DNA of 64,000 nt from Eubacteriales bacterium (lineage in GTDB: Bacteria > Bacillota > Clostridia > Oscillospirales > CAG-272), in NCBI GenBank assembly GCA_045544955.1, contig JAZPZY010000005.1, positions 35,571 through 99,570 of the forward strand, read 5' to 3'. Below, one piece after another: positions 1 through 64,000 of the stretch. A program made the position numbers and the translations under genes. The notes under the pieces were generated by a model. It was not told the origin of the DNA, searched no databases, and worked only from the letters and a program-made list of their open reading frames with translations. Within the stretch, counting starts at the first letter, position 1; each line of letters starts with the position of its first letter.

Positions 1-279
1 ACTGTACGACGGCTCATCCAAGATGTAACTGCCGCACTGTATTACGTGGCTGTCACCGTCCCTCTCCCAATCTTTGAGAAGGATGGCCGCAGTAAGCTTA
101 TCGCCAGCCTGTGGCCTCCACTGCTTCAGCCATTTGCCCGACGGATCGGCAAGGGAGACATCGATCACATCCGCCTCATCGGAAGAGGCGGCGGTATATG
201 AGAAGCTTTTTACATCTTCCACGATGTCGTCTGTGATCTCCACACCGTTATAACTCAAAAGGAGCTTTGCACTTCTCAT
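1..279 (-). CDS. Phage late control D / XkdQ-like tail-baseplate protein, N-terminal 93 codons only (rest outside window)
   Basis: Own minus-strand translation from ATG 279: MRSAKLLLSYNGVEITDDIVEDVKSFSYTAASSDEADVIDVSLADPSGKWLKQW. ATGA start/stop overlap with the upstream gene. Sits after tape measure and the LysM-like gene, as in P2/PBSX tails. Confidence 0.55.
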   Translation of the reverse strand, partial: MRSAKLLLSYNGVEITDDIVEDVKSFSYTAASSDEADVIDVSLADPSGKWLKQWRPQAGDKLTAAILLKDWERDGDSHVIQCGSYILDEPSYS

Positions 280-485
280 ACCGTATCCCTCCGCCACGGT
301 GCCGCAGTAGTCGTATCCGCGGCCGGTATCTCTGGTATCTGCAGTTCGATTCCTTTCGGGAACACGGAAATATGTATATATTCGCTGTTTTTCTGCATCA
401 AAAGCGGCGTATGCTGGCTGGATCCCATGGTATCAAATGCGATCTTATCCCACACATCACCGGATTTTGTTAGGTACGTTCGCAT
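276..485 (-). CDS. Tail protein X / XkdP-like small LysM-type protein
   Basis: 69-aa ORF directly after the tape measure. MRTYLTKSGDVWDKIAFDTMGS...IELQIPEI resembles the gpX (LysM-like) pattern. Confidence 0.55.
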   Translation of the reverse strand: MRTYLTKSGDVWDKIAFDTMGSSQHTPLLMQKNSEYIHISVFPKGIELQIPEIPAADTTTAAPWRRDTV

Positions 486-494
486 ACTACCTCC

Positions 495-1922
495 TTATTT
501 TGCCTCCGCACGTGTAAGCCGCGTCCGGCTGTTTTGGTGCTGCACTTCAGCAATAGCTTCACGGACACGTTCTCCTACCGTTCGGCCGATGGCATCGGCA
601 TCGTCTCCCGGCTGGGTGGTGACTGTGACGTTAATATCGCCTACCGTAGTTTTGACGGTTTCTCTTGGCGTTGTCGGTTGTTTCAATTCTAACATTGGAT
701 GTGCTGCTTGACGAGGAGAAAAAATCGTTCGGAGCCCCTCCCAAAATCCTCCCCAGCCTGACAAATCCTTCTTTTCAAGCTTGTCCATCGTCTGATACAC
801 ATAAGGACTTCTCTGTTCTGCCGTTTCTTTTACCGTGCCATAAATAGTATCCATCGCCCCTTTTGTGTCACCATCAAGAATTTTCCCAATGATTGTTGCT
901 GAATTTCCCAGAGCCGTTGCAAGATTTCCTGCCAGTTCAACTGTTGTTTCAAGTATTCCTTTACCGTCGTTCAATTTTTTGCACAGATTATCAGCCCCCG
1001 TTGCAAGCACTGCAAAACCTTCAATCATTTCCGCCACGCCATCTCTGGCATCTCCTAAGAGCGGAGAATTTGAGAAATCTGAAATTTTTTCTGCGAACGT
1101 GCCCATGTAATGTATATATTTCGCATACGCACCGCCCTCCAGGGCGTTAGCCTCATCATCCATACCCACGATTTTCCGAAGAATGGCATCCTTGCTGTCC
1201 TCCATGTTGGACTCGATGCCCGCCCACGTTTTCGACTGACGCTCCATACCGCCTTCGAATTTCTCTTCGATCATACGGAGCAGCGTGTTGTTGTACAGTT
1301 CTGCGTTTGCAATCGCACCGGAAGCGTTGACGGCAGCCTGGCCGTACCATTCCTGCGACTTCTCGCCGATCATCTTTTTTGTGATGGCGAAATTATTCTC
1401 CATGAGTTCCATTTCGCCCAGGGTGGCTTTGTATACGGCTTCCACTGCTGTCGGGAGATCCTTGTTCATAGCGGACGCCATGTTGCCGATGTTTTCCATC
1501 ATCGTCTGGGATTTGAAGCCGTAGGCTTCCAGACGTGTGACCGCATCCACAATGTCGCCTGTGTTGAACGGCGTGTGTGCGGCGAAGTCCGTCGCCCACG
1601 CCATCATCTCACCGGCACGCTTTTCGTCTCTCAGGACGGTATTTAGCGTGGCACGGTACGTTTCCATTTCGGATGCGGCATCTTTGGCAGACGTGGCAAC
1701 GTCCTTCAGTTTGTTAACAACAAAAGCACCGCCCGCCACGATCAGAGTACCGCCAATGAATTTATTCAGCCCGTTCGCCGTTTTATTCATTTTTGCAAAA
1801 CTGCCTTCCAACCCGTCCAGTTCTGTTTTTGTCTTTCCGACGGAACGGGACAGCGTCTCTTTCATCTTGCCGCCGATCTCGATGGCGATCTCATACACCG
1901 ACCGCTTTTTATCCAGTGCCAT
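495..1922 (-). CDS. Tail tape measure protein (short, 475 aa)
   Basis: Alpha-helical, Ala/Gly/Met-rich. Core TDFAAHTPFNTGDIVDAVTRLEAYGF is typical of tape-measure core regions. Lies downstream of the chaperone frameshift pair. Confidence 0.85.
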   Translation of the reverse strand: MALDKKRSVYEIAIEIGGKMKETLSRSVGKTKTELDGLEGSFAKMNKTANGLNKFIGGTLIVAGGAFVVNKLKDVATSAKDAASEMETYRATLNTVLRDEKRAGEMMAWATDFAAHTPFNTGDIVDAVTRLEAYGFKSQTMMENIGNMASAMNKDLPTAVEAVYKATLGEMELMENNFAITKKMIGEKSQEWYGQAAVNASGAIANAELYNNTLLRMIEEKFEGGMERQSKTWAGIESNMEDSKDAILRKIVGMDDEANALEGGAYAKYIHYMGTFAEKISDFSNSPLLGDARDGVAEMIEGFAVLATGADNLCKKLNDGKGILETTVELAGNLATALGNSATIIGKILDGDTKGAMDTIYGTVKETAEQRSPYVYQTMDKLEKKDLSGWGGFWEGLRTIFSPRQAAHPMLELKQPTTPRETVKTTVGDINVTVTTQPGDDADAIGRTVGERVREAIAEVQHQNSRTRLTRAEAK

Positions 1923-1925
1923 ACA

Positions 1926-2341
1926 TCACGCCTCCTCTCCCTGTTCTTCATGAATTTTAAGAAGTTCCGCGATCTCGGACAGCGGTGCCTTGTAGAGCCA
2001 GCCGAGGGATGTGAAAAAATCCCTCGCCAGCACCACGAGATTACGCCGCAGTACGCCCGGGGCGATTACTGGAAAAAACCCATTGCCGCATATTTCACCC
2101 GCGCCGCCTCTTTCAGCGGCAGAGCTTCCATAAACTCAATGGGCAGCTGTGCGGCAGATGCAGCCAAATGCAGAAGATATGCCGCCGAATTCTCCGCCAC
2201 AGTCGCGGCGCCTCCTTTCTTGCGTGCATATGCTTCCGCTGCGAAAACATCCTCTGCCGTCAAATCTTCCATGCCGGTGAGTTCGATCTCCGTATACTCC
2301 TTTTTCTCAAAAGTGTACGGTTTTTCAAAAACTACTTTCAT
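1926..2341 (-). CDS. Tail assembly chaperone, long product made by a -1 programmed frameshift (gpE+E'/gpGT-like)
   Basis: After a -1 slip at T_TTT_TTC (minus strand of 2072-2078) the frame stays open for 49 codons (PVIAPGVLRRNLVVLARDFFTSLGWLYKAPLSEIAELLKIHEEQGEEA). It stops at TGA 1926-1928, 3 nt before the tape measure ATG. Confidence 0.65.
2066..2341 (-). CDS. Tail assembly chaperone, short (0-frame) product, gpE/gpG-like
   Basis: 91-aa acidic ORF between the tube and tape measure genes. Ends ...AAMGFFQ-stop on a TTTTTTC slippery run. Confidence 0.7.
   Translation of the reverse strand: MKVVFEKPYTFEKKEYTEIELTGMEDLTAEDVFAAEAYARKKGGAATVAENSAAYLLHLAASAAQLPIEFMEALPLKEAARVKYAAMGFFQ
2072..2078 (-). 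promoter_or_regulatory. Slippery heptamer T_TTT_TTC for the -1 ribosomal frameshift
   Basis: Plus strand reads gaaaaaa. On the minus strand the 0-frame is ggT TTT TTC cag taa. Confidence 0.6.
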
Positions 2342-2356
2342 ACAGTTTTCCTCCTT

Positions 2357-2887
2357 TTAGATATTGTTTCGGATATCGGCAAGCATGTCCTCTCCGAGCA
2401 CACGGAACTCATAGTTCGGCTTATCCAGAACGATAACTTCCTGACCGCCGATATAGATTTCGAAACGAAGCACTTCCACGCTCACGCCGGCACCGCTCTT
2501 CTTCCCTTTGGATACGTTTCCCGCCTTCAGAGCCGTGGGAATGCCGCTGACGACTACACGCATTTTCTCGTGTTTCACTGTTCCGGTAGATATATCGCGT
2601 GACTGAATATCTCCTCGAAGTGTGAGTTCCACGTTTTTCTTTGCGTATATCTTCACAACAGGAACGGAAAGCACCTCGAAGGGAATGTCCATGCTGATCG
2701 GAGAGAAGTGCCCGGGCACCGTGGTATTGTATTCACCGGCAATGCCTGCACCGGAAATCGTTTCCGTCATTGCTTCCAGATCCGGGATCGTCACCTCACC
2801 GCTTACACCGATCAGTTTCGTTCCATCCTCGTATACGTTAAAATCCGTAATAACTTCCGGAATCATGTTAATGGCTGTATTCAGCAT
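2357..2887 (-). CDS. Contractile-tail tube protein (P2 FII-like)
   Basis: 176 aa directly after the sheath gene. MLNTAINMIPEVITDFNVYEDGTKLIGVSGEVTIPDLEAMTETISGAG matches the major tail tube pattern. Confidence 0.8.
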   Translation of the reverse strand: MLNTAINMIPEVITDFNVYEDGTKLIGVSGEVTIPDLEAMTETISGAGIAGEYNTTVPGHFSPISMDIPFEVLSVPVVKIYAKKNVELTLRGDIQSRDISTGTVKHEKMRVVVSGIPTALKAGNVSKGKKSGAGVSVEVLRFEIYIGGQEVIVLDKPNYEFRVLGEDMLADIRNNI

Positions 2888-2889
2888 TC

Positions 2890-4299
2890 TTATTCACCTC
2901 CCAGTGCTGCTTTCAAAAGGTCCGTATCGATCTCGATCACGTTCTCGATCTCACGTGCCGGTACCCAGAAGCCGAGTTTCTGCCGGAACCGGAGTTTGCC
3001 CGCAAGGATGTTCCCGATAGGATTGTCCGCATCCAAAAACAGCATCCGACCGCCGGCAACCGCACCGATGCTCTTCAAGCCGTCGATTCGCTTGTTCTCG
3101 TTGTCGATCAGGTTTTCAACAAGCCGCGTGTCCGCAGGGTTGTCCACTTTGGAGAAATAGTTCACGACAAAAGTATTCTTGTGCCAGTTCATCATGCGGC
3201 GAACCGCAATAAAGATATCTTTCGGATCTCCGGATGCATTCACTGCACTGGTGTACGTACCCCACGCTTTCCACGTATCCAGACGCACTGCGGTATACAC
3301 ACCGGCGTTCTCCACAGCGTTTGCCTGCTTGTAGTTCAGCGTGATCTCCTCACCGTCCTCCGTGCACAATCCGTCCAGGGGCACAGGACGGTTAGATGGC
3401 GATGCATACGGAATATTGCCGTAATCGGCATCCGTGGATGCACACATGCCGGCATAGATCGTAGAGCGATGCACTATTCTCTCTGCATCCATCGGTGCAC
3501 ACGGCCAGCACTGCACTGTGTATGTATCTGCACAGTTTTTTGCCGTTTCAGCTACCGTGCCGTATTTCTTTTCTTTCACACCGATGTCCACGGCAGAGAC
3601 AGCAGAAAACGCACTGTCAAACAGTTTTGCTTTTGCACGAAGAGCAGCTGCCACCGTGTTGCTGTGGCTCCAACCGGGGGCAATCAGCGTCGCAGGAATC
3701 ACGCCGCACACGTGGTAGACGTCGTCCACCAACTCAATGCCGGTGCACTCTCCCGTTTCGTCATCATATCCACCGAGCACGTCGGTGTCCGTTACCATAC
3801 CGGGCACGATCTTGGTATACGATACTGCCGCATCCTCGTCAAGTGCACCTTTCAGCGGCGTAATCTCCACGTAACCGTCTGCACGTACAGCGGCCGTGTA
3901 ATCCACACCCGCCTTGTATTCGCCGATCGTCAGCGTCTCCACGAGGATGCCTTTATCTTTCACGACAGGCTTTGAGGGATCGCTCACGTCAAGCACGGCC
4001 GTCGTCACCTTCTCCACATGCTTTTCGGCATCCAGCACGTTAATGAACACCACCGGCGTCACGCCGAACACCCGAAGCAGAACGTGCATCGCTTCACACA
4101 GCGTATAGGATTTCCAATCACCGGAATACCCCAGTTTTTCCGCTGCCTCCTCGTAACTGTAGGCTATGATCGGCTTTCCGACTCCCCTCTCTGTTCCGAG
4201 ATGCACCGGAGCGGTTCCGATCACACACGGAATCGCACTGTCCACCTGCTTTGTTGCCACTACATTGGTAGCGGCTTCCGTCACGGTAATACCGTGCAT
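2890..4299 (-). CDS. Contractile-tail sheath protein
   Basis: 469 aa. Position and sheath-like sequence (IGTAPVH..., C-terminal FIAVRRMMNW...GRMLFLDADNP). Confidence 0.85.
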   Translation of the reverse strand: MHGITVTEAATNVVATKQVDSAIPCVIGTAPVHLGTERGVGKPIIAYSYEEAAEKLGYSGDWKSYTLCEAMHVLLRVFGVTPVVFINVLDAEKHVEKVTTAVLDVSDPSKPVVKDKGILVETLTIGEYKAGVDYTAAVRADGYVEITPLKGALDEDAAVSYTKIVPGMVTDTDVLGGYDDETGECTGIELVDDVYHVCGVIPATLIAPGWSHSNTVAAALRAKAKLFDSAFSAVSAVDIGVKEKKYGTVAETAKNCADTYTVQCWPCAPMDAERIVHRSTIYAGMCASTDADYGNIPYASPSNRPVPLDGLCTEDGEEITLNYKQANAVENAGVYTAVRLDTWKAWGTYTSAVNASGDPKDIFIAVRRMMNWHKNTFVVNYFSKVDNPADTRLVENLIDNENKRIDGLKSIGAVAGGRMLFLDADNPIGNILAGKLRFRQKLGFWVPAREIENVIEIDTDLLKAALGGE

Positions 4300-4332
4300 A
4301 GTATCACTCCTTTACTTTCCGGCATTGCCGGA

Positions 4333-4833
4333 TTAAATGTTATATTCCGCCCGCGTCGTCATGCGGTCGTACGCGGTGATTGTCACCGCCCCGTAGTAAA
4401 ATGGATGCAAGTCCTCTTCATCCACGACCCAGTTTACTGCCGGATCGATCCGGCAGTGCTCCGTGTACGTATTTTCCTGCACGCCAGCAATCAACCGGTC
4501 GATGAGAGCACACACGTCCCTCTCGCCCTGCATGTCTTCGCCAGGTGCATGCACACCGATCACGCACACAATGGTGATCGCATTCTCACCGCTGTCCACA
4601 CCTTCGGATTCCGTAGAACCGGAAACTGCACGGAGGAGAACGTACGGGTAGATGTTCTCCTCATACTCCTCCTCTGTTTCCTCCAGCATTGGCGGCCGGA
4701 GATCATTCAAAAAGACTGTGGGAGCGTGCCGCGGCACGATCATCCCTTCAAAGTCTTTGCCGCCGGAGATGAATCCGTCCACGTAATTCTCCAGCACAGT
4801 CTTTACCTCTTCAAGCGTTCCCTGAATGCTCAC
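4333..4833 (-). CDS. Hypothetical tail-completion/terminator-position protein
   Basis: 166-aa ORF between head-tail connector genes and the sheath. ATGA coupling with the upstream gene. No motif recognised. Confidence 0.4.
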   Translation of the reverse strand: MSIQGTLEEVKTVLENYVDGFISGGKDFEGMIVPRHAPTVFLNDLRPPMLEETEEEYEENIYPYVLLRAVSGSTESEGVDSGENAITIVCVIGVHAPGEDMQGERDVCALIDRLIAGVQENTYTEHCRIDPAVNWVVDEEDLHPFYYGAVTITAYDRMTTRAEYNI

Positions 4834-5501
4834 TGTGCCGCCTCCTTTGCTTTCTGTTTTTGCTTCGCCTCTTCAATGGCATCACGCACCACCTGCAGAT
4901 ACGCCTTTTTAAGATCTTCCATTCCGGTCTTTTTGGGATCTGCCTTCTTCAGAGTCTTTCTCGCCATTTCCGCAAGAGAGAGTGAAACCAGTTCCTCGAT
5001 CTTCTGTTTTCTTGCGACGCCGCCGGATTTCGTCGGCACCGTTGCAGTTTTTTCTGTTCTTCGGAACAACCCCACGTGCTTATTTTTCATCCGTGCAATA
5101 AAGATGCCTTCCATTTCCTTGTCGGCACCGTCCCGCTTTGGATGCGTACTAACGGTTTTCCGTTTTATGACTTTCTTTCCTGCCTGTTTCGGTACCCCTT
5201 TCGGCTTTCTCTCAAACCGTTCAAGCCCGAGACGATTCGCCTGCACCTGCAGTGCGTATCCGTACAGATTCGATGCCCGCTTGGCCGTGATTTTCGCCCG
5301 TTTTTTGATCTCGCCTTTCTTGGCGGTATATTCTGCACCCGCACTCTCGTACAGATACGGCTTTACCACCCGAACTGCAGCTTTCCGTGCAGCGGCACGG
5401 ATCTCTTTTACGCCCGATCCTGTCTCTGATGCGATTTCAGCCAATGCGTCTTTCAGTTCATTGACACCATAGATCTCCACCGAACCCATTGCCTTCGCCA
5501 C
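4830..5501 (-). CDS. HK97 gp10-like head-tail connector/tail-completion protein
   Basis: N-terminus MAKAMGSVEIYGVNELKDALAEI...AAARKAAVRVVKP resembles the gp10 family. Lys-rich tail. Confidence 0.45.
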   Translation of the reverse strand: MAKAMGSVEIYGVNELKDALAEIASETGSGVKEIRAAARKAAVRVVKPYLYESAGAEYTAKKGEIKKRAKITAKRASNLYGYALQVQANRLGLERFERKPKGVPKQAGKKVIKRKTVSTHPKRDGADKEMEGIFIARMKNKHVGLFRRTEKTATVPTKSGGVARKQKIEELVSLSLAEMARKTLKKADPKKTGMEDLKKAYLQVVRDAIEEAKQKQKAKEAAQ

Positions 5502-5813
5502 TTACCGCCGCACCTCCCCGAGCAGGATCACGTACATGCCCTCCTCCAGCGATGCCTCCATCACCCGGTACCGGCGCTCCTCATAGGTCACACCCGCACC
5601 GACCACCGGCATGCCGGAAAGATCAGATTCCCGGATATACAGCAACTTTGACGCCTGCCGCAGATCGTCCCGCTTGGCTTTTATATCGTCCAGTTTGTCC
5701 CTGTCCTCGATCACGGTAATACTTTGCCCGTTCCAAAGTCTGGGACGGGCAAAGTCGTTCGTGTTTAGAAATATTTCGGAAACATCCCTGGCGATCTGCT
5801 CTGCAAGGCTCAT
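5502..5813 (-). CDS. Head-tail adaptor/head-closure-position protein (hypothetical)
   Basis: Start taken at MSLAEQ (ATGA overlap with the stop of 5810..6133) rather than the Arg-rich ORF start at 5858. Confidence 0.45.
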   Translation of the reverse strand: MSLAEQIARDVSEIFLNTNDFARPRLWNGQSITVIEDRDKLDDIKAKRDDLRQASKLLYIRESDLSGMPVVGAGVTYEERRYRVMEASLEEGMYVILLGEVRR

Positions 5814-6133
5814 GCAAGGATCACGTCCACCTCGACGCCGGCGGCGATCATGTCGCACGCCGCCATGCCGATAGTGACGTCACCTGCGGTGGCAGATACC
5901 GTGCCTGCTTCCGCATCGTAGTAAAGCGTGGTGCCCGCAGTGATTGCCGTACCGGTCTTTGCAGGGACAGTGAAGCGTCCCTTTACGTATACCGGCACAA
6001 GCGTGCCTTTTTCGGCGTTGTTATACGCAATGCCGCACTTCTTGCCGCCCAGCACCACGATATCGCCCCGCTTTACAGCGGCAGGTGCCGTGTAATCGAT
6101 CAGCACGCCGTCATTAACATACATAGTCTTCAT
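5810..6133 (-). CDS. DUF2190-type small head protein (decoration-like)
   Basis: 107 aa. GDIVVLGGKKCGIAYNNAEKGTLVPVYVKGRFTVPAKTG is the typical DUF2190 pattern. Located just after the capsid gene. Confidence 0.6.
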   Translation of the reverse strand: MKTMYVNDGVLIDYTAPAAVKRGDIVVLGGKKCGIAYNNAEKGTLVPVYVKGRFTVPAKTGTAITAGTTLYYDAEAGTVSATAGDVTIGMAACDMIAAGVEVDVILA

Positions 6134-6150
6134 GTGTGTTTACCTCCTTC

Positions 6151-8085
6151 TCAGCCGTTGTTCTTCACGAATGCCTTCGGATCTACCGTGTCCACGCCTA
6201 CATCACCGTAGATACGCCACTCCATACCCAGACGATCCCAGGCGGTGCGGCTTTCCAGATGCGGCTCCTTCTTGCCGTTCAGGTAAGACACGCGGATGCC
6301 CTCCACATCGTGAGGATCTGCGGCGAGATAGTAAGCCTTCACGCTGTATGTATCGAGTTCTGCGTCGATGACCGCATCGAAGGAGTTACGGAATACGTTC
6401 GCCGCGCCGCTGTTCTGCGCGGCAGGGTCTGCGGTAGAGTGGATCAGCTGGAGAGCAGCCACTTCCAGCTTCGCCGGAACAATCAGGAATTTTCCCTGGA
6501 TGTTCAGCGTTTCTTTTCCGCGAAGATTCTTCTGCGTCCGCATAAGGGTGTGCATATCGCCGACGCTTTCCACGCCAGGCGCGCCGGTGGTGGACAGATT
6601 ACCCTTCTCGGCGCTGTACGCGATAGAGGTCAGCGCCTTATAAACGAGTTTATTGATTGCACGCTTATAAGCACGTACGTATGCGGTAGGCACGGTAGAG
6701 AGTGCGGCAAGATCGTCATTGATCATGGCCTCGCGATTAAAGCCCCAGCTGCGTCCATAGGTAGCCAGCTGCGCGGTAGCTGCTGTATCTTTCATCTCGT
6801 CAAACTCAAACTCTGCGCCCGGTTTGATCCGCTTAAGATCACCCGCCTCGGAGATACTGTAAATCTTGGCTGACTTGAAATCCGTCAGGATTCCTTCAGT
6901 TGTGAACGCCTCAAACGTGGTCCGCACGGAAGCGTATGCACGTGCAAGAGATTTCTGGACGGTAGCGTCAAGAATAGCCGCAAAGGCGGAATCCGGACTG
7001 AGGGCACGTGCAAACGCCTCGCCGTCATCCAGATACTGCGGATTCTGTACGCCCGCGCGCATAAGGCATTCATCTGCCATGGCGCGAAGCCGCATGGGAC
7101 GGTAGTTCTTCGCCGCGCTCATGCGTTCATTGTCCAGTACTGCACCGGTGCGCATCATCAGTGCGTCCGACATGGCATCGCGGAATCTGTCACCCTCGTC
7201 GTTGGTTACGCGTACGGAAGACGTGGGATTGCCCTTCGCCAGTTTGTCAAGGATTGCGGCACGCACCTGATCAACGGTTGCACCGCTGTCGATGTGCGGC
7301 TGTGCGTCCATGCCAAAAGTACGGCACAGTGCAGTGATCTCCGACGCACGTACGCGTTCTGCCTCTACGGCGTTATCGCCATTCGGCTGTGCAGCAGGCA
7401 CGGTGCTTGCGGGTTCTGCCCCTCTCTGGGCAGGATCTGCGGTCTGCGGCACTGCCGGTGCCGCAGTCATGGTGTTTTCGTTTTCACCCATGGTCATTTC
7501 TCCTTTGTTTTGTGTATTTTCGATCGTTCTGCCTACACCCACGGTGTAATCGGCAGGAACGGGTTCGATGGAAATTTCGTAAGGCTCCCATCTGACAGCG
7601 ATATACGTTTCATCCTCTGCCGCCGTAAAGCGTCCGTCTGCGGATTTCTGCCCCTTCTTCTGAAGGTACTCCCATTCAGTAACACGATATCCCACGGAGA
7701 CGCCGCGGATAAAGCCTCCCTCCACCTTCCGGAGCACGGTCTGTGCAAATTCGTCCTCACCGTCAAACTCAACCTCGGCACGGCCGATGCTGTCTGCGTC
7801 CAGCCGGACGTCCGTGATTTTGGCGATCGGCATTCTGCCTGCCCTCTCATCGCTTCCATGAGCATACAGGACCACGCCTGCAGATCTGAGGCGCGTAAGA
7901 TCTATCGCACCCGGTGCATGGCTCAGAATCTCCGTGCCGTACCATCTCCGGTACGGTGTTTCAGATGAGAACGCAAGGCTTACACGCTTACTGACGCCCT
8001 CGCCCTCACTCCGTACCGCACCGATCTCCATAACGCGGGAAAAAGCATCCCCCACCATAGGCTTTCTGTATTTCTTATCAGGCAT
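6151..8085 (-). CDS. Prohead protease - major capsid protein fusion
   Basis: 644 aa. N-terminal HK97-type prohead protease-like region (SFSSETPYRRWYGTEILSHAPGAIDL...YAHG), a Pro/Ala linker, then a capsid-like C-terminal ~400 aa. No separate capsid gene in the module. Confidence 0.75.
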   Translation of the reverse strand: MPDKKYRKPMVGDAFSRVMEIGAVRSEGEGVSKRVSLAFSSETPYRRWYGTEILSHAPGAIDLTRLRSAGVVLYAHGSDERAGRMPIAKITDVRLDADSIGRAEVEFDGEDEFAQTVLRKVEGGFIRGVSVGYRVTEWEYLQKKGQKSADGRFTAAEDETYIAVRWEPYEISIEPVPADYTVGVGRTIENTQNKGEMTMGENENTMTAAPAVPQTADPAQRGAEPASTVPAAQPNGDNAVEAERVRASEITALCRTFGMDAQPHIDSGATVDQVRAAILDKLAKGNPTSSVRVTNDEGDRFRDAMSDALMMRTGAVLDNERMSAAKNYRPMRLRAMADECLMRAGVQNPQYLDDGEAFARALSPDSAFAAILDATVQKSLARAYASVRTTFEAFTTEGILTDFKSAKIYSISEAGDLKRIKPGAEFEFDEMKDTAATAQLATYGRSWGFNREAMINDDLAALSTVPTAYVRAYKRAINKLVYKALTSIAYSAEKGNLSTTGAPGVESVGDMHTLMRTQKNLRGKETLNIQGKFLIVPAKLEVAALQLIHSTADPAAQNSGAANVFRNSFDAVIDAELDTYSVKAYYLAADPHDVEGIRVSYLNGKKEPHLESRTAWDRLGMEWRIYGDVGVDTVDPKAFVKNNG

Positions 8086-8086
8086 T

Positions 8087-9502
8087 TTAGTCCTCCTTCT
8101 GCGTCCCGAGTACGGACGCTATAAAATCATTTTCAACCTTTCGCTGGCGGATCACGTCCCGCCAGTCCTTGCCGCTCTCTGCACACACCGCCTGCAGCGT
8201 AGTCATGTTTGCCTCCACGCCCCTAACCGATGCGTTTATATCTTTCTGTGGGTCCACCCACTCCCAGCCTACCGGCATCCAGCTGTGTGCCGTATATTTC
8301 CGGCGGTTTCTGACGAAATCCGCCGCCCGGATCGGCACTTTTCCCTCCAACACGGCATATTCCAGCCATGCCTCGTACACCGGCGTACACAGCTCACAGA
8401 TGAGCCAGTCCTGCAGCACCTTGAACGTTCGCTGGTCGTCAAGAAGTGCCTGGCGTGCCGAGGAATAATTTACCCCGGACATATCTCGGGAAAGCGATTC
8501 GTAGGACAGTCCCAGGGATGCCGCAAACAGTCTCGTCTGTATCTTCACAAACTCTGTCATATTGGCACCCGCACCGTTCTGCGGATTGATCGCCTCCACC
8601 TTCTCGCCCGGCTGCATCTCCATCACCATACCCGGCTTGATGTTCAAACGACGCTCCTTATTCTCGCCTCCGGCCGATGCACGCCCATAGCCACCACCGC
8701 TCTCCAGCTTGGTGATGGCAATGCCGAAGCAAGCAAGCATCCGTTCCTTCACGGTGATCGCTTCGATGTAGCTGTTCAAATGTGCAATAATGGACATGGC
8801 GGACGCCAGCGGTGTGATCTCTCTCACTTGGGATGGGCGGCTCCGGTGCCTGAGATAAAGCACCCGGTTTGCGGGCAGCTCTTCACTCTCCCGCATCACA
8901 TACGCCGAATCGTACGTATACCCCGACAAATGGTAGCTGAGAATGCGTCCCGTGCGATCCACCTCCACGCCGCCGAACACGCTGCCGCCTGCGGCGGAGT
9001 ACGCACCGTCCAGCTCATCCACTTCCCGGATCTGCAAACGGAAACCGTTTTCCTTGTCAAAGCATTTCACGACAAGCAGTCCGCCGTCTATGATCCGCCG
9101 GCGAAGTGCCATTCGCTGGATATCCTCAAAACTGTAGCTTCCGGTCACGTCACACCGGTTTTGCCATTCCCACCACGCCGTCTCAATGGCACGGTTCAGT
9201 GCCGCATCTTCCGTCTTTCCGTCCTCACTCATGACGGACGGCTGCAGAACGATGCCGGTAGATACCACGTTTCTCTCAAACGCCGAAAGTGCCGCGTTTA
9301 CAATATCCGAATTACGCTCCAGATCCCGTGCACGGGCACGCAGAGTGTCCCGCACGCCGGATTGCTCGTTCTCCGCCGCATCGTTCACCGCTCGCCATCC
9401 GCCGTGCAGGCGGTCCTTCGCTGCCGCATCATAAGCGCGGAGCAGCTCCCGCTTTCCCCTCTCCGGCGCGACGATGTACCGGAGTTTTTCCCATACGTTC
9501 AT
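8087..9502 (-). CDS. Portal protein, lambda family
   Basis: MNVWEKLRYIVAPERGKRELLRAYDAAAKDRLHGGWRAVN... is a lambda gpB-like N-terminus. Start chosen at the ATG preceded by GGAGGTGA. Confidence 0.85.
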   Translation of the reverse strand: MNVWEKLRYIVAPERGKRELLRAYDAAAKDRLHGGWRAVNDAAENEQSGVRDTLRARARDLERNSDIVNAALSAFERNVVSTGIVLQPSVMSEDGKTEDAALNRAIETAWWEWQNRCDVTGSYSFEDIQRMALRRRIIDGGLLVVKCFDKENGFRLQIREVDELDGAYSAAGGSVFGGVEVDRTGRILSYHLSGYTYDSAYVMRESEELPANRVLYLRHRSRPSQVREITPLASAMSIIAHLNSYIEAITVKERMLACFGIAITKLESGGGYGRASAGGENKERRLNIKPGMVMEMQPGEKVEAINPQNGAGANMTEFVKIQTRLFAASLGLSYESLSRDMSGVNYSSARQALLDDQRTFKVLQDWLICELCTPVYEAWLEYAVLEGKVPIRAADFVRNRRKYTAHSWMPVGWEWVDPQKDINASVRGVEANMTTLQAVCAESGKDWRDVIRQRKVENDFIASVLGTQKED

Positions 9503-9506
9503 CGTC

Positions 9507-9719
9507 TCACCTCCGGTCAAATTCGGCGTACATTACACCGCTGTATCCGCCTGACTGCTCGCCAGCCGCCATGGCACGGAGTTTTCTCCTCTCTTCGTAG
9601 AGTGTGCCGAGGCTTGCCCTCTCCACTCTGCGCGAACCGATAGAATAACTCTGCGCGCCGCTTTCTATGGCTTCGATCGCTTCCTCGATCCGTTTTAACT
9701 GTTCACTGTAGGAGTTCAC
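9507..9719 (-). CDS. gpW-like head-tail joining protein
   Basis: 70-aa ORF between the large terminase and portal, as in lambda. SYSIGSRRVERASLGTLYEERRKL fits the gpW pattern. Confidence 0.55.
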   Translation of the reverse strand: MNSYSEQLKRIEEAIEAIESGAQSYSIGSRRVERASLGTLYEERRKLRAMAAGEQSGGYSGVMYAEFDRR

Positions 9720-9726
9720 GTCCTAT

Positions 9727-11571
9727 TCACCAACTTTCTGTATTTCCGTCCGACCAATCACCGCCGGAGGACCATGCGTCCCCGTCGTGCGCGGACGCCG
9801 CTTTTTCCGTTTCCTGAACATTCTCTCCCCGCGCCGCCGCTCGCGTGATCGCCCGGTATCCCGCAATGTCCGCCGCCGCCGCCGCGTACACCTCGCAGTC
9901 CAGATAATGGTTATCTGCATGTGAGGTCTTCGGCCGCCAGACTGACACTTTTTTGCCGTTTCTTCTCTCTGTCACCTTCTGCTCTGCCGTCACCTGCGAA
10001 AGGTACTCCTCATCGCAATCCTCGTATACTTGGAAGCCGCCAGACGCAAGGATTCCTCCGTAGATCGCGTCCTTGTACAGGCCTGTGTCCACGATCACCA
10101 GCTGCATTCCGTTTGCGCGGCTCCCCTCTCTCTCGATGCTGCTGATGCGGTATCGGCTGTACATCTGCGCCGAGGAACCCTTGGACGGCAGCGCCCACTC
10201 CCGATGCACGGCACAGTATTCATACACATCGTCCGTCTGGTCGCCCGAGTCGATAAGACACAGGTTTACCAGATAACTGCCGCCATCTACCGAGAGATAC
10301 GGTCTGTTCATAACGTCTGTTATGTCGTCCCAATGCTCCGCGAATCCGTTTTCGATAAGGCACCTCGTCCCGTCCGGCAGCCACGCCCGTACTACGAAAT
10401 AAAATCCTCTTCTCTGTACGTCCACACCGCCCGTGAGCAGCACCGTGCCATGCGGCACCACGCCACGCCCGTATCCGGATGTCTTGCGGCCCAGCAGCTG
10501 TGCATCCGCAGAGCCTTCGATTTCCTTCCACGGCTCTGCAAGCCAGGAATTCACGAAGTTCATGAGTGACTCCGGATCATCCTTCGACACCTTGAACTCA
10601 TACGCGATATCGCCAAGCGTCAGCCACGGCGATGCAATGGCGTTCAGATGATACGCCGAATGCAATTTTGATCCGTTTGAGCGCGTTTCCCGCCACTCTC
10701 CCGCGCCTACGGCCTTTTTCAGCATGCGGTCGTCCATTGCCGAGCCGCAGTGAGGGCAAACGTAAACGGCAGTCTTTCGTGCCAGATTGGCGTCTCCCTT
10801 CACGTCGTCCCATCGGATCTGCGAAAATCGAAGTGTCTGAAAAACGTCGCAGTGCCCGCATGGTACGAAATACTCGTACTGCGTGTCCGCCTCCATCCAG
10901 GACGTCCACACGGACCCCGTTTCCAGTGTCGGTGTGGAGGTAACTACGATTTTCTTTGAGTGACGAAACGTCTTTGTTCGCTCGATGGCAAGATTGATCG
11001 GGTTTGCCTCTTTTCCCGCCATTCGCGGGTATTTGTCCACCTCATCCATGAGCACATACCGCACGGGACGGGATGCCAGCGATGCCGGCGAATTGGCCCC
11101 GGACAGCACGATGTACATATCGTCAAACTGCAGTTCCAGTTTTTTGGAATGCGGATCAAATTTCCGTGCAATCGGCTCACACAGCTCTATCATCGGCCGC
11201 ACACGGTTGTCGGAGGTCGTCTCCGCAAGATCAATGGTCGGGTACACGGCCATAAGCGGCGATGGGTCCTGGTCTATGGCGTACGCCATGGCGTTCAGGA
11301 GCGTCTCTGTGCCGCCCACCTGCGTCGGCTTCACAAAGGTGATCCGCTCCACCTCCTTGTCACCGAAGGCATCCATGATCGCCCGGAGGTACGGCGTGCG
11401 GTCCGTCCGCCATCTGCCCGGCTCTGCGTTGGACTTTGCCCCAAGGATCCGGTACCTGTCCGCCCACTGGGATACGGTCAGATCATCCGGCGGCTTCAAT
11501 ACCGCCAATGCGTCCGCGATATACGCAGGAAACAGCGTTTCATTCTCCGTCATACTGGAAATCTCCCGCAC
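9727..11571 (-). CDS. Terminase large subunit, lambda GpA family
   Basis: LTVSQWADRYRILGAKSNAEPGRWRTDRTPYLRAIMDAF...KPTQVGGTE is a typical GpA N-terminus. 614 aa; the start could instead be the Met at 11553. Confidence 0.85.
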   Translation of the reverse strand: MREISSMTENETLFPAYIADALAVLKPPDDLTVSQWADRYRILGAKSNAEPGRWRTDRTPYLRAIMDAFGDKEVERITFVKPTQVGGTETLLNAMAYAIDQDPSPLMAVYPTIDLAETTSDNRVRPMIELCEPIARKFDPHSKKLELQFDDMYIVLSGANSPASLASRPVRYVLMDEVDKYPRMAGKEANPINLAIERTKTFRHSKKIVVTSTPTLETGSVWTSWMEADTQYEYFVPCGHCDVFQTLRFSQIRWDDVKGDANLARKTAVYVCPHCGSAMDDRMLKKAVGAGEWRETRSNGSKLHSAYHLNAIASPWLTLGDIAYEFKVSKDDPESLMNFVNSWLAEPWKEIEGSADAQLLGRKTSGYGRGVVPHGTVLLTGGVDVQRRGFYFVVRAWLPDGTRCLIENGFAEHWDDITDVMNRPYLSVDGGSYLVNLCLIDSGDQTDDVYEYCAVHREWALPSKGSSAQMYSRYRISSIEREGSRANGMQLVIVDTGLYKDAIYGGILASGGFQVYEDCDEEYLSQVTAEQKVTERRNGKKVSVWRPKTSHADNHYLDCEVYAAAAADIAGYRAITRAAARGENVQETEKAASAHDGDAWSSGGDWSDGNTESW

Positions 11572-12046
11572 TCATCTGCCTGAGTGCATCGTTGATCCGG
11601 CCGGTGATTCTTTTGTCCAGCTCCCGTGCCGTCTCCGGCGTGATCTCCGGGGCAATCTCCGAAACGATCTCCCGCCCGAGTGCCTGCAATTCTTTTTTTA
11701 GTACACCGCAGAACCGCCGCAGATCCTCCGTAATCTGTTCAGTCGGCAAGAGCTCCCCCTTCAGAGACATTACCTTCATCTGCTGCAGTTCCGCCAGAGC
11801 CGCCTTATGCTGTCCTTCGTAGTAAATCTTCTGTTGTGCCAGTGTCATATTCCCGACGTCTTTTGATTCATCCGGCGAACCGGCACCACGCCATTTCGCC
11901 ACATCCCGGAGAGAATATACGCCGCGGCCGTACTTCGGACATCCCGCCTTTGTCCACAAGTTCACTGTCCTCGTGGACACGTCGTAGATCTTCGCCAGCA
12001 TCTCCGATGATACCAGCACGTCATCCTCCAGCACCTTGACCTTCAC
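11540..12046 (-). CDS. Terminase small subunit (HTH, Nu1-like position)
   Basis: GTG start at 12046, 6 nt after GGAGGGA. HTH segment MLAKIYDVSTRTVNLWTKAGCP. Overlaps the large terminase start. Confidence 0.6.
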   Translation of the reverse strand: MKVKVLEDDVLVSSEMLAKIYDVSTRTVNLWTKAGCPKYGRGVYSLRDVAKWRGAGSPDESKDVGNMTLAQQKIYYEGQHKAALAELQQMKVMSLKGELLPTEQITEDLRRFCGVLKKELQALGREIVSEIAPEITPETARELDKRITGRINDALRQMSAGDFQYDGE

Positions 12047-12059
12047 AGCATCCCTCCTA

Positions 12060-12185
12060 TCGCGAAATTTTAAGTCAAGCCGATTTCGCAATTTCCGCAC
12101 GCGCACCCATTATGCACGCCCGTGCGGCAAATGCGAAATTGCGAAGCGATTTTTTCACCCACAAAACCGGTGAAATTTCGCGGCT
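12060..12185. repeat. Cluster of GCGAAAT / ATTTCGC motifs upstream of the small terminase gene (cosB-like candidate)
   Basis: GCGAAAT at 12062 and 12133. ATTTCGC at 12083 and 12175. Degenerate copies at 12091 (ATTTCCGC), 12141 (GCGAAG) and 12187 (GTTTCGC). Confidence 0.5.
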
Positions 12186-12352
12186 CGTTTCGCCCCGCTC
12201 CCGGTACCCCGGTCAGAAGTACCTACTCTCCCGACAGTGGAGGCTGTTTCCGTCCTTCGGTGCGATGCTTTTTCAAACACCGCACCCAGACGCCCTTCCA
12301 CTTACATCCGGCAGTGCGCTATGACTACCCTGAGAGTATTGTAATTTCAAAA

Positions 12353-12370
12353 AAGTGCAATTAAGTGCAA
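12353..12370. repeat. Tandem octamer AAGTGCAA-tt-AAGTGCAA
   Basis: Two exact copies 10 bp apart, just downstream (minus sense) of the regulator gene terminator and at the head of the late operon leader. Confidence 0.5.
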
Positions 12371-12400
12371 AAAAATAACGGAGGCTTTTACACCTCCGTT
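12369..12400 (-). terminator. Intrinsic terminator after the late regulator gene
   Basis: Stem AACGGAGG/CCTCCGTT (12377-12384 / 12393-12400) with an 8-nt loop. Minus-strand U-run from the A-run at 12369-12376. Confidence 0.7.
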
Positions 12401-12404
12401 TTTG

Positions 12405-12761
12405 TTATTGGTTTTCGAGTTCCCGTATCGCATCCCTCGTGAGATACGATATAGATCGCTCCGACTTTTCCATCACCACGGCAGTCTTCAGCCGGCCCCA
12501 TCCCTTGATGAAGCGGTAATACAAAACGCTTCTGTGGAGAGGATGCGACAGTTCCTGGATCGCCGCTTCGATCCTCTCCGCCGATCGTGTCCTCTCCGCG
12601 ATGATCCGCTCGTATCGCTTCGCTACGCGCAAGGCCGCCTGTCGCTCACTGGGAGAGGACGTATATAAAGCCCCCCTCTCCGCTTCCGCTTTCCGGCGGT
12701 GGAGCTCCGCGAGTTCCCTCTTCACCACTCGATATTCCCTGAGTTCTTCTTTTGTCACCAT
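12405..12761 (-). CDS. Sigma-70 region-4-like phage transcription regulator (DUF1492/ArpU-like)
   Basis: 118 aa. N-terminal coiled coil, then C-terminal HPLHRSVLYYRFIKGWGRLKTAVVMEKSERSISYLTRDAIREL resembling an ECF region 4 HTH. Lies just upstream of the packaging genes. Confidence 0.5.
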   Translation of the reverse strand: MVTKEELREYRVVKRELAELHRRKAEAERGALYTSSPSERQAALRVAKRYERIIAERTRSAERIEAAIQELSHPLHRSVLYYRFIKGWGRLKTAVVMEKSERSISYLTRDAIRELENQ

Positions 12762-13222
12762 GTTTCTACCTCCTGTACCTCCTTCACTTCGATTCCGTGT
12801 ATCTCCCGCATCAGCTTACGCTTGTCAAGATATGTCCTCGTGCGTGTCGCCGCGGATTTCACATCCTCCACCACCAGCACTCCTCCCTGCCGGTATGAAA
12901 AATCCGCCCGGTACCGGAGAGCACGCACCCTCTCCCCATCCGATGTGGTGTATGCTTCGATCAGCGTAAACTCTGGCTGTATTTTCAAATCGCTGATCTG
13001 GCCAGATCTGAGCAGCAGAACAAGCGCGTCATAGCGGCGCGCTTCTTTTTTGCTGTCAAATTTCAGTTTCCCGCGGTCCTCTTTCACCGCACCGTACTTT
13101 CCGTGCCGTTTTCCGTCCCGGACGTCCGGCAATTTCGTCTCACCGCACTGCCGCCGATAGATCTCCAAGGCACGTTTCGCGGCAACGTCGGAGAGATCGT
13201 TTATGCTGATTCCCACGCCCAC
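12755..13222 (-). CDS. DUF1064 endonuclease-like protein
   Basis: KFDSKKEARRYDALVLLLRSGQISDLKIQPEF...YRADFSY...VVEDVKS matches the DUF1064 signature. Confidence 0.75.
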   Translation of the reverse strand: MGVGISINDLSDVAAKRALEIYRRQCGETKLPDVRDGKRHGKYGAVKEDRGKLKFDSKKEARRYDALVLLLRSGQISDLKIQPEFTLIEAYTTSDGERVRALRYRADFSYRQGGVLVVEDVKSAATRTRTYLDKRKLMREIHGIEVKEVQEVETW

Positions 13223-13291
13223 ACCTCCTCTGTGGTTCTAAAATCTTACGCATCTACAAGGATATACACGGCTGCACTCACGGCAGCCGCA

Positions 13292-14044
13292 CTATTCCAC
13301 TTTCGGGACATCTTTTTTACTGTAATTTCGTTTTTTCGGTGGTATTATGTATATAAAGTGTAAGAATCCAAAAGGAGTAGTTTCTGCTTTTACCAAAACG
13401 TATCCCTTCGGTGCGCTCGGAGGATTCTTTTCGCTGTACTCTTCTTTCACTTCCTCGGCCGGTTCTTCCTGCGGTTTTTCATGGTTCCTTGTGGCATAGT
13501 AGTGATGACCGCCCTGTTCAGGCGTCCAGTTCTTCCAGTAATATTCAGCAAGCTGCGTATAATCTCGTCCTCGATCCACTCCATCGTATATATTGTGTTC
13601 CCGCAGCGGTTGGCATTCTTTGATTTTTCCCCACGTCCATTGCTCCAAAATCTCATCTCGCGGCACACCGCCAATGATAGCGTGAAAATGAATCTTTCCA
13701 CTCTTTTTGTGCTGTCCCATCACGACAATAATCTTGGCATCCGGATATCGGCGGCGAAGGCGGCGCACATAAACGGAACGCATTCTGCGCCCGTCGTCAA
13801 ATTCATAAATTTCATAATCCGAATTAAAAGTAAAGGTGCACTTAAAGGAGGACGGGTCGTGATTTGCGTTCACGAGGCGGATAAACTTCCGGAGAGCAAC
13901 TCTATCCTTAAACGCTATATATTCCTCTGCAGTAGAAAAACGCACACGCTTTTTGTATGTTTTCGGATTTGCAAAATCCGGTATACTGTATACCACCTGT
14001 TCACATACACACCCGGCGTAGATTGCCTTTTTTACCCGCTTCAT
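13292..14044 (-). CDS. HUH rolling-circle replication initiator (Rep)
   Basis: Motif 1 FKCTFTF, motif 2 (HUH) KIHFHAIIGG, Tyr-containing motif YTQLAEYYWKN. 250 aa. Confidence 0.65.
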   Translation of the reverse strand: MKRVKKAIYAGCVCEQVVYSIPDFANPKTYKKRVRFSTAEEYIAFKDRVALRKFIRLVNANHDPSSFKCTFTFNSDYEIYEFDDGRRMRSVYVRRLRRRYPDAKIIVVMGQHKKSGKIHFHAIIGGVPRDEILEQWTWGKIKECQPLREHNIYDGVDRGRDYTQLAEYYWKNWTPEQGGHHYYATRNHEKPQEEPAEEVKEEYSEKNPPSAPKGYVLVKAETTPFGFLHFIYIIPPKKRNYSKKDVPKVE

Positions 14045-14106
14045 ATACCCCTCGCTTTATGTTCCAAATCCGCACGGACATTTTTGTCCGTGCGGATTGT
14101 TTTGTT

Positions 14107-14718
14107 TCACGACTCGTTTACGATTCCCGTCACCGGGATCTGGTACCCATGCAGCCGTTCTACCATATCCTCGCTGATGCGGTATCCATAGTTTTTGGCT
14201 CGCCTGTCACCCTCCAGTGCATCGGCAAGCATATCCGTCACTTCCGGATGCACAATGTGTACACCGATCACGGCACATACGCTCATGCCGTCAAAAACGG
14301 CGACTGCGTACAGTCCCTCTCCCACACGCCGGAGTGCAAAGGATATTTCTACCGCCTGTGCGATCGGATGCATATACCGCTCGTTTATCCAGTATGTACG
14401 CCTGTCTTCCGCAAACAAAGGCAGAAGAAGCCGCCCTCTCCACTGGCAAAGCATCAGCGAATCCGCGAGCATCGTGTCGTCCGAATCCAGATCATCGAAC
14501 ACACTGCCGGGATCCTCGATGAAATCAACGGTATACGCCTCCCGCTTATCTGCCGGAACGTCCATCATCGCCAGCAGCTGCTCTGCACCGGTGATCGTTG
14601 GCACGCAGTACATGGGATACGCCGCACCGCCTACGCTGAGCCACTGTACGCCGCCGTGCGTGAATATCTGCAGATACGTGAACCGTTTCACGATCTGCGA
14701 CAGTTTAGATAGTTTCAT
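14107..14718 (-). CDS. Hypothetical phage protein
   Basis: 203-aa ORF translationally coupled to the upstream gene. No motif recognised. Confidence 0.4.
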   Translation of the reverse strand: MKLSKLSQIVKRFTYLQIFTHGGVQWLSVGGAAYPMYCVPTITGAEQLLAMMDVPADKREAYTVDFIEDPGSVFDDLDSDDTMLADSLMLCQWRGRLLLPLFAEDRRTYWINERYMHPIAQAVEISFALRRVGEGLYAVAVFDGMSVCAVIGVHIVHPEVTDMLADALEGDRRAKNYGYRISEDMVERLHGYQIPVTGIVNES

Positions 14719-15170
14719 AAGTTCCCTCCATATGATGCCACCAGTGCCGCTTCAAAAAAGTCGTCCGTTTCAAAACTTCCCGCCGTTTTTTCTACCATCA
14801 TTTTTCGATTGCCATCCCGACGCGCCCAGTTTCGAATTACCGCAAGGTAGTTCTTGTATGTCTTCCCACTCACGGCAACGTAAGCACTCACCGCTTCAAT
14901 ACGATCACGAAAATCCTCTGGGAATTCTTCCTGCACCTTTTCGTATTCATCGTCAGATAGCAGCACGTTCTTATACTCCCCGTATTTGTGCTTTTTGTTT
15001 CTCTCCTCATCCGAACGAAGAAATAGCGTTGGTGCACTCTCTAACCGTTCCAGAACCCATGCAAGAGTTTCAGCAGCACGTTTGTCCCCCACTCTTTCGG
15101 CAATAGATTTTTGCGGCGCTATTTCCTCTGAGAAAGCGGTAGCGTCAATCAAACGCATTTCTCTTGCCAT
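14715..15170 (-). CDS. Replisome-organizer/DnaD-C-like phage protein (start uncertain)
   Basis: C-terminus YGEYKNVLLSDDEYEKVQEEFPEDFRDRIEAVSAYVAVSGKTYKNYLAVIRNWARRD resembles DnaD-type replication organizer tails. The ORF extends to 15212. Confidence 0.4.
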   Translation of the reverse strand: MAREMRLIDATAFSEEIAPQKSIAERVGDKRAAETLAWVLERLESAPTLFLRSDEERNKKHKYGEYKNVLLSDDEYEKVQEEFPEDFRDRIEAVSAYVAVSGKTYKNYLAVIRNWARRDGNRKMMVEKTAGSFETDDFFEAALVASYGGNL

Positions 15171-15532
15171 GCTCCACACTTCCCTTCCACTGCATCCGCA
15201 ATTTTCAACCACAGTTCTTCCGTTACCTCAATAACGTTTCCAAGTCCCAAAACATGCCGCCGGGTACAGAGAGCCCCACGCATTGCTTCGGCGATTTCCA
15301 ACTGCACCGACATATCCTTGTTCTCGCGGTAATCCGTAAGCCCAATGAGGTAATCGCTGGTTACTTCAAAAAATTCCGCAAGTTTTGCAAGAACTTCTAT
15401 ATCCGGTACCCGTGTTTCCCGCTCGTAAAGAGTAACGCTTTGACGAGAGATGCCGATCTTATCTGCAAGTTCTCCCTGGATAAGACCACGTTCTTCCCGT
15501 AATTCCCGCAACCTTTTTGCAAAGATTTCCAT
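15149..15532 (-). CDS. XRE-family HTH protein
   Basis: MEIFAKRLRELREERGLIQGELADKIGISRQSVTLYERETRVPDIEVLAKLAEFFEVTSDYLIG. AAAGGA lies 8 nt before the ATG. Confidence 0.75.
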   Translation of the reverse strand: MEIFAKRLRELREERGLIQGELADKIGISRQSVTLYERETRVPDIEVLAKLAEFFEVTSDYLIGLTDYRENKDMSVQLEIAEAMRGALCTRRHVLGLGNVIEVTEELWLKIADAVEGKCGAWQEKCV

Positions 15533-15576
15533 ATTATGTTCCTTTCTCAAAGCGGTGACAATTTGTCACCATTCCG

Positions 15577-15996
15577 TTAAAACGGTAATTCTTCATCTGG
15601 AGCGATCTCCTCAAAATGCGGCTGTACCGGCGGCGCGGCCGCAGCCTGTCCGGCGGCACTGTCTGATTTGGAATCTATGAAGTGCGCTTCATCGGCGACC
15701 ACCTCCGTGGCGTACCGCTTCGCCCCGTTCTGATCCGTCCATGACCGGGACTGCAGACTGCCCACAATGCAGATGGACGATCCTTTGCGGAAATACCGCG
15801 TTATGAACTCCGCAATCCCTCTCCAAGCGGTGACGTTGATGAAATCCGCCTGTGGATCGCCGTCCTTCGGTTTGTACGTACGGTTCACGGCGATGGAGAA
15901 GGTTGTCACCAGCACACCGGCCGGTGTGGTCTTCAGCTCCGGATCGGCGGTCAGCCGCCCGGCAAGAATCACCTTGTTAAAGTTTAAGTTTGCCAT
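15577..15996 (-). CDS. ssb: Single-stranded DNA-binding protein
   Basis: MANLNFNKVILAGRLTADPELKTT...FINVTAWR OB-fold pattern and an acidic C-terminal tip DEELPF. Confidence 0.9.
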   Translation of the reverse strand: MANLNFNKVILAGRLTADPELKTTPAGVLVTTFSIAVNRTYKPKDGDPQADFINVTAWRGIAEFITRYFRKGSSICIVGSLQSRSWTDQNGAKRYATEVVADEAHFIDSKSDSAAGQAAAAPPVQPHFEEIAPDEELPF

Positions 15997-16004
15997 CGGG
16001 AGCC

Positions 16005-16331
16005 TCACCATTCTCTTTCCATGTTGATCGGTGTTCCGACCGTTCCAACGCTCTCGTTGCTGTCGGTCGGCCTGAAGTGTTCTCCGGGCATCGGGTACAT
16101 ATACCGGAACATAAGGTAGTTTGCTGCGTCCACAAGATGCTCCGTGTTATGGTCTTTCTTGAACGCTTCGATACACCTTTCAGCCGTTGCTACGGCGTCC
16201 ACTCTGCCGCTTGCAAAGTTATCCCTCGCCGGTCCGTATTTGTAATACGATACCTCCACACGGTATTTTCTTTCTTTGTCGAATGAATCGCTGTAATCAC
16301 TTGCGATTTTCCTTTTTTCGTTATCGGTCAT
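16005..16331 (-). CDS. Hypothetical phage protein
   Basis: 108-aa ORF in the early operon. Confidence 0.4.
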   Translation of the reverse strand: MTDNEKRKIASDYSDSFDKERKYRVEVSYYKYGPARDNFASGRVDAVATAERCIEAFKKDHNTEHLVDAANYLMFRYMYPMPGEHFRPTDSNESVGTVGTPINMEREW

Positions 16332-16710
16332 TCGCTTTCATCCTTTCTGCAAGTGCCCTCTCCGCTTCTTCTCGGGTGAGGAATGCGAATTGTGTTCCAA
16401 TCGGCACTTTATCACCTTCTATCAGCACGTACCATTCGTGCCCATCCCACGCGAGTACTCTCACACCGTCCGGATCTTCGTATACTCCGGCAGGATAGTA
16501 ACCAAAATCACTCTCATCGTCGTCTTCGCTGTACCACCACAGAGGGTCCCCCACCTTGCACGGCGGCAGAAGCACACCGTGTGCAAGGAGGTACTCGGCA
16601 GTATCTGCAATGACCTCCTCATAGTCGGTAATACATTTATTCGCCGAGTTTTCATCGGCTTTTTTCAGCAGATCTTTCAGTCTGTCAAGCATATCGTTTT
16701 CAGCCATCAA
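16321..16710 (-). CDS. Hypothetical phage protein
   Basis: 129-aa ORF in the early operon. Confidence 0.4.
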   Translation of the reverse strand: MMAENDMLDRLKDLLKKADENSANKCITDYEEVIADTAEYLLAHGVLLPPCKVGDPLWWYSEDDDESDFGYYPAGVYEDPDGVRVLAWDGHEWYVLIEGDKVPIGTQFAFLTREEAERALAERMKANDR

Positions 16711-16713
16711 GAC

Positions 16714-17043
16714 TCACCGCCTTTCTTCATCACATTTTGTCGCTAACGGAACAGAATAACCTTTTGCAAGTTTCGAAAGATCGAACGGATCTGTATGCCG
16801 GTAAACAGTACACGGCTTTATTCCCATAATAATCATATCTTTTTTTACATAATCTGGATTATCGAAAATATAATCAACATAGACAAGGCAGCTATTGCCT
16901 GTCCAATACTGTCCGTCGAACTCATTCAACGCTAACAAATCGCCTTTGTGATAAGGTCTGTCATTTTTTCGGATTTCAAAGGTCTTTTCCCCCGAAATAA
17001 CGGCGTTGAAAAATTCGGGAAATATCTTCAATTCGTGTATCAT
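16714..17043 (-). CDS. DUF3850 / ASCH-like (PUA-fold) protein
   Basis: MIHELKIFPEFFNAVISGEKTFEIRKNDRPYHKGDLLAL is the characteristic DUF3850 N-terminus. Confidence 0.65.
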   Translation of the reverse strand: MIHELKIFPEFFNAVISGEKTFEIRKNDRPYHKGDLLALNEFDGQYWTGNSCLVYVDYIFDNPDYVKKDMIIMGIKPCTVYRHTDPFDLSKLAKGYSVPLATKCDEERR

Positions 17044-17384
17044 ACATGCTCACCTCCGTCCATCTTCGCTCCGCAGTTGCCGCAGAAATTCATATGTTGC
17101 CGATAATCTTTTCTGCAATATGGGCAGATATATAACTTTTCCTTGCGGATATATGCGTGTGATACTGGCGTTTTATAATCGGTTTTGATTATCCACTTCC
17201 CGTGCCTTACCTCCACCACATCGGCGGCGGGCAAAACGCTCACAACGGAATGTGCATACTTAAGTCCCATTAAACTTCCGCGAGCTACTGGAGAATCGAT
17301 TGGGTCTGGGTCTCCGTGTTCTTCAATTTGATCGAATAGGTGCCGCAACACCGCACCCCGTTCGATATATTCCTTTTCAGCCAT
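17040..17384 (-). CDS. Hypothetical protein with C-terminal zinc ribbon
   Basis: CPYCRKDYRQHMNFCGNCGAKM (CxxC...CxxC). Confidence 0.45.
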   Translation of the reverse strand: MAEKEYIERGAVLRHLFDQIEEHGDPDPIDSPVARGSLMGLKYAHSVVSVLPAADVVEVRHGKWIIKTDYKTPVSHAYIRKEKLYICPYCRKDYRQHMNFCGNCGAKMDGGEHV

Positions 17385-17386
17385 TG

Positions 17387-18184
17387 TCAGCCCTCCTGCA
17401 AAAGTTTCATTTGCCCGTTTTCAAAATTACACCACAAAACCTCTGTACGTGGATCGGAGTTTTGATTATAGGAAGGCCTCTCACGCCTTCTCCACCCCTT
17501 CAAGTATGTATCATACATATCCGAAGGATATCCGCTGAGTATCACCATTCCTTTGTGATCCAGCAGTGCTTCCAGAAGATTAACGTGATCCTGCTCATTC
17601 ATTTCATGACGATACTGTTTCCCGCCCCTCGTGTGGAGCAAATACGGCGGATCTGCGTATATCAAAACATTTTCATGGTTGAATTTTTTGATCAGCTCCA
17701 AAGCAGGTCTATTTTCTATTTGCACGTTTTTCAATCTTGAAGCGGCTTCCAAAATTCCCTGCGGCATCTTATTCCAGCAGTCCACGCAGTAGGATCTTTC
17801 ACGTGCAAATACATCAATTTTGAAACCAGTTTTCTCATAGGTCTTGAAACCGTGTCCCATTCTTGATCTTATCGCGAATCGGTACGCTCTATCAAGAGCA
17901 GATCCTCCTCGGCGTTCATGCGCGTCATCAAACACTTCCCGTGCATACGGTGTCAATGCAATCATACGCGCCAATTCATCGGCGTTCTCTCGTAATACGA
18001 AAAAGAAATTTGTTATATCTCCATCAATATCATTCACTGTCTCAATAGCAGAAGGCTCCTTGTTGAACAGCACGGCGCCGGATCCGAAATAAGGCTCTAA
18101 ATAGGATCGATGCGGCGGCATCATGGATACAATTTCTTTCGCCATTCCCCATTTAGCACCGGGATAATTGAGAATTGCTTTCAT
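17387..18184 (-). CDS. DNA adenine (N6) methyltransferase, Dam/D12 class
   Basis: MKAILNYPGAKW...SYLEPYFGSGAV...IYADPPY motifs. Start taken at the TGATG overlap with the upstream stop, not the ORF start at 18277. Confidence 0.85.
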   Translation of the reverse strand: MKAILNYPGAKWGMAKEIVSMMPPHRSYLEPYFGSGAVLFNKEPSAIETVNDIDGDITNFFFVLRENADELARMIALTPYAREVFDDAHERRGGSALDRAYRFAIRSRMGHGFKTYEKTGFKIDVFARERSYCVDCWNKMPQGILEAASRLKNVQIENRPALELIKKFNHENVLIYADPPYLLHTRGGKQYRHEMNEQDHVNLLEALLDHKGMVILSGYPSDMYDTYLKGWRRRERPSYNQNSDPRTEVLWCNFENGQMKLLQEG

Positions 18185-19995
18185 CACGCAGTCACCTCCG
18201 TGCTTTCCACGCAATGCTCCGGCAGATTGGCTCTCACCAACGCCGCCGGCACAGGCGGGGTGACAGCATTTCCGCACCTGGCAACCTGTTTCGACTTCGG
18301 ATACGGCTTCCCTTCGTAATCTATATCGATGATGTAATCATCCGGGAATCCCTGGGCGTTGAACAGTTCTCGAGGCTGCAGCATACGCATCCGAATATCC
18401 GTAATTATGTATTCCTCGCCATGGATCGTCACAAGAGCAAAGCGATCTTTCGTGGTTACAGTATCAAGCGGTTCATGGACGGATTTTGCCGCACCACTTG
18501 AAAAATACTTCACAAGAAATGCTTCCACTTCTGCGTGGTGTGCTCCGCTGCACGAGACGGTAGACAACGGCTCGTCTGCCGGTTGCCCGTCCATGTTGTT
18601 TCTAAGAGTCAGAATGTGTGCCGTTACCAGACTGTTGTGGTCTTTTGCCGTAATCGTATCGAGCGGAGCATAAACATCACTGCCGGCTCCTTTATAGTTT
18701 CCGGCGTAATTCTTCATAATATGTGCGACTGAAAGTGCGTATCGATTCGATGTATCCTGTGTCATAAGCGGCTCATCAAGTTCTTGCCCTCTGACCTCAT
18801 CCTTTGCCGTCTCAGAATGATACTGGATCAACGTCGGGGCTACCATACCAAATCGGGTAGCTCCCGCCATCACAGTATCTATCGGTCGGTCTATCTCTTG
18901 CCCTTTGCTGTTCTGATTGAATGTTGTAATGATGGGCGTTATAAGGTAATTCCTGTTTCCTGTCGTCACCGTCGGCAGAGGAGAGTCCGCACTGGCCCCT
19001 GTGTTGTTCGTGTTGTTGCACATGATTGTCGGAACCACCACTCCGTACCCGTGCTTTGCAGTTACAGTCTGCAGCGGTTCGTCTATCTTCTGTCCTCGGA
19101 ATCTATCTCCTGCGTGATTCACAGACACAATGAACGGTTCCGGATTCTCAATGACGAACTTTTGGATCCCACGGGCAATTCGCCTCAAGGTATTTTCCGC
19201 CAGTGGTTTTTCTCGTTCAAAGATGCTTTGTGCCGGTATACTCCAGTCAATGCAATCCGCTGCTGTACGGTATGGGAGCAGGCGGCCCTCCCTCACTCCA
19301 CTTGATCCCCGTTTTCCGTGCGTCGGCTTCGGCCATACTATTTGCTTTCCGTCACACCGACCAATCATATAGAATCTTGTACGCGTCGTCGGTGCTCCGT
19401 AATCGCAGGACTTCAGCACCCGGAAATCGATCACGTACCCAAGCCCGTTCTGCAAATCATACGCCATAGGAGAGTCGATTGCTATTCCGAGTGCATCACA
19501 CATCTCACGAAAGGCAGGGTGATCCGCCGGGATCCCGGTTGTCAGTGCAAGAACAAACCCGGCGAACGTCTCGCCGGCACGCTCTTTGATTGGCTTGTTA
19601 TCTTCTCCCAGAGGGCCCCACGTCTGTATTTCCGGTACGTTCTCCAACATAATCACACGTGGGCGAACAGCGTATGCCCATTTGACCGCAACCCACGCAA
19701 GCCCTCGTATGTTTTTGTCCATAGGCTTACCGCCCTTCGCGCGGGAAAAATGCTTGCAATCCGGGCTAAACCACGCAAGAGCCACGGGCTTTCCGGCGCA
19801 GGCTTCCACGGGATCCACCTGCCAAACGTCCTCACAGTAGTGCTTAGTACTCGGGTGATTTGCTTTGTGCATGGCAATCGCGTCCGGATCATGGTTGATC
19901 GCAATGTCAACGCTTCTGCCAATAGCCAACTCAATGCCAGTGGAAGCACCGCCGCCGCCGGCAAAATTATCGACGAATAGTTCGCGTCCATTCAA
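18184..19995 (-). CDS. DNA cytosine-5 methyltransferase with expanded repeat-containing target-recognition region
   Basis: Motif I DNFAGGGG, motif IV FSPDCKHFS, motif VI MLENVPE, motif VIII TTRTRFYMIG, motif IX RMLQPRELFNAQGFPDDY, motif X CGNAVTPPV. About 330 aa lie between motifs VIII and IX. Confidence 0.85.
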   Translation of the reverse strand: MNGRELFVDNFAGGGGASTGIELAIGRSVDIAINHDPDAIAMHKANHPSTKHYCEDVWQVDPVEACAGKPVALAWFSPDCKHFSRAKGGKPMDKNIRGLAWVAVKWAYAVRPRVIMLENVPEIQTWGPLGEDNKPIKERAGETFAGFVLALTTGIPADHPAFREMCDALGIAIDSPMAYDLQNGLGYVIDFRVLKSCDYGAPTTRTRFYMIGRCDGKQIVWPKPTHGKRGSSGVREGRLLPYRTAADCIDWSIPAQSIFEREKPLAENTLRRIARGIQKFVIENPEPFIVSVNHAGDRFRGQKIDEPLQTVTAKHGYGVVVPTIMCNNTNNTGASADSPLPTVTTGNRNYLITPIITTFNQNSKGQEIDRPIDTVMAGATRFGMVAPTLIQYHSETAKDEVRGQELDEPLMTQDTSNRYALSVAHIMKNYAGNYKGAGSDVYAPLDTITAKDHNSLVTAHILTLRNNMDGQPADEPLSTVSCSGAHHAEVEAFLVKYFSSGAAKSVHEPLDTVTTKDRFALVTIHGEEYIITDIRMRMLQPRELFNAQGFPDDYIIDIDYEGKPYPKSKQVARCGNAVTPPVPAALVRANLPEHCVESTEVTA

Positions 19996-20315
19996 TTTCC
20001 TGTACCTCCGCCCAAAAGGTCTATCTGCCCATCCGGACCGCCACGGTACCGCCAGCGTTTCTCTCGCGGCTCTTCTTTTTTCGGCGGTACGGGCTTCTTC
20101 TCTGGCTTATACGATACGTCCGCCGCACGAACGATCATGCCCTTGCATGCATACTTCGCCGGCGTGCCTTCCCAGGAATACAGTTTCCACGAATCTCTTT
20201 TTGGGTCATAGTACCCCCAGTAATACACAAATACATCCACGTCTGGGTGAGCGACGATTTTGCACCTCTCTCGCCCCGGCTTTCCGTGCTGTACCTCGTA
20301 TGGTTTCTTTTTCAT
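19992..20315 (-). CDS. Hypothetical phage protein
   Basis: Start at MKKKPYEV (ATGA overlap with the upstream stop). The ORF extension to 20513 is Arg-rich and overlaps the upstream gene. Confidence 0.4.
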   Translation of the reverse strand: MKKKPYEVQHGKPGRERCKIVAHPDVDVFVYYWGYYDPKRDSWKLYSWEGTPAKYACKGMIVRAADVSYKPEKKPVPPKKEEPREKRWRYRGGPDGQIDLLGGGTGN

Positions 20316-20617
20316 CTCCGCCCCTCCAGCAGCTGCCGGATCGTCTCCGGCTGAATGACGCCGTACCGTTTTGGGGTGCGGCATTCTCTGATGAAACGCA
20401 CGGCACCCCACACGAGAGCGGCAAAGCAGGCGGCGAGCTGCAATGTGAAGAACACCGCCAGTGCCACGCCCCCGCCTGTCAGCTGAAGTCCGCCCAGCAG
20501 GGCGAAGAAGCACAGCCCGGCTTTGATATCCACCACCAGCACCGCCGGCAGTATGTACCCCGCCGCCGTTTCCAGGACGTCCCTTGACAAAATCTTTCGA
20601 ATCTGATATAATTTCAT
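20312..20617 (-). CDS. Small membrane protein
   Basis: 101 aa with two or three hydrophobic helices (ILPAVLVVDIKAGLCFFALLGGL, VALAVFFTLQLAACFAALVWGAV). Confidence 0.45.
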   Translation of the reverse strand: MKLYQIRKILSRDVLETAAGYILPAVLVVDIKAGLCFFALLGGLQLTGGGVALAVFFTLQLAACFAALVWGAVRFIRECRTPKRYGVIQPETIRQLLEGRR

Positions 20618-21060
20618 TGGGTTATTACCTTTGCGTCCGCGTGTGTGCCAGCACCGTGGGCGCTTTCTTTTTCCTTTCTTTCGTTTATTTTCCTGGTATC
20701 GTTGTAGAGGTCGTCCCCCTCAATGACGATCTCTATCCCTCTGTCAGCAAGCTCCGCCAGCATATTATCAGCTGCCTTGTCTACGCCGTCTGGATCGATT
20801 TCGCCCTTTCTGTATACGTCCTCGGAGACACCGGTGATTATCTCCACAGCACCTTCTACCACCCGCTGGCATCGCTTGGAACCAAATCCGTACTGGTCAG
20901 ACAAAGCAAGGCATACTGCATATACCATTCGCCGTGTGAGTATCCATTTCAGCTTTTTGGAATACGCATCCAACTCCTGAGCGATGTACTCCCGTGCTGC
21001 ACGTTCCAGCTCACCTCTCTGTGCCGCCGGCAGATTGTGCGGCCGTATCTTTACCTTCAC
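20614..21060 (-). CDS. Hypothetical phage protein
   Basis: 148-aa ORF in the early operon. Confidence 0.4.
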   Translation of the reverse strand: MKVKIRPHNLPAAQRGELERAAREYIAQELDAYSKKLKWILTRRMVYAVCLALSDQYGFGSKRCQRVVEGAVEIITGVSEDVYRKGEIDPDGVDKAADNMLAELADRGIEIVIEGDDLYNDTRKINERKEKESAHGAGTHADAKVITQ

Positions 21061-21329
21061 AGCGAATCCCCGACCTTTCCGGTTTTCATCTGCGTGATTT
21101 CACTCAACATAACAAGCAGTTTCAGTTCTTTGTCTCCTTCCACAACGGTATTGATGGTTTTCGTCGCAGTCAGCACCGCCTCTGCTATCTCAGTTTTCGT
21201 GCACTGCGTTAAGAAGATTCCGTGTACCTCTCCCTTTCCGGCGCCGATTGCTCCAACAATGGCATTCGTATCGAAAACCTTCATCACCTTTCCGGTTTCG
21301 TTGTCCTTGATCGTAATATTGTACTTCAT
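21057..21329 (-). CDS. Hypothetical phage protein
   Basis: 90-aa ORF in the early operon. Confidence 0.4.
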   Translation of the reverse strand: MKYNITIKDNETGKVMKVFDTNAIVGAIGAGKGEVHGIFLTQCTKTEIAEAVLTATKTINTVVEGDKELKLLVMLSEITQMKTGKVGDSL

Positions 21330-21332
21330 GGT

Positions 21333-21665
21333 TTAATCTCCTTTTACATATTTCTTTTGGTTCATCCCGAGTGTATACACCCGCGTTTTAACTGCATACC
21401 TGCTTCTGGCGATTCTTTCCGCGATCGCCGTGTAGCTTGCTCCCGCCGACAGCATGTCCACGAGAATCGCATCCTGCTCCGCCGTCCACCGCGGAGCCTT
21501 TTTCTTTCCGGCTCTCTGCCCTTTCGTCAGCATGTCCACCCCGTTCCGCTTAAGGATCTCCACGATCACGTCCCGGGTAACGCCGTTCAGTTCGGCAAGC
21601 ACTCTGATCTCTTTCGGCGGAGACTTCGCCTGACGGTACAGCGTCACGATGTCCCCGTCACTCAT
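21333..21665 (-). CDS. Two-HTH phage regulator, GcrA/Myb-like C-terminal motif (paralog 1)
   Basis: MSDGDIVTLYRQAKSPPKEIRVLAELNGVTRDVIVEILKRNG plus WTAEQDAILVDMLSAGASYTAIAERIARSRYAVKTRVYTLG. ATGA overlap start. Confidence 0.5.
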   Translation of the reverse strand: MSDGDIVTLYRQAKSPPKEIRVLAELNGVTRDVIVEILKRNGVDMLTKGQRAGKKKAPRWTAEQDAILVDMLSAGASYTAIAERIARSRYAVKTRVYTLGMNQKKYVKGD

Positions 21666-21669
21666 CCAC
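21545..21669. repeat. Direct DNA repeat, copy A (~125 bp, ~88% identical to 22120-22244)
   Basis: atctccacgatcacgtcccgggtaacgccgttcag...gatgtccccgtcactcatcca is shared by both copies. Confidence 0.8.
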
Positions 21670-22255
21670 ACTTTGTTCTCTCCTTTTCTTGCAAGCATAT
21701 ATCCATATTACCGATTGAACTTTTCAGACATACGCCGTGTTCGGTTACTTCAACGGCGGCAAACTCTGGTTGACCAATTTCACGTACGATCGCAGCGAAC
21801 ATATCAGCAATCCTTACAAGTTTACCTGCAACATCTGATGCAGATGCCGTGCTCTGTTTCGCGACCTCTTCCTTATCCACTTCTTCTGCAATTTTCTTTC
21901 CTTCTTCGCGCAGTTTTTTAAGTTTCGATACAATCGCCGCTTTCGTTCTTCCAAGTTCTGCAGCGATTTGTTCTGCTGTAAGGCCGAGTTTCTTCTTATC
22001 AAGCATATACTTTACTTCATCTGGAGTCCATTCCGGTCCTCTCATTTTCTTCTTTGCCCCTTTCTCTTTGCTTTTTTCAAACGTTAAAGTATCTTTATAG
22101 TGCTTTAAAGTAATTCCATTTCGTTCAAGAATCTCCACGATCACGTCCCGGGTAACGCCGTTCAGCTCGGCAAGCACTCTAATCTCTTTCGGCGGAGACG
22201 CCGCCTGCCGGTACATCATTACGATGTCCCCGTCACTCATCCACGGCCGGCTCAT
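21662..22255 (-). CDS. Two-HTH phage regulator, GcrA/Myb-like motif (paralog 2, with extra C-terminal domain)
   Basis: MSDGDIVMMYRQAASPPKEIRVLAELNGVTRDVIVEILERNG plus WTPDEVKYMLDKKKLGLTAEQIAAELGRTKAAIVSKLKKL. Confidence 0.5.
   Translation of the reverse strand: MSRPWMSDGDIVMMYRQAASPPKEIRVLAELNGVTRDVIVEILERNGITLKHYKDTLTFEKSKEKGAKKKMRGPEWTPDEVKYMLDKKKLGLTAEQIAAELGRTKAAIVSKLKKLREEGKKIAEEVDKEEVAKQSTASASDVAGKLVRIADMFAAIVREIGQPEFAAVEVTEHGVCLKSSIGNMDICLQEKERTKCG
22120..22244. repeat. Direct DNA repeat, copy B
   Basis: See copy A. Encodes the duplicated N-terminal HTH domain. Confidence 0.8.
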
Positions 22256-22527
22256 GCTGTTCCCGATGCGATAGGTTTCTTCTCTACGTAATCCTTGCCG
22301 TCCAGCGTTGCCAGTTTCTCCGGATGCTTTTGAATGTACGCACTTGCCGCCCGGCTCATAGCCGCCGATGCCTTTTCCGCATATCCGTCCGGTAACCGGT
22401 CCACCGGTTTGCCATCGTAAAAGATTTGGTATGTAATCTTCTGATTCCGTCTTCCTGCCACATCGTTCACCACCTTTCTGTCAGTGTATGTTATGTTTGC
22501 ATATCGGTGCGTGTCCCTCTCCCGCAT
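22252..22527 (-). CDS. Hypothetical early protein (start uncertain)
   Basis: Start taken at the ATG overlapping the cro-like stop (TGATG). The ORF extension to 22644 overlaps the cro-like gene. Confidence 0.35.
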   Translation of the reverse strand: MRERDTHRYANITYTDRKVVNDVAGRRNQKITYQIFYDGKPVDRLPDGYAEKASAAMSRAASAYIQKHPEKLATLDGKDYVEKKPIASGTA

Positions 22528-22733
22528 CAGGCGGGAGTTTCTTTTTGTTCCGGCTGACGGAGCAATTCGTCCACCGTGCAGCCCAGCACGTCCGCCAGCT
22601 TCGGCAGAAGATCTGCCCTGGGTTTCACGGTTCCGTTCTCCCATTGAGAAACGGCACCTTGCGTAACACCAAGCTGCTTCGCTATGTCGGTCTGCGTAAG
22701 AGATCGCTTTTCACGAGCCTCACTAATTGTCAT
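22527..22733 (-). CDS. Cro-like XRE HTH repressor
   Basis: MTISEAREKRSLTQTDIAKQLGVTQGAVSQWENG. GGAGGT SD. First gene of the leftward early operon, divergent from cI. Confidence 0.8.
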   Translation of the reverse strand: MTISEAREKRSLTQTDIAKQLGVTQGAVSQWENGTVKPRADLLPKLADVLGCTVDELLRQPEQKETPA

Positions 22734-22770
22734 GTGCTACCTCCGTTATCATTTTAATAGTTGTGCTATT

Positions 22771-22799
22771 ATAATATCACACGCCAATATATTTGTCAA
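22771..22799 (-). promoter_or_regulatory. Leftward early promoter (cro side)
   Basis: Minus strand: TTGACA (22794-22799), 17 nt spacer, TATTAT (22771-22776) with an upstream TG. Confidence 0.6.
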
Positions 22800-22831
22800 T
22801 AGTATTTCTAATATTTTTTTCATAAAAAACA

Positions 22832-22860
22832 TTGAAATATATTAGTTATTCTAATATAAT
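22832..22860 (+). promoter_or_regulatory. Rightward lysogenic promoter (cI side)
   Basis: TTGAAA (22832-22837), 17 nt spacer, TATAAT (22855-22860). GTGAGGTGA SD before the ATG at 22880. Confidence 0.6.
22839..22857. promoter_or_regulatory. Candidate operator palindrome ATATTAG-n5-CTAATAT
   Basis: Perfect 7-bp inverted repeat overlapping the cI promoter spacer and -10. A half-site TTCTAATAT recurs at 22806-22814. Confidence 0.45.
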
Positions 22861-22879
22861 ATATTTGTGAGGTGATTTT

Positions 22880-23500
22880 ATGAACAGAATACAAGAACTT
22901 CGCAAAGGCTTGGGATACTCTCAACAGAAACTTGCGAAATGCTTAAACGTACATCAAACTGCGATTTCTCAATGGGAAACCGGCCGGACAAGCCCCGATA
23001 TTGACGTGGCAACCGTTATGTCTCAATTATTCGGCGTCTCTTTGGAATATTTGCTCGGCATCTCCGATGAAGGCAATGTATCCACCCCCGCCGTCGCAAA
23101 CATTCTCCCTCTCCCGGAGACGTACGAGATTCCGCTGCTGGGCGACATCGCCTGCGGTACGCCTATTCTCGCCACGGAGAACGTGGAGCAGATGGTCACT
23201 GTTCCCTCTCACATCACCGCCGATTTCTGCCTCCGCTGCAAAGGTGACAGCATGATCGGTGCCCGGATCTACGACGGCGATCTGGTGTACATCAAGCAGC
23301 AGGACGACGTGGACGACGGCCAGATCGCGGCGGTACTCGTAGACGACGAAGCCACGCTAAAGCGGGTGTACCGTGACGGCGACAGCATGATCCTGCAAGC
23401 CGAGAACCCGGCGATCAAGCCGCAGATATACACGGCCAAGGACGCCAAGAACATCCGGATCATCGGATTGGCTGTTGCATTTTTGAGTAAGGTAAGGTGA
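22880..23500 (+). CDS. cI/LexA-like repressor (XRE HTH + S24 peptidase)
   Basis: N-terminal HTH LGYSQQKLAKCLNVHQTAISQWETG. C-terminal S24 motifs CKGDSMIGARI (Ser) and ATLKRV (Lys). Confidence 0.85.
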   Translation: MNRIQELRKGLGYSQQKLAKCLNVHQTAISQWETGRTSPDIDVATVMSQLFGVSLEYLLGISDEGNVSTPAVANILPLPETYEIPLLGDIACGTPILATENVEQMVTVPSHITADFCLRCKGDSMIGARIYDGDLVYIKQQDDVDDGQIAAVLVDDEATLKRVYRDGDSMILQAENPAIKPQIYTAKDAKNIRIIGLAVAFLSKVR

Positions 23501-23509
23501 GAGTGTTGC

Positions 23510-24595
23510 ATGCGATGGGCAATACTGATAATTATTATTTTATTGATTCTTAATTCACTCGATTTTAATCAAATCGGCGACGGTGCAGCTCTTATCATTA
23601 TCTTACTGTTTCTATTGATTCCTTTTGTTCTCTACCTAATCTCCAAAAAGTACGTAAAAAAGAATCCCAATTCAATGGCATCACGCCCTAAGGAAGACTA
23701 TAGCGAGCCCACACATATAGAACAAACTGTATCTCGTTACAATCGATACACTGACGAGGACGACGATTACAAATACTGCCCCGATTGTTTTTTGAAAAAC
23801 CCGGACGATCGCTGGTACTGCATAGAATGCGGTCACGCTTTTGCTGAAGGCGAACCGACCGTGACTTCTCACGAACACCCTTTCGAATACAGTTACTGGC
23901 TTTCGCCCAAATTCCGAACGAAACATCAACGCACCCGGTTTCGGCGGGCATCTCAAATTCAAATGAAGTCACACACGCCTGATTTTTACCATGCCACTGT
24001 GTATTCTTCTGATCGCTCCTCCCTTTACGAAGTCACCCCAGAAGAGTGTTCGTGTCAAGATTTTTTCAAGCGTGGACTGCCATGCAAGCACATGTATGCG
24101 GTAATGATAGAGGCAAATGTTTTATCTTCGATTGCTTCTCTCTACAATCTGCCGCGTAACATCTCCGCTCGTATTGACAATTTGCATGACATCTCAAAAG
24201 ATTCCGCCCGTGAATTTGCTTTGTTTCTCCGATACAAGCGTTTTAATTCCAACAGCGTGATCGTAGATCGTTCAAATGACGTTTTTGCACATCTCCCGAA
24301 TATCGTATCTTCTTCTCTTATAGAAATAAATTTCTCCACTACCGATCTGATTGCATATGTTGAAAAAACATACACCGTCGATGAGTTCCGGGAAGTCTGT
24401 TCAGCCGTTGCACCGGAATTGGAACTTCCTAAACTGAAAAAGCATGATTTGATAGAGTTTGCTCTTTCGCAAAAACTTGAATTATCCGAATATTTCTCAA
24501 ATTTAGTTTACTTTGTTCGCATTCCGGATGATGTTTTCACCCACCGAAGAGATATTTTCGATTATTATTTTGAAGAACACCCGGATGCGGTTTGA
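23510..24595 (+). CDS. Membrane-anchored zinc-ribbon + SWIM zinc-finger protein (lysogeny-module moron)
   Basis: Two N-terminal TM helices (WAILIIIILLILN, ALIIILLFLLIPFVLYLI). CPDC...CIECGH zinc ribbon. SWIM CSCQDFFKRGLPCKHMY. C-terminal segment with an HeH/SAP-like LPKLKKHDLIEFAL. Clearly more AT-rich than its neighbours. Confidence 0.7.
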   Translation: MRWAILIIIILLILNSLDFNQIGDGAALIIILLFLLIPFVLYLISKKYVKKNPNSMASRPKEDYSEPTHIEQTVSRYNRYTDEDDDYKYCPDCFLKNPDDRWYCIECGHAFAEGEPTVTSHEHPFEYSYWLSPKFRTKHQRTRFRRASQIQMKSHTPDFYHATVYSSDRSSLYEVTPEECSCQDFFKRGLPCKHMYAVMIEANVLSSIASLYNLPRNISARIDNLHDISKDSAREFALFLRYKRFNSNSVIVDRSNDVFAHLPNIVSSSLIEINFSTTDLIAYVEKTYTVDEFREVCSAVAPELELPKLKKHDLIEFALSQKLELSEYFSNLVYFVRIPDDVFTHRRDIFDYYFEEHPDAV

Positions 24596-24654
24596 CTATT
24601 TGCATACCTTTTTGTTCGCTGTTCCATTTTACCCCCCAAAAAAAGGAGGACACC

Positions 24655-26106
24655 ATGGACATAACCGCCCCAAAAATCGCCGCCGCGTACCTCCGTGTAT
24701 CCGACGAGCGGCAAGACGAATTCTCCCCGGACAGCCAACTGAAGCGCATCCGCGAATACTGTGACGCCAACGGCTACGAGCTGCCAAAGGAATATATCTT
24801 CTACGATGACGGCATCAGCGGCAAATCTGTGAAACGCCGCGATCAATTTCGGGATCTTATCGCCCTGGCTAAAGACAAGGAGCATCCCATCGATGCGATC
24901 CTGGTATGGAAGTTTTCCCGATTTGCACGAAATCAAGAAGAAAGCATCGTATACAAGTCCCTCCTCCAAAAGATCGGCGTGACCGTCGTCTCCATCTCTG
25001 AGCCGCTTCCGGAAGGCCCGTTCGGCAGTCTGGTGGAACGTATCATCGAATGGATGGACGAATACTATCTTATCCGCCTGTCCGGCGAGGTAAGACGCGG
25101 TATGCTGGAGAAGGCATCCCGCGGAAAGCCTGTCACCGCTCCGGCGTTCGGTTACGATCTGCGGGACGATACGTATTACCCGAATGAGGACGCCGACACG
25201 GTGCGTGCCGTTTTCTCCGCTTTCATCGCTGGGGATGGTATGCGGGAAATTGCCGTTCGTCTGGGTAATGCCGGCGTCCGCACACGCTTCGGAAACGTGC
25301 CTGACAACCGCTGGATCGAATACATGCTGAACAATCCGGTGTATATCGGAAAGATCCGCTGGTCAACAGAGGGCCGTACCGTTTCCAGGCGGCAATACGA
25401 TGACCCGAACACGATCATTTTTGATGGACAACACGAGCCGATCATCACAGAGGACGTTTGGAACGCCGCCCAGGCACTTTTGCTGCAGCGGAAGACAAAG
25501 TACGCCAAGCATGCCAAACGTGAGCAGAAGCCGTCCACGTTCCCTCTCCGCAGTCTATTCCGATGCAGTGCCTGTGGAGCTACGCTTGTCCAGAACCAAA
25601 CGAAAAGCCCGTCTCTGCAATGCCACAACTACTCCCGCGGCACATGCACGATCTCTCACAGCATCACGCAGAAAAAAGCAGAGGCCGCACTCAGTGAGGC
25701 ACTGGAGGAGTCTATCCGCACCCTCACTTTCCACGTGACGCCCAAACCGGAACTTCTCTCCTCTCCCGATAATCTGGATATAGAAAAGAGCATCGCCGCA
25801 GAGCAGAGACGTCTGCAGCGTGCCAAAGATGCGTATCAGAACGGCGTCGATACACTGGAAGAATACGCAGAAAATAAAAAAAGGATCACGAAACGCATTC
25901 GTGATCTTGAATCTCAATTAAAACCGGTTCAGCCGGTGTCTGTTCCCGCAGAAGCCTACGCCACCCGTGTCGCCGACGCTCTAAACCTTCTTCGTGATCC
26001 GGACGCTGACCCCGGCATGAAAAACAGTGTATTGCTTGAGGTTTTGGAGAAAGTGGTCTTCCATGCGGATACCCGCCAGATAGACATATATTTCCGCCCT
26101 CTGTGA
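24655..26106 (+). CDS. Large serine recombinase (prophage integrase)
   Basis: AGGAGGA SD. AAAYLRVSDERQDEFSPDSQ catalytic Ser motif, recombinase domain, zinc ribbon CSACGATL...CHNYSRGTC, coiled-coil tail. 483 aa. Confidence 0.9.
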   Translation: MDITAPKIAAAYLRVSDERQDEFSPDSQLKRIREYCDANGYELPKEYIFYDDGISGKSVKRRDQFRDLIALAKDKEHPIDAILVWKFSRFARNQEESIVYKSLLQKIGVTVVSISEPLPEGPFGSLVERIIEWMDEYYLIRLSGEVRRGMLEKASRGKPVTAPAFGYDLRDDTYYPNEDADTVRAVFSAFIAGDGMREIAVRLGNAGVRTRFGNVPDNRWIEYMLNNPVYIGKIRWSTEGRTVSRRQYDDPNTIIFDGQHEPIITEDVWNAAQALLLQRKTKYAKHAKREQKPSTFPLRSLFRCSACGATLVQNQTKSPSLQCHNYSRGTCTISHSITQKKAEAALSEALEESIRTLTFHVTPKPELLSSPDNLDIEKSIAAEQRRLQRAKDAYQNGVDTLEEYAENKKRITKRIRDLESQLKPVQPVSVPAEAYATRVADALNLLRDPDADPGMKNSVLLEVLEKVVFHADTRQIDIYFRPL

Positions 26107-26110
26107 ATCA

Positions 26111-26221
26111 TCAGCAAAAGCCATCCGGACCGCCAAGTTGACTGACAATGATCTGTGCGTACTTGGGATTCGGGTTTTTAATTTTTACGGGGAACTGCAA
26201 TTCTTTTCTATACACCCACAT
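26111..26221 (-). pseudogene. cotJC: cotJC 5' fragment (34 native codons), truncated by the prophage junction
   Basis: GGAGGG SD. ATG at 26221, 3 nt after the cotJB stop. MWVYRKELQFPVKIKNPNPKYAQIIVSQLGGPDG then FC-stop. Compare B. subtilis CotJC MWVYEKKLQYPVKV...EQYGGADGEL (from memory). Confidence 0.8.
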
Positions 26222-26224
26222 ATC

Positions 26225-26650
26225 TCAACCCTCCCAGGGCCAGGGCAGACGTGCCCAAAGCCATTCATTTTCGCAACGGTTACCTTCGGCCGTCAGCGGA
26301 CCGTACTGTTTTTCAAATTTTTCCGCCAGTGCTTTGTAGTCATTTACCGCACAGCGATACCGGGCAAGTGCGTCGGCGTTATCCGGATGACCGTCCAGAT
26401 ACAGTTCCAACTCTACCACCACGAAATACAGTGCCATCAGTTTTTCCCGCATCTGGCAAAAATCGTTCCGGTTCCAGCCGGCCGGCATCACGCCGGTTTT
26501 TGTACCGGGCATCCGGTACCCGTCACCGCACGTACCGGCTCTCTCCCCGTCACGGAAGCAGCCGTCCGTCCGACGGGCAACACCGCCGACACAGCTTCGC
26601 CGTTCCGGTGAAGGATACCGGCACGCGTTTCCACGCATATTGCAAATCAT
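26225..26650 (-). CDS. cotJB: Spore coat protein CotJB (start uncertain)
   Basis: C-terminal part LMALYFVVVELELYLDGHPDNADALARY...YGPLTAEG...WLWARLPWPWEG is the CotJB signature. Start placed at the ATGA overlap with cotJA; a shorter form could start at MREKL. Confidence 0.8.
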   Translation of the reverse strand: MICNMRGNACRYPSPERRSCVGGVARRTDGCFRDGERAGTCGDGYRMPGTKTGVMPAGWNRNDFCQMREKLMALYFVVVELELYLDGHPDNADALARYRCAVNDYKALAEKFEKQYGPLTAEGNRCENEWLWARLPWPWEG

Positions 26651-26976
26651 ACGCATCCTCCTCTCGTTCCGTTGGCATCCTTAATGGGAAGATACAGATT
26701 CTGAAACAGCGTACCGTGAGCCAGTGCTTCTTCCGCACAGGAAAACACGTCGCCGAAACCCTGATAGGGAGAGGACACCATAGCCAGCGGCGAATCAGAC
26801 CACTGATCTGCCGTGCCGCACGGTCTGTCCTCGGCGGGAATCTCCGCACAGTCGCAGCTGCATCCGTCCGCCACCCGGGAGCATATCTCGCGTGTGACCG
26901 TGATCGGTCCACGCATCATCATATCCGTACAGTCACCGCAGATTCGCGGCGATGCAGAATAATCGTACATTTTCAT
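26647..26976 (-). CDS. cotJA: Spore coat-associated protein CotJA
   Basis: PLAMVSSPYQGFGDVFSCAEEALAHGTLFQNLYLP matches the CotJA motif (LAMAYVPxQ...AL..GT.F..L..P). Start at MKMYDYS. Confidence 0.7.
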   Translation of the reverse strand: MKMYDYSASPRICGDCTDMMMRGPITVTREICSRVADGCSCDCAEIPAEDRPCGTADQWSDSPLAMVSSPYQGFGDVFSCAEEALAHGTLFQNLYLPIKDANGTRGGCV

Positions 26977-27077
26977 TCTAACAATACCTTTCCGATAATC
27001 GTCTCGACGGTGCGAAAATCCGCACTGTCTGACAGTACCATCATATGTCATCTGTGCACGGATTGTGACGATTCCGG

Positions 27078-27116
27078 AAGAAAAGAAATCACCGGCTTTG
27101 CGGTGCAAAGCCGGTG
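27078..27116 (-). terminator. Intrinsic terminator after the lipoprotein gene
   Basis: 12-bp stem CACCGGCTTTGC/GCAAAGCCGGTG (27090-27101 / 27105-27116) followed on the minus strand by ATTTCTTTTCTT. Confidence 0.7.
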
Positions 27117-27133
27117 CCGGTGATTGTATAAAA

Positions 27134-27841
27134 TCAGTTCGCTGCGGAAACAGCAGTGATGTGGGTGTTTACACCCTCGTACCAGTAGAGGAAGCCTTCT
27201 ACGTCGATCACGTCGCCCTCTTTCAGAGCGGCAACAGCCTTATAGAGGTCAGTGTCGGGAGCGGTGAGGTAGTTCTCAACGCAGAAATCGTATTTCACGC
27301 CATCCTTGGATACGGTAAGATAGATGTCCTTATCCCACTCGCTGTCCTTGTATGCGAGAGAAACTACGGTCAGACCCTTGAAAGCGACCTTCTTGTTCTG
27401 GTGGTCGATCAGCTCGTCCTTGCCGAGAAGATCGGTAGCGTCAAACGTTTCGGCAACCCATTTGCCTTCCAGGATTTCGATGGTACCGTCCATGATCTCG
27501 ATTTCGCCGGCCCAAGCACCCTTGTAGCCGGTAACCTTGATCTTGGCACCCTCGGTCAGCTTAGCGGCATCTTCCTCAGAGCACTTTGCTTCATAGATAA
27601 AGTATGCACCGTCGGGATCCTGTGCGTACACGGTGACAACACCCTGTCCGTCCTTTTCCCACCATGCCTGGTGACCCTGTACGTACGCCTCGATGACTAC
27701 TTCAGCGTCCATTTCAGCGGCCATGTACTCTTCGTAGGTCATAACGCCTTCGGACTTAGCGTTCACGTCTGCCTCTTTGTCGCATGCAACAAGGCCGCAG
27801 AGCATTACGAGCGCCAGTGCCATTACCAAAATTTTCTTCAT
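27134..27841 (-). CDS. Lipoprotein of unknown function (two OB-like halves)
   Basis: MKKILVMALALVMLCGLVAC lipobox. GGAGGAA SD. Confidence 0.6.
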   Translation of the reverse strand: MKKILVMALALVMLCGLVACDKEADVNAKSEGVMTYEEYMAAEMDAEVVIEAYVQGHQAWWEKDGQGVVTVYAQDPDGAYFIYEAKCSEEDAAKLTEGAKIKVTGYKGAWAGEIEIMDGTIEILEGKWVAETFDATDLLGKDELIDHQNKKVAFKGLTVVSLAYKDSEWDKDIYLTVSKDGVKYDFCVENYLTAPDTDLYKAVAALKEGDVIDVEGFLYWYEGVNTHITAVSAAN

Positions 27842-27908
27842 TAGTTTGTTCCTCCGTAATTTAGTTTGGTAAAGTGCTGTACTATTATACAACACTTCCG
27901 GCAATAAA

Positions 27909-29537
27909 TCAATGCCTATTTTGGATTTTTTTGTTTTTTCTTCGTTTAATTTTTTCCGTGAGCAGATACAGCAGAATCAGTATCCAGAGCCCGCCCAGCA
28001 TACCGAGAAGAAGTACCGCCGTTGCAGGCAGGGGACCCAGGTCATTTCCACTGCCGGCAGCATCCCGCCGGGCGGTGATCTGATCCAGTCGGTAAAGGGA
28101 CGTCACGTCTTTATACAGATCCGCCACGTACGCATCATCCACGGTCTGCTTCCGACGCACGGATTTGGTCGTATTCTCGATCAGCTGTCCGGCGGCGTTC
28201 CGTAGGGATGCCGAACCGTTGAACACAGAGGTAACGAAGGTCTGCTCCACATTCTCCAATAAGAGTTCGGACGCTTTTATCTTTACGCCGTAATGCAGAT
28301 CGTTATCCGTGCCGCCGGCGGCAAGATAGTCTTTATACGTATCCGTATTCTGTGCTTTAGTGGTTACGGGAACGTATCCCTCCGTCTGTGCGTATGCGAT
28401 CTGTACCTCATCCGTCAAAAGATACTGGGCAAACAGCCAGGAAGCCATAACCTCCTGGGGATCGCTCTTATTGAACACACATACGGACGGTCCCTGAGAG
28501 ATCATCACCGGATTCTCCGGATCGTACTGGGGAATGGGCATAACCGCCGTCTCAAACTGCACCAGATTCTCCTCCGGTATATCGATAAGCGGTGCTTCCG
28601 CACCCATCCAGGTGGCACCCGCAGTGGAATCCACGGCAAAAATGCACTGGCCTGCGTTCAGAAAGTTCGCCGGATAGCCGACGATCTTGAACGTACAGAA
28701 AGCTCCGCTTTTGGCGTGCTCTGCCACAGTATGGAGAATCTCTTCGGTAGTTTCGTTGAAGATGCCGACGGTGCCGTCATCTGTGGAATAGGGGGCACCC
28801 TTCTGCCGCAGCATCTGGATCATCATATTATCCGTGGATTTATAGATAAACGGGAACAGCACCTTCTGTCTATTCACGAGGAAATTGCCGTCTGCATCCT
28901 TTTTCAGAGCCGCCTCGGATACCTCCCATACGAAATCCCAGGTAAGCACGTCGGGAAGCGTAAAGCCCAGTGCCTCCACGTACGTTTTGTTTACGTAACA
29001 CGCCTCGGTGGAACGCATATACGGCATGGCGTAATGTGCACCGTTCAGGTAGCATTCGGATAAAAACTTGGGAACGATCTCCTCTTTTGCAGGAGAATCA
29101 AACCGCACCTCACTGCCGCCCAGACCGTATTTTTCGTGGTCAAACAAAGCATCCAGCGGCACGACCGTTTCCGCACCGGTAAGGTAAGTGGCAATATGAT
29201 CCGGATAGGTGATGCACACGTTAGGCGTGGTCCCTGTAGAAATATTAGTAATTACGTCATTGTATATATTGCCGTAATCCGTATACAGACGCAGATTGAC
29301 CGTGATATTGGGATAAAGAGCCATGAAATCCTCAATGGCCTTACGGTAAATGGCCACTTGGGTTTTATTGGTATCGTTTTTTGCCCAGAAGGAGATCTCA
29401 TAGGTGCGGGACGTATCAAACATGTCCGGCATTTCAAAGGGTGCGTACCCCTGAGAGCCGTGGCATCCCGTCAACAGTACGGAAGAAAGCGCTAACGTGA
29501 AAAGCAGAAGCACGGCAAGAAAGCGGCGGTTTCTCAT
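27909..29537 (-). CDS. ABC transporter extracellular solute-binding lipoprotein with an extra C-terminal TM anchor
   Basis: Signal/lipobox LLTGC. Family-1 SBP-like body. C-terminal LGPLPATAVLLLGMLGGLWILILLYLL followed by a Lys/Arg-rich tail. Confidence 0.75.
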   Translation of the reverse strand: MRNRRFLAVLLLFTLALSSVLLTGCHGSQGYAPFEMPDMFDTSRTYEISFWAKNDTNKTQVAIYRKAIEDFMALYPNITVNLRLYTDYGNIYNDVITNISTGTTPNVCITYPDHIATYLTGAETVVPLDALFDHEKYGLGGSEVRFDSPAKEEIVPKFLSECYLNGAHYAMPYMRSTEACYVNKTYVEALGFTLPDVLTWDFVWEVSEAALKKDADGNFLVNRQKVLFPFIYKSTDNMMIQMLRQKGAPYSTDDGTVGIFNETTEEILHTVAEHAKSGAFCTFKIVGYPANFLNAGQCIFAVDSTAGATWMGAEAPLIDIPEENLVQFETAVMPIPQYDPENPVMISQGPSVCVFNKSDPQEVMASWLFAQYLLTDEVQIAYAQTEGYVPVTTKAQNTDTYKDYLAAGGTDNDLHYGVKIKASELLLENVEQTFVTSVFNGSASLRNAAGQLIENTTKSVRRKQTVDDAYVADLYKDVTSLYRLDQITARRDAAGSGNDLGPLPATAVLLLGMLGGLWILILLYLLTEKIKRRKNKKIQNRH

Positions 29538-30409
29538 CCCTTCGTACCTCCCCGGGACACGCCCTCCATGATCTTTTTGCGGAAAAGCAAGAACAGAATG
29601 ATCAGCGGAACGGAAATAGCCACTACCGCCGCCATCATCGCAGGAATGTTCTCCCGGCCGAATCCGCTTTCGCGAATGGTCTGGATACCGTTGGAAACAA
29701 GAAAATAGGCTTCCTCATCCGTTACCAGCCGCGGCCACACGTAAGAGTTCCAGCACTCGATCACCTTCAGAATAGTAATGGTGACGATGGTGGGCTTGCA
29801 AATGGGGATCAGCACCTTCCACAGATATTTGAAATCGGAAGTGCCGTCCACCTTGGCGGCATAGTACAACTCGCTTGGAATCTGTGCGAAATTCTCTTTC
29901 AGAAGATAAATGTAAAATACCGACGTAACCGAAGGCAGGATGAGACCGGCAAAGGTGTTGCGGAGATCCAGATTGGTAACGGTAACGTAGTTGGTGATCA
30001 CCACAAGCTCGGTGGGTATCATCATAAGGGAAAGAAACAGCGTAAACAGCAGATCCTTTCCCGGGAACTGCAGCAGGGCAAAGGCGAACGCCGCCAGCAC
30101 CGTCACAAGCAGCATAAGCGCAGTAGTGATCACGGTAAAGATCAGCGTATTGAGAAAATAATCCGCCAGCGGCACCGAGGTAAACGCACTCACGTAGTTT
30201 TCAAGCGTAGGGTTAGGCGTGAACAGCTTCGGGATATACTCCGCATTGTACGCACCGTAGCTTTTGACGGAGGTAAGAAGCATCCAGTAAAAGGGGAACA
30301 GAACCGTAATACCCCATATACCGAGAAAGAAATAAGTAACCGCCGTCAGCACCTTTTTCCGTACGGCCGCTGACCGTTCGATCTTTTCAAAATTCGTATG
30401 TTTTTCCAT
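29534..30409 (-). CDS. Carbohydrate ABC transporter permease
   Basis: Six TM helices. EAA-type loop YYAAKVDGTSDFKYLWKVLIP. Confidence 0.85.
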   Translation of the reverse strand: MEKHTNFEKIERSAAVRKKVLTAVTYFFLGIWGITVLFPFYWMLLTSVKSYGAYNAEYIPKLFTPNPTLENYVSAFTSVPLADYFLNTLIFTVITTALMLLVTVLAAFAFALLQFPGKDLLFTLFLSLMMIPTELVVITNYVTVTNLDLRNTFAGLILPSVTSVFYIYLLKENFAQIPSELYYAAKVDGTSDFKYLWKVLIPICKPTIVTITILKVIECWNSYVWPRLVTDEEAYFLVSNGIQTIRESGFGRENIPAMMAAVVAISVPLIILFLLFRKKIMEGVSRGGTKG

Positions 30410-30419
30410 CGGTGCCTCC

Positions 30420-31310
30420 TCAGTAGTGTACGTGCTTTTTGCTCACCAGCAGATTGATGCAGGTGATGGTCAGCACGATGGCAAACAGGATGATGGCGGC
30501 GGCAGACGCATAGGACGGATATCCGCCGCTGTCGCCGTACAGCATATCGTACACGTAGCCAACGATGGTATTCATCTCGGCCGCATTCAGATCCGTACCG
30601 AACAGAGCTACCGCATCGCTGTACGCCTTGAACGCACCGATAAAGCCGGTAATCACCAGATAAAAAATGGACGGGGAGATCATAGGCAGGGTGATTTTCG
30701 TGAAAATACGGAGCCGGGAGGTGCCATCCACCTTGGCGGCCTTATAGTAGTCGTCGTTCACCGATGCCAAAGCACTGGTCAGAATCAGTATCTTAAAGGG
30801 CATGACCACCCATATCGTATAAAAGCAAAGCACGAACATCTTCGCCCAGTACGGTCCGTCAATGAAATCCACGGCTTCGCCGCCGAACATCTGGATCACA
30901 AGGTTGGCAAACCCGTCCGAATAAGGCGTTTTCTGAAACAGGATCATGAACACAAGGCCCACCGCCAGCGTATTGGTAACATACGGCAGGAAATACACCG
31001 TCTGAAACAGCTCTCTGAGCTTTTTGATGGAATTGAGCCCCACGGAAATCAAAAGGGCAATACCGGTGGACAGCGGCACGGTGATCATTACCAGAATCAG
31101 CGTATTCTTCACTGCCATAAGAAAATAGGGATCGTGCAGAACGTAGGAATAGTTGAACGTGCCCACGCCCTTATAGGTCTGGGATGCGAAATTGTACCCT
31201 TCTTCAAAGGAGTAAATAAACACGTCCACGAGGGGATACACCATAAACGCCGCGAGAAACAGGATCGCCGGCAGAAGATACAAATAGGCTTTATAATTTT
31301 TTTCTTCCAT
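30420..31310 (-). CDS. Carbohydrate ABC transporter permease
   Basis: Start at MEEKNYKAYLYLLPAI. EAA loop YYKAAKVDGTSRLRIFTKITLP. Confidence 0.85.
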   Translation of the reverse strand: MEEKNYKAYLYLLPAILFLAAFMVYPLVDVFIYSFEEGYNFASQTYKGVGTFNYSYVLHDPYFLMAVKNTLILVMITVPLSTGIALLISVGLNSIKKLRELFQTVYFLPYVTNTLAVGLVFMILFQKTPYSDGFANLVIQMFGGEAVDFIDGPYWAKMFVLCFYTIWVVMPFKILILTSALASVNDDYYKAAKVDGTSRLRIFTKITLPMISPSIFYLVITGFIGAFKAYSDAVALFGTDLNAAEMNTIVGYVYDMLYGDSGGYPSYASAAAIILFAIVLTITCINLLVSKKHVHY

Positions 31311-31320
31311 CTGCTGCTCC

Positions 31321-32424
31321 TTATTCCGCCTCCGGACGCAGGCGTGCACCGGTTTCCTTGTCGAACACGAACACCTTGCCGGGGAGAAGATCAAATCGAA
31401 CACAAGTGCCGCTGATCTCTTTCATGTTCTCCGCACGGATAATGGCACGGACGGAATCGCTCTCGCAAAACGGATGGGTTCCTACCACGCTTATATCCCG
31501 TCCCATTACCTCCACACGGACGAGTCCGCACCCGAACGCACCCTTTTCCGCAAGGACAAATCCCTCGGGACGGATGGCAACGGATACCGGTCTGTCACAG
31601 ATGCCCTTTGCCGGAAGAATCGCCTCATCGCCTACGTACACCTGACCGTCCCGTACCGTGCCGTCAAACACGTTGATAGGCGGCGTACCCAAAAACTTTG
31701 CCACGAACAGATTCACCGAATCGTCATAGACAGCCTGAGGCTCGCCGATCTGCTGCACCACGCCCTCTTTCATTACGATGATCTGATCGGAAATGCTCAT
31801 GGCTTCTTCCTGATCGTGGGTAACGAACACGGTGGTGATTCCGGTTTCTCTTTGAATACGGCGGATCTCCTCCCGGGTCTGGAGACGGAGCCGGGCATCC
31901 AGATTGGACAAGGGCTCATCCAGAAGAAGGATCCGAGGCATTTTCACAAGAGCCCGGGCAATGGCTACGCGCTGCTGCTGACCGCCGGACAGCTCGCTGG
32001 GCTTTCTGTCCATGAGCTGCTCGATCTGCACAAGCTTTGCCGCTTCAAACGCCTTCTCGTGCATTTCTTCTTTGGACAGGCGGTCCTTTCCTTTCAGGTT
32101 CTGCAGCGGAAACAGAATATTCTGCAGAACGGTCAGGTGCGGATACAGAGCGTAATTCTGGAACACCAGTCCCACGCCCCGGTGCTCCGGCGGCAGATCC
32201 GTCACGTCGTCGTCGCCAAAGAAGATCTTGCCGGCCGTGGGCTTCTGCAAACCGCTGAGCAGATGGAGCGTCGTGCTTTTTCCGCAGCCGGAAGGGCCCA
32301 AAAGGCCGATCAGTTTTCCGTCCGGGATCTCAAAAGAAAAATCGCTGACCGCCACCACTTCCCCGCCGGCCTTTTTATTCCGGTTGGGAAATTTCTTCGT
32401 CAGATTTGAAAGTACCACTTTCAT
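31321..32424 (-). CDS. ABC transporter ATP-binding protein (MalK/UgpC-like)
   Basis: Walker A GPSGCGKST, signature LSGGQQQR, Walker B LLLDEP. An alternative GTG start is at 32460. Confidence 0.85.
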   Translation of the reverse strand: MKVVLSNLTKKFPNRNKKAGGEVVAVSDFSFEIPDGKLIGLLGPSGCGKSTTLHLLSGLQKPTAGKIFFGDDDVTDLPPEHRGVGLVFQNYALYPHLTVLQNILFPLQNLKGKDRLSKEEMHEKAFEAAKLVQIEQLMDRKPSELSGGQQQRVAIARALVKMPRILLLDEPLSNLDARLRLQTREEIRRIQRETGITTVFVTHDQEEAMSISDQIIVMKEGVVQQIGEPQAVYDDSVNLFVAKFLGTPPINVFDGTVRDGQVYVGDEAILPAKGICDRPVSVAIRPEGFVLAEKGAFGCGLVRVEVMGRDISVVGTHPFCESDSVRAIIRAENMKEISGTCVRFDLLPGKVFVFDKETGARLRPEAE

Positions 32425-32565
32425 TTTTGCTTTTACCGTCTCTTTCTTAAAGAGGGACACCGCCGGGCGGTTCCCTTACGTATTCCTTTTGTAATATTAT
32501 AGTCATTTTTCCATCTGTTTTCAAGCCATATTTCATAATTCTGCAAAATATCTCTCCGGCAAAAC

Positions 32566-32591
32566 AAAAAGCGATCTTTCGATCGCTTTTT
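32566..32591. terminator. Bidirectional hairpin terminator
   Basis: AAAAA-GCGATC-tttc-GATCGC-TTTTT. Confidence 0.65.
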
Positions 32592-32598
32592 GCACGGA

Positions 32599-33465
32599 TT
32601 ATTTCTGTTTTGCCAGCCACTGCTTGTGGTAGGCTTCCACGGCGGTATCCTCTTTCAGCACCTTGAAATCCGCCGCCATCTTATCAACAGCGTATTTTAC
32701 GAGGCTTCTGCCGATACGCTCGTTGTTGCCGTCGTGGACGTCGGAGGAAAGCGAGTTGGGATAATTGGCCATCCAGCCGAAAGGAGTATAGAATCCCGCC
32801 TTTGAAATATGATCCATATAGTGGACAGACCGTCCGTCCACCATATTCACGCGGGACAGATCCACCAGATCGGGGCGTACGCCCAGCGTAATGCCCGTTT
32901 CCCTGAGACAGCCGTGACCGTTTGTGGTGTTATGCTCTGCGTAGTACCGAAGATACGCAATATCCTCATCCGTCAGTTCCGGAAAATAATCCCGGTTTCC
33001 GGAATCAATGATCTCCAGCATACGGGGGATCGTGGGCCACGTGCCGGAAGCACTGTATACGAACACCATGTAATCGTTTTTATCGTGGAGAACGCTGCGG
33101 GCAAAGTTATTCAGCATATTGGTATTGCCGCCGTGACCGCTGATGAGTACGATCTTCTTGAATCCGTTCCGTGCCATCTCCGAGCAGGACTCGGCAAGGA
33201 TGTCAAACATCAGTTTCGAGGAAAAGATGATCGTACCCGGGAATTCGCCGGCACCCTGCTTTTCACCGAAATACATGTGGGGGAAAAGCACGAACGGCTC
33301 CTTTTCCGCGGCACGCTCCGCCACGCCGGAGGCGTGAATCACGTCCTGTCCCAGGGGCAGGTGCTTGCCGTGATGCTCCACGCATCCTACCACCAGCGCA
33401 CAGACGCCTTTCGACTGTTCCACGGCTTCTTCAAACTTGCCGGATAAAATTTCTGTCCAAAGCAT
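32599..33465 (-). CDS. Creatininase-family amidohydrolase
   Basis: Start at MLWTEIL (AGGAG SD). VGCVEHHGKHLPLGQD...ISGHGGN pattern of the creatinine amidohydrolase family. Confidence 0.65.
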   Translation of the reverse strand: MLWTEILSGKFEEAVEQSKGVCALVVGCVEHHGKHLPLGQDVIHASGVAERAAEKEPFVLFPHMYFGEKQGAGEFPGTIIFSSKLMFDILAESCSEMARNGFKKIVLISGHGGNTNMLNNFARSVLHDKNDYMVFVYSASGTWPTIPRMLEIIDSGNRDYFPELTDEDIAYLRYYAEHNTTNGHGCLRETGITLGVRPDLVDLSRVNMVDGRSVHYMDHISKAGFYTPFGWMANYPNSLSSDVHDGNNERIGRSLVKYAVDKMAADFKVLKEDTAVEAYHKQWLAKQK

Positions 33466-33587
33466 AAGAATACACTCCTGAAATCGAAAAATGGGGGTTA
33501 TCTGCATTATACTCCCCGCATTTTCCCTTGTCAATAGAGTTTTGCAAAAAAATCTGCCGTGTTTTCCACGGCAGATTTTCAGAGGAT

Positions 33588-34433
33588 TCAGTGGAATTTC
33601 TCCACCCAATCCGTATAGGGCTTAAAGCTGATCTTCGGGCGGCAGTCAAAGGCGATATACACCTCTACGAAACGGCCGTCGGCGGTTTTTCTCTCTTTTC
33701 TGGCCTCCACCAGTCCCCGGATGATCTCGGTCTGGGATACGTAGGCGGAAATGGCATCGTCAATCGCCTTCTCCACCGATTCATCCACGGCAAGGATCCG
33801 GTTGGCGCGAAGATTCGTCGGACGTCCGTTCACCAGTGCGTCTTCGGGATCCAGATCCGCCCAGACGGAATACTGCAGTGTGGACCGCACCGCGTGGGGC
33901 ACGCCGTGATCTACAAGAGCCGCGTCCCCTGCCTGGGGGGTATCGAAGGATGACATAAGATAAGCGGCAAGGTGGTCGATATGCTCGTGATAGTGATTGG
34001 GGATCATCACCCGGGTGATCTTCTTCTCCCGAAGGAAGCGGAGAATGACAGGCATATCGCCGGGGTTGCCGTCCGCCTTCTCCCAACCCAGATTGCCGAT
34101 AGCCGAGAAATCTGGGAAATGCAGGCGGAGAATATGATCCGCCGGAATACCCATCCGGGCATAGCAGTCCAGTGTTTCCCTCTCCCGCACCGCCTCAATG
34201 GTATCCTTTTCTTCTACCGTGCTGTATCCTGCATCGCCACGGCAGAATATCATCACGTACACGTCTGCACCCGCTTCTTTAGCCGCCAGCATGGCGTAGC
34301 CGGCACCGATAATGGCGTCGTCGTCGTGGGGACTCATGACCACAAGGGCTTCATCTTTGCCGAAATCCGGAAACAGCGTCTGTATGTCATGATTTTTCTG
34401 TTTTTTATCAACGTCATAATATGTATACTTCAT
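33588..34433 (-). CDS. PIG-L/LmbE-family deacetylase
   Basis: VVMSPHDDDAIIGAG (PHxDD) and HxxH-type downstream motifs. Confidence 0.7.
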   Translation of the reverse strand: MKYTYYDVDKKQKNHDIQTLFPDFGKDEALVVMSPHDDDAIIGAGYAMLAAKEAGADVYVMIFCRGDAGYSTVEEKDTIEAVRERETLDCYARMGIPADHILRLHFPDFSAIGNLGWEKADGNPGDMPVILRFLREKKITRVMIPNHYHEHIDHLAAYLMSSFDTPQAGDAALVDHGVPHAVRSTLQYSVWADLDPEDALVNGRPTNLRANRILAVDESVEKAIDDAISAYVSQTEIIRGLVEARKERKTADGRFVEVYIAFDCRPKISFKPYTDWVEKFH

Positions 34434-34444
34434 ATTTCTCCTCC

Positions 34445-35794
34445 TCAGTAGCCGCTGCCGACGAGATGCTGCAAGCGGATGGGCAGTTCGTTCAGCACTT
34501 CGACTTTTCTGCCATATTTGCCAAGCGTTTTCTCCACCAGAACGTAGTCAAATTCGGGAATGATCACGCTGTTCCAGGTGCTGCCGAAACCGCGGGCGGC
34601 AACGTCCAGCATGGTTACGATCTGATTGCCCATGGGTTCATTGGAATTGAGCGTAATGGCACCGTAAAACTCCTGACACTCGGTGTAGCCTGCATTGTGC
34701 GTACCGGTATACGGCTTCAGCATGGCAAGATCAATGGGCTTGCCGATGCGGCGGCTCACTTCCTCACGGCGGCTTTCAAAATAGTTCACCAGTGCTTCTT
34801 CCTGCAAACGTGCCGGCAGATTGTTTTCCGCTACGCGGATGAACTCCGAAAGGCCTACCCGATAAGCATCCTCCACGAAGCTGAGCCAGTACTCCTGGGG
34901 CTCCGTCAACTTGCCGCCGGCCTCAGTACAAACAACCGTACAGCGTTCACAGGCAGTCAGTCCGTCCATGGCAGGACCGACGCCCAGATGAACAAACTCC
35001 CCGGCTTTGATCTCGTGATTCAGTGCTTTGCCAACAAGAGAACGGTTATCCTCTCCGCTGGTTACCATCACGTCAATGCCCATTTCCTCCACGCCCAGTT
35101 CGGATGCGATGGCGTAGCCCCACTGTGCTACCTGCGTCTGCAGCATGCCCGGCTTCATAACGGCCAGCATACCCTCGATCATATAGTCGGCCACCACGGC
35201 TGCCTGCTTTGTCAGACGCATTTCGATATCGGATTTTTCGTATTTGATCTTGTAATAGATCTCCTGTCCGTCCAAAAGATTGCCGCGTCCCACGTAGTTT
35301 TCAAACCATTCGTACAGAGCCACCGGCATAACGGCACGGGGCGTAAGAAGTGCGATCCGCACCGGCTTCTTTCCGCAGATCTCCTCGATTACGTCCTCCG
35401 GCCGGTCGGCTTCCACGGGATATTCCTCGTCCGCCAGTTTCAGCATTTCCACTCTTGCCACCCGGCATCCGCTTCGGGGAGAAAGCTGCTCGGCCACGTA
35501 GCATCCCTCAAGACCGGCCAGGATCGCAAAGCCGTTTTTGCCGATGATACCGGCCACAGGCTCTACGGAAATATTGGTATTGCCCCCGAGATACGGCACG
35601 TCGCCGTGATAATGCTCGTCGGAATAGACGATGCCGGCATCAAAGCCCGCCGCTTTCAGACCGGCGTACACGGCGTCCTGCCGCCGTTTGAATTCTGCTC
35701 TGTCCACGCGGAGCGTTTTGTCCATTTTGGGAGCTTTTGCCAGCACGTCCGCCACGATGTTCGCCTGTTTGCTCCACTCTTTTACGTTAACCAT
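34445..35794 (-). CDS. M24-fold (creatinase/prolidase-like) protein
   Basis: 449 aa with the creatinase-N plus pita-bread layout. The canonical Asp metal ligands look partly replaced (VHLGVGPAMDG). Confidence 0.55.
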   Translation of the reverse strand: MVNVKEWSKQANIVADVLAKAPKMDKTLRVDRAEFKRRQDAVYAGLKAAGFDAGIVYSDEHYHGDVPYLGGNTNISVEPVAGIIGKNGFAILAGLEGCYVAEQLSPRSGCRVARVEMLKLADEEYPVEADRPEDVIEEICGKKPVRIALLTPRAVMPVALYEWFENYVGRGNLLDGQEIYYKIKYEKSDIEMRLTKQAAVVADYMIEGMLAVMKPGMLQTQVAQWGYAIASELGVEEMGIDVMVTSGEDNRSLVGKALNHEIKAGEFVHLGVGPAMDGLTACERCTVVCTEAGGKLTEPQEYWLSFVEDAYRVGLSEFIRVAENNLPARLQEEALVNYFESRREEVSRRIGKPIDLAMLKPYTGTHNAGYTECQEFYGAITLNSNEPMGNQIVTMLDVAARGFGSTWNSVIIPEFDYVLVEKTLGKYGRKVEVLNELPIRLQHLVGSGY

Positions 35795-35816
35795 ACATAC
35801 CTCCGTAAATTTCTGT

Positions 35817-36749
35817 TTATTCTGAAATATCGGTTTCGCCGTTTTGCCGTGCCCTTTTCCGGTATTCCCCGGGCAAGACGCCCATGTACCTTTTGAAAAC
35901 CTTATAGAAAAACTTCATGTCCTCAAAGCCGCAGGCGGCGGCAATTCCGGAAACGGTTCCGGACGTGCCCAAAAGCATGGCACACACCCGCTCAATCCGC
36001 ACCTTCTGGATCATCTCGCTCATGGTCATGCCGGTTTCCGCCCGGAAGATACGGCCCAGATAATCGGGATTCATATACACCTGCTCCGCCAGCTCTTTTA
36101 CGGAAATGGGAAAGGCGTACCGATTTTTGATATAGTCGGTGATATACCCTACGACCTGTCCGTTTTTTTCGACGGTGTTCTTTTGAGCCGACGCATCCAC
36201 CGTACGGAAGACGGTGACGATCAGCTGCATAAGATAAGCACGGACGATTTCGATATATCCCTTCTGCTGTCCCTTGTACTCCTGATACATTTTGTGGAAC
36301 AGATCACCCATGGTGGAAAAGGAATTGCCCGTCACGCTGATGCAGGGCGTATACGCCTCCCTGCCGTTCAGAAGTGAGTAGAACATAAAGGAGTGGTTGA
36401 GGGCCTCCAGTGCCTGGTATCCCGTCACCGAACTGTCAAAAAATTCCGGCGTAAATTTCAGATCATACGCCACGAAGGGCTCCTCTCCGTTTTCCGCCAG
36501 ATGAAACACGTGGGGCGTATCCATGTTGATAACGAACAGATCTCCCCGTGCTGCCGGGGAACGGTGTCCGGCCACCTCATGAACCGCCTGCCCCGAGATC
36601 ACGTAAACGACTTCAATAAACTTATGCTTATGGGGAATCCCGATATAATCGGGATATTCATCGGACATTTGTATATGAAAATTCTGCTTTGCCATAGGGA
36701 AATCCTGCTTGGTCAACACGCTGATTCCGTTTCCATCTTCTATTTTCAT
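35817..36749 (-). CDS. AraC-family regulator (cupin + HTH)
   Basis: C-terminal VKELAEQVYMNPDYLGRIFRAETGMT...IAAACGFEDMKFFYKVFKRYMGVLPGEYR. Confidence 0.85.
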   Translation of the reverse strand: MKIEDGNGISVLTKQDFPMAKQNFHIQMSDEYPDYIGIPHKHKFIEVVYVISGQAVHEVAGHRSPAARGDLFVINMDTPHVFHLAENGEEPFVAYDLKFTPEFFDSSVTGYQALEALNHSFMFYSLLNGREAYTPCISVTGNSFSTMGDLFHKMYQEYKGQQKGYIEIVRAYLMQLIVTVFRTVDASAQKNTVEKNGQVVGYITDYIKNRYAFPISVKELAEQVYMNPDYLGRIFRAETGMTMSEMIQKVRIERVCAMLLGTSGTVSGIAAACGFEDMKFFYKVFKRYMGVLPGEYRKRARQNGETDISE

Positions 36750-36804
36750 ACGCTGTCTCCTTCCGATTCATGCCGGGACATGTGTTCTCACACAACTCGC
36801 CATA

Positions 36805-37683
36805 TTATTTGCCGTACTTTTTCACCATATCCTTCTGGAAGCGGAGAAGATACGCCGCCTCTCTATCCAGAGATGCCTCACTCACGTCGGAAAGCAGATT
36901 CCGCCAGACGTAAATATCTCTGCCGACCTCGCCGCCTGCCATAACGAATGGCTCGCACACGATCCGGCCGGTATAGTTCACGTCGCTGAGTGCCCCGAAG
37001 ATCTCTTCCCAGGGGAGATGACCTCTGCCCGGGGCTGTGCGGTTGTTCTCACCGGTATGGAAGCCGACCAAATACTTTCCGGCAGTAAGTATCGCATCGC
37101 GGAAACTGAATTCCTCGATATTCATGTGATAAGTATCCAGAAGGATACCCACGTTTTTGCAGTCCAGTTCCTCCACGTACGAAACAGCCTCGGCTGCCGT
37201 ATTCAGCACCACGCCCTCAAACCGGTTGACTGCCTCCACGGCATAGGTAATACCAAACTCCTCCGCCATTTTGGACAGTTCTTTCATGGAGCGAAGACTG
37301 TTCTGCCGCAGTTGTGCTTTTTCAAACGCACCGTCCGGAACGCCCCACGCGGCATAACTGACGCCGGAGATGATTTTTCCGTCCATACGGTGCACCTTAC
37401 GCATGATGTTCTTCAGATACTCCACACCGCCCAGACGCACGCTTTCCTCTGGCGAGGAAATATCGAATTTCTTATCGAGGCCCAAACTGTAGGTAAGCTC
37501 CACACCGTACGCATCGGCCGCCGCCTTGATCTCACAAAGCCGTGCGTCCGACATTTCAAGCAGGGGCTGTGCCTGAAACTCCAGAACGTCAAAGCCGATC
37601 TCTGCCGCTTTTTTGATATATCTGACGTGATCCGCATCCCAGCCGTTCTCCCAGAAATTCATGAAAATGCCAAACTTATTCAT
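36805..37683 (-). CDS. Ketose 3-epimerase / sugar-phosphate isomerase TIM-barrel protein
   Basis: MNKFGIFMNFWENGWDADHVRYIKKAAEIGFDVLE resembles D-tagatose/D-psicose 3-epimerases. Confidence 0.65.
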   Translation of the reverse strand: MNKFGIFMNFWENGWDADHVRYIKKAAEIGFDVLEFQAQPLLEMSDARLCEIKAAADAYGVELTYSLGLDKKFDISSPEESVRLGGVEYLKNIMRKVHRMDGKIISGVSYAAWGVPDGAFEKAQLRQNSLRSMKELSKMAEEFGITYAVEAVNRFEGVVLNTAAEAVSYVEELDCKNVGILLDTYHMNIEEFSFRDAILTAGKYLVGFHTGENNRTAPGRGHLPWEEIFGALSDVNYTGRIVCEPFVMAGGEVGRDIYVWRNLLSDVSEASLDREAAYLLRFQKDMVKKYGK

Positions 37684-37903
37684 TTGTTCGAACTCCTTTC
37701 GCCCTCACCATATCCGGTGAGATTTCTCCAATAAAATTATAAAATATCGGCGAAAAAAATGCACTGGAATTTTCCTACCAAATTCACCGGCGCGGTATGG
37801 TATATTCCGACTTGTGTAATTTTTTATTCTTTCGTGACTGAATCACTGCAAACTGCGGACAAATGTGGTATAATAATAAAAAACACGGAAAGGAACCAGA
37901 CGC

Positions 37904-38566
37904 ATGCAGTATTTTCTTCTGTTTCTGGAGGGGATCATCACCTTTATTTCTCCCTGTCTTCTCCCCATGCTGCCCGTATACGTATCCTACTTTGCCGGCG
38001 GTACGGGGAGAACCACGGCAAAAACCCTGCGGAATGCACTTGCTTTCGTCGCCGGATTTACCGTCGTCTTTATCCTGATGGGAGCCCTCGCCGGCACGGT
38101 GGGCGGACTTCTACGGGAATACGGAACCATCGTCAATCTGCTCACCGGCAGTATCGTGGTTCTGTTGGGGCTGCACTTTTTCGGATTATTCCGGCTGCCG
38201 TTTTTCGGCGGACCGAAAACCGGCGTTACCCGGGGCGAAACGGGAATCATTTCCGCTTTCCTCTTCGGCACGGTGTTTTCCATAGGCTGGACGCCCTGTG
38301 TGGGTGCCTTTCTCGGCTCTGCTCTGATGATGGCCTCCCGGGAAGGCAGCACGCTCACTGGAATTTTACTTTTACTCGTGTATTCCCTGGGGCTCGGTAT
38401 CCCCTTCGTGCTGAGTGCCCTGCTGATCGACCGGCTGAAAGGTACCTTTGCCGTCATAAAACGGCACTATACCGCGTTCAACCGAATCAGCGGAGCGATT
38501 CTGGTTATCACCGGAATCGCCATGATGACCGGACTTTTCCAAAAGCTGCTCTCGCTTATAAGCTAA
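37904..38566 (+). CDS. ccdA: Cytochrome c biogenesis/thiol-disulfide transporter CcdA
   Basis: MQYFLLFLEGIITFISPCLLPMLPVYVSYF and the second Cys motif GWTPCVG. Confidence 0.85.
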   Translation: MQYFLLFLEGIITFISPCLLPMLPVYVSYFAGGTGRTTAKTLRNALAFVAGFTVVFILMGALAGTVGGLLREYGTIVNLLTGSIVVLLGLHFFGLFRLPFFGGPKTGVTRGETGIISAFLFGTVFSIGWTPCVGAFLGSALMMASREGSTLTGILLLLVYSLGLGIPFVLSALLIDRLKGTFAVIKRHYTAFNRISGAILVITGIAMMTGLFQKLLSLIS

Positions 38567-38585
38567 AAAACAAGGAGGAAGAAAT

Positions 38586-39188
38586 TTGAAAAAAGAATGG
38601 AAACTTCTGCTGGTTCTTTTCGCACTCGTTCTGCTGCTCGGCGGTGCGTATGTCCTTTACGACCGGCTCGGCTCGGGTTACAGCGGCGGACTTGTGGAAG
38701 AAGGAACGAAGCCCCCGGCGAAAACGGACGGCACCGCACCGGACGGTGATAAGGAAGACACGGAACTGTTTGCCGCACCGGACTTTTCCGTAACCGATAC
38801 GGACGGAAACGCCGTACGTCTGACGGACAAAATCGGAAAACCCGTCGTTCTTAACTTCTGGGCAAGCTGGTGTCCGCCCTGCAAAGCGGAAATGCCTGAT
38901 TTCAACGAGGCCTATGGGAAATGGGGCGATACGGTCGAGTTTATGATGGTCAATATGACGGACGGCGGACGGGAAACGGTGGAAACCGCCAAGTCGTTCA
39001 TCGAAAAAGAGGAATTCATCTTTCCGGTATATTTCGACACAGAGTACGAGGCCGCCATCGCTTACAGCGCCACTTCCCTGCCCGTGACCTATTTCATTGA
39101 TGCGGACGGCTATCTCATCGCCCGTGCCATGGGAATGATCGATGCCGAAACGCTGGAAAAAGGAATCGGTCTCATAACCGGAGAATAA
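38586..39188 (+). CDS. TlpA/ResA-like membrane-anchored thiol-disulfide oxidoreductase
   Basis: TTG start after AAGGAGGAAG. N-terminal TM helix. VVLNFWASWCPPCKAEMP. Confidence 0.85.
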   Translation: MKKEWKLLLVLFALVLLLGGAYVLYDRLGSGYSGGLVEEGTKPPAKTDGTAPDGDKEDTELFAAPDFSVTDTDGNAVRLTDKIGKPVVLNFWASWCPPCKAEMPDFNEAYGKWGDTVEFMMVNMTDGGRETVETAKSFIEKEEFIFPVYFDTEYEAAIAYSATSLPVTYFIDADGYLIARAMGMIDAETLEKGIGLITGE

Positions 39189-39276
39189 AATCGGCAGTTT
39201 CGTGACAAAATCACAGAAACCGCCAATAAAGTCTGCTATAATAATAACGTAAATAAAAGAAAAGGAGACAATATAT

Positions 39277-39585
39277 ATGTCTGTACTGAAAATCACAAAG
39301 GAAAATTTTGACGAAGTAAAAAACAGTGAGAAGCCCGTCCTTCTGGACTTCTACGCTGACTGGTGCGGTCCGTGCCGCATGGTTTCTCCCATCGTGGACG
39401 CCATCGCGGAAGAGCGGACGGACATCGTCGTGGGCAAGATCAACGTGGACAACGACACGGAGCTTGCCGGTACGTTCGGTGTATTCAGCATCCCCACGCT
39501 GGTGGTGCTGAAGGACGGCAAGGAAGTAAACCGCATAAGCGGTGCCGTGCCGAAAGAAAAGATTCTCGGACTGTTACCTGGCTAA
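39277..39585 (+). CDS. trxA: Thioredoxin
   Basis: VLLDFYADWCGPCRMVSP...FGVFSIPTLVVLKDG. Confidence 0.9.
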   Translation: MSVLKITKENFDEVKNSEKPVLLDFYADWCGPCRMVSPIVDAIAEERTDIVVGKINVDNDTELAGTFGVFSIPTLVVLKDGKEVNRISGAVPKEKILGLLPG

Positions 39586-40253
39586 CTCCCGGAGCCGCTT
39601 TTTATCAAGGATCCGGATACCCTCACTGCGGGAGGAGGCAACAATGCCTTCTCCCGCAAAATATTTCAGCATACGGGACACCACTTCACGGGCGGAACCC
39701 ATGTATTTGGCAATCTGCTCGTGAGTCAGTTTGACCGTATCGGTGCCGTGCTTGGCGATCTCATCCAAAAGAAAGATGGCCAACCGCTTATCCATGCTCA
39801 TAAACAGGATCTGCTGCATCACCCACATCACATCGGAAAACCGGCTGAGTGCCGCGTTTCCAAAGCGAAAATCTTCGCCTCTGGCATCCGCCTGGCAAGA
39901 TCCTCATAGGCACAGCCGCCCACCACTACGCAATCGCTGCTTTCCTCGGAATCAATAAACACATCAAAGGTGATACTCTCAAGCACGCAGGAAGCGGAAA
40001 GCATACACATATCCCCCGGAAACAGGCGGTACAGAGTGATTTCTTTGCCCTCATCGGAAAGAAGATACAGCCGAAGACTGCCGCTTTTCACTAAAATAAC
40101 GCCGGTGCAGTTGTTTCCGTCGTGCACCCTCGTTCTCTTTTCAAAACGCACCGTCTGGGAGGCGTGTAAAAGATGCTCCTGATCCGTAAGGCTCATAGCG
40201 TGCCAGAACGGAAACGTCTTTTCAAATAATTCCCGAAATGCGTTGTTTTCCAT
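39574..40253 (-). pseudogene. Crp/Fnr-family regulator interrupted by a 1-nt frameshift
   Basis: The cNMP-binding part (39828..40253) and the HTH part (RLAIFLLDEIAKHG...THEQIAKYMGSAREVVSRMLK) are in different frames. The frames rejoin if one A is added in the GAAAC run (plus 39856-39860), giving ...FALENAALSRFSDVMWVMQQ. Confidence 0.7.
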
Positions 40254-40270
40254 AGTGTTCCTCCCCAGGC

Positions 40271-40299
40271 TTGACAAAGCGAGACTTATATGGTATAAT
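40271..40299 (+). promoter_or_regulatory. Consensus sigma-70-type promoter
   Basis: TTGACA (40271-40276), 17 nt spacer, TGgTATAAT (-10 at 40294-40299). Confidence 0.75.
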
Positions 40300-40304
40300 G
40301 GATT

Positions 40305-40425
40305 CGCCGTTCAGAAGAACGGTGCGGAAACAGAAGTTTCTCTATCCCCGGCTGAAAAATCAATACTCATGTAAACGGTACTTGCAGGTATCATTATCCC
40401 AGAAGGGATAGTGGTACCTTTTTGT
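40305..40425 (+). ncRNA. Structured 5' leader (candidate riboswitch/attenuator) of the ECF S-component gene
   Basis: Hairpins CCGTTC-AGAA-GAACGG (40307-40322) and GAAAC-AGAA-GTTTC (40327-40340), then the terminator hairpin. CTATCCC (40342-40348) can alternatively pair with GGGATAG (40405-40411). Confidence 0.5.
40387..40425 (+). terminator. Intrinsic terminator within the leader
   Basis: 14-bp stem GGTATCATTATCCC-AGAA-GGGATAGTGGTACC followed by TTTTTGT, 17 nt before the ATG. Confidence 0.7.
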
Positions 40426-40442
40426 ATCAAAAGGAGATATTC

Positions 40443-40985
40443 ATGAACATACACAATAAACTTCTCAAAATGATTCTCTCTGCCCTGTTTCTGGCACTTG
40501 CCTACGTTATGCCGTTTCTCACCGGACAGATTCCACAGATCGGCTCCATGCTATGTCCCATGCACATCCCCGTTCTGCTTTGCGGCTTTCTCTGCGGCTG
40601 GCCCTGGGGGCTTGCGGTAGGCTGTATCGCACCGATCCTCCGTTCCTTTCTTACCGGCGGCTTCCCGCCTATGTTCCCAACGGCCATATGCATGGCCTTT
40701 GAGCTTGCAGCATACGGTGCGATGGCAGGAGTTATGTATAAACTGCTTCCCCGAAAAAGAAGTTCCGTCTACGTCTCCCTTCTCACCGCCATGCTTGCGG
40801 GTCGGATCGTGTGGGGTGCGGCCATGTTCCTTCTCGTTGGCATGCAGGGCGGCAATTTCGGCTTTGCAGCCTTTCTTGCCGGCGCGTTCACCAACGCGAT
40901 TCCGGGAATACTCCTGCAGATCCTCCTCATCCCAGTCCTGGTAATACTTATGGAAAAGCACGGGCCGTTCAGAGCAAAACGCTGA
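40443..40985 (+). CDS. ECF transporter S component (substrate unknown)
   Basis: 180 aa, six hydrophobic helices. LALAYVMPFLTGQIPQIGSMLCPMHIPVLLCGFLCG is typical of ECF substrate-capture subunits. AAAGGAGA SD. Confidence 0.6.
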   Translation: MNIHNKLLKMILSALFLALAYVMPFLTGQIPQIGSMLCPMHIPVLLCGFLCGWPWGLAVGCIAPILRSFLTGGFPPMFPTAICMAFELAAYGAMAGVMYKLLPRKRSSVYVSLLTAMLAGRIVWGAAMFLLVGMQGGNFGFAAFLAGAFTNAIPGILLQILLIPVLVILMEKHGPFRAKR

Positions 40986-41063
40986 TTTCCATAATTATAG
41001 CACATAATCTTCTCAAATGCTATCCCCACCGAAAAAAACTTTCCGTGTTTCCTGAAAAAGCAT

Positions 41064-41101
41064 AAAAACGCGTCTTCCGTTTATTCGGAAGACGCGTTTT
41101 C
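41064..41101. terminator. Bidirectional terminator between convergent genes
   Basis: AAAA-CGCGTCTTCCG-tttatt-CGGAAGACGCG-TTTT. Confidence 0.75.
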
Positions 41102-41110
41102 TGTTATAAA

Positions 41111-42046
41111 TCAGTTGCATTCCGCCACCAGCGGTCCGGCCAGTTCCTTCAGATAGAAAAGCTTACCGGGCAGCGTGGGCATAAAGGTGGAGGTCACGTT
41201 CATATCGGGGCCGTAGTGGAGCGTGGTGAGGAAGCTCATTCCCTGCCAGCCCATGCCCCGTCCCAGGGTGCCGTCACAGCCGCCGATGATGGTATCCGCC
41301 TGCAAAAACAGGCCGGGGCCGATAGTATTGGCACGGCAAGGCACCAGCGTCGTACGGCTCTTGAAACTGGTCAGTGCGTTCTGCTCAATGGTGAGGGGAT
41401 GCAGTTTGGCACCGATGCGGTACGGTGCGGCCTTCCATTCCTCCACGGTGTTGTAATCCTCCGCAAACTGGGGTTCCCAGAAAGCGATGTGGCACATTCT
41501 GCCGATGCCGAACACGAGAACCAGTTTTGCCCCTTCCGCCTTCAGTGCCGCAATTTTCGCAGGATAGGTGGGAAGGTTTTCCTTGGTAGCAAAATTACGC
41601 TGAGATTCGGGCACCGTCTTGTTCAGTTTATTAAACAGGGCCTCCCGCATGCTGTACTCAAAGGAAGCGGGGTTGTCGCTGGAGAGCGTGTTGCCGTCCG
41701 CATCCGCCCACTCGTCCATATTGAAGGTATATACGTGTGAGCAGTCCACGTCCCATTCGTTAAGGAAATAAGCGGCCCATTTATACATACCCATGGGGCC
41801 TACAGGCAAAATCATGGCAAGCTTTTCGCCGCGGTCTTTTGCCGCTTTGATCTGCCGGGCGATCTCATGTCCCATAAGGGTATCGAACTCGTAGATATTG
41901 TCGCACTCCACAGGGGTAAAATCCTTATGCCAGAAATCCTCTCTTGCTACGCCCTTTTCGCAGCACGCATCCATCTTTGCAAGATCCCATCCCTTGGGAT
42001 AAAAGCCTTCCAGAAGGCTGCCTTTTACGGTAGATAAAAAGTCCAT
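41111..42046 (-). CDS. NagB/6-phosphogluconolactonase-fold sugar-phosphate deaminase/isomerase
   Basis: Start at MDFLSTV (AGAAAGGAA SD). [12 protein letters not shown]...FNMDEW...[14 protein letters not shown] fit the glucosamine-6-P deaminase family pattern. Confidence 0.6.
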
Positions 42047-42078
42047 ATCAAAATTCCTTTCTCGCTGATAATAATTCT

Positions 42079-42906
42079 TTACGCCTTGCCGGCACTGCCG
42101 AACAGACGCATTTTTTCCGTTACCACACGCTTTACGGCGTTCTTCGCGTCGGAGAACATGATCTCGTGATTGGCACTGGCGATATACGCTTCTCTGGCCG
42201 CCACGCACATTTCCGTGCAGATATTGATCTTGCGGATACCGTTTTCAATCGTATTCCGGAAATCCGTATCGGAAAGGCCGGATCCGCCGTGGAGAACGAG
42301 GGGTTTGTCCGACACTTCGTAGATCTGTGAAAGACGTCCGATATCCAGCACCGGCTTCACCTTATACTTGCCGTGTGCCGTGCCGATGGCAACGGCCAGA
42401 GCGTCCGTCCCGGAGCGATCGATGAAATCACGCACCTGATCCACACGGGTATACATTTCCTCAGCCCCGTCCTCGGTACCGCCTTCACCGCCTCCAACGT
42501 GGCCCAGCTCCGCTTCCACGCTGACACCCTTTGCATGAGCCATATCCGCAACGGTACGGGTATTTTTAATACTCTCCTCGTACGGCAGGGCACTGCCGTC
42601 GTACATAACGGAGGAGAATCCGGCGTTTACAGCCGCCCGAATCTTCTCGAAATCCGTGCCGTGATCAAAGTGGAGACAAACGGGAACGGACGCTTTTTCG
42701 GCAATATAATTCATGACGAGCGCTGCGTATTCAAAGGGGATAAGAGGCAGATGTACCTCCGCTACGCCCAGAATCAAGGGGCTTCTCTCCTCCTCGGCCG
42801 CCTCAATAATGCCCCGTGCCATTTCCAGATTCAGCATATTGAACAGGCCGACGCCGTATTTTCTGTTTTCCGCATCCCGAAGGATCTCTTCCAGTGTGAC
42901 TAACAT
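42079..42906 (-). CDS. Class II ketose-bisphosphate aldolase (tagatose/fructose-1,6-bisphosphate type)
   Basis: [13 protein letters not shown]...LHFDHG...VMYDGS...HGGSG motifs. Confidence 0.8.
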
Positions 42907-43844
42907 GTATGTTCCTCCTTGAATTTTAATACATCTTCATAGCTTCTGGTGCCGGCCGTCGCTCCCGTGGCGGTAACGCACAGCGTCCCCGTTACGTTAG
43001 CAAATTCGCTGGCAAAGAGAGCGTCCTCGCCCCTTGCCATGGCCGCAAGAAAACCGGAGCAGAAGCTGTCACCGGCTCCCGTGGTATCCACCACGCGAAC
43101 GCCGTCAATGGTGGGAAACCTCTTCCCCACCGTCCATTCCTTCAAGCGAAGGTAGCTGCCCTTCTTTCCCAATTTGATGACGATATTGGAAGCTCCCCGT
43201 TTTTGGAGCACGTCCGCAATTTCATCCGGATCGGTGACGCCAGCGATCTGTACCGCCTCGTCAATACTGGGCATAAAGTAATCAATGTACGCAAGGGACC
43301 GGTCAAGAATTTCGCCCCATCTTCCCTTTTCATCCCAGCACACGTCAAGGAAGGTGGTCTTGCCCATCTCCTTGCATCTTTTCAGAAACTCCATGGTCTC
43401 CTCGCCGTCAAACCGGTCAAGCAGAAATGTTCCCGTTACGAACACCAGATCTGCCTCGGCGATCACGTCAAAATCCACGTCGTCGATACCGAACGTACCG
43501 TTGGTTCCCACGCAGTGGAAGAATGACCGCTCGCCGCCCTCGTCGATCATCAGCACCGACGCGGAGGTCTGCACCTCTCCGTCCGTCTTCAGCCCGCGGG
43601 TATCCACCCCAGCCTCACGGAGCCGGTCACGGAGATACGTGCCGAACATATCCGCACCTACTTTGCCGATAATGCTGGCTTCCGTGCCCATTTTTGCAAG
43701 ATTTACAGCCGCTGTCATGGCGTTCCCGCCATTATGCAGGGTGATGCCGTCCACACGTTTCAGAACACCGTGTCCGGGATAGCCGTCCACACGCTCCACG
43801 ATCACGTCGGCGACGAGAATTCCTACGCACGCAACCTTTTTCAC
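42900..43844 (-). CDS. PfkB-family sugar(-phosphate) kinase
   Basis: GTG start (AGGAGA SD, GTGA overlap with the upstream stop). VACVGILVADV...GGNAMTAA N-terminus and C-terminal DTTGAGDSF. Confidence 0.75.
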   Translation of the reverse strand: MKKVACVGILVADVIVERVDGYPGHGVLKRVDGITLHNGGNAMTAAVNLAKMGTEASIIGKVGADMFGTYLRDRLREAGVDTRGLKTDGEVQTSASVLMIDEGGERSFFHCVGTNGTFGIDDVDFDVIAEADLVFVTGTFLLDRFDGEETMEFLKRCKEMGKTTFLDVCWDEKGRWGEILDRSLAYIDYFMPSIDEAVQIAGVTDPDEIADVLQKRGASNIVIKLGKKGSYLRLKEWTVGKRFPTIDGVRVVDTTGAGDSFCSGFLAAMARGEDALFASEFANVTGTLCVTATGATAGTRSYEDVLKFKEEHTC

Positions 43845-44539
43845 GGCAGAAGTCTCCTCGTTACCATTCTGGGCCACACCGGCTCCTGCCGGAATGCTTC
43901 CGCATACCGCACGCCGCACTGCAGACCGCGGAACCGGGAGCAGGTTTCCACAAATTCCGAAAAATCGATATGATCGTGATCCAGCATCCATTTCAACTGG
44001 CTCTCGTGGCAGGCAAGCATTTTCAGTTTCAGATCGATCTCCTCGCTGATATCCACGTACTCCGTGGGTTCAAAATGGACGCCGGCCAGATGATCCATAT
44101 AATACAGCGGAACCACGGCGGCTTTTCCCTGGGGGCCGTACTGAGGCACACTTGCCACAAAGGAAGCATCAAAAACCAGTTTCGATACCTCTCTGTGATC
44201 GCACATATAATCTGTAGGGCTGTGGGTGATGATGAAATCCGGCTGCGTGCGGATGATCAGCTCCGCAATTTTATCCCGCTGCTCTACCGAAGCACCGTTC
44301 GGCAGAAGATCCCCGATATCCATGGTGACAACATCTACGCCCGCCATAGCACCGGCACGCCGCGCCTCCTCGGCTCGCATCAGACGCAGTTCGTCCGGCT
44401 TAATTATTTCGTGTCCCATGTTTCCGTTGGCCACGTGACACGCCGTTACCTTATCGCCGCGCTTTACGCATTTGGCAAGCGTGCCGGAGCAGGCAATCTC
44501 AATATCGTCGGGATGACACCCGATGGCAAGTACGTTCAT
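43841..44539 (-). CDS. PIG-L/LmbE-family deacetylase
   Basis: MNVLAIGCHPDDIEIACSGTLAK...ITHSPTDYMCDH. Confidence 0.75.
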   Translation of the reverse strand: MNVLAIGCHPDDIEIACSGTLAKCVKRGDKVTACHVANGNMGHEIIKPDELRLMRAEEARRAGAMAGVDVVTMDIGDLLPNGASVEQRDKIAELIIRTQPDFIITHSPTDYMCDHREVSKLVFDASFVASVPQYGPQGKAAVVPLYYMDHLAGVHFEPTEYVDISEEIDLKLKMLACHESQLKWMLDHDHIDFSEFVETCSRFRGLQCGVRYAEAFRQEPVWPRMVTRRLLP

Positions 44540-44713
44540 CCTTGTTAATTCCTCCGTTTCGGATAGCGTAGAAAAAAGAATATTTTTGCGTGTTCCGCCG
44601 CAGTTATTGCTTTTTCCTCTTATATATGATACAATATTACCGTACTTTTGTATTTAACAAACGGTATGCTTTATTTGTCATTTATTCCATTTTCTCAAAA
44701 AAAGGAGAGCCGC

Positions 44714-45592
44714 ATGGAATTTCAAACGCATCGTATAAAGCGTGAGATCGTCATAGACGGCTTCAACAGTATCTATTATTTTGAATTCGGCAAGGACTTC
44801 TCCCATCCGCCGGAGCGGCACGATTTCTGGGAGCTTGTGTACGTGGATTCGGGAAAGGTAAACGCGCTCTCGGCCGGCAAGGCACACACGCTTTCCCAGG
44901 GCGACGTGATTTTTCACCGTCCCACGGAAATGCACGCGCACGTTTCCAACGGCAAGGACCCCAACTGTATGCTGGTCGTTTCCTTCACCACAGACAGTGA
45001 AGCCATGCACTTCTTCCACGGAAAAATTTTCACCACGGACAAGACGGAAAAAATGCTGCTGTCTCTGTTTACCGCCGAGGCAAAACGGGCACTGGGCAAG
45101 ATTCCCGACGATTACAAAAACCGCGATCCCCTTGATTTTTCCGGGGCGGAAGACGGTTCGTTTCAGCTTTTGGAATGTTACCTTACGGAATTTCTGCTTA
45201 CGCTCCGCCGGAGGGCAGCCGGCAGTGCGGACGCCGTAAAGATCAGCGAAACCTCCCGTAAGCTGACAGACAGTGCCACCGTGCGGCTGATCGCTTCGTA
45301 CCTTTCGGAAAATCTGTACACGCCCCTTACGCTGTCCGACGTGTGTGCAAAGTTTTATATAGGGAAATCCCAGCTGTGCAAACTCTTCCACGAGTATACG
45401 GGCACCGGTCCCATGGAATATTATCACAGGCTGAAAATAGCAGAAGCCAAGCAGCTTCTGCTGTCCGGCGGGTATTCCGTCACCCGGGTGGCAGACGTTC
45501 TCGGATACTCCTCCATACATAATTTCTCCCGTGCGTTCAAAACTTCCGTAGGAATCTCCCCCACGGAGTATATGCGAAAAATTGCACCCTGA
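44714..45592 (+). CDS. AraC-family regulator
   Basis: AAAGGAGAG SD. C-terminal LSDVCAKFYIGKSQLCKLFHEYTG...VADVLGYSSIHNFSRAFKTSVGISPTEY. Confidence 0.85.
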   Translation: MEFQTHRIKREIVIDGFNSIYYFEFGKDFSHPPERHDFWELVYVDSGKVNALSAGKAHTLSQGDVIFHRPTEMHAHVSNGKDPNCMLVVSFTTDSEAMHFFHGKIFTTDKTEKMLLSLFTAEAKRALGKIPDDYKNRDPLDFSGAEDGSFQLLECYLTEFLLTLRRRAAGSADAVKISETSRKLTDSATVRLIASYLSENLYTPLTLSDVCAKFYIGKSQLCKLFHEYTGTGPMEYYHRLKIAEAKQLLLSGGYSVTRVADVLGYSSIHNFSRAFKTSVGISPTEYMRKIAP

Positions 45593-45719
45593 TAAAGTCA
45601 TCACACCGTCCTGTTACACACCCAGACAGTCAAAGAAGCGGCTGTCTTTCGTGGCTTTTGAATAGTGAAATAATGTGTGATATAATAAATATGGAAAGCG
45701 TAAAAAACGGAGAGTATAA

Positions 45720-47366
45720 ATGTTTGAACTGACAAATGAACAACGGAAATGCTTTGCTTTGCCTCCCGTGCTTGATTCGTGGCGCAGAATAGAAGTAAAA
45801 GCAGGCCCACATGACAATTACGTTACGTATGCATTCCTCGACGGCAGAAAAATTATGAAAGTGATTCAGGTATCCGAAAAGCCCGGCTGTGAACTGTATA
45901 CGGAATACAGTGTAGATCAGATGCTTTCAGAAGACGGTACAAAAATACTTCCCAAGACCGCAAAAGGAAAACCGCAGATTTTTTCCGCACCGACTCTTGT
46001 CAGCAAAACACATATCGACATGTCCGTTATCTTCAGTAGCGGTTATATTGACATATACAATTATAACTCTGCGCAATCTTACTATATATCCACCTATAAT
46101 TCTGACCCGCCAAAAAACCTGAACGATTTTTCCAAATGGGCAGAAGATTGGTGTGCTGCTACAGGGGATACAGAGCTGGCAGATATCCGCGCGTTTTCCG
46201 AACGCCAAAAAACACGTCAGAAATATAGGGAAGGAGATTTTTTCAGATTCAAAATAAACCGCCGTCTGTTCGGTTACGGACGTATCCTCGTTGATTACGA
46301 AAGCATGAGAAAAAAGGGCGTACCGTTTTGGGATATCTTTATGGGAAAACCTATCTGCGCGGCTGTTTATCATATCGCAACAGAACAGCCGGACGTAACG
46401 CCCGACCAGCTCGTACATCTGAAAATGCTGCCCTCACAAATGGTGATGGATAATATTTTCTACTATGGAGAGTGCGAAATAATCGGAAATTTGCCCATTG
46501 CCGCCGATGAAGATAACTACACGATTCATTACGGAAAAAGCATCGACGCACGCAACACGAATTTTGTATATTACCAGTGCGGAAAGACCTTCGCCGCACT
46601 GGAAAATGCAGAGACATTGCATAAAGGCTTCAGAAACAACCAAATTGGAGTTCGCTTACAGGTACAGCTTCCTATACTGCAGAAGTGTATACAGGATAAC
46701 TCCAACACCCCATATTGGGAAATGCTCTCCACATGGAAAGCCGATGGAGACCTAAGAAACCCGGCATTTCAAAAAGAACTGAATGAAATCAAAATACAGA
46801 TGGGTATTAATATAGACAGCGAAAGGGATACATTTATGAACTTTACTGAAATCGCAGAAGCCCGGCAGTCCTGCCGCCGCTACGATCCCGACCGGCCGGT
46901 GGAGCCGGAAAAAATTGAGCGGATCCTTGCCGCCGCCCGCCTCTCTCCCTCCGCCTGCAACGGCCAGCCGTACCTGATCACTGTATGCAAGGGCGAAGCG
47001 GCCAAAAAAGTGTCGAAAGCAACCCAGGGGATGGGCATGAACAAATTTGCCGCCGACGCCCCGGTGATGCTGGTGCTGTCGGAAATGCCGTACGTAAAAA
47101 CGGCGGCACTGGGAGCCAAGATGAAGAAAAACGATTACCGATCCATTGACATCGGCATTGCGGCGGCGTACATTACGGCAGAAGCCACCGCTCAGGGCCT
47201 TGGCACCTGTATCCTCGGCTGGCTGAATGACGAAAAAATCCGGGAAATCTGCGGACTGGATTCGCCGGTACGCCTTGTGATCACGCTCGGCTATGCCGCA
47301 GCGGACGACACACTCCGGGAGAAGAAACGGAAAGAAATGGATGAGCTTGTAAAAACGGTGGAGTAA
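45720..47366 (+). CDS. Single 548-codon ORF: AT-rich immunity-protein-like N-terminal 372 aa fused in frame to a nitroreductase
   Basis: No stop codon between the two parts. N-part has REGDFFRFKINRRLFGYGRILVD. GC content rises sharply at about 46830. Confidence 0.6.
   Translation: MFELTNEQRKCFALPPVLDSWRRIEVKAGPHDNYVTYAFLDGRKIMKVIQVSEKPGCELYTEYSVDQMLSEDGTKILPKTAKGKPQIFSAPTLVSKTHIDMSVIFSSGYIDIYNYNSAQSYYISTYNSDPPKNLNDFSKWAEDWCAATGDTELADIRAFSERQKTRQKYREGDFFRFKINRRLFGYGRILVDYESMRKKGVPFWDIFMGKPICAAVYHIATEQPDVTPDQLVHLKMLPSQMVMDNIFYYGECEIIGNLPIAADEDNYTIHYGKSIDARNTNFVYYQCGKTFAALENAETLHKGFRNNQIGVRLQVQLPILQKCIQDNSNTPYWEMLSTWKADGDLRNPAFQKELNEIKIQMGINIDSERDTFMNFTEIAEARQSCRRYDPDRPVEPEKIERILAAARLSPSACNGQPYLITVCKGEAAKKVSKATQGMGMNKFAADAPVMLVLSEMPYVKTAALGAKMKKNDYRSIDIGIAAAYITAEATAQGLGTCILGWLNDEKIREICGLDSPVRLVITLGYAAADDTLREKKRKEMDELVKTVE
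46836..47366 (+). CDS. Nitroreductase-family protein (possible independent start inside the long ORF)
   Basis: MNFTEIAEARQSCRRYDPDRPVEPEKIERILAAARLSPSACNGQP is a typical nitroreductase N-terminus. Weak AAGGGA lies 9 nt upstream. Confidence 0.7.
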   Translation: MNFTEIAEARQSCRRYDPDRPVEPEKIERILAAARLSPSACNGQPYLITVCKGEAAKKVSKATQGMGMNKFAADAPVMLVLSEMPYVKTAALGAKMKKNDYRSIDIGIAAAYITAEATAQGLGTCILGWLNDEKIREICGLDSPVRLVITLGYAAADDTLREKKRKEMDELVKTVE

Positions 47367-47377
47367 TGAGAAATGGA

Positions 47378-47412
47378 AAGTGCCGCACGGCTGCGTGCGG
47401 CACTTCTTTTTA
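47378..47412. terminator. Bidirectional terminator between convergent genes
   Basis: 12-bp stem AAGTGCCGCACG-gctg-CGTGCGGCACTT followed by a T-rich run. Confidence 0.75.
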
Positions 47413-47413
47413 T

Positions 47414-50400
47414 TTATCCCAATTTCTGTATCTCCGACGGAGCCGTCCCATGGGTTCCGATATTCTTTACAAGTATCCTGCCGGAATATCCTCCAAGATA
47501 TACGGACGTGCCGCCGCAGAATTTCCACGTTTCGCCGCCGTCCAGAGAATAGATCATATCCGCCGAAACGCCGGTGAGCCAGCCGTCCTTATACTCTGCT
47601 TCGGGCGTATCCGCTTTCGGCAGATCGGCAACTGTCTTTACACCGGAAACGGGGTGGTACAGATCGGCCACGTCCAAAATGAGAATCTTCGCATTGCTCT
47701 GCACGTAAACCGACCGCCCGTAGAACTGCACGGCCGCCCACGCACCGGATCCCTCGATCAGGTTCCGGATATTGCCGTAGCTGACGCCGTTGTCCGCCGA
47801 TACGGCCATTGCCAGCGGATCCCGCTTTCCATTGTTCGTAGCAAACTCGTTATTCCACACGAGAAGGACGTCCTTCGTCTGAGGAATACGCACCACTACG
47901 TTTGTGGAACTGGGGGTAACGATTTCCGAAAGTGCGTGGGGCTGGGACCAGGTTTCACCACCGTCCGCCGAAACGGACTGATAGATCTTCCCTTCCTTGC
48001 GGGTGCGGAGCGTCATAAGCACCATGCCGTTTTCCATCTCTGCGGCAATGGGTTCCAGTGCCGCATTGGGCAGCGTTACCGCATTGCTGAGATTCCACGA
48101 ACCACCGTCGTCATCCGAATACAGAACGAACGCAATAGAGCGATCCGAGCCGAAGGCATCGTCGGTATATACGGAATAATTCACGGGAACGAGAATCCGT
48201 CCCGTGGAGAGACGGGTATACCGCATGCCGCTCGCCTGAATCGTATACGCATCAAATTCCTTGGAAATACACAGAGGCGAGGACCAGGTCCTGCCGTTGT
48301 CGTGAGATCGGCGTATGTAAATATTACAGATATTCCGGTTATTCTTTTCCGGTACGTTCAGATCTTTTTCCAGATAGATCACGCCCAGATCGCCGTTTTC
48401 AAGGCGGATGTAGGAGCTGCAGCCCACGTTCAGTCCTGTCTCGTGAGTTTGCAGTTCGATCCAACTGTCGCTCCAGGTGTATCCGCCGTCGATAGACTGT
48501 ATGGAAAGAGTGGGGGCCGCGTCAAAATCTCCGCCGCCGTCATCAAATCCCACGAAAGACATCACAAGCGTGCCGTCCTCACGTGTATAGAAGCCGCCGT
48601 CACCGGCACGGGCTCCCGTATAGGTATGGGTGTTGGTGACGCACTCCACGCTGGAGTACGCGGCGAGGCCGTCATACAGATTCACAAGCGTAATTTCTCC
48701 GCCGGAGATATTATGCAGCTTCAGATACCCGCATTTCACACTGTCAAAGGTAAGGCGGTATACGTCCCTTCCCTCTCGCTGATCCCGGCTTAGGATCACG
48801 TCAGTAATAGGGGAGTAGTCGCAGTTATCCAAACTGTAATAAAGGGCAAAGGCGTCGGTGGAAAGCCCGGATAGACCTTTCGCCGTGATCTCCACGGCTT
48901 CCACGTGAGAGTGAATCCCAAAGCTGACTCCGATGCTGTCTCCCTCGCAGAACAGGAAATTTTTATCCTTGCCGTCCGCCGTTTTGGCGTTCACTTCAAA
49001 CGCCATGGCACCGGCATCGGGTGCGGTATCGTCTTTTTTATACATGGGCGTGCCGGCCAGTGCCCACTGCCGTGCAATTTTTCTTTCAGCACGCACCGAG
49101 GCGGTAAGATCGTCCGCAGTGATGGAGGCCGGGGCATCGGTCTTTGAATAATTCACCTTGACGTACCGTGCGGTAACGCCTGAAAACTCGATCAGTACCG
49201 CACTTACGCCGTTTTCCTTATAGAAATTCAGCGTATGGCCGTAAAGCTCTTTCCACGTTTTATTATCGTTGCTTTGCCACACGGAAATATTGTCCTGCGT
49301 AAAGCCGCGTGCCGTTTCCTTATTTCCGGTGATGCGGATAGCGTTCACACGTTGGACGGTGCCCAGATCCACGCCGATGCTGTTTCGGCTGCTGTCAAAG
49401 GTAAAGGATTTCCCGTCTGCGGCGTAAGCGATAGAGCCGGTTCTCGGATCCGTATCCTTTGCAAGGTACATTACCTTTGCGTTTTCAATGATCTCGGGCA
49501 GATACACGGCCGGTGCGGCTGCCTCTCCCCGCTGGGGCGTGGGAATAACGCCGTCGGATTTTATGCCGTACAGATCGACAATAGCCGCCTGTCCCCCTTC
49601 GGGAACGGTAATACGGACAGCGTCCACGTACAAAAACGGCTGATAATAGAGAGCCGTACCCGCAAGTTCTCCGTTTACACGGACGTTGAAATAATCGGCG
49701 TTCCGCCCGTCCGGCAGATCTAGAGAAATTTCCGTCTTCTCCCCCGCTTTGATCACGCCGGGATCCGTGCATATGGTCCATAAATTATCCCGTTTGTAAT
49801 ACAGAGCACCGTTGTCACCGATTTTCAGAACAACGGCCGCGGTTTTCCCGCACAGTATCTCCAGCTGAATCCCCGAAGGGGTATCTGATTCCAGCGTGAA
49901 GCCGAACTTGCCGGCCATCGATTTCGCCGGCAGCGTACGCACGGCTTCGATACTACCCGCAAGGGAAAGCTTGCCGTCCGAAAGCGTATGGCTTCCCTCG
50001 CCCGTGAAAGACCAATCTTCCGTTTCCCCGTCAAAGGAATCGGCAAACGGATCGGTCATGGCTTTCATTTCGGTCTCGTATGCCCCGGTAAATGTGAGAT
50101 TGTCAATAAAGTATTCGTCATCCGCTTTGGAACGGGATGCCGTGCCGAAAACGATGCGGTCAACCGTTTTCAAGCCGGGATCTATATCCGCAAGTTCCGC
50201 CGTAAGCTCCCCGTTCAGATACAGCTTGGCGCCGGTACCGGTAAAATCAATTTTTATATTGTACCATACGCCCGGCAAAAGCTCGGTAATATCGACAAAC
50301 GTTTTTCCCGTATAATTGCGGAGCATGGGATAGGCATCGTCCGCCGTTACCTTTCGGATGCGGATATCGAACTTTCTGTCCTCGCCGGATAAAAGGGCAA

Positions 50401-51475
50401 TATACGCACCGCTTATACCTGTAACCTTTGTCCCCATATAGTCAAAGGACACGCTCATTTTGTCCGTGGGCAGAAAGTATCTGTGGGCCTGTGCCATGGC
50501 AGTGCCGTTCTGCCATATACGCAGTGCATCCGACGCCGGTACGGTCTCCCAATCTTCTATTTCGTCCCCGTCCGTTTTTGCCCACACCTCGGATACGGTA
50601 AGGGCGTTGTGCTTCTGTTTATCCCACACCGATGCGGAAACGGCACCCAGAGAGTAATCCTCAAAATCCTCGAAATAATAGGGTTCGGCACCGGCTTTTT
50701 CCCGGAGTGCAATGTTATCGACGAATATATTATTCGCACCGTCGCCGCCCGACATCTTCTGCACGCGGATGCTGTTGATCACGCGCACGCTTTTTTCGGC
50801 AGGAATATCGGCAATCTTGTAACCGTCAATATACAACTCCGCCGTCTTTTGCCCGGGGGTGATCTGAATCTTTACGCTGTACCACCGATCCATTTTCAGA
50901 TAGGCACTGTTCTCCATATCCTTTTTGGGAACGGGCGTATAATTGGCATGGTAGGACGGTGCCGTCAGCGGTACGTTTTTCCCCGTATACGCCACGGCAA
51001 TGGCGTCTCCGTATTCTTTGTACTTCGAATCCCCTGCCGGACGGAAGAACACCACCGTGCTGTGGGGTGTAACGCTCTTCCCGTCATCGTATCCGAAGGA
51101 GATATAGATCCCCTTCCAGGGGCACGTATCGATGTACAGATCAAAGCTGATCTCGCCCGTTTCCGCCGGCAGCTTTCCGTCCACCTTCGTCACGCCGTAA
51201 TCCACGGCGGCAGAGCGGGAATTCAGTGCCTTGGTTTTTGGCAGATCACCCGCACCAGACGATTTCTTTGCCTCCGGTGCTTCGGCAATCTCCGCACCGG
51301 TGCCTTTTCCAACGCCGGACCACTGGGGAAAATTATAATCCGCATTATCCGTTCCTTCAAAAACAGTGAACGGGACGGGCGTTCTCGGCTTTTCAGCCCC
51401 CTTAACGAACACGCTCACAGGCAGAAGCATGGCAAGGCAAAGAAGGAACGCTATACCTTTCTTCATTCGTTTCAT
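47414..51475 (-). CDS. Large secreted multidomain BNR/sialidase-like glycoside hydrolase (LamG-like and discoidin-like modules + C-terminal beta-propeller)
   Basis: ATG after GAGGTG. Signal peptide MKRMKKGIAFLLCLAMLLPVSVFV. Asp-box repeats SIDGGYTW, SHDNGRTW, SDDDGGSW, SADGGETW, SLDGGETW in the last ~400 aa. Confidence 0.75.
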   Translation of the reverse strand: MKRMKKGIAFLLCLAMLLPVSVFVKGAEKPRTPVPFTVFEGTDNADYNFPQWSGVGKGTGAEIAEAPEAKKSSGAGDLPKTKALNSRSAAVDYGVTKVDGKLPAETGEISFDLYIDTCPWKGIYISFGYDDGKSVTPHSTVVFFRPAGDSKYKEYGDAIAVAYTGKNVPLTAPSYHANYTPVPKKDMENSAYLKMDRWYSVKIQITPGQKTAELYIDGYKIADIPAEKSVRVINSIRVQKMSGGDGANNIFVDNIALREKAGAEPYYFEDFEDYSLGAVSASVWDKQKHNALTVSEVWAKTDGDEIEDWETVPASDALRIWQNGTAMAQAHRYFLPTDKMSVSFDYMGTKVTGISGAYIALLSGEDRKFDIRIRKVTADDAYPMLRNYTGKTFVDITELLPGVWYNIKIDFTGTGAKLYLNGELTAELADIDPGLKTVDRIVFGTASRSKADDEYFIDNLTFTGAYETEMKAMTDPFADSFDGETEDWSFTGEGSHTLSDGKLSLAGSIEAVRTLPAKSMAGKFGFTLESDTPSGIQLEILCGKTAAVVLKIGDNGALYYKRDNLWTICTDPGVIKAGEKTEISLDLPDGRNADYFNVRVNGELAGTALYYQPFLYVDAVRITVPEGGQAAIVDLYGIKSDGVIPTPQRGEAAAPAVYLPEIIENAKVMYLAKDTDPRTGSIAYAADGKSFTFDSSRNSIGVDLGTVQRVNAIRITGNKETARGFTQDNISVWQSNDNKTWKELYGHTLNFYKENGVSAVLIEFSGVTARYVKVNYSKTDAPASITADDLTASVRAERKIARQWALAGTPMYKKDDTAPDAGAMAFEVNAKTADGKDKNFLFCEGDSIGVSFGIHSHVEAVEITAKGLSGLSTDAFALYYSLDNCDYSPITDVILSRDQREGRDVYRLTFDSVKCGYLKLHNISGGEITLVNLYDGLAAYSSVECVTNTHTYTGARAGDGGFYTREDGTLVMSFVGFDDGGGDFDAAPTLSIQSIDGGYTWSDSWIELQTHETGLNVGCSSYIRLENGDLGVIYLEKDLNVPEKNNRNICNIYIRRSHDNGRTWSSPLCISKEFDAYTIQASGMRYTRLSTGRILVPVNYSVYTDDAFGSDRSIAFVLYSDDDGGSWNLSNAVTLPNAALEPIAAEMENGMVLMTLRTRKEGKIYQSVSADGGETWSQPHALSEIVTPSSTNVVVRIPQTKDVLLVWNNEFATNNGKRDPLAMAVSADNGVSYGNIRNLIEGSGAWAAVQFYGRSVYVQSNAKILILDVADLYHPVSGVKTVADLPKADTPEAEYKDGWLTGVSADMIYSLDGGETWKFCGGTSVYLGGYSGRILVKNIGTHGTAPSEIQKLG

Positions 51476-51485
51476 CCGTGCCACC

Positions 51486-52340
51486 TCACTTTTCCTCTTT
51501 CAGGATACGGATATCCGCATAGGTATACGCACCTGCCCCAGCGTCGTGGAAACAGATCTGCGGATTGTAATCCGCTTTCGGATTCTTCTGCGACGTACCT
51601 TTGTACTGTCCGTCCACGTACACGTCATACACACCGGTTTTCGGATCGATGCGGAGGGCGAACGCCGTAGTCTTTCCGACTTCCAGATACGCCACGGTTT
51701 CTGTATCCCGGTAGAACACCGTATCGTCACCGATATTTTTTTGATAGGGCTCTTTCAGAATCTTCACCTCCGCCTTGCCGTCGGCAGTACCCTTCTCCGT
51801 CTTCACGGCACCGCTTCCTTTTTCCCAGCCGTCCGGCAGAATCCGAAGCTGTGATGCAGGGGCAAAGGACGGCTCTGCCGAAAACAGATTCCATCCTCTG
51901 AACGCAGTAGAGATCCGATCGTTCAGATCCCCAGCCTCAGGCGAGGCGATCTCTTTGGGCGTAACGCTGAAAAAGATCCAATAGGGCGACGCCGTTTTGC
52001 CGATTACGCCGTCTTCCAAATACAAAATCCGCATCCCCTCCGTCTCCATCCGTTCCATATCCGTACGGCGGATGCTGGCCGGTTTGTTTTTGTACGCTGT
52101 ATCATTCTGCGGATCGGTGAGATCGCCGGAAAGACGGACGGTGATCTCGTCTTTGCAGTCGGCACAGATATACGTATACACGCCGGTCTCTTTATCAACG
52201 CTACTTTGTTTCAGATCCGCTTTCGCGTGCACGCATTGGGCGGTAACTGCCGGAGTCAGAACCGCAGATGCCCCCAGGGCAAGCAGGATAAAGGCAGACA
52301 GCCCCGCTATAACACGGGCAGAAAATGTTTGTTTTTCCAC
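51486..52340 (-). CDS. Secreted LamG-like protein of unknown function
   Basis: GTG start after AAAGGAGAA. Signal peptide AGLSAFILLALGASAV. Its stop lies 7 nt before the ATG start (51475) of the large gene. Confidence 0.5.
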   Translation of the reverse strand: MEKQTFSARVIAGLSAFILLALGASAVLTPAVTAQCVHAKADLKQSSVDKETGVYTYICADCKDEITVRLSGDLTDPQNDTAYKNKPASIRRTDMERMETEGMRILYLEDGVIGKTASPYWIFFSVTPKEIASPEAGDLNDRISTAFRGWNLFSAEPSFAPASQLRILPDGWEKGSGAVKTEKGTADGKAEVKILKEPYQKNIGDDTVFYRDTETVAYLEVGKTTAFALRIDPKTGVYDVYVDGQYKGTSQKNPKADYNPQICFHDAGAGAYTYADIRILKEEK

Positions 52341-52525
52341 AGTTTTCTCCTTTATTCAGTGTAAAAGCGTATATTTTACCGCCGGCAAAAAGCCGGCATT
52401 TACTGCCATCATTATATCATACGCTTTTGGCAAAAGCAACAGAAAATTCCGGCCGCAAAGCAAACGCCCCGGCGTGACTTTCGCCGCACCGGGGTATTTA
52501 TACCGTTTTGAAATACAGACGCCGC

Positions 52526-53743
52526 TCACGTATCGCCTCGTCCGCGAAACAGGCAGTATCCAAGACACGACAGAATCTGCGACGCCGCCGCCAGTGCCAA
52601 AAGAAGCGGCACGGAGAAAAACGGCGCGAGAAAGGTAGCGGTGAGCATGCCGCCAAAATTCAGCACCATACGCCAGGCGTGATACGGTCCGGCGATCTTC
52701 ACGTCCACACGGGTCAGCAAAAAGACCGGAACTACGTAATTGACAAGTGTGACGCCGAAAATCACCACGGCGTACACGGCGAGAAATACCGTTTCCGACG
52801 GAATCAGGAGCAGCGGCATCATGGAGATCAAAACACTTCCCGCGGCAAGAATCGCACGGGAGGAGATTTTGGCCGCAAGTACGCCGAAAAGTGCACAGGA
52901 TAAAAGTGCCGAAAGTGAATTCACGGAAACCATCGCCGTACCGATCCATTCGTCGTATCCCAAATCAAACGCCACCGTGGTGAGAACGCTGATAACGCCG
53001 CTTGAAAATCCCCGAAAAAGATTGGGGATAAGCAAAAAGGAAAACACCGGCGTTTTGAATATTTCCATAATTGGAATTTTGGGGGCGTCCTTGCCCCTGT
53101 GCTGGACCGGCTCCGCTTCATTGATCAGTGAGCGCTGGGTGTATGTTAGAAAAAAAGAGGCAAGCATAAGCAGTGCGGAAACGGCAAAGCCTACTGCCAT
53201 CACGCTGACGTAGTCAAATCGAAGGACCAGTGCCGATATGCCCGCCCCCGCCCCCAGGGTGATCAGAGACGACAAAAGACCGCTGGCGGCGGAAATACGG
53301 CCGTACTCCTCCGGCAGATACACGTGATAGGGGAGCTTATATTCGCAAACCACGTACAGTCCGCTGACACCCTGCTGCACGATGCACAACACCAACAGCA
53401 AAAGGTACGATTCCAAACTGGCAGACCGCCAGATGCAAAGGGGGATATAGCACGCCATCAGTGCCGCAAAAGCAAGGAACGTGTTCGCCGCGCGACGGAT
53501 CACGCTTCCCGTATCTGCCCAGCGGGAGAAAAACATAATGACCGCCATATTTGCCGCCTGCATCAGCGTGGAGAGGAAATAGATATACCGGGTTTCAAAC
53601 CCCAGTGAGGCAAGCAGCGTCTGCAGAAGCGTGCCCGATGCAAACAGTAAAGCAAGGGCACGGAACGCATAGGCAAGAATCGACTTTACCTTATTGGAGC
53701 GGATAATATCCGGGGAAACAGCGGGAGTATTACTCCTCGGCAT
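52526..53743 (-). CDS. MFS-type transporter
   Basis: About 12 hydrophobic helices. Start at MPRSNTPAV (GGAG SD); overlaps the upstream gene by 14 nt. Confidence 0.6.
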   Translation of the reverse strand: MPRSNTPAVSPDIIRSNKVKSILAYAFRALALLFASGTLLQTLLASLGFETRYIYFLSTLMQAANMAVIMFFSRWADTGSVIRRAANTFLAFAALMACYIPLCIWRSASLESYLLLLVLCIVQQGVSGLYVVCEYKLPYHVYLPEEYGRISAASGLLSSLITLGAGAGISALVLRFDYVSVMAVGFAVSALLMLASFFLTYTQRSLINEAEPVQHRGKDAPKIPIMEIFKTPVFSFLLIPNLFRGFSSGVISVLTTVAFDLGYDEWIGTAMVSVNSLSALLSCALFGVLAAKISSRAILAAGSVLISMMPLLLIPSETVFLAVYAVVIFGVTLVNYVVPVFLLTRVDVKIAGPYHAWRMVLNFGGMLTATFLAPFFSVPLLLALAAASQILSCLGYCLFRGRGDT

Positions 53744-54821
53744 AGTCAAAACTCCACTTTTGCTGCATAATAACGGCCGGTCCCTTTTCGGGACGGGCAT
53801 AGAATACGGTAAGCAGACTGCCGTCATCCATCTCCACCGTACACGGGTAACCTATATCCCAGGAAGGATAACTGTTCTGATAGATATAATGCTCCGTATC
53901 CCAGGTTTTTCCGTCATCCAGGCTGAACATGGCCTTTATACCGTAAGGCTCGTAACGGTAACTGTACAAAGAAAGCAGAACGCCGGAGGAATGGCGGATA
54001 ATGTGTGCCGGTGCACCGCCCGTATCAGACAGAATCTGTCTCGGCTTACTCCAGGTGCGGCCGCCGTCTTTTGATTCCGTTTGGAACAGCGTGAATAGCG
54101 TCTGACTGTTCACCCGAAACTGGCAGAGGATCGTTCCGTCCGGCAGTTCGATGGCGTAGGGTTCAAACACACCGGCGAACTGAAGGATTTCGTCCGTATC
54201 GATATGCCCCCGCAGCTCCATCTTTCCGGTTTCCGTATCGATGGTATAGGCGTACAGCTGCCCGTCGCCGGCATCCTCAACCGAGCGGCCTACCCACAGT
54301 ACTTCCCCGTTTTTCCGCTGGATCGGCCCGTGAGGCGAGCTGATGGGGCTGCGATAGCGTTCACCGAAGGTAACGCCCGCATCGCGGCTGATGCGGAAGC
54401 TGGGACCGTACGCTTCCCTTCCTTCCTCCTCGGTATACGTATCAAGGTAAGCGAGGATATATTTCTTATCCGCTTCACTTTTGGCACGTGGGAGATAGCC
54501 ATACTGATTTTCTCTGCTGATATTGAAGGAGGTCAGGATCAGCCCTTTCTCCCCAAAACGGCAAAGGCCGGCATCCCGGTCGTCCAGCACCGTATCAATA
54601 ACGGGCGTTGGCAGCGAATAGTTTTCGCCGTCATCCTCACTGAAGGCTATGACGGTTTTCCCAAAAGGGCATACGTGTTCCAGCCGGAATCCCGATGCAG
54701 CCACGGCGATTTTACCGTCATCAAAGCGGACGACGCTGGGCCAGGCAAAATAATTATGCTTACTCTGTGGGTTATTCAGGATCGTTTTTGCCTCTCCTAT
54801 GGGATGAATGGAAAATTTCAT
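53730..54821 (-). CDS. Cytoplasmic BNR/sialidase-family protein
   Basis: Start at MKFSIHP (AAAGGAG SD). No signal peptide. Asp-boxes SEDDGENY, SRDAGVTF, SKDGGRTW, SLDDGKTW. Confidence 0.7.
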   Translation of the reverse strand: MKFSIHPIGEAKTILNNPQSKHNYFAWPSVVRFDDGKIAVAASGFRLEHVCPFGKTVIAFSEDDGENYSLPTPVIDTVLDDRDAGLCRFGEKGLILTSFNISRENQYGYLPRAKSEADKKYILAYLDTYTEEEGREAYGPSFRISRDAGVTFGERYRSPISSPHGPIQRKNGEVLWVGRSVEDAGDGQLYAYTIDTETGKMELRGHIDTDEILQFAGVFEPYAIELPDGTILCQFRVNSQTLFTLFQTESKDGGRTWSKPRQILSDTGGAPAHIIRHSSGVLLSLYSYRYEPYGIKAMFSLDDGKTWDTEHYIYQNSYPSWDIGYPCTVEMDDGSLLTVFYARPEKGPAVIMQQKWSFDYAEE

Positions 54822-54941
54822 GGAAAACTCCTTTACAATTCGCACATTATGTGATACCATAACTATAATGCTTTTCTTCAAAAAACGCAATACTGCAGAC
54901 GGACATTCTCGCAATGAAATGTCTTTCTGGGAAAGGTGTCC

Positions 54942-55667
54942 ATGTATAACTACCAGCTTACAGTACGTTTGGGAGACGTGCGGGCAGAATGTTTTTTGCT
55001 CAAAAACTTCTTTATTCCTTCCAACCAAACGTCACCCATTCATACTCACAAATTTACGGAAATTCATATGGTAGCGGACGGCTGCGAGGAACTGCACGCC
55101 GAAAAACGGCAGCTCGTGCTTCTCCCCGGCGACGTTGCGGCTATTCCAGCCGAGATGCCGCACCGCCTTGCTTTTGCGGATGCGACAACCCGGGAATACG
55201 TATTCTGGCTGGATCTTCCCCTGAAAGAAATCCGGAAGATCCGGATTCCCCAGGAGGTACTGCACCGTCTGCTTCGGGCGGCGGTTGCCCTTCGGGATAC
55301 GGGGGAGGCTCCCAGGCTTGCCGGATACATAGCCTACATACTGAACGAGCTTTACACGATTTCCACTCCCGTAATGCCGATCCGTGACCGGGCGTTCATC
55401 ATCCGGGACTTTTTCGAGCATCATTACGATGCGGACGTAACCCTCAAAGATATTGCCGCAGATCTTTACGTATCCGAAAAGCAGGCACACCGGCTGATCG
55501 TGAAATATACCGGAGATACCTTCTCCGTGAATCTTGCCAAGCACCGGGTGGCGGCGGCAAAACTGCTCATGGAAACCGAGAAAAGCCTGTCCCTTTCAGA
55601 AATTGCACAGCTTGTGGGATACCGCACCTACAGCGGCTTCTGGAAAGCGTACCGAAAATACGGATAA
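54942..55667 (+). CDS. AraC-family regulator
   Basis: Cupin-like N-terminus. C-terminal LKDIAADLYVSEKQAHRLIVKYTG...IAQLVGYRTYSGFWKAYRKYG. Confidence 0.8.
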   Translation: MYNYQLTVRLGDVRAECFLLKNFFIPSNQTSPIHTHKFTEIHMVADGCEELHAEKRQLVLLPGDVAAIPAEMPHRLAFADATTREYVFWLDLPLKEIRKIRIPQEVLHRLLRAAVALRDTGEAPRLAGYIAYILNELYTISTPVMPIRDRAFIIRDFFEHHYDADVTLKDIAADLYVSEKQAHRLIVKYTGDTFSVNLAKHRVAAAKLLMETEKSLSLSEIAQLVGYRTYSGFWKAYRKYG

Positions 55668-55680
55668 GGAGAACGCAGCA

Positions 55681-56073
55681 ATGACTGTAACCGAAGTGGT
55701 CGCCGCCCTTCTGTGGCGGGACGGAAAATTTATGATCTGCCAGCGTCCGGCAAACAAAGCCCGCGGCCTTCTGTGGGAGTTCGTGGGCGGTAAAGTGGAG
55801 CCAGGTGAGACGAAAGAGGCCGCACTGATCCGGGAATGTCGGGAAGAGCTGGCCGTGACGGTATCCGTGGGAGATGTTTTCATGGAGGTCATGCACGAAT
55901 ATCCGGATCTGACAGTGCATCTGACGCTGTTCCATGCGACCCTCACCGAGGGAGAGCCGCAGAAGCTGGAGCACAACGATATCCGCTGGATCACGCCCGG
56001 GGAGATTCCGAATTACCCGTTCTGCCCGGCAGACGTGGAAATACTGAAGAAAATCCGTGAGGTATGCGAATGA
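55681..56073 (+). CDS. NUDIX hydrolase (MutT-like)
   Basis: Nudix box GGKVEPGETKEAALIRECREELAV. Confidence 0.85.
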   Translation: MTVTEVVAALLWRDGKFMICQRPANKARGLLWEFVGGKVEPGETKEAALIRECREELAVTVSVGDVFMEVMHEYPDLTVHLTLFHATLTEGEPQKLEHNDIRWITPGEIPNYPFCPADVEILKKIREVCE

Positions 56074-56122
56074 AAAAATACGAAAACGCCGTTCAGTGAA
56101 ACGGAGAGAGTGGGAAAAAGAA

Positions 56123-56548
56123 ATGATTAAAGATTTGATGCACGATCCGTTCTTTCTTGCTGGAAAGTCAGAGTTGGCCACGAAAGAGGATCTGCAGACC
56201 GCACGGGATCTTTTGGACACGCTGACAGCCCACAAGGAGTACTGCGTAGGCATGGCGGCCAACATGATAGGGGTGAAGAAACGCATCATTGCCTTTCTGG
56301 ACGAAAGCGGAAAGTCCCCTTCGTACACGGTCATGCTCAATCCGGAAATCATCAAAAAGGATGGTATCTATGACACAGCGGAAGGCTGCCTTTCCCTTTT
56401 GGGCGATCCCCGTCCGTGCAAGCGGTACAAAAGCATCAAGGTACAGTATCAGACGCTGGAAATGCAGATACGTGTGAAAACGTACACCGGCTGGACAGCA
56501 CAGATCATCCAGCATGAGGTGGATCACTGCAACGGCGTTTTGATCTGA
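56123..56548 (+). CDS. def: Peptide deformylase
   Basis: Motifs GMAANMIG, EGCLS, QHEVDH. Confidence 0.85.
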   Translation: MIKDLMHDPFFLAGKSELATKEDLQTARDLLDTLTAHKEYCVGMAANMIGVKKRIIAFLDESGKSPSYTVMLNPEIIKKDGIYDTAEGCLSLLGDPRPCKRYKSIKVQYQTLEMQIRVKTYTGWTAQIIQHEVDHCNGVLI

Positions 56549-56669
56549 CGGGGAGCAACGCAGGGAAACAAAATTTTTTTGAAAACAACACGATCGAAAA
56601 AATGTGTTGTTCCGTTTTTCTTTTTCATCTGGTACAATGAAAGCACCAAATGAAAAGGAGATACCTATT

Positions 56670-57023
56670 ATGAACACCGACAAGATTTACGCTGAATCCA
56701 TCGCTAAGGAATACGCGCCCAAGGACAATTCCAAAATCATCGCCCTGCGTAAGCTGGACGCAAAGGCAAAGATGCCCGCTACCGTATTCACCTATTCGTT
56801 CGGCATCGTTTGTGCTCTGGTTGCCGGTCTCGGTATGAGCCTGTCCATGCAGGTCATCGGCGGCACCGTACCCTTCACCGTTCTCGGCCTGGTGCTTGGC
56901 GTTCTCGGCTTCACCGGCACGGCAGTAAACTATCCCATCTACAAAAAGATGCTGGAAAAGGGCAAGCAGAAATATGCGTTTGAGATCATAGAGCTTGCAA
57001 AAAGCATCAGCGAAGAAAAATAA
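56670..57023 (+). CDS. Small membrane protein
   Basis: AAAGGAGA SD. Two TM helices (FTYSFGIVCALVAGLGMSL, FTVLGLVLGVLGFTG). Confidence 0.5.
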   Translation: MNTDKIYAESIAKEYAPKDNSKIIALRKLDAKAKMPATVFTYSFGIVCALVAGLGMSLSMQVIGGTVPFTVLGLVLGVLGFTGTAVNYPIYKKMLEKGKQKYAFEIIELAKSISEEK

Positions 57024-57047
57024 TTCCCCAAAAGGAGGGCTTCGCCC

Positions 57048-57653
57048 ATGACCAGAAGCGAAAGCAAGTATTTCAATACAGCGGTAAAAATGGATGAAGC
57101 ACTCCTATCACTTCTTGAAAAAAAGGAGTTTTCCTACATCACCGTCAAGGAGATCTTCGAAAAAGCGGGGGTCAACCGTTCCACTTTTTATCTGCACTAC
57201 GAGAACACGGCGGATCTTCTGAAGGAGACGACCCAGCACGTTCTCGATCGCTTTCTCTCCTATTTTCCGGAAGACGGAAAAAACATTACTGTCAGCTCTC
57301 AAAACGAGAATTTGAACAGTCTGATTTTCATTACGCCGGAATACCTGACGCCGTACCTTACGTTTATTCGGGATAATCAGCGGATATTCAAAACCGCCGT
57401 GAAGGAGTTGGGTGCTATGGGCTTCGACAAGGTGTATCAGCGGATGTTTTCGTGCTTTTTCGATCCGCTTCTCGCACGATTCGATTTCCCGGAAAACACC
57501 CGATCCTATGTGATGAAGTTTTACCTCTCCGGCATCACGGCCATCGCCATGGAATGGCTTGCCGATGACTGTGCCGACGGGATCGATACGGTCATCGCCG
57601 TCATCACCGACTGCGTTCTCGGAAAAATTAAGTTTTATGAACAGAATTCTTAA
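57048..57653 (+). CDS. TetR/AcrR-family regulator
   Basis: FSYITVKEIFEKAGVNRSTFYLHYEN HTH. Confidence 0.8.
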   Translation: MTRSESKYFNTAVKMDEALLSLLEKKEFSYITVKEIFEKAGVNRSTFYLHYENTADLLKETTQHVLDRFLSYFPEDGKNITVSSQNENLNSLIFITPEYLTPYLTFIRDNQRIFKTAVKELGAMGFDKVYQRMFSCFFDPLLARFDFPENTRSYVMKFYLSGITAIAMEWLADDCADGIDTVIAVITDCVLGKIKFYEQNS

Positions 57654-58242
57654 ATCCGCCCTTGTCAGCCTTTCCTTCAATGCCGTATTCAGTGCGTATC
57701 ACATCATACTCGGTATGATGGATCGCTCCTGGTGGCTGTTCACGGTCGGCGTATATTACGTCATTTTGAGCACGGCACGGTTCGCCGTCATAGTTACCAA
57801 AAGGAAGAACAGATATATTACGGCACTTGCCGGCAGCCTTCTGATGGTCCTTTCTCTTCCGCTTGCCGGTACCGTGATCCTCTCTTTCGTGCGTGACCGG
57901 GGAACCGTTTTTCACGAGATCGTCATGATCTCCATTGCCACGTATTCGTTTGCAAAAATAACACTTGCTGCCGTAAAGCTGATCAAATCCCGCCGCAGCC
58001 GTTCCGCAAAGACGGTAACGCTTCGGAACATTTCCTTCGCAACGGCTTTAGTATCGATTTTCTCTCTGCAGAGATCCATGCTCGTCTCCTTTGAGGGGAT
58101 GTCCGATATGGGAATACGTATCATGAACGCCGCCACCGGCTCTGCCGTGTGCATCCTCGTTTTTCTGCTGGGGCTGAATCTGGTCCGGAAAGAAAAATTT
58201 CTCTTCCGTTCTCTTAACGATGTAAACAAAACCCGCCGATGA
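57637..58242 (+). CDS. Membrane protein co-transcribed with the TetR gene
   Basis: Start MNRILKS overlaps the TetR gene end. Five or six hydrophobic helices. Confidence 0.5.
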   Translation: MNRILKSALVSLSFNAVFSAYHIILGMMDRSWWLFTVGVYYVILSTARFAVIVTKRKNRYITALAGSLLMVLSLPLAGTVILSFVRDRGTVFHEIVMISIATYSFAKITLAAVKLIKSRRSRSAKTVTLRNISFATALVSIFSLQRSMLVSFEGMSDMGIRIMNAATGSAVCILVFLLGLNLVRKEKFLFRSLNDVNKTRR

Positions 58243-58290
58243 GAGCAAGATCTCACCGGCGGTTTTCCTTTTTCACGTAGGATGCGTCCC

Positions 58291-59091
58291 TTAGACGCCA
58301 AGAAGCATTTTCACGTACGACAGATACTCTCTCACCCAGGTGGTAAACAGAAATACCTTCATCGGTGTTTCCGCCTTTATGTACAAGGCGTCAATACCCG
58401 CACGGGAACACAGCAGACGTATCCGGGGAATATGCGTTTCAGAGGATATACATATGATCTGCCGATCCGACAAGCCGAGCTCATCGATCAGCCGGAGGGA
58501 ATATGCAATATTCTCTCTGGTGTCGGTCGCTTTTTCCTCCAGAAAAATGCGATCGGGCGAGATGCCCCGTGCGGCCATATAATCCCGCATACAGGACGCT
58601 TCCGTAAACGGCTCGTCCGGGCCCTGCCCGCCGCTGACAATGCAGACGGCACGGCTGTCCTCCTCCATGGCAGCCACGGCGGCATCCAGGCGTGATGCCA
58701 GCGTTTTTGCCGGCCCGTCCGGCTTCACCTTCGCACCGAAGACGATATACACGTTTTCCGTACCGTCCGCCTGCACACCCGGCTGTGCACTGGGAGAGAG
58801 ATGAATATAGGCTACAAGGGCGATGAGCGTCACGGCATAAAACACCATGGCACAGGACATGAGCACCTTGCCCCAAAGATAGACTTTTCCAAATATTTTC
58901 CGCAAAAACCTACGGAGCAGATACGGCAGGAGTATCCCCAGCATCACGGTCAGCGTGATGAAAAGCGGAAACGCTCCCTCGGGGGCGATCATCAGTTTTA
59001 CAAGATAGGATCCAAAGCAGATCAGCGTGAAAAGGCCGAACACCCGATACAGGCGTGAAAATACTTTATCCGTTTTTGAAGATTCGTTCAT
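58291..59091 (-). CDS. YdcF/DUF218 (ElyC/SanA-like) membrane-anchored protein
   Basis: GGGAG SD. IVFGAKVKPDG...VSGGQGPDEP..EA..M..Y....GI....I..E..ATDTRENI pattern. Confidence 0.7.
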   Translation of the reverse strand: MNESSKTDKVFSRLYRVFGLFTLICFGSYLVKLMIAPEGAFPLFITLTVMLGILLPYLLRRFLRKIFGKVYLWGKVLMSCAMVFYAVTLIALVAYIHLSPSAQPGVQADGTENVYIVFGAKVKPDGPAKTLASRLDAAVAAMEEDSRAVCIVSGGQGPDEPFTEASCMRDYMAARGISPDRIFLEEKATDTRENIAYSLRLIDELGLSDRQIICISSETHIPRIRLLCSRAGIDALYIKAETPMKVFLFTTWVREYLSYVKMLLGV

Positions 59092-59204
59092 ATACGGCTC
59101 CCGTGAATGACATAGTGTTTTTTCTATTGTAACACATAAAGGCGAGGGATGCAAGACCGACACGCCGATTGACCGCATGAGATAAGGAAACTGCCATTTT
59201 TGGC

Positions 59205-59233
59205 TTGCCATAAAAGACAATTTGTGCTATACT
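59205..59233 (+). promoter_or_regulatory. Sigma-70-type promoter
   Basis: TTGCCA, 17 nt spacer, TGcTATACT. Confidence 0.55.
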
Positions 59234-59305
59234 GATTACAGAAAGCGAAGCGAAACGGGCAAGCAATGCACGTATGATTTTCGGACAGTACAGGAGGGTC
59301 TGAAC

Positions 59306-59680
59306 GTGACGAGACAGGAATTTCTTGCGTATTGCCTTAATACGTACGGCACCTCTGCGGATTACCCCTTCGACGAAGACTTTGAAACCGCCGTATTCCG
59401 GCATGACAGCAGCCGCAAATGGTACGCCGTAATGATGCGTGTCTCCCGCCACAAGTTCGGCTTTGACAGCGATGCGGTAATTGACGTGGTCAATCTGAAA
59501 CTGCCGCTGGAAATGTTCGGCTCCTTCGGTGCGGCAGACGGCGTATATCCGGCGTATCACATGAACAAGGTGCACTGGATCTCAGTTTTACTCCCCGATG
59601 CGGCAAACGATCTGGTAGAATTTCTTGTAAACACCAGTTACGAGGCAACACGGGAAAAGAAGCGGAAAAGCAAATCGTAA
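59306..59680 (+). CDS. MmcQ/YjbR-family protein
   Basis: GTG start after AGGAGGG. YGTSADYPFDEDFETAVFRHDSSRKWYAVMM...VVNLK pattern. Confidence 0.65.
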   Translation: MTRQEFLAYCLNTYGTSADYPFDEDFETAVFRHDSSRKWYAVMMRVSRHKFGFDSDAVIDVVNLKLPLEMFGSFGAADGVYPAYHMNKVHWISVLLPDAANDLVEFLVNTSYEATREKKRKSKS

Positions 59681-59850
59681 ACCCGCACCGTACGAATAAG
59701 ACGTGCCCCTGCTGCCCCCCGCAGCGGGGGCACAACTGCGTTATGGCGATTATTGGGAAAATGGCAGTAGACCTTCTGCAAAAACGCCGGCAGGTATGTT
59801 CGGACGGAAAACGGCAAATCCTATCCGTATAACAAAACGGAGGTGAAAGG

Positions 59851-61149
59851 ATGGATTCCATTTGGACAGAGACAGAAAGGCCGCTTCGTTTCGCTTCTCT
59901 GAGAGATAATGAAAGCACCGATGTGCTGATCATCGGCGGCGGGATCGCGGGGATTCTTTGTGCGTACAAACTGAAAGAAGCCGGCGTGGACTGCCTGCTG
60001 GCGGAAGCGAGAGAAATCTGCGGCGGCATTACGAAAAACACCACGGCGAAGATTACCTTACAGCACGGATTGATCTACGATAAACTACTCCGCCGCTCAG
60101 GAGAAGAAAAGGCAAGACTTTACGCCGATATGCAAAAAAAAGCCCTCGGTGAATATGCACTGCTTTGCCAGAAGATCGACTGCGATTTTGAAAGCAGAGA
60201 TTCCTACGTGTATTCACGCAACAATCGCGAAAAGATCGAAAAAGAAGTCGCCGCACTGAATCGCATCGGTGTGAAAGCGAATTTTTCCACTGCGAACGAA
60301 CTTCCCTTCCCTGTCGCAGGTGCAGTACGCGTAAAGGAGCAGGCACAGTTTCATCCGCTGAAATTCCTGTACGCCGCTGCACGGGATCTACCGATTTACG
60401 AGCATACGAAAGTCGTGGAGCTTATGCCGGGCAAGGCACGCACCCGTCACGGCGAGATCAGATTCAAAAAACTGATCGTTGCAACGCATTTTCCCATACT
60501 AAACAAGCACGGACTGTATCCATTGAAAATGTATCAGCACCGCTCTTACGTCATCGCTTTGAAAGGCACACAGCACGTAAACGGAATGTACGTGGACGAA
60601 TCGGACACGGGGCTGTCCTTCCGCAGCTGCGGCGATCTTCTGCTTCTCGGCGGAGGCGGACACCGCACGGGAAAGCCCGGCGGCTGTTGGCAGGAGCTGG
60701 AAGCTTTTGCAAAGAAGCACTACAAAAACGCCGAGACCGTGGGCAAATGGGCGACGCAGGATTGTATGACACTGGACGGTATTCCCTATATAGGGCAATA
60801 CTCCAGATCCACCCCCGGCGTGTACGTTGCCACGGGCTTTAACAAGTGGGGTATGACAAACGCAATGGCCGCCGCCCACATTCTCTGCGATCTCATTTGC
60901 GGCAAAGCAAATCCTTACGCCAAGGCCTTTTCCCCCTCCCGTACGATACTTCACCCACAGCTTGCGGTCAATGCTTTTGAATCGGCTGTGGGACTTCTCA
61001 CACCGACTGCCCCGCGATGCCCGCACCTGGGCTGTGCTCTCAAATACAACCGTGCGGAGCACACGTGGGATTGCCCCTGCCACGGCTCGCGTTTTACCGA
61101 ACACGGCGAGCTGATCGATAATCCTGCGACGGAGGATAAAAGAATGTAG
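59851..61149 (+). CDS. FAD-dependent oxidoreductase fused to a Rieske 2Fe-2S domain
   Basis: VLIIGGGIAGILCAY dinucleotide fold. C-terminal CPHLGC...CPCHGSRF Rieske motif. Confidence 0.8.
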   Translation: MDSIWTETERPLRFASLRDNESTDVLIIGGGIAGILCAYKLKEAGVDCLLAEAREICGGITKNTTAKITLQHGLIYDKLLRRSGEEKARLYADMQKKALGEYALLCQKIDCDFESRDSYVYSRNNREKIEKEVAALNRIGVKANFSTANELPFPVAGAVRVKEQAQFHPLKFLYAAARDLPIYEHTKVVELMPGKARTRHGEIRFKKLIVATHFPILNKHGLYPLKMYQHRSYVIALKGTQHVNGMYVDESDTGLSFRSCGDLLLLGGGGHRTGKPGGCWQELEAFAKKHYKNAETVGKWATQDCMTLDGIPYIGQYSRSTPGVYVATGFNKWGMTNAMAAAHILCDLICGKANPYAKAFSPSRTILHPQLAVNAFESAVGLLTPTAPRCPHLGCALKYNRAEHTWDCPCHGSRFTEHGELIDNPATEDKRM

Positions 61150-61214
61150 AGGTATACACCCACGCATTATGAGAAATAATAATATCAAATCCACAAACGG
61201 AGGGTATTTTTTCT

Positions 61215-61877
61215 ATGTTTAAACACGAAAAACAGTTGTTTCATCCCGTAGAGGTCGAAAGGCCCAATCCGCAATACGCCGTTCTGCTTCAGGAGCAGCT
61301 CGGCGGCGGCAACGGTGAGCTCAAGGCGGCCATGCAGTATATGTCACAGAGTTTTAGAGTTAAAGATCCCGAGATCAAGGATCTCTTCCTTGATATTGCC
61401 GCCGAGGAACTTTCGCATATGGAAATGGTGGCACAGACCATCAATCTGCTTAACGGTCACGACGTGGATGCCACAAAGGTGCAGGCAGGCGAGGTGCAGA
61501 CGCACGTCCTGCTCGGGCTGAATCCTGGGCTTATTAATTCTTCGGGATATTCCTGGACAGGCGATTACGTCACCGTCACGGGCGATCTGTGTGCCGATCT
61601 GCTTTCCAACATTGCCTCCGAGCAGAGAGCCAAAGTGGTTTATGAATATCTCTACCGTCAGATTGAGGACAAGAAGGTCCGGGAGACCATTGATTTTCTC
61701 CTCAACCGCGAAGAAGCACACAATCAGATGTTCCGCGATGCATTTAACAAGGTGCAAAATACCGGGTCTAACCGTGATTTCGGCACCACCAAGGCGGCAA
61801 AAATGTATTTCTCCATGTCCGATCCCGGGCCGAACGCTTTTGCGACGGGCGAGACAAACGCACCGGCTTTTCGGTGA
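61215..61877 (+). CDS. Manganese catalase-family protein (intact CotJC paralog)
   Basis: MFKHEKQLFHPVEVERPNPQYAVLLQEQLGGGNGELKAAMQYMSQ...EELSHMEMV. Confidence 0.8.
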   Translation: MFKHEKQLFHPVEVERPNPQYAVLLQEQLGGGNGELKAAMQYMSQSFRVKDPEIKDLFLDIAAEELSHMEMVAQTINLLNGHDVDATKVQAGEVQTHVLLGLNPGLINSSGYSWTGDYVTVTGDLCADLLSNIASEQRAKVVYEYLYRQIEDKKVRETIDFLLNREEAHNQMFRDAFNKVQNTGSNRDFGTTKAAKMYFSMSDPGPNAFATGETNAPAFR

Positions 61878-61984
61878 AAAAGCGTTTGCCGGTGTCAAAT
61901 ACGGCTATCGTGCGTGGAAAAAAACGCCAGGTTTTATCTGTCGGAGGCTTTTTCATCCCTTCCATTAAAGTTTGGATACTCAAA

Positions 61985-62037
61985 TAAAACAAATAATCCG
62001 AACGACTCTCCAAAGAGGAGAATGTTCGGATTATTTT
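61985..62037 (-). terminator. Terminator downstream of the tRNA remnant
   Basis: 12-bp outer stem AATAATCCGAAC/GTTCGGATTATT. Minus-strand tail ATTTGTTTTATTT. Confidence 0.6.
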
Positions 62038-62042
62038 CATGA

Positions 62043-62088
62043 GGTACGAGTGACAGGAATCGAACCTGCGCCATCTTGGTCCCAAACC
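62043..62088 (-). pseudogene. tRNA 3' fragment (anticodon loop to acceptor end; loop TTTGGGA would read UGG, Pro-like)
   Basis: Minus strand: GGTTTGGGACCAAGATGGCGCAGGTTCGATTCCTGTCACTCGTACC. T-arm GCAGG-TTCGATT-CCTGT. No matching 5' acceptor strand or D-arm upstream. Confidence 0.55.
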
Positions 62089-62275
62089 GATTCGGAGGCT
62101 TGGTTTTTGTTGATTTCTAACAGTTTTCAGCCGTTTTTACTCCGGAAAAGAGCCGGTTTTTGTGCTCTTTGACACTCTCGTGTGCGCTGTCTCCGTCCGC
62201 TCCGAGGCCATCTATGGTCAGTTCTGTGGTCAGAAATACCTCCCATGAACGTAAATCCACGGGAGGCTCTGTTGT

Positions 62276-62938
62276 TTATCGTACTACCGAGGAATGACTG
62301 TAAATATAGAATTCCTCTTGGCTCGGCATCCACGCCTTTTCCTTTGGCGGAAATGTCGCATCGAATGCTTCAACTCCGGCGGTGTCCTCACAGCAGTCGG
62401 CGGCGGGTGATGGGATGTACATCCACTTTCTGCCGTCAAGTGCGCCTTGAACAAGCTCACAAACTAGCAGCGCCGTCGGGAAGTTTCCTGGTGCGACAAA
62501 ACTGACATTCTTCTTTTTGCAGCTCACAAATCCGCGGCTGACATAGTTGCCGGGATTGCCGAAATTAATGTTCACATCGTATCCCATTCTGCGAGCTTCT
62601 TCAAAGGAATGCTCAATCAGTATCTTTCCGAGCTTCTGTCTTTGATATTCAGGTGCAACACAAAGCGGACCAAAGGAGAGAATTTCCTTGCGCTCACCGT
62701 TCTCATCTTCAAGCCAAGCCTTCGTATACATAATGCTGCCGATGATCTTGCCATCTTTTTCAATCACAAACGCAAGCTCGGGAACGAAATCGGGGTGGCT
62801 TCTCATCATGTGGACGAAATAATGCTCGTCTGCGCCCGGCTTGTAGATGTTCCAGAACGCCTCGCGAGTCAATTCTTCTACTTCACGGTAGTCTTTTTCC
62901 GTTTCAAGACGGACGATATAGTCATAGTTCATTTTCAA
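62276..62938 (-). CDS. GNAT-family N-acetyltransferase
   Basis: LCVAPEYQRQKLGKILIEHSFEEARRMGY acetyl-CoA binding motif. Confidence 0.75.
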   Translation of the reverse strand: MKMNYDYIVRLETEKDYREVEELTREAFWNIYKPGADEHYFVHMMRSHPDFVPELAFVIEKDGKIIGSIMYTKAWLEDENGERKEILSFGPLCVAPEYQRQKLGKILIEHSFEEARRMGYDVNINFGNPGNYVSRGFVSCKKKNVSFVAPGNFPTALLVCELVQGALDGRKWMYIPSPAADCCEDTAGVEAFDATFPPKEKAWMPSQEEFYIYSHSSVVR

Positions 62939-63208
62939 ACCTCTCTGTAAATTGATGACTGCAATCTGCGGGAGGCGTGCGGAGATGGATTCGCAAGCCT
63001 CTCGCTTACAGAACCGACTCCAAAGTGCTCAACTTCTTCAAACAGCATTCTCCATAAAAATTTATTCGGGGGATTCCCGTGGGTATAGTATAGCATAAAT
63101 GCGATAAAATTGCAAGGTCGCCTGCATTGTTTCTTTCTTTTGTTTCAAACAGGCCTCACCCATCAATCGTTGCGCCGCAGTAAGCAAAGAATAAGCGGTT
63201 TGGCCATC

Positions 63209-63583
63209 TTATTTGTTTTCGAGAATCCACTCAAGCAGTTCTTCGTATTTCATTTCACCGGATGCAACTGCCAAACCTACACGAACAACTTCTTCTTCAG
63301 ACGGATAAATCCGAATTCCATTCACTTCAAGGAATGTGAGAAGCACATACATGCCGATTCTCTTGTTGCCGTCTACAAAAGCGTGATTGGATATCAGAGC
63401 ATATCCGATGCGGGCACCTTTTTCCTCTTTTGTGGGATAGAGCTCCTGGCCGTCAAAGGTCTGAAATGCGGATTCCAGTGCACTGTCGAGCAAAGCAAGG
63501 TCGCGGATATTGGGATCTCCGCCGGTTTCATCCGTAATCAGTTTATGAAGGAGCAGTACCTTTTCTTGGCTGAATTTTATCAT
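63209..63583 (-). CDS. doc: Doc (death-on-curing) Fic-family toxin
   Basis: Fic/Doc motif HAFVDGNKRIG. 4-nt overlap with the antitoxin gene. Confidence 0.85.
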   Translation of the reverse strand: MIKFSQEKVLLLHKLITDETGGDPNIRDLALLDSALESAFQTFDGQELYPTKEEKGARIGYALISNHAFVDGNKRIGMYVLLTFLEVNGIRIYPSEEEVVRVGLAVASGEMKYEELLEWILENK

Positions 63584-63822
63584 TTGGCAAGCTCCTCAAA
63601 TGCACGGCGATACCGTTTCAGAATGCGTGCAGCGACAAAATCGATTTTTTCATCATCGGTCATTTCGATGGTGGTATCGTTTTCAATATCCACGAGTCGG
63701 TATTTGGGCTTGTTGTTTTTGAAAATAATGACTTCTCCGTTTTTATCAACCATGCGTGCAACACGAGAGAAATTCTGGTTGGCTTCCGAAATTGGAACAA
63801 TCTGATTTGTGTTGATATTCAT
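63580..63822 (-). CDS. phd: Phd/YefM-type antitoxin
   Basis: 80 aa. IVPISEANQNFSRVARMVDKNGEVIIFKNNKPKY. Sits directly upstream of doc. Confidence 0.75.
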   Translation of the reverse strand: MNINTNQIVPISEANQNFSRVARMVDKNGEVIIFKNNKPKYRLVDIENDTTIEMTDDEKIDFVAARILKRYRRAFEELAK

Positions 63823-63848
63823 ATTGGTACCTCCAATCGTGTAATAAT

Positions 63849-63877
63849 ATTATACACAAATTTTAGGATATTGTCAA
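63849..63877 (-). promoter_or_regulatory. Consensus promoter of the phd-doc operon
   Basis: Minus strand: TTGACA, 17 nt spacer, TGtGTATAAT. Confidence 0.7.
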
Positions 63878-63949
63878 CCTAAAAACAAGTAAACTTATTG
63901 TGAAGAGGAGAAAAGCAGAGAATACGCACATACCGCAACAGCGCGTTGC

Positions 63950-63978
63950 TTGTCAATAGCGGCAATCTATGATATAAT
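63950..63978 (+). promoter_or_regulatory. Rightward promoter for a gene beyond the window
   Basis: TTGTCA, 17 nt spacer, TATAAT, followed by GAAAGG. Confidence 0.5.
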
Positions 63979-64000
63979 ATTTACAAGAATGAAAGGCGGT

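Follow-up and report, generated by a model that had tools for sequence, protein, structure and literature searches.

The lysogeny region of this prophage raises the question of what a membrane-anchored protein with a SWIM zinc finger is doing between a phage repressor and a phage integrase. A check of the open reading frames in the window, by which we mean the whole stretch of 64,000 nucleotides analysed here, found the 361-residue frame in place (Table 1), and we refer to it below as the SWIM gene. The preliminary description, made from the letters of the DNA, had taken it for a candidate exclusion or defence gene of the prophage. Our analysis leads to a similar view: the SWIM gene is a credible new phage-exclusion or defence candidate, for which an anti-phage role is suggested by its location, its composition, and its variable presence and absence in related phages.

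The left 26 kb of the window consist of a tailed prophage, which encodes a tape-measure protein, a tail tube, a protease-capsid protein, a lambda-type portal, a gpA-type terminase, and two DNA methyltransferases, together with early and immunity regions. Its right end abuts the first codons of the host gene cotJC, beyond which lie cotJB and a cotJA-like ORF, so the prophage is inserted inside cotJC. The same insertion site is occupied by a sister prophage (L001-L005, L086), whose repressor is only 31% identical to that of the window, whereas its SWIM gene product and its recombinase are 68% and 78% identical, respectively. The soluble part of the SWIM protein was thus inherited together with the recombinase while the repressor was exchanged, a pattern that a link to integration would also explain. 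In addition, the sister prophage carries a 293-aa gene with four ribbons and a transmembrane (TM) segment.

The start codon of the SWIM gene (ATG, 23510) follows the repressor stop codon (TGA, 23498-23500) after a gap of 9 nt, so the placement just behind the cI stop in the preliminary description stands. The overlap that it reported with the leader of the recombinase gene does not, since the SWIM stop codon (24593-24595) overlaps only a mechanical, TTG-extended version of the recombinase ORF. The sole good plus-strand promoter-like site in the region from cI to the recombinase is the one ahead of cI. Sequence pattern scans revealed neither a plus-strand terminator-like site between cI, the SWIM gene, and the recombinase nor a promoter-like site flanking the SWIM gene on that strand. 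Because of the short gap, the single promoter ahead of cI, and the lack of a plus-strand terminator, co-transcription is the natural reading, and the SWIM gene is very probably transcribed together with the repressor. The site ahead of cI would then be the promoter of a transcript covering cI, the SWIM gene, and possibly the integrase gene, and this layout predicts expression of the SWIM gene in the lysogen. Among the public sequencing runs, no RNA run contained the sequence and no DNA run contained more than 40% of its words.

The SWIM gene differs from both neighbours in composition. Its GC content is 41.4%, falling to 25% in the first 60 nt, compared with 54.4% in cI and 54.2% in the recombinase gene, which agrees with the AT-richness noted earlier; the GC3 values are 41%, 68%, and 62.5%, respectively. 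The label of a moron given to the gene is therefore half right, in that the composition deviates but a promoter and terminator of its own do not flank it on the plus strand, the gene being operonic with cI. We found the same offset throughout the family, with a mean of −5.6 GC points relative to the surroundings and negative values in 48 of 53 clusters (Wilcoxon p 2e-8). A foreign-like, AT-rich composition is a trait of SWIM-family genes as a whole.

Table 1. Features of the lysogeny region and of the SWIM gene, with positions in the window
Feature	Position	Strand	Remarks
cro-like HTH gene	22527..22733	−	divergent from the repressor
Promoter-like site for the cro-like gene	22799-22771		divergent; pattern match
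Sigma-70-like promoter before the repressor	22832..22860	+	TTGAAA-17-TATAAT; 11/12 consensus, pattern match only
cI/LexA-type repressor	22880..23500	+	HTH_3 + Peptidase_S24, profile match; first gene of the lysogeny operon
Shine-Dalgarno of the SWIM gene	23494..23500	+	AAGGTGA; overlaps the cI stop; 9 nt ahead of ATG
SWIM gene (candidate)	23510..24595	+	361 aa; membrane-anchored zinc-ribbon + SWIM + helical C-domain protein
N-terminal hydrophobic hairpin	23516..23644	+	TM1 aa 3-17, TM2 aa 26-45, then KKYVKK
Linker	23645..23764	+	aa 46-85; low-complexity, poorly conserved
C4 zinc ribbon	23765..23848	+	RanBP2-like spacing C-x2-C-x3-N-x6-C-x2-C; C90, C93, C104, C107
Family-specific basic helix	23888..23959	+	W..(Q/H)R.RF.RA; net charge +7; R143 invariant family-wide
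SWIM finger	23960..24130	+	three strands + helix; C180-x-C182-x9-C192-x-H194
C-terminal helical domain	24131..24592	+	~150 aa; net charge −8 here; covered by no Pfam model
Conserved helix-loop-helix	24377-24472	+	aa 290-321; FPxLKKxDLIE(F/Y)
Recombinase RBS	24643-24649	+	AAGGAGG; precedes likely start ATG 24655
Large serine recombinase (prophage integrase)	24655..26106	+	Resolvase + Recombinase + Zn_ribbon_recom
Host cotJC (Mn-catalase), 5' fragment	26114..26224	−	36 codons, truncated; right prophage junction

The SWIM protein begins with a hydrophobic hairpin, both segments of which AF2 modelled as helices from a two-sequence alignment. The second segment precedes a Lys-rich stretch, and the positive-inside rule would accordingly place the C-terminus, together with the remainder of the protein, on the cytoplasmic side. 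The single TM segment of the homologue P0002 has an Arg/Lys-rich stretch behind it, so the predicted orientation is the same. Behind the linker, the residues C90, C93, N97, W102, C104, and C107 fit a RanBP2-type spacing with its conserved Trp and Asn, and the four cysteines and W102 are invariant across five close relatives. The ribbon of the window protein scores below the Pfam cut-offs (Zn_ribbon_RanBP, 12.2 bits vs 27; DZR, 14.6 bits vs 27.3, E 0.037), but three relatives do match the RanBP-type model (best E value 5.6e-6). Foldseek gave a non-significant, small-domain resemblance of the ribbon to the zinc fingers of MDM2 and RYBP.

The Pfam model PF04434 of the SWIM finger matches aa 179-202 with 29.1 bits, above its gathering score of 19.6, and was matched by all 22 family members tested; C180, C182, C192, and H194 are invariant across these 22 divergent relatives. 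The AF2 model shows three strands (aa 152-175) and helices in this region with a pLDDT above 90. The preliminary description was thus right about the SWIM finger, the C4 ribbon, and both hydrophobic helices at the N-terminus. Its call of an HeH/SAP-like region in the C-terminal domain is a tentative one: SAP/HeH-type profiles matched neither the window protein at E ≤ 1 nor the 22 relatives at E ≤ 0.05, but the AF2 model does contain a helix (aa 290-300), a 10-residue loop, and a second helix (aa 311-321). Within the C-terminal domain, this helix-loop-helix is conserved best, with a nearly invariant K311. The charge of the domain varies across the family and is acidic in the window protein, so DNA binding is not evident outside the basic helix ahead of the SWIM finger. 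Profile searches of the window protein found no catalytic, nuclease, ATPase, or toxin domain.

The AF2 model of aa 78-361, computed with an alignment of 22 sequences, is compact and confident (pLDDT 91.5, pTM 0.79), whereas the run with two sequences reached a pLDDT of only 50. Foldseek searches of PDB and BFVD with this model returned no significant full-length analogue and no enzyme-like match. The best matches were the N-terminal DNA-binding region of FAN1 (PDB, E 0.18), which contains a SAP domain, and viral SWIM proteins. A sequence search of the PDB with the protein gave nothing beyond the SWIM finger.

How many relatives could be found depended strongly on the search method: a word-indexed search found 1, the same search with a family profile 11, and an exhaustive HMMER search 206 representative relatives at E ≤ 1e-3. 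The one homologue from the word-indexed search, P0002, is 68% identical, comes from a metagenome-assembled Clostridia genome of sheep colon, and is named 'SWIM zinc finger family protein'. P0002-P0005 share the full architecture of TM segment(s), linker, C4 ribbon, SWIM finger, and C-terminal domain, with 37-74% identity over the matched soluble region. The core of the wider family consists of the basic helix, the SWIM finger, and the helical domain of ~150 aa with its terminal FPxLKKxDLIE(F/Y) motif, preceded by N-termini that comprise no addition at all, one to three TM segments, or a ribbon. Among the relatives there are also tandem duplications of the module, proteins with multi-SWIM repeats, and one BRCT fusion; moreover, some YHYH/coiled-coil membrane proteins end in a unit of ribbon and SWIM finger. 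Of the 27 IMG/VR clusters that have the C-terminal domain, only 2 possess a TM anchor, so a membrane-based mechanism cannot be general for the family. The conserved core of the family is soluble, and the TM anchor and the zinc ribbon are lineage-specific additions. The window protein is thus no one-off but a member of a widespread family.

Comparison with the 68%-identical homologue of the sister prophage gave a pN of 0.136 and a pS of 0.718 over aa 86-361, whereas pN reaches 0.51 in the anchor and linker, and the DNA homology between the two prophages starts only at 23768. The reading frame is a genuine gene that evolves under purifying selection, and its N-terminal part, including the number of TM segments and the linker, turns over fast. 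The family has no model in PHROGs, NCBIfam, or PADLOC, and Pfam covers only the SWIM finger. A tblastn search of 50,697 deposited phage genomes with the window protein and three family members yielded one partial match only, in an unannotated faecal metagenomic phage.

The position of the SWIM gene recurs across the family. We scanned IMG/VR with the family alignment, obtained 169 relatives, and fetched 80 loci, which reduced to 53 clusters by our own ORF calling, profile search, and clustering; 1189 genes of the same loci served as controls. A co-oriented HTH repressor is encoded no more than two genes upstream in 33 of the 53 clusters (62%, against 7.5% of the control genes), and a large serine recombinase lies within three genes downstream in 22 of them (41.5%, against 3%). 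The homologues thus recur in repressor-integrase intervals, a recurrence which the preliminary description had proposed to look for, and some of them stand beside known defence-type genes, as Pfam searches of the neighbours identified Abi_2 and AAA_15/AAA_21 genes adjoining SWIM genes in the same interval. In at least five more loci, Pfam searches of the unlabelled neighbours identified a tyrosine integrase downstream. Four loci have ImmA/IrrE M78 proteases between the repressor and the SWIM gene; such ImmA-like genes thus co-occur with SWIM-family genes, and we rejected the idea that the SWIM gene substitutes for ImmA. Judging from these neighbours, the family is found alongside repressors of the HTH-only, S24-bearing, and ImmA-assisted kinds and alongside integrases of either class. 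No recurrent partner gene of the SWIM family was found in the family loci. The arrangement recurs in the matches from bacterial genomes and metagenomes, which come from Oscillospiraceae, Lachnospiraceae, and other gut Clostridia.

A second survey started from the integrase. Among 80 viral contigs whose recombinases are 37-52% identical to that of the window, the slot between repressor and recombinase holds zero to five genes of unrelated sizes, and only about 11 contigs have a SWIM-family gene in it. The SWIM gene is dispensable for the lysogeny module. The slot contents form 57 cargo clusters, with AbiD/Abi_2 in five and PD-Lambda-1 in three of them. Further cargo includes ToxN, an Ltp exclusion lipoprotein, Mrr_cat, HSDR_N, Uma2, T5orf172/MUG113/DUF4041, NYN, PemK/MazF, and the PADLOC candidates S02, S04, S05, S13, and S57. 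The slot also contains non-defence cargo, such as ImmA-like proteases, an ion channel, RhuM, and Bro-N. One lineage of SWIM-only proteins, 95 aa long, has its genes immediately ahead of the recombinase and behind other cargo. Known defence genes prevail among the cargo that could be identified, and with AbiD, PD-Lambda-1, ToxN, Ltp, and others among the 57 clusters, we regard the slot in related phages as a genuine hotspot of defence and exclusion genes, with the SWIM family as a recurrent occupant. The earlier statement that the cI-int interval is a typical defence or exclusion slot is borne out in phages with related recombinases, but what the location says about any one gene is probabilistic, since the slot also carries non-defence genes.

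Taken together, the dispensability of the SWIM gene, its independence of a particular repressor or integrase, its foreign composition, its fast-evolving N-terminus, and its location in a hotspot support the status of an exclusion or defence candidate. We put the probability that it is a lysogen-expressed, non-enzymatic cargo gene protecting the lysogen from other phages at roughly 45%. The product would be made in the lysogen alongside the cI-type repressor, from a cargo gene in the repressor operon. It would be anchored in the inner membrane, with the C4 ribbon, basic helix, SWIM finger, and helical domain facing the cytoplasm. The zinc-binding module may bind nucleic acid or protein of an incoming phage stoichiometrically at the cytoplasmic face of the membrane, and such binding would block entry or establishment of the incoming genome. 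Stoichiometric recognition is the most economical mechanism for a protein that lacks a catalytic domain and requires no partner; we nevertheless hold this binding mechanism to be less likely than the anti-phage role itself.

Several other functions could be proposed for a gene in this position. It is almost always found within the repressor operon and near the integrase, which would suit an unlikely role as an accessory of the lysis-lysogeny or integration machinery, i.e., a helper that modulates the repressor, induction (for example through DNA-damage sensing), or the activity or directionality of the recombinase. The co-inheritance of the soluble part with the recombinase rather than with cI between the window and L001, the SWIM-only proteins directly ahead of the recombinase, the BRCT-bearing relative, and the weak top PDB match to the DNA-binding region of FAN1 all point in the same direction. 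However, the family co-occurs with three designs of repressor and induction control and with either class of integrase, the gene is missing or the slot empty in many phages with related recombinases, and the foreign-like AT-rich composition extends over the whole family. An excision factor, moreover, is not expected in the repressor transcript. We rejected a serine-integrase cofactor or recombination directionality factor (RDF) as the main reading, given the tyrosine integrases also found downstream and the location of the gene in the repressor operon. An improbable alternative is an abortive-infection sensor-effector, in which the SWIM module senses a phage component, the TM helices oligomerise and depolarise the membrane, and the cell dies. 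The fusion of TM helices to a recognition module without an enzymatic effector would fit this, as would the recurrent independent TM fusions, both in TM + SWIM-only proteins and in TM + SWIM + C-domain proteins, and the Abi-type genes among the neighbouring cargo. Against this, most members with the C-terminal domain have no TM segment, and the number of TM segments differs, two versus one, between 68%-identical homologues. A passive anchor fits better than a pore-forming effector because the TM number differs and the TM region evolves almost neutrally.

We consider it quite doubtful that the SWIM gene is a host-directed lysogenic-conversion factor acting on the DNA metabolism, sporulation, or envelope physiology of a spore-forming gut Clostridia host. 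The prophage does interrupt the sporulation gene cotJC, the gene is presumably lysogen-expressed cargo, and non-defence genes share its slot, but the domain content points to no host pathway, the family occurs in prophages with many insertion sites and different integrases, and it is known defence genes that dominate the identifiable cargo. The chance that the reading frame is spurious or decaying in an AT-rich spacer is close to nil: its atypical composition would allow this, but purifying selection, the SWIM score above the gathering threshold, the 206 relatives, and the confident AF2 fold refute it, and the gene has a good Shine-Dalgarno sequence and an ATG start.

The exclusion or defence role thus preferred for the gene of the window may be extended to the family, and here we become more speculative. 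It is conceivable, but distinctly unlikely on present evidence, that the module of basic helix, SWIM finger, and helical domain represents a new class of prophage immunity proteins, non-enzymatic and widespread in gut Clostridia, and that its members recognise the entering genome end or a pilot protein of a superinfecting phage. The anchored, ribbon-bearing clade would capture this target at the cytoplasmic mouth of the injection channel, which, if true, would be exclusion acting from the inside of the membrane. Confirmation of an anti-phage function would add a new abundant single-gene anti-phage or exclusion family, and for the first time a stand-alone SWIM module of bacteria would have a function. 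In uncultured gut Clostridia, of whose defence genes very few have been tested, the family could also serve as a starting point for work on the immunity that prophages confer. The stretch between repressor and integrase in the serine-recombinase prophages of these bacteria is a rich defence hotspot and could be mined systematically.

The role of SWIM fingers is thought to be the recognition of DNA or protein. They reportedly occur in SNF2-associated bacterial proteins, MuDR transposases, and MEKK1, and also in Sws1/Shu2. Like these, the window protein has the canonical CxCx(n)CxH pattern, three predicted strands and a helix, and no expected catalysis. However, its finger is part of a module of ~230 aa to which no helicase, transposase, or kinase is attached, and the lineage of the window is tethered to the membrane with a C4 ribbon ahead of the finger. 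In the literature searched, SWIM proteins were described neither for lysogeny modules nor for defence.

ImmA/IrrE (Peptidase_M78) anti-repressors are the classical genes between repressor and integrase in elements of Firmicutes such as ICEBs1. The SWIM gene resembles them in lying directly downstream of the repressor in the same operon, and the two co-occur in the order repressor, ImmA, SWIM, but the window protein has neither an HEXXH motif nor an M78 match. The repressor of the window also has its own S24 autocleavage domain.

In mycobacteriophages, genes of prophage-mediated defence are said to lie between the integrase and the repressor. The SWIM gene is like these, AbiD, and PD-Lambda-1 in being accessory, presumably lysogen-expressed cargo of a variable hotspot beside the immunity genes, and AbiD and PD-Lambda-1 fill the homologous slot in related phages. 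The view in the preliminary description that the protein belongs to no named defence system holds against PADLOC-DB v2, which gave no match at E ≤ 10 for the window protein and only chance-level matches among 22 family members. Unlike the single-gene systems of PADLOC and DefenseFinder, the window protein has no PADLOC homology and no nuclease, ATPase, or toxin domain.

Sie2009 of lactococcal P335 phages and Ltp of Streptococcus thermophilus phage TP-J34 mediate superinfection exclusion from the integrase-repressor interval, and gp15 of HK97 is an inner-membrane moron protein. The SWIM gene resembles all three in its slot, its presumed expression in the lysogen, its predicted membrane association, and its nature as a single gene without an enzymatic domain; furthermore, in one phage whose recombinase is related, this slot contains a gene of the Ltp family. 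However, the window protein has no sequence or fold similarity to them, and most members of its family are soluble. Sie2009, Ltp, and gp15 act mainly from the outer face of or within the membrane, whereas the bulk of the window protein is a predicted zinc-binding module in the cytoplasm.

The interval between the repressor and the serine recombinase is a rich and variable defence hotspot across 80 viral contigs (L113-L192) whose recombinases are 37-52% identical to that of the window, with a cargo that includes AbiD, PD-Lambda-1, ToxN, Ltp, Mrr-like, T5orf172/DUF4041, NYN, and MazF proteins and several PADLOC candidates. Numerous other cargo genes in these intervals carry no annotation; hence, the slot merits systematic mining. 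A lineage of minimal SWIM-only proteins of ~95 aa (ORFs of about 94-96 aa; L133, L135, L138, L148, L153, L154, L157, L158, and L160) is encoded in the same slot, upstream of the serine recombinase by at most two genes and downstream of other variable cargo. This position beside the recombinase, past the other cargo, hints at a possible association of some SWIM proteins with the recombinase instead of the repressor.

DNA comparison of the window with the sister prophage (L001-L005 and L086) places a mosaic breakpoint at window position 23768, within the SWIM gene. Homology runs from the zinc ribbon at this position on through the recombinase, while the TM/linker part of the SWIM gene has been exchanged together with cI, the products of which are 31% identical. 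Therefore, the immunity region has been swapped, with the junction inside the SWIM gene. The sister prophage additionally carries a gene absent from the window, the 293-aa product of which combines four CxxC..CxxC zinc ribbons at the N-terminus with a single TM helix and an extracytoplasmic domain of ~130 aa; among the cargo of the slot, it is the second gene for a membrane-anchored zinc-ribbon protein.

Unusual architectures were observed among the SWIM-family relatives recovered by the HMMER search (P0006, P0007, P0009, P0011, P0012, and P0037). These include a signal peptide followed by a YHYH domain, TMs, a long coiled coil, and a C-terminal ribbon and SWIM; a 560-aa protein in which the entire module of SWIM and C-domain is duplicated in tandem; four SWIM repeats in one protein; and a fusion of SWIM, C-domain, and BRCT.

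Coordinates of the prophage, insertion-site, and sister-prophage features (window positions unless a locus is named)
Feature	Position	Strand	Remark
Protease-capsid fusion, single 644-aa ORF	6151-8085	-	Peptidase_S78 (prohead protease) + Phage_capsid_4 (major capsid)
DNA methyltransferase gene 1, early region	17387-18277	-	
DNA methyltransferase gene 2, early region	18184-19995	-	
Adjacent early-gene pair	21333-21698 and 21662-22255	-	Paralogues of each other
cotJC 5' remnant, first 36 codons	26114-26224	-	Adjoins recombinase gene
cotJB	26225-26656		
cotJA-like ORF	26647-27108		
293-aa gene between SWIM gene and recombinase	L001:11090-11971	+	Also in L002-L005, L086

In the early region, the two paralogous products share 46% identity across 120 aa; an HTH_11/GcrA-like region is common to both, as is a 'WMSDGDIV..YRQA.SPPKEIRVLAELNGVTRDVIVEIL' segment at the N-terminus. 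The two methyltransferase genes, the sister-locus counterparts of which were called MethyltransfD12 and DNA_methylase (C5), probably serve anti-restriction self-methylation.

The sporulation gene cotJC (Mn-catalase) is interrupted by the prophage, the left junction of which lies beyond the window; the sister prophage shares this insertion site. In spore formers, phage-like intervening elements are reported to target cotJC, according to the mention of Abe et al. (2013) in a bioRxiv preprint (10.1101/2021.11.22.469490).

Follow-up and report, generated by a model that had tools for sequence, protein, structure and literature searches.

A temperate, myovirus-like phage very probably has integrated, by means of a large serine recombinase (LSR), into the coding sequence of cotJC, a spore-coat gene, in a gut bacterium of the Clostridia that is uncultured, with the two halves of that gene kept at the two ends of the resulting prophage. 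The DNA in question, called here the ‘window’, is the whole of a 64,000-nucleotide stretch. As proposed, the LSR would join a palindromic attP of approximately 48 bp, located just 3' of the LSR gene's own stop codon, to an attB found within cotJC. The cotJ operon of the lysogen would then yield only a 36-residue CotJC stub, with the remainder of the gene at the other prophage end. Precise LSR-mediated excision, for which a phage-encoded recombination directionality factor (RDF) would be needed, would in turn rebuild an open reading frame of 140 aa.

The cotJ operon lies on the minus strand. A terminator-like hairpin (27116-27090; terminator scan) is found upstream of cotJA (26647-26976; Pfam CotJA, E 4e-9), which is of 109 aa if read from its likely start at 26976, as matches the gene call on the metagenome contig L084, with the longest open reading frame extending instead to 27108. 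Next is cotJB (26225-26650; 141 aa as called publicly; Pfam CotJB, E 1e-24), whose product is 99% identical to that from prophage-free contigs (P0121), and which ends with a TGA at 26227-26225. The ATG of the cotJC stub follows at 26221-26219, with GGGAGGG ahead of it. The stub (26111-26221) is 36 codons long, reads MWVYRKELQFPVKIKNPNPKYAQIIVSQLGGPDGFC, and consists of 34 CotJC codons and then Phe-Cys-stop as contributed by the phage arm, that stop being at 26113-26111. Its product matches positions 1-34 of the Pfam Mn_catalase profile (E 3e-8) and is identical to residues 1-34 of an intact conspecific CotJC (P0135, on L084), there being three synonymous nucleotide differences between the two, an identity which excludes a chance match. 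cotJC is a mother-cell coat gene, under sigma-E in B. subtilis. Interrupted here within its coding sequence, that is, with a recombinase at the end of the interrupting element, is a spore gene for which mother-cell expression is known from B. subtilis cotJ.

That recombinase is a 483-aa LSR (24655-26106, plus strand), terminating with a TGA at 26104-26106. Its domain order, i.e., Resolvase (PF00239, 1.9e-26), Recombinase (PF07508, 2.5e-19), and then Zn_ribbon_recom (PF13408, 4e-6), all by Pfam, is that of a large serine recombinase, and the catalytic motif YLRVSDERQ can be read from the translation. Among solved structures, as searched using HMMER, matches were confined to three other serine recombinases and, in these, to the catalytic domain, with neither a full-length integrase nor anything named SPbeta among those matches. 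An earlier note, based on the letters of this DNA, had proposed that a prophage with a terminal LSR interrupts cotJC, and its particulars hold. Thus reproduced are the coordinates of minus-strand cotJA and cotJB followed, 3 nt on, by an SD and the ATG at 26221; the identity of the 34 codons as the CotJC N-terminus, both by Pfam and by comparison with the intact conspecific protein; the Phe-Cys-stop break found 5 nt from the LSR stop; and, via PHROGs matches, about 26 kb of phage genes continuing leftward from there. The interruption itself is supported by the intact conspecific allele along with the architecture of the att sites.

The attL junction (26107-26134, plus strand) is seen upon alignment to attP- and attB-containing contigs. 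The phage P arm, ATCATCAGCAAAAGCCATCCGG, occupies 26107-26128 and is followed by the centre, ACCG, at 26129-26132, with a 15-bp core that is common to attL and attB spanning 26120-26134. Within the window the P arm is unique (0 copies expected by chance), and no second att arm was found there. In L082 and L083, which encode an LSR that is 90% identical, attP reads ATCATCAGCAAAAGCCGTCTGG-ACCG-CCGGACGGCTTTTGCTGATGAT and follows directly upon the LSR stop; the window matches the left arm of that attP and then continues as host sequence. The L082 attP is a 48-bp palindrome, with 22-nt arms that are 95% complementary and 4 nt apart, and a second palindromic attP is present in L342 (LSR 66% identical), this symmetry being judged from these relatives rather than from an excised form of the window prophage itself. 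On the host side, attB consists of the conserved codons Leu-Gly-Gly-Pro-Asp-Gly (CTT GGC GGT CCG GAT GGC), with attB given as ATTGTCAGTCAACTTGGCGGTCCGGATGGCGAACTCGCAGCC and located, in L084, at 3260-3300. Given the centre of attP symmetry as well as the breakpoints of related elements, crossover probably takes place at the Gly30/Gly31 codons, with CC at 26130-26131, i.e., GG of the Gly31 codon as read in the cotJC sense, most likely the crossover dinucleotide. The stub's P32, D33, and G34 codons probably are contributed by the phage arm, in mimicry of host sequence.

More generally, LSR homologues of 66-90% identity also adjoin either cotJC stubs or palindromic attP sites, with related LSRs at 68% identity displaying the same layout on three contigs. 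The closest phage integrase in GenBank is only 39.7% identical (PQ006094.1), and downstream of it neither a cotJC-like core nor an inverted repeat was seen.

Prophage-free relatives provide the uninterrupted state. Two conspecific metagenome contigs (L084 and L085) are 98.2% identical in DNA to window positions 29405-26120 and possess beyond that point an intact cotJC, with homology between the window and the conspecific attB contig stopping at 26120, that is, at the Gly34 codon. One conspecific contig carries the prophage and six lack it. The comparison with unbroken cotJABC in related genomes, as suggested by the earlier note, therefore shows the stub to be non-native: prophage-free conspecifics carry the uninterrupted gene. 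Could the join instead be a product of assembly or binning, that is, with phage sequence connected to the cotJ operon via metagenome mis-assembly? The source is uncultured and, as its closest named relatives are all metagenome-assembled genomes, probably is one as well; prophage joins in such genomes can be mis-assembled, and this exact join is found on one contig only. The same join is nonetheless found in independent assemblies from other species (L081, L343-L345, L001, and L070), and it lies exactly on an att core for which a match exists in an attP that was assembled independently, making an artefact exceedingly improbable.

A sister species supplies both halves. On L081 are found an LSR of 78% identity, a stub of 36 aa, both cotJB and cotJA, and also the same ABC transporter, whereas on L090, from the other prophage end, a P' arm is followed by cotJC codons 30 onward. 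Joined, these equal the uninterrupted allele of that species (P0137, on eight contigs), differing by a single Ser/Thr substitution in the non-CotJC tail. For the window prophage, attL is what is seen, with attR seen only in this sister species, L090 having also been the best split match, from another species, in a scan of genome contigs using the conspecific CotJC. No match was returned when metagenome contigs were scanned for the attR pattern or for a terminal 42-mer of L084, and in viral contigs the att-arm pattern, with 14 specified bases, had random matches only. Genes to the right of attP in L082 had no PHROGs match, and the phage end of L090 no informative one.

The 3' half of the window's own cotJC is absent from the window as judged by tblastn with B. 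subtilis CotJC, which matched only the stub and a Mn-catalase paralogue at 61215-61877. A 92-aa protein, P0140, nevertheless matches P0135 over residues 49-140 at 100% identity and is encoded on a single NCBI contig, 100,260 bp in length. For each of five window proteins, namely the LSR, CotJB, SBP, tail sheath, and Mn-catalase paralogue, there likewise is a single NCBI contig, and its length too is 100,260 bp. From that identical size it can be deduced that the 3' part lies on the same contig, to the left of the window, so that the retained 3' fragment predicted by the earlier note appears to exist, its placement resting on this deduction. The note's further expectation, that the joined halves would form an intact frame of about 190 aa, stands in part: the halves match a conspecific open reading frame, P0135, over residues 1-34 and 49-140 (residues 35-48 being outside of both pieces), but that frame is of 140 aa. 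Ahead of the 92-aa frame a P' arm would be expected, ...CATCAGCAAAAGCCNNCNGGCGGTCCGGATGGCGAACTCGC..., with attR predicted to read ...CATCAGCAAAAGCC-NNCN-GGCGGTCC followed directly by GGATGGCGAACTCGCAGCC... and then by cotJC codons 35-140 and the gene for the 1001-aa ABC transporter.

The body of the prophage (1-22733, by PHROGs) is encoded entirely on the minus strand. A Cro-like HTH protein (22527-22733) is accompanied by early genes as well as by those for two DNA methyltransferases (17387-19995), an SSB (15577-16011), a replication initiator (13292-14044), and a Holliday-junction resolvase (12755-13222). Packaging and structural genes are those for TerS (11540-12106), TerL (9727-11571; PHROGs E 3.5e-188), portal (8087-9520; E 2e-94), protease/major head (6151-8085), head decoration (5810-6133), tail sheath (2890-4299; E 4e-58), head closure (2357-2887), and a tape-measure-like protein (495-1922). 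Modules from lysogeny to tape measure thus are present, as far as the window reaches, in a prophage of at least 26 kb that is myovirus-like. Baseplate, fibre, and lysis genes, along with the far att site, would be located to the left of the window. The phage's viability, as well as its SOS-induced excision, may be supposed.

Reading in the opposite direction, i.e., on the plus strand, is the lysogeny operon. Its first gene encodes a CI/LexA-like repressor (22880-23500; Pfam Peptidase_S24, E 2e-28, and HTH_3, E 9e-15), with such a repressor gene found at the equivalent position in L081. Between repressor and LSR is a 361-aa protein (23510-24595) with a membrane segment at its N-terminus, as well as a SWIM zinc finger (Pfam, E 7e-7), for which a PHROGs search gave no match. 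A divergent, sigma-70-type promoter region (22746-22884) separates this operon from the minus-strand, cro-like early operon. It contains, as consensus matches only, TTGAAA-17-TATAAT on the plus strand (22832-22860) and TTGACA-17-TATTAT, with TG, on the minus strand (22799-22771). Because the LSR is found behind an S24 repressor as well as a sigma-70-type promoter, the integrase probably is made constitutively, with excision probably gated instead by an RDF, though none was recognised among the prophage genes in the window.

When might excision then occur? It may be that this is ordinary lysogeny, with the phage having found a safe harbour, i.e., a conserved motif within a gene that is both silent during growth and dispensable, from which it would be excised only upon induction, leaving lysogens to form CotJC-less spores. 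The chances of this being so seem to be about even. It is consistent with the repressor's S24 self-cleaving domain, as is typical of SOS induction, with the prophage's presence in one conspecific contig and absence from six, with the availability of a Mn-catalase paralogue, and with a cotJC that in this species already is C-terminally truncated. It is consistent, too, with LSR targets falling on the most conserved codons, as would fit a maximisation of host range. On the other hand, purifying selection on cotJC is strong in this lineage, implying that its loss probably is not neutral, and precedents point elsewhere, that is, to skin, SPbeta, vfbin, vrin, and gin.

Those precedents, all of which undergo mother-cell excision during sporulation (PMC4191935, PMC5595907, PMC5025042, PMC10747680), suggest a developmental switch, with the prophage being lost from the mother cell at sporulation via an RDF or integrase controlled by sigma-E/K and with the forespore keeping it; cotJC would thereby be rebuilt early enough for the coat to be assembled. 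Such a switch would refine rather than replace lysogenic insertion as the explanation, and has perhaps an appreciable chance of being correct, if one falling short of even. Indeed, except for yin, whose excision depended on growth phase only, the LSR elements of mother-cell genes that have been tested excise in just this manner (same sources). As well, both cotJC halves are kept, several LSR lineages have been long associated with cotJC, itself a mother-cell coat gene, and codons 35-136 display a dN/dS of 0.036, though that selection could stem wholly from the uninterrupted state. A scan of 27 kb for sigma-E/K promoters, however, gave one match, inside of an open reading frame, versus 1.08 expected by chance, using a B. 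subtilis consensus which may not transfer; the LSR resides within a sigma-70-type lysogeny operon; no RDF was found; and the prophage is not fixed in the species but polymorphic. In addition, B. subtilis spores have no obvious defect upon loss of CotJC (PMC12122855), and given both this and the Mn-catalase paralogue, there may be little selection for excision to be timed.

A complication is the length of cotJC itself. The intact conspecific CotJC ends at residue 140 (EDLAA-DAALS and then stop), whereas most relatives have a protein of about 200 aa. In the window species cotJC is truncated at codon 136 and is missing its C-terminal approximately 60 residues, the cause being a further break in the gene, at a second LSR target site. 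In full-length relatives, codons 137-200 read QKARVTYDNLLRL...REREIVHYQRF, and the His of that REREIVHxQRF stretch, in the C-terminal helix, I take to be a Mn ligand. The four-helix di-Mn site, which in full comprises the Glu of GE, EExxH, the Glu of AAE, and the C-terminal His, is incomplete in the 140-aa allele, and a reconstituted 140-aa frame would lack two of five Mn ligands. Excision may rebuild this open reading frame, that is, without necessarily restoring a catalase. Genes downstream of the site-2 junction are core-like, i.e., an ABC transporter, dpaAB, and a sigma factor, and no LSR was found within 10 kb of that junction in the window lineage. A natural short isoform was considered as well, and rejected: the tail is variable in both length and sequence, it starts at a palindromic junction (GCAGCA-GA-TGCTGC), and there is an Agathobaculum LSR at the equivalent break.

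Should cotJC already have been dead prior to phage insertion, as a consequence of truncation at codon 136, then that insertion would lack functional meaning. The shortness of the conspecific intact allele is in keeping with this, as are the loss of the helix bearing the last Mn ligands and the absence of the C-terminal piece from both the window and the surrounding 10 kb. A dN/dS of 0.036, however, was obtained for codons 35-136 between two species that have the truncation in common (61 nucleotide and 4 amino-acid differences), and no copy of cotJC contains a frameshift or stop, so a dead gene is quite unlikely. Somewhat less unlikely, if still doubtful, is that cotJC of gut Clostridia is a gene with multiple locks. 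The window's genome would then be one case of this, its site-1 prophage being specific to the strain and its site-2 junction being old and common to the sister species, and two independent mother-cell excisions would be needed to rebuild a full Mn-catalase coat protein.

Multiple insertion sites are in fact what is seen across relatives. Three unrelated LSR families, of 25-27% mutual identity, insert into cotJC at the motifs GGPDGE, TEELAH, and AAEQKAR, where the codons of cotJC are most conserved, and each of these motifs includes a conserved residue, either acidic or His, that is of the Mn-ligand type in the CotJC family. In many cases there are two elements per genome, leaving cotJC in three pieces. 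This convergence of LSR lineages on one coat gene suggests that phages steer the make-up of the spore coat in gut spore-formers, and it provides a natural test bed for serine integrase target choice. An LSR family with defined att sites of approximately 48 bp may also serve as a source of orthogonal integration tools for gut Firmicutes. Should excision prove to be sporulation timed, then cotJC would join sigK, spsM, spoVFB, spoVR, and gerE, and be the first of these with multiple locks.

In the earlier note cotJC was not known to be a described target, but the gene is already on record as one. Abe et al. (2013), as cited by Kohm (2021; bioRxiv 10.1101/2021.11.22.469490), list it among phage/transposon integration sites, and Galperin (2022; bioRxiv 10.1101/2022.02.25.481979) noted that in Laceyella sacchari cotJC contains a skin-like element. 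Those insertions have the same target gene and SpoIVCA-like recombinases but are in Bacilli and are mentioned only in passing; in the searchable literature neither att sites nor insertion positions nor experiments were found for them. What is added here is an LSR-split clostridial sporulation gene with its attB, attP, and attL, plus a sister-species attR, for a target previously found only in lists.

Among clostridial elements, phi027 of C. difficile is likewise a prophage found by a CotJC-family gene, its att site adjoining the CotJC-like cotG/CDR20291_1465 (PMC12122855, PMC11222575), though phi027 is described as adjacent to rather than inside of that gene. The yin element in yabG of Clostridium botulinum is also prophage-like and specific to certain strains, encodes a serine recombinase, and is located in a clostridial sporulation gene, with its attB conserved in element-free strains; for yin, however, circular excised forms and growth-phase dependence have been measured (PMC10747680). 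Skin in sigK (SpoIVCA in B. subtilis; CD1231/CD1234 in C. difficile) similarly interrupts a mother-cell sporulation gene, but skin elements are degenerate and fixed, with sigK essential late, whereas the cotJC element is full-phage-like, polymorphic, and in a non-regulatory coat target. From SPbeta, which in B. subtilis interrupts spsM and employs the integrase SprA along with the RDF SprB, the cotJC prophage differs in its target gene, in its host class (Clostridia), in being a sheath-bearing phage of about 40-60 kb, and in that neither a SprB-like RDF nor a mother-cell promoter was found in the window. Like SPbeta, nonetheless, it is an apparently intact temperate phage, with its LSR at the prophage end, by att, and inside of a mother-cell spore-envelope gene of which both halves are kept and whose reading frame excision would restore. 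As with SPbeta, too, the integrase probably is expressed within the lysogen, with control left to the RDF.

Read on the minus strand, 25900-27100 reproduces exactly the operon context proposed in the earlier note: cotJA and cotJB are followed, three bases past the cotJB stop (26227-26225) and with GGGAGGG ahead, by an ATG at 26221. Pfam assigns the two upstream ORFs to CotJB (E 1e-24) and CotJA (E 4e-9), and the ORF opening at that ATG, MWVYRKELQFPVKIKNPNPKYAQIIVSQLGGPDGFC, to Mn_catalase positions 1-34 (E 3e-8), i.e., it is, as had been claimed, the N-terminus of CotJC. The coordinates of the break agree as well. This 'stub' ends at a stop at 26113-26111, near the stop codon (26104-26106) of a plus-strand, 483-aa protein with Resolvase, Recombinase and Zn_ribbon_recom domains (Pfam), which identifies it as a large serine recombinase (LSR). 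In 26225-27108 (minus strand), Cys-rich N-terminal extensions precede the short Pfam domains of both CotJB (141 aa; domain at residues 68-142) and the longest CotJA ORF (domain at residues 107-141), with the CotJB extension confined to close relatives (14 database matches).

The claim that the LSR terminates a phage region holds too. From 22733 to 1 the window consists, by PHROGs, entirely of phage genes on the minus strand: early and replication functions (two DNA methyltransferases, SSB, replication initiator, Holliday-junction resolvase), packaging and head functions (small and large terminase, portal, protease/major head, head decoration) and tail-side functions (tail sheath, head closure, tape-measure-like protein). 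As these genes run to position 1, the left end of the window cuts a myovirus-like prophage within its tail module, and neither a second att arm nor a cotJC 3' part is found in the window. Upstream of the LSR and on the same strand are, by Pfam, a CI/LexA-like HTH-S24 repressor (22880-23500) and, between it and the integrase, a membrane-anchored SWIM-finger protein of 361 aa (23510-24595), both preceded, going by consensus matches, by a divergent sigma-70-like promoter pair opposite a Cro-like gene. The SWIM protein may act as an accessory factor or in superinfection; its position is taken by a 353-aa gene in a sister-species contig (L081), and by a different HTH-membrane protein in L082, an ENA contig with a related LSR. 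Two adjacent early genes share a 129-nt, 90%-identical direct repeat (21541-21669 and 22116-22244) and match one PHROG (D5-like transcriptional regulator), i.e., a tandem gene duplication. The adjacent methyltransferase genes (296 and 603 aa; 17387-19995, minus strand) are possibly anti-restriction or epigenetic cargo.

An uninterrupted cotJABC was located by way of CotJB, a 99%-identical protein being encoded on JGI metagenome contigs. One of these, the conspecific L084, matches window 29405-26120 at 98.2% identity across 3286 bp, with homology ending exactly past the GGC of Gly34 and its cotJC running on unbroken; on this comparison L084 is the empty site (attB) in the same species. The phage side is seen in L082, whose LSR is 90% identical to that of the window and whose attP, immediately 3' of the LSR stop, reads ATCATCAGCAAAAGCCGTCTGG-ACCG-CCGGACGGCTTTTGCTGATGAT, i.e., arms of 22 nt each, 95% complementary, with 4-nt spacing. 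The left arm is also present in the window, followed by host sequence. The core common to attP, attB and attL is, in the cotJC sense, GGCGGTCC(G/A)GA(T/C)GGC. The attP symmetry centre is the GG of the Gly31 codon, and in relatives, too, the break falls at Gly30 and Gly31 (L344, ...QLGG/ANCIYR-stop; L001; L070; a second attP in L342); stub codons P32-D33-G34-F-C-stop thus are probably phage DNA mimicking the host. There is thus good support for integration by recombination of attP with attB, mediated by the LSR.

When residues 35-140 of the uninterrupted allele were used as query, a 92-aa protein was recovered that is 100% identical to residues 49-140 and occurs on just one NCBI contig, 100,260 bp long. 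Five proteins of the window (LSR, CotJB, solute-binding protein, tail sheath and Mn-catalase paralogue) are likewise each found on only one NCBI contig, again of 100,260 bp, and the cotJC 3' fragment can therefore be deduced to be carried by the window's own contig, beyond the window. The stub (residues 1-34) and this fragment (49-140) together match the conspecific ORF, as anticipated for the joined halves, though at 140 rather than the expected ~190 aa. Both junctions are visible in the sister species: in L081 an LSR (78% identical) and a stub of 36 aa are accompanied by cotJB, cotJA and the same ABC transporter, and L090 reads ...CATCAGCAAAAGCCGCCTGGCGGTCC/GGATGGCGAACTC..., then cotJC from codon 35. 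The uninterrupted sister-species allele is found on eight contigs.

This insertion, at what can be called site 1 (GGPDGE), recurs. Three contigs have the same layout with LSRs at 68% identity. In 12 of the 53 IMG/VR loci whose downstream sequence was usable, a cotJC piece lies beside an LSR 38-52% identical to the window's, the piece being either a 5' stub encoded on the opposite strand or a 3' part on the same strand. A close relative (L340 1-10060; GCA_054276695.1) has a site-1 junction with the arm ...GGTAAATGGTGTTC/GGTGGTCC. The adjoining element is of a different kind from the window's phage and codes for a MuF_C-domain protein of 3304 aa, and this genome has a full-length cotJC 3' part.

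The uninterrupted cotJC of the window's species is itself short, 140 aa versus ~200 aa in most relatives. Divergence begins exactly past EDLAA(E/D), in 15 of 79 full-site alleles of related genomes as well as in L084 (3575-3607) and L090 (1715-1852), at a palindromic junction, GCAGCA-GA-TGCTGC, beyond which tails are similar but variable in length. This codon-136 break lies near the cotJC 3' end in L086, L094, L096, L097, L104, L108, L115-L117, L147, L149, L152, L153 and L163. The last ~60 codons are absent within 10 kb. In Agathobaculum butyriciproducens DSM 100391 (L163 10528-12084) a 518-aa LSR sits right at the break. In the window's lineage the junction is common to two species, with flanking DNA 74% identical and core-looking genes (ABC transporter, dpaAB, sigma factor) past it, and dN/dS over codons 35-136 is 0.036, which argues that the truncated cotJC is not decaying. 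In L161 (7006-7098) and L162 (11129-11215) a second copy of the last ~30 codons (RFGEALR...) sits 0.6-1.1 kb downstream of an intact cotJC; this looks like the footprint of another element, one that would have integrated at, and duplicated, the 3' end.

The codon-136 break is associated with a second LSR family, a cotJC piece adjoining 30 of its 54 IMG/VR loci. Twenty-seven of the 30 pieces end at codon 136, starting either at ~codon 30, i.e., site 1 (15 pieces), or at codons 63-65, a third site, TEELAH (12 pieces); the remaining three are 3' pieces from codon 133. Many loci are doubly split, with codons 30-136 lying between the second-family LSR and one of the window's type. Three-piece genes are seen in IMG/VR loci L170, L172, L174, L176, L183, L188, L189 and L197, as well as in L009 (9509-12677) and L028 (1287-4475), where codons 30-65 lie between an LSR of the window's type and one of a third family. 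In such genes the middle piece (30-136 or 30-65) has an LSR gene on either side, each belonging to a different element in the one genome. LSRs of the three families share 25-27% identity, and the motifs at the three sites are GGPDGE, TEELAH and AAEQKAR. Aligned with the solved Mn catalase of Anabaena, the first two are conserved and AAEQKAR falls on AAEAG; in this protein family each motif includes a Mn ligand.

Reversal of integration needs a recombination directionality factor, and none is recognisable among the prophage genes within the window. The placement of the LSR in the lysogeny operon, along with the repressor's S24 self-cleavage domain, suggests a constitutive integrase and SOS-triggered induction. 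The earlier note's skin/SPbeta-like reading, in which the prophage would be excised in the mother cell, has precedents (PMC4191935, PMC5595907, PMC5025042, PMC10747680), but a scan for sigma-E/K promoters returned one hit, intragenic, against 1.08 expected, using a B. subtilis-type consensus that may not transfer; it thus is precedent that speaks for mother-cell excision, which we hold to be possible though somewhat doubtful. Ranked above it, at roughly even chances, is plain lysogeny, the landing site being conserved and silent during growth. Loss of CotJC could be compensated by an intact, 220-aa Mn-catalase-family paralogue (61215-61877, plus strand). This paralogue is 35% identical to B. 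subtilis CotJC, has GGGNGE in place of GGPDGE and belongs to a large conserved cluster (1227 members).

The original observation is confirmed and its interpretation partly supported. As a target, cotJC is already on record: bioRxiv 10.1101/2021.11.22.469490, citing Abe et al. 2013, places cotJC among sporulation genes serving phage or transposon integration, and a skin-like element is noted in the cotJC of Laceyella sacchari (bioRxiv 10.1101/2022.02.25.481979). A description of the cotJC att site, an experiment or a multi-site account was not found in the literature searched. Relative to these known systems, the window's insertion is a well-anchored case of an already known target, and it is the multi-site, double-split pattern which is most likely to be new.
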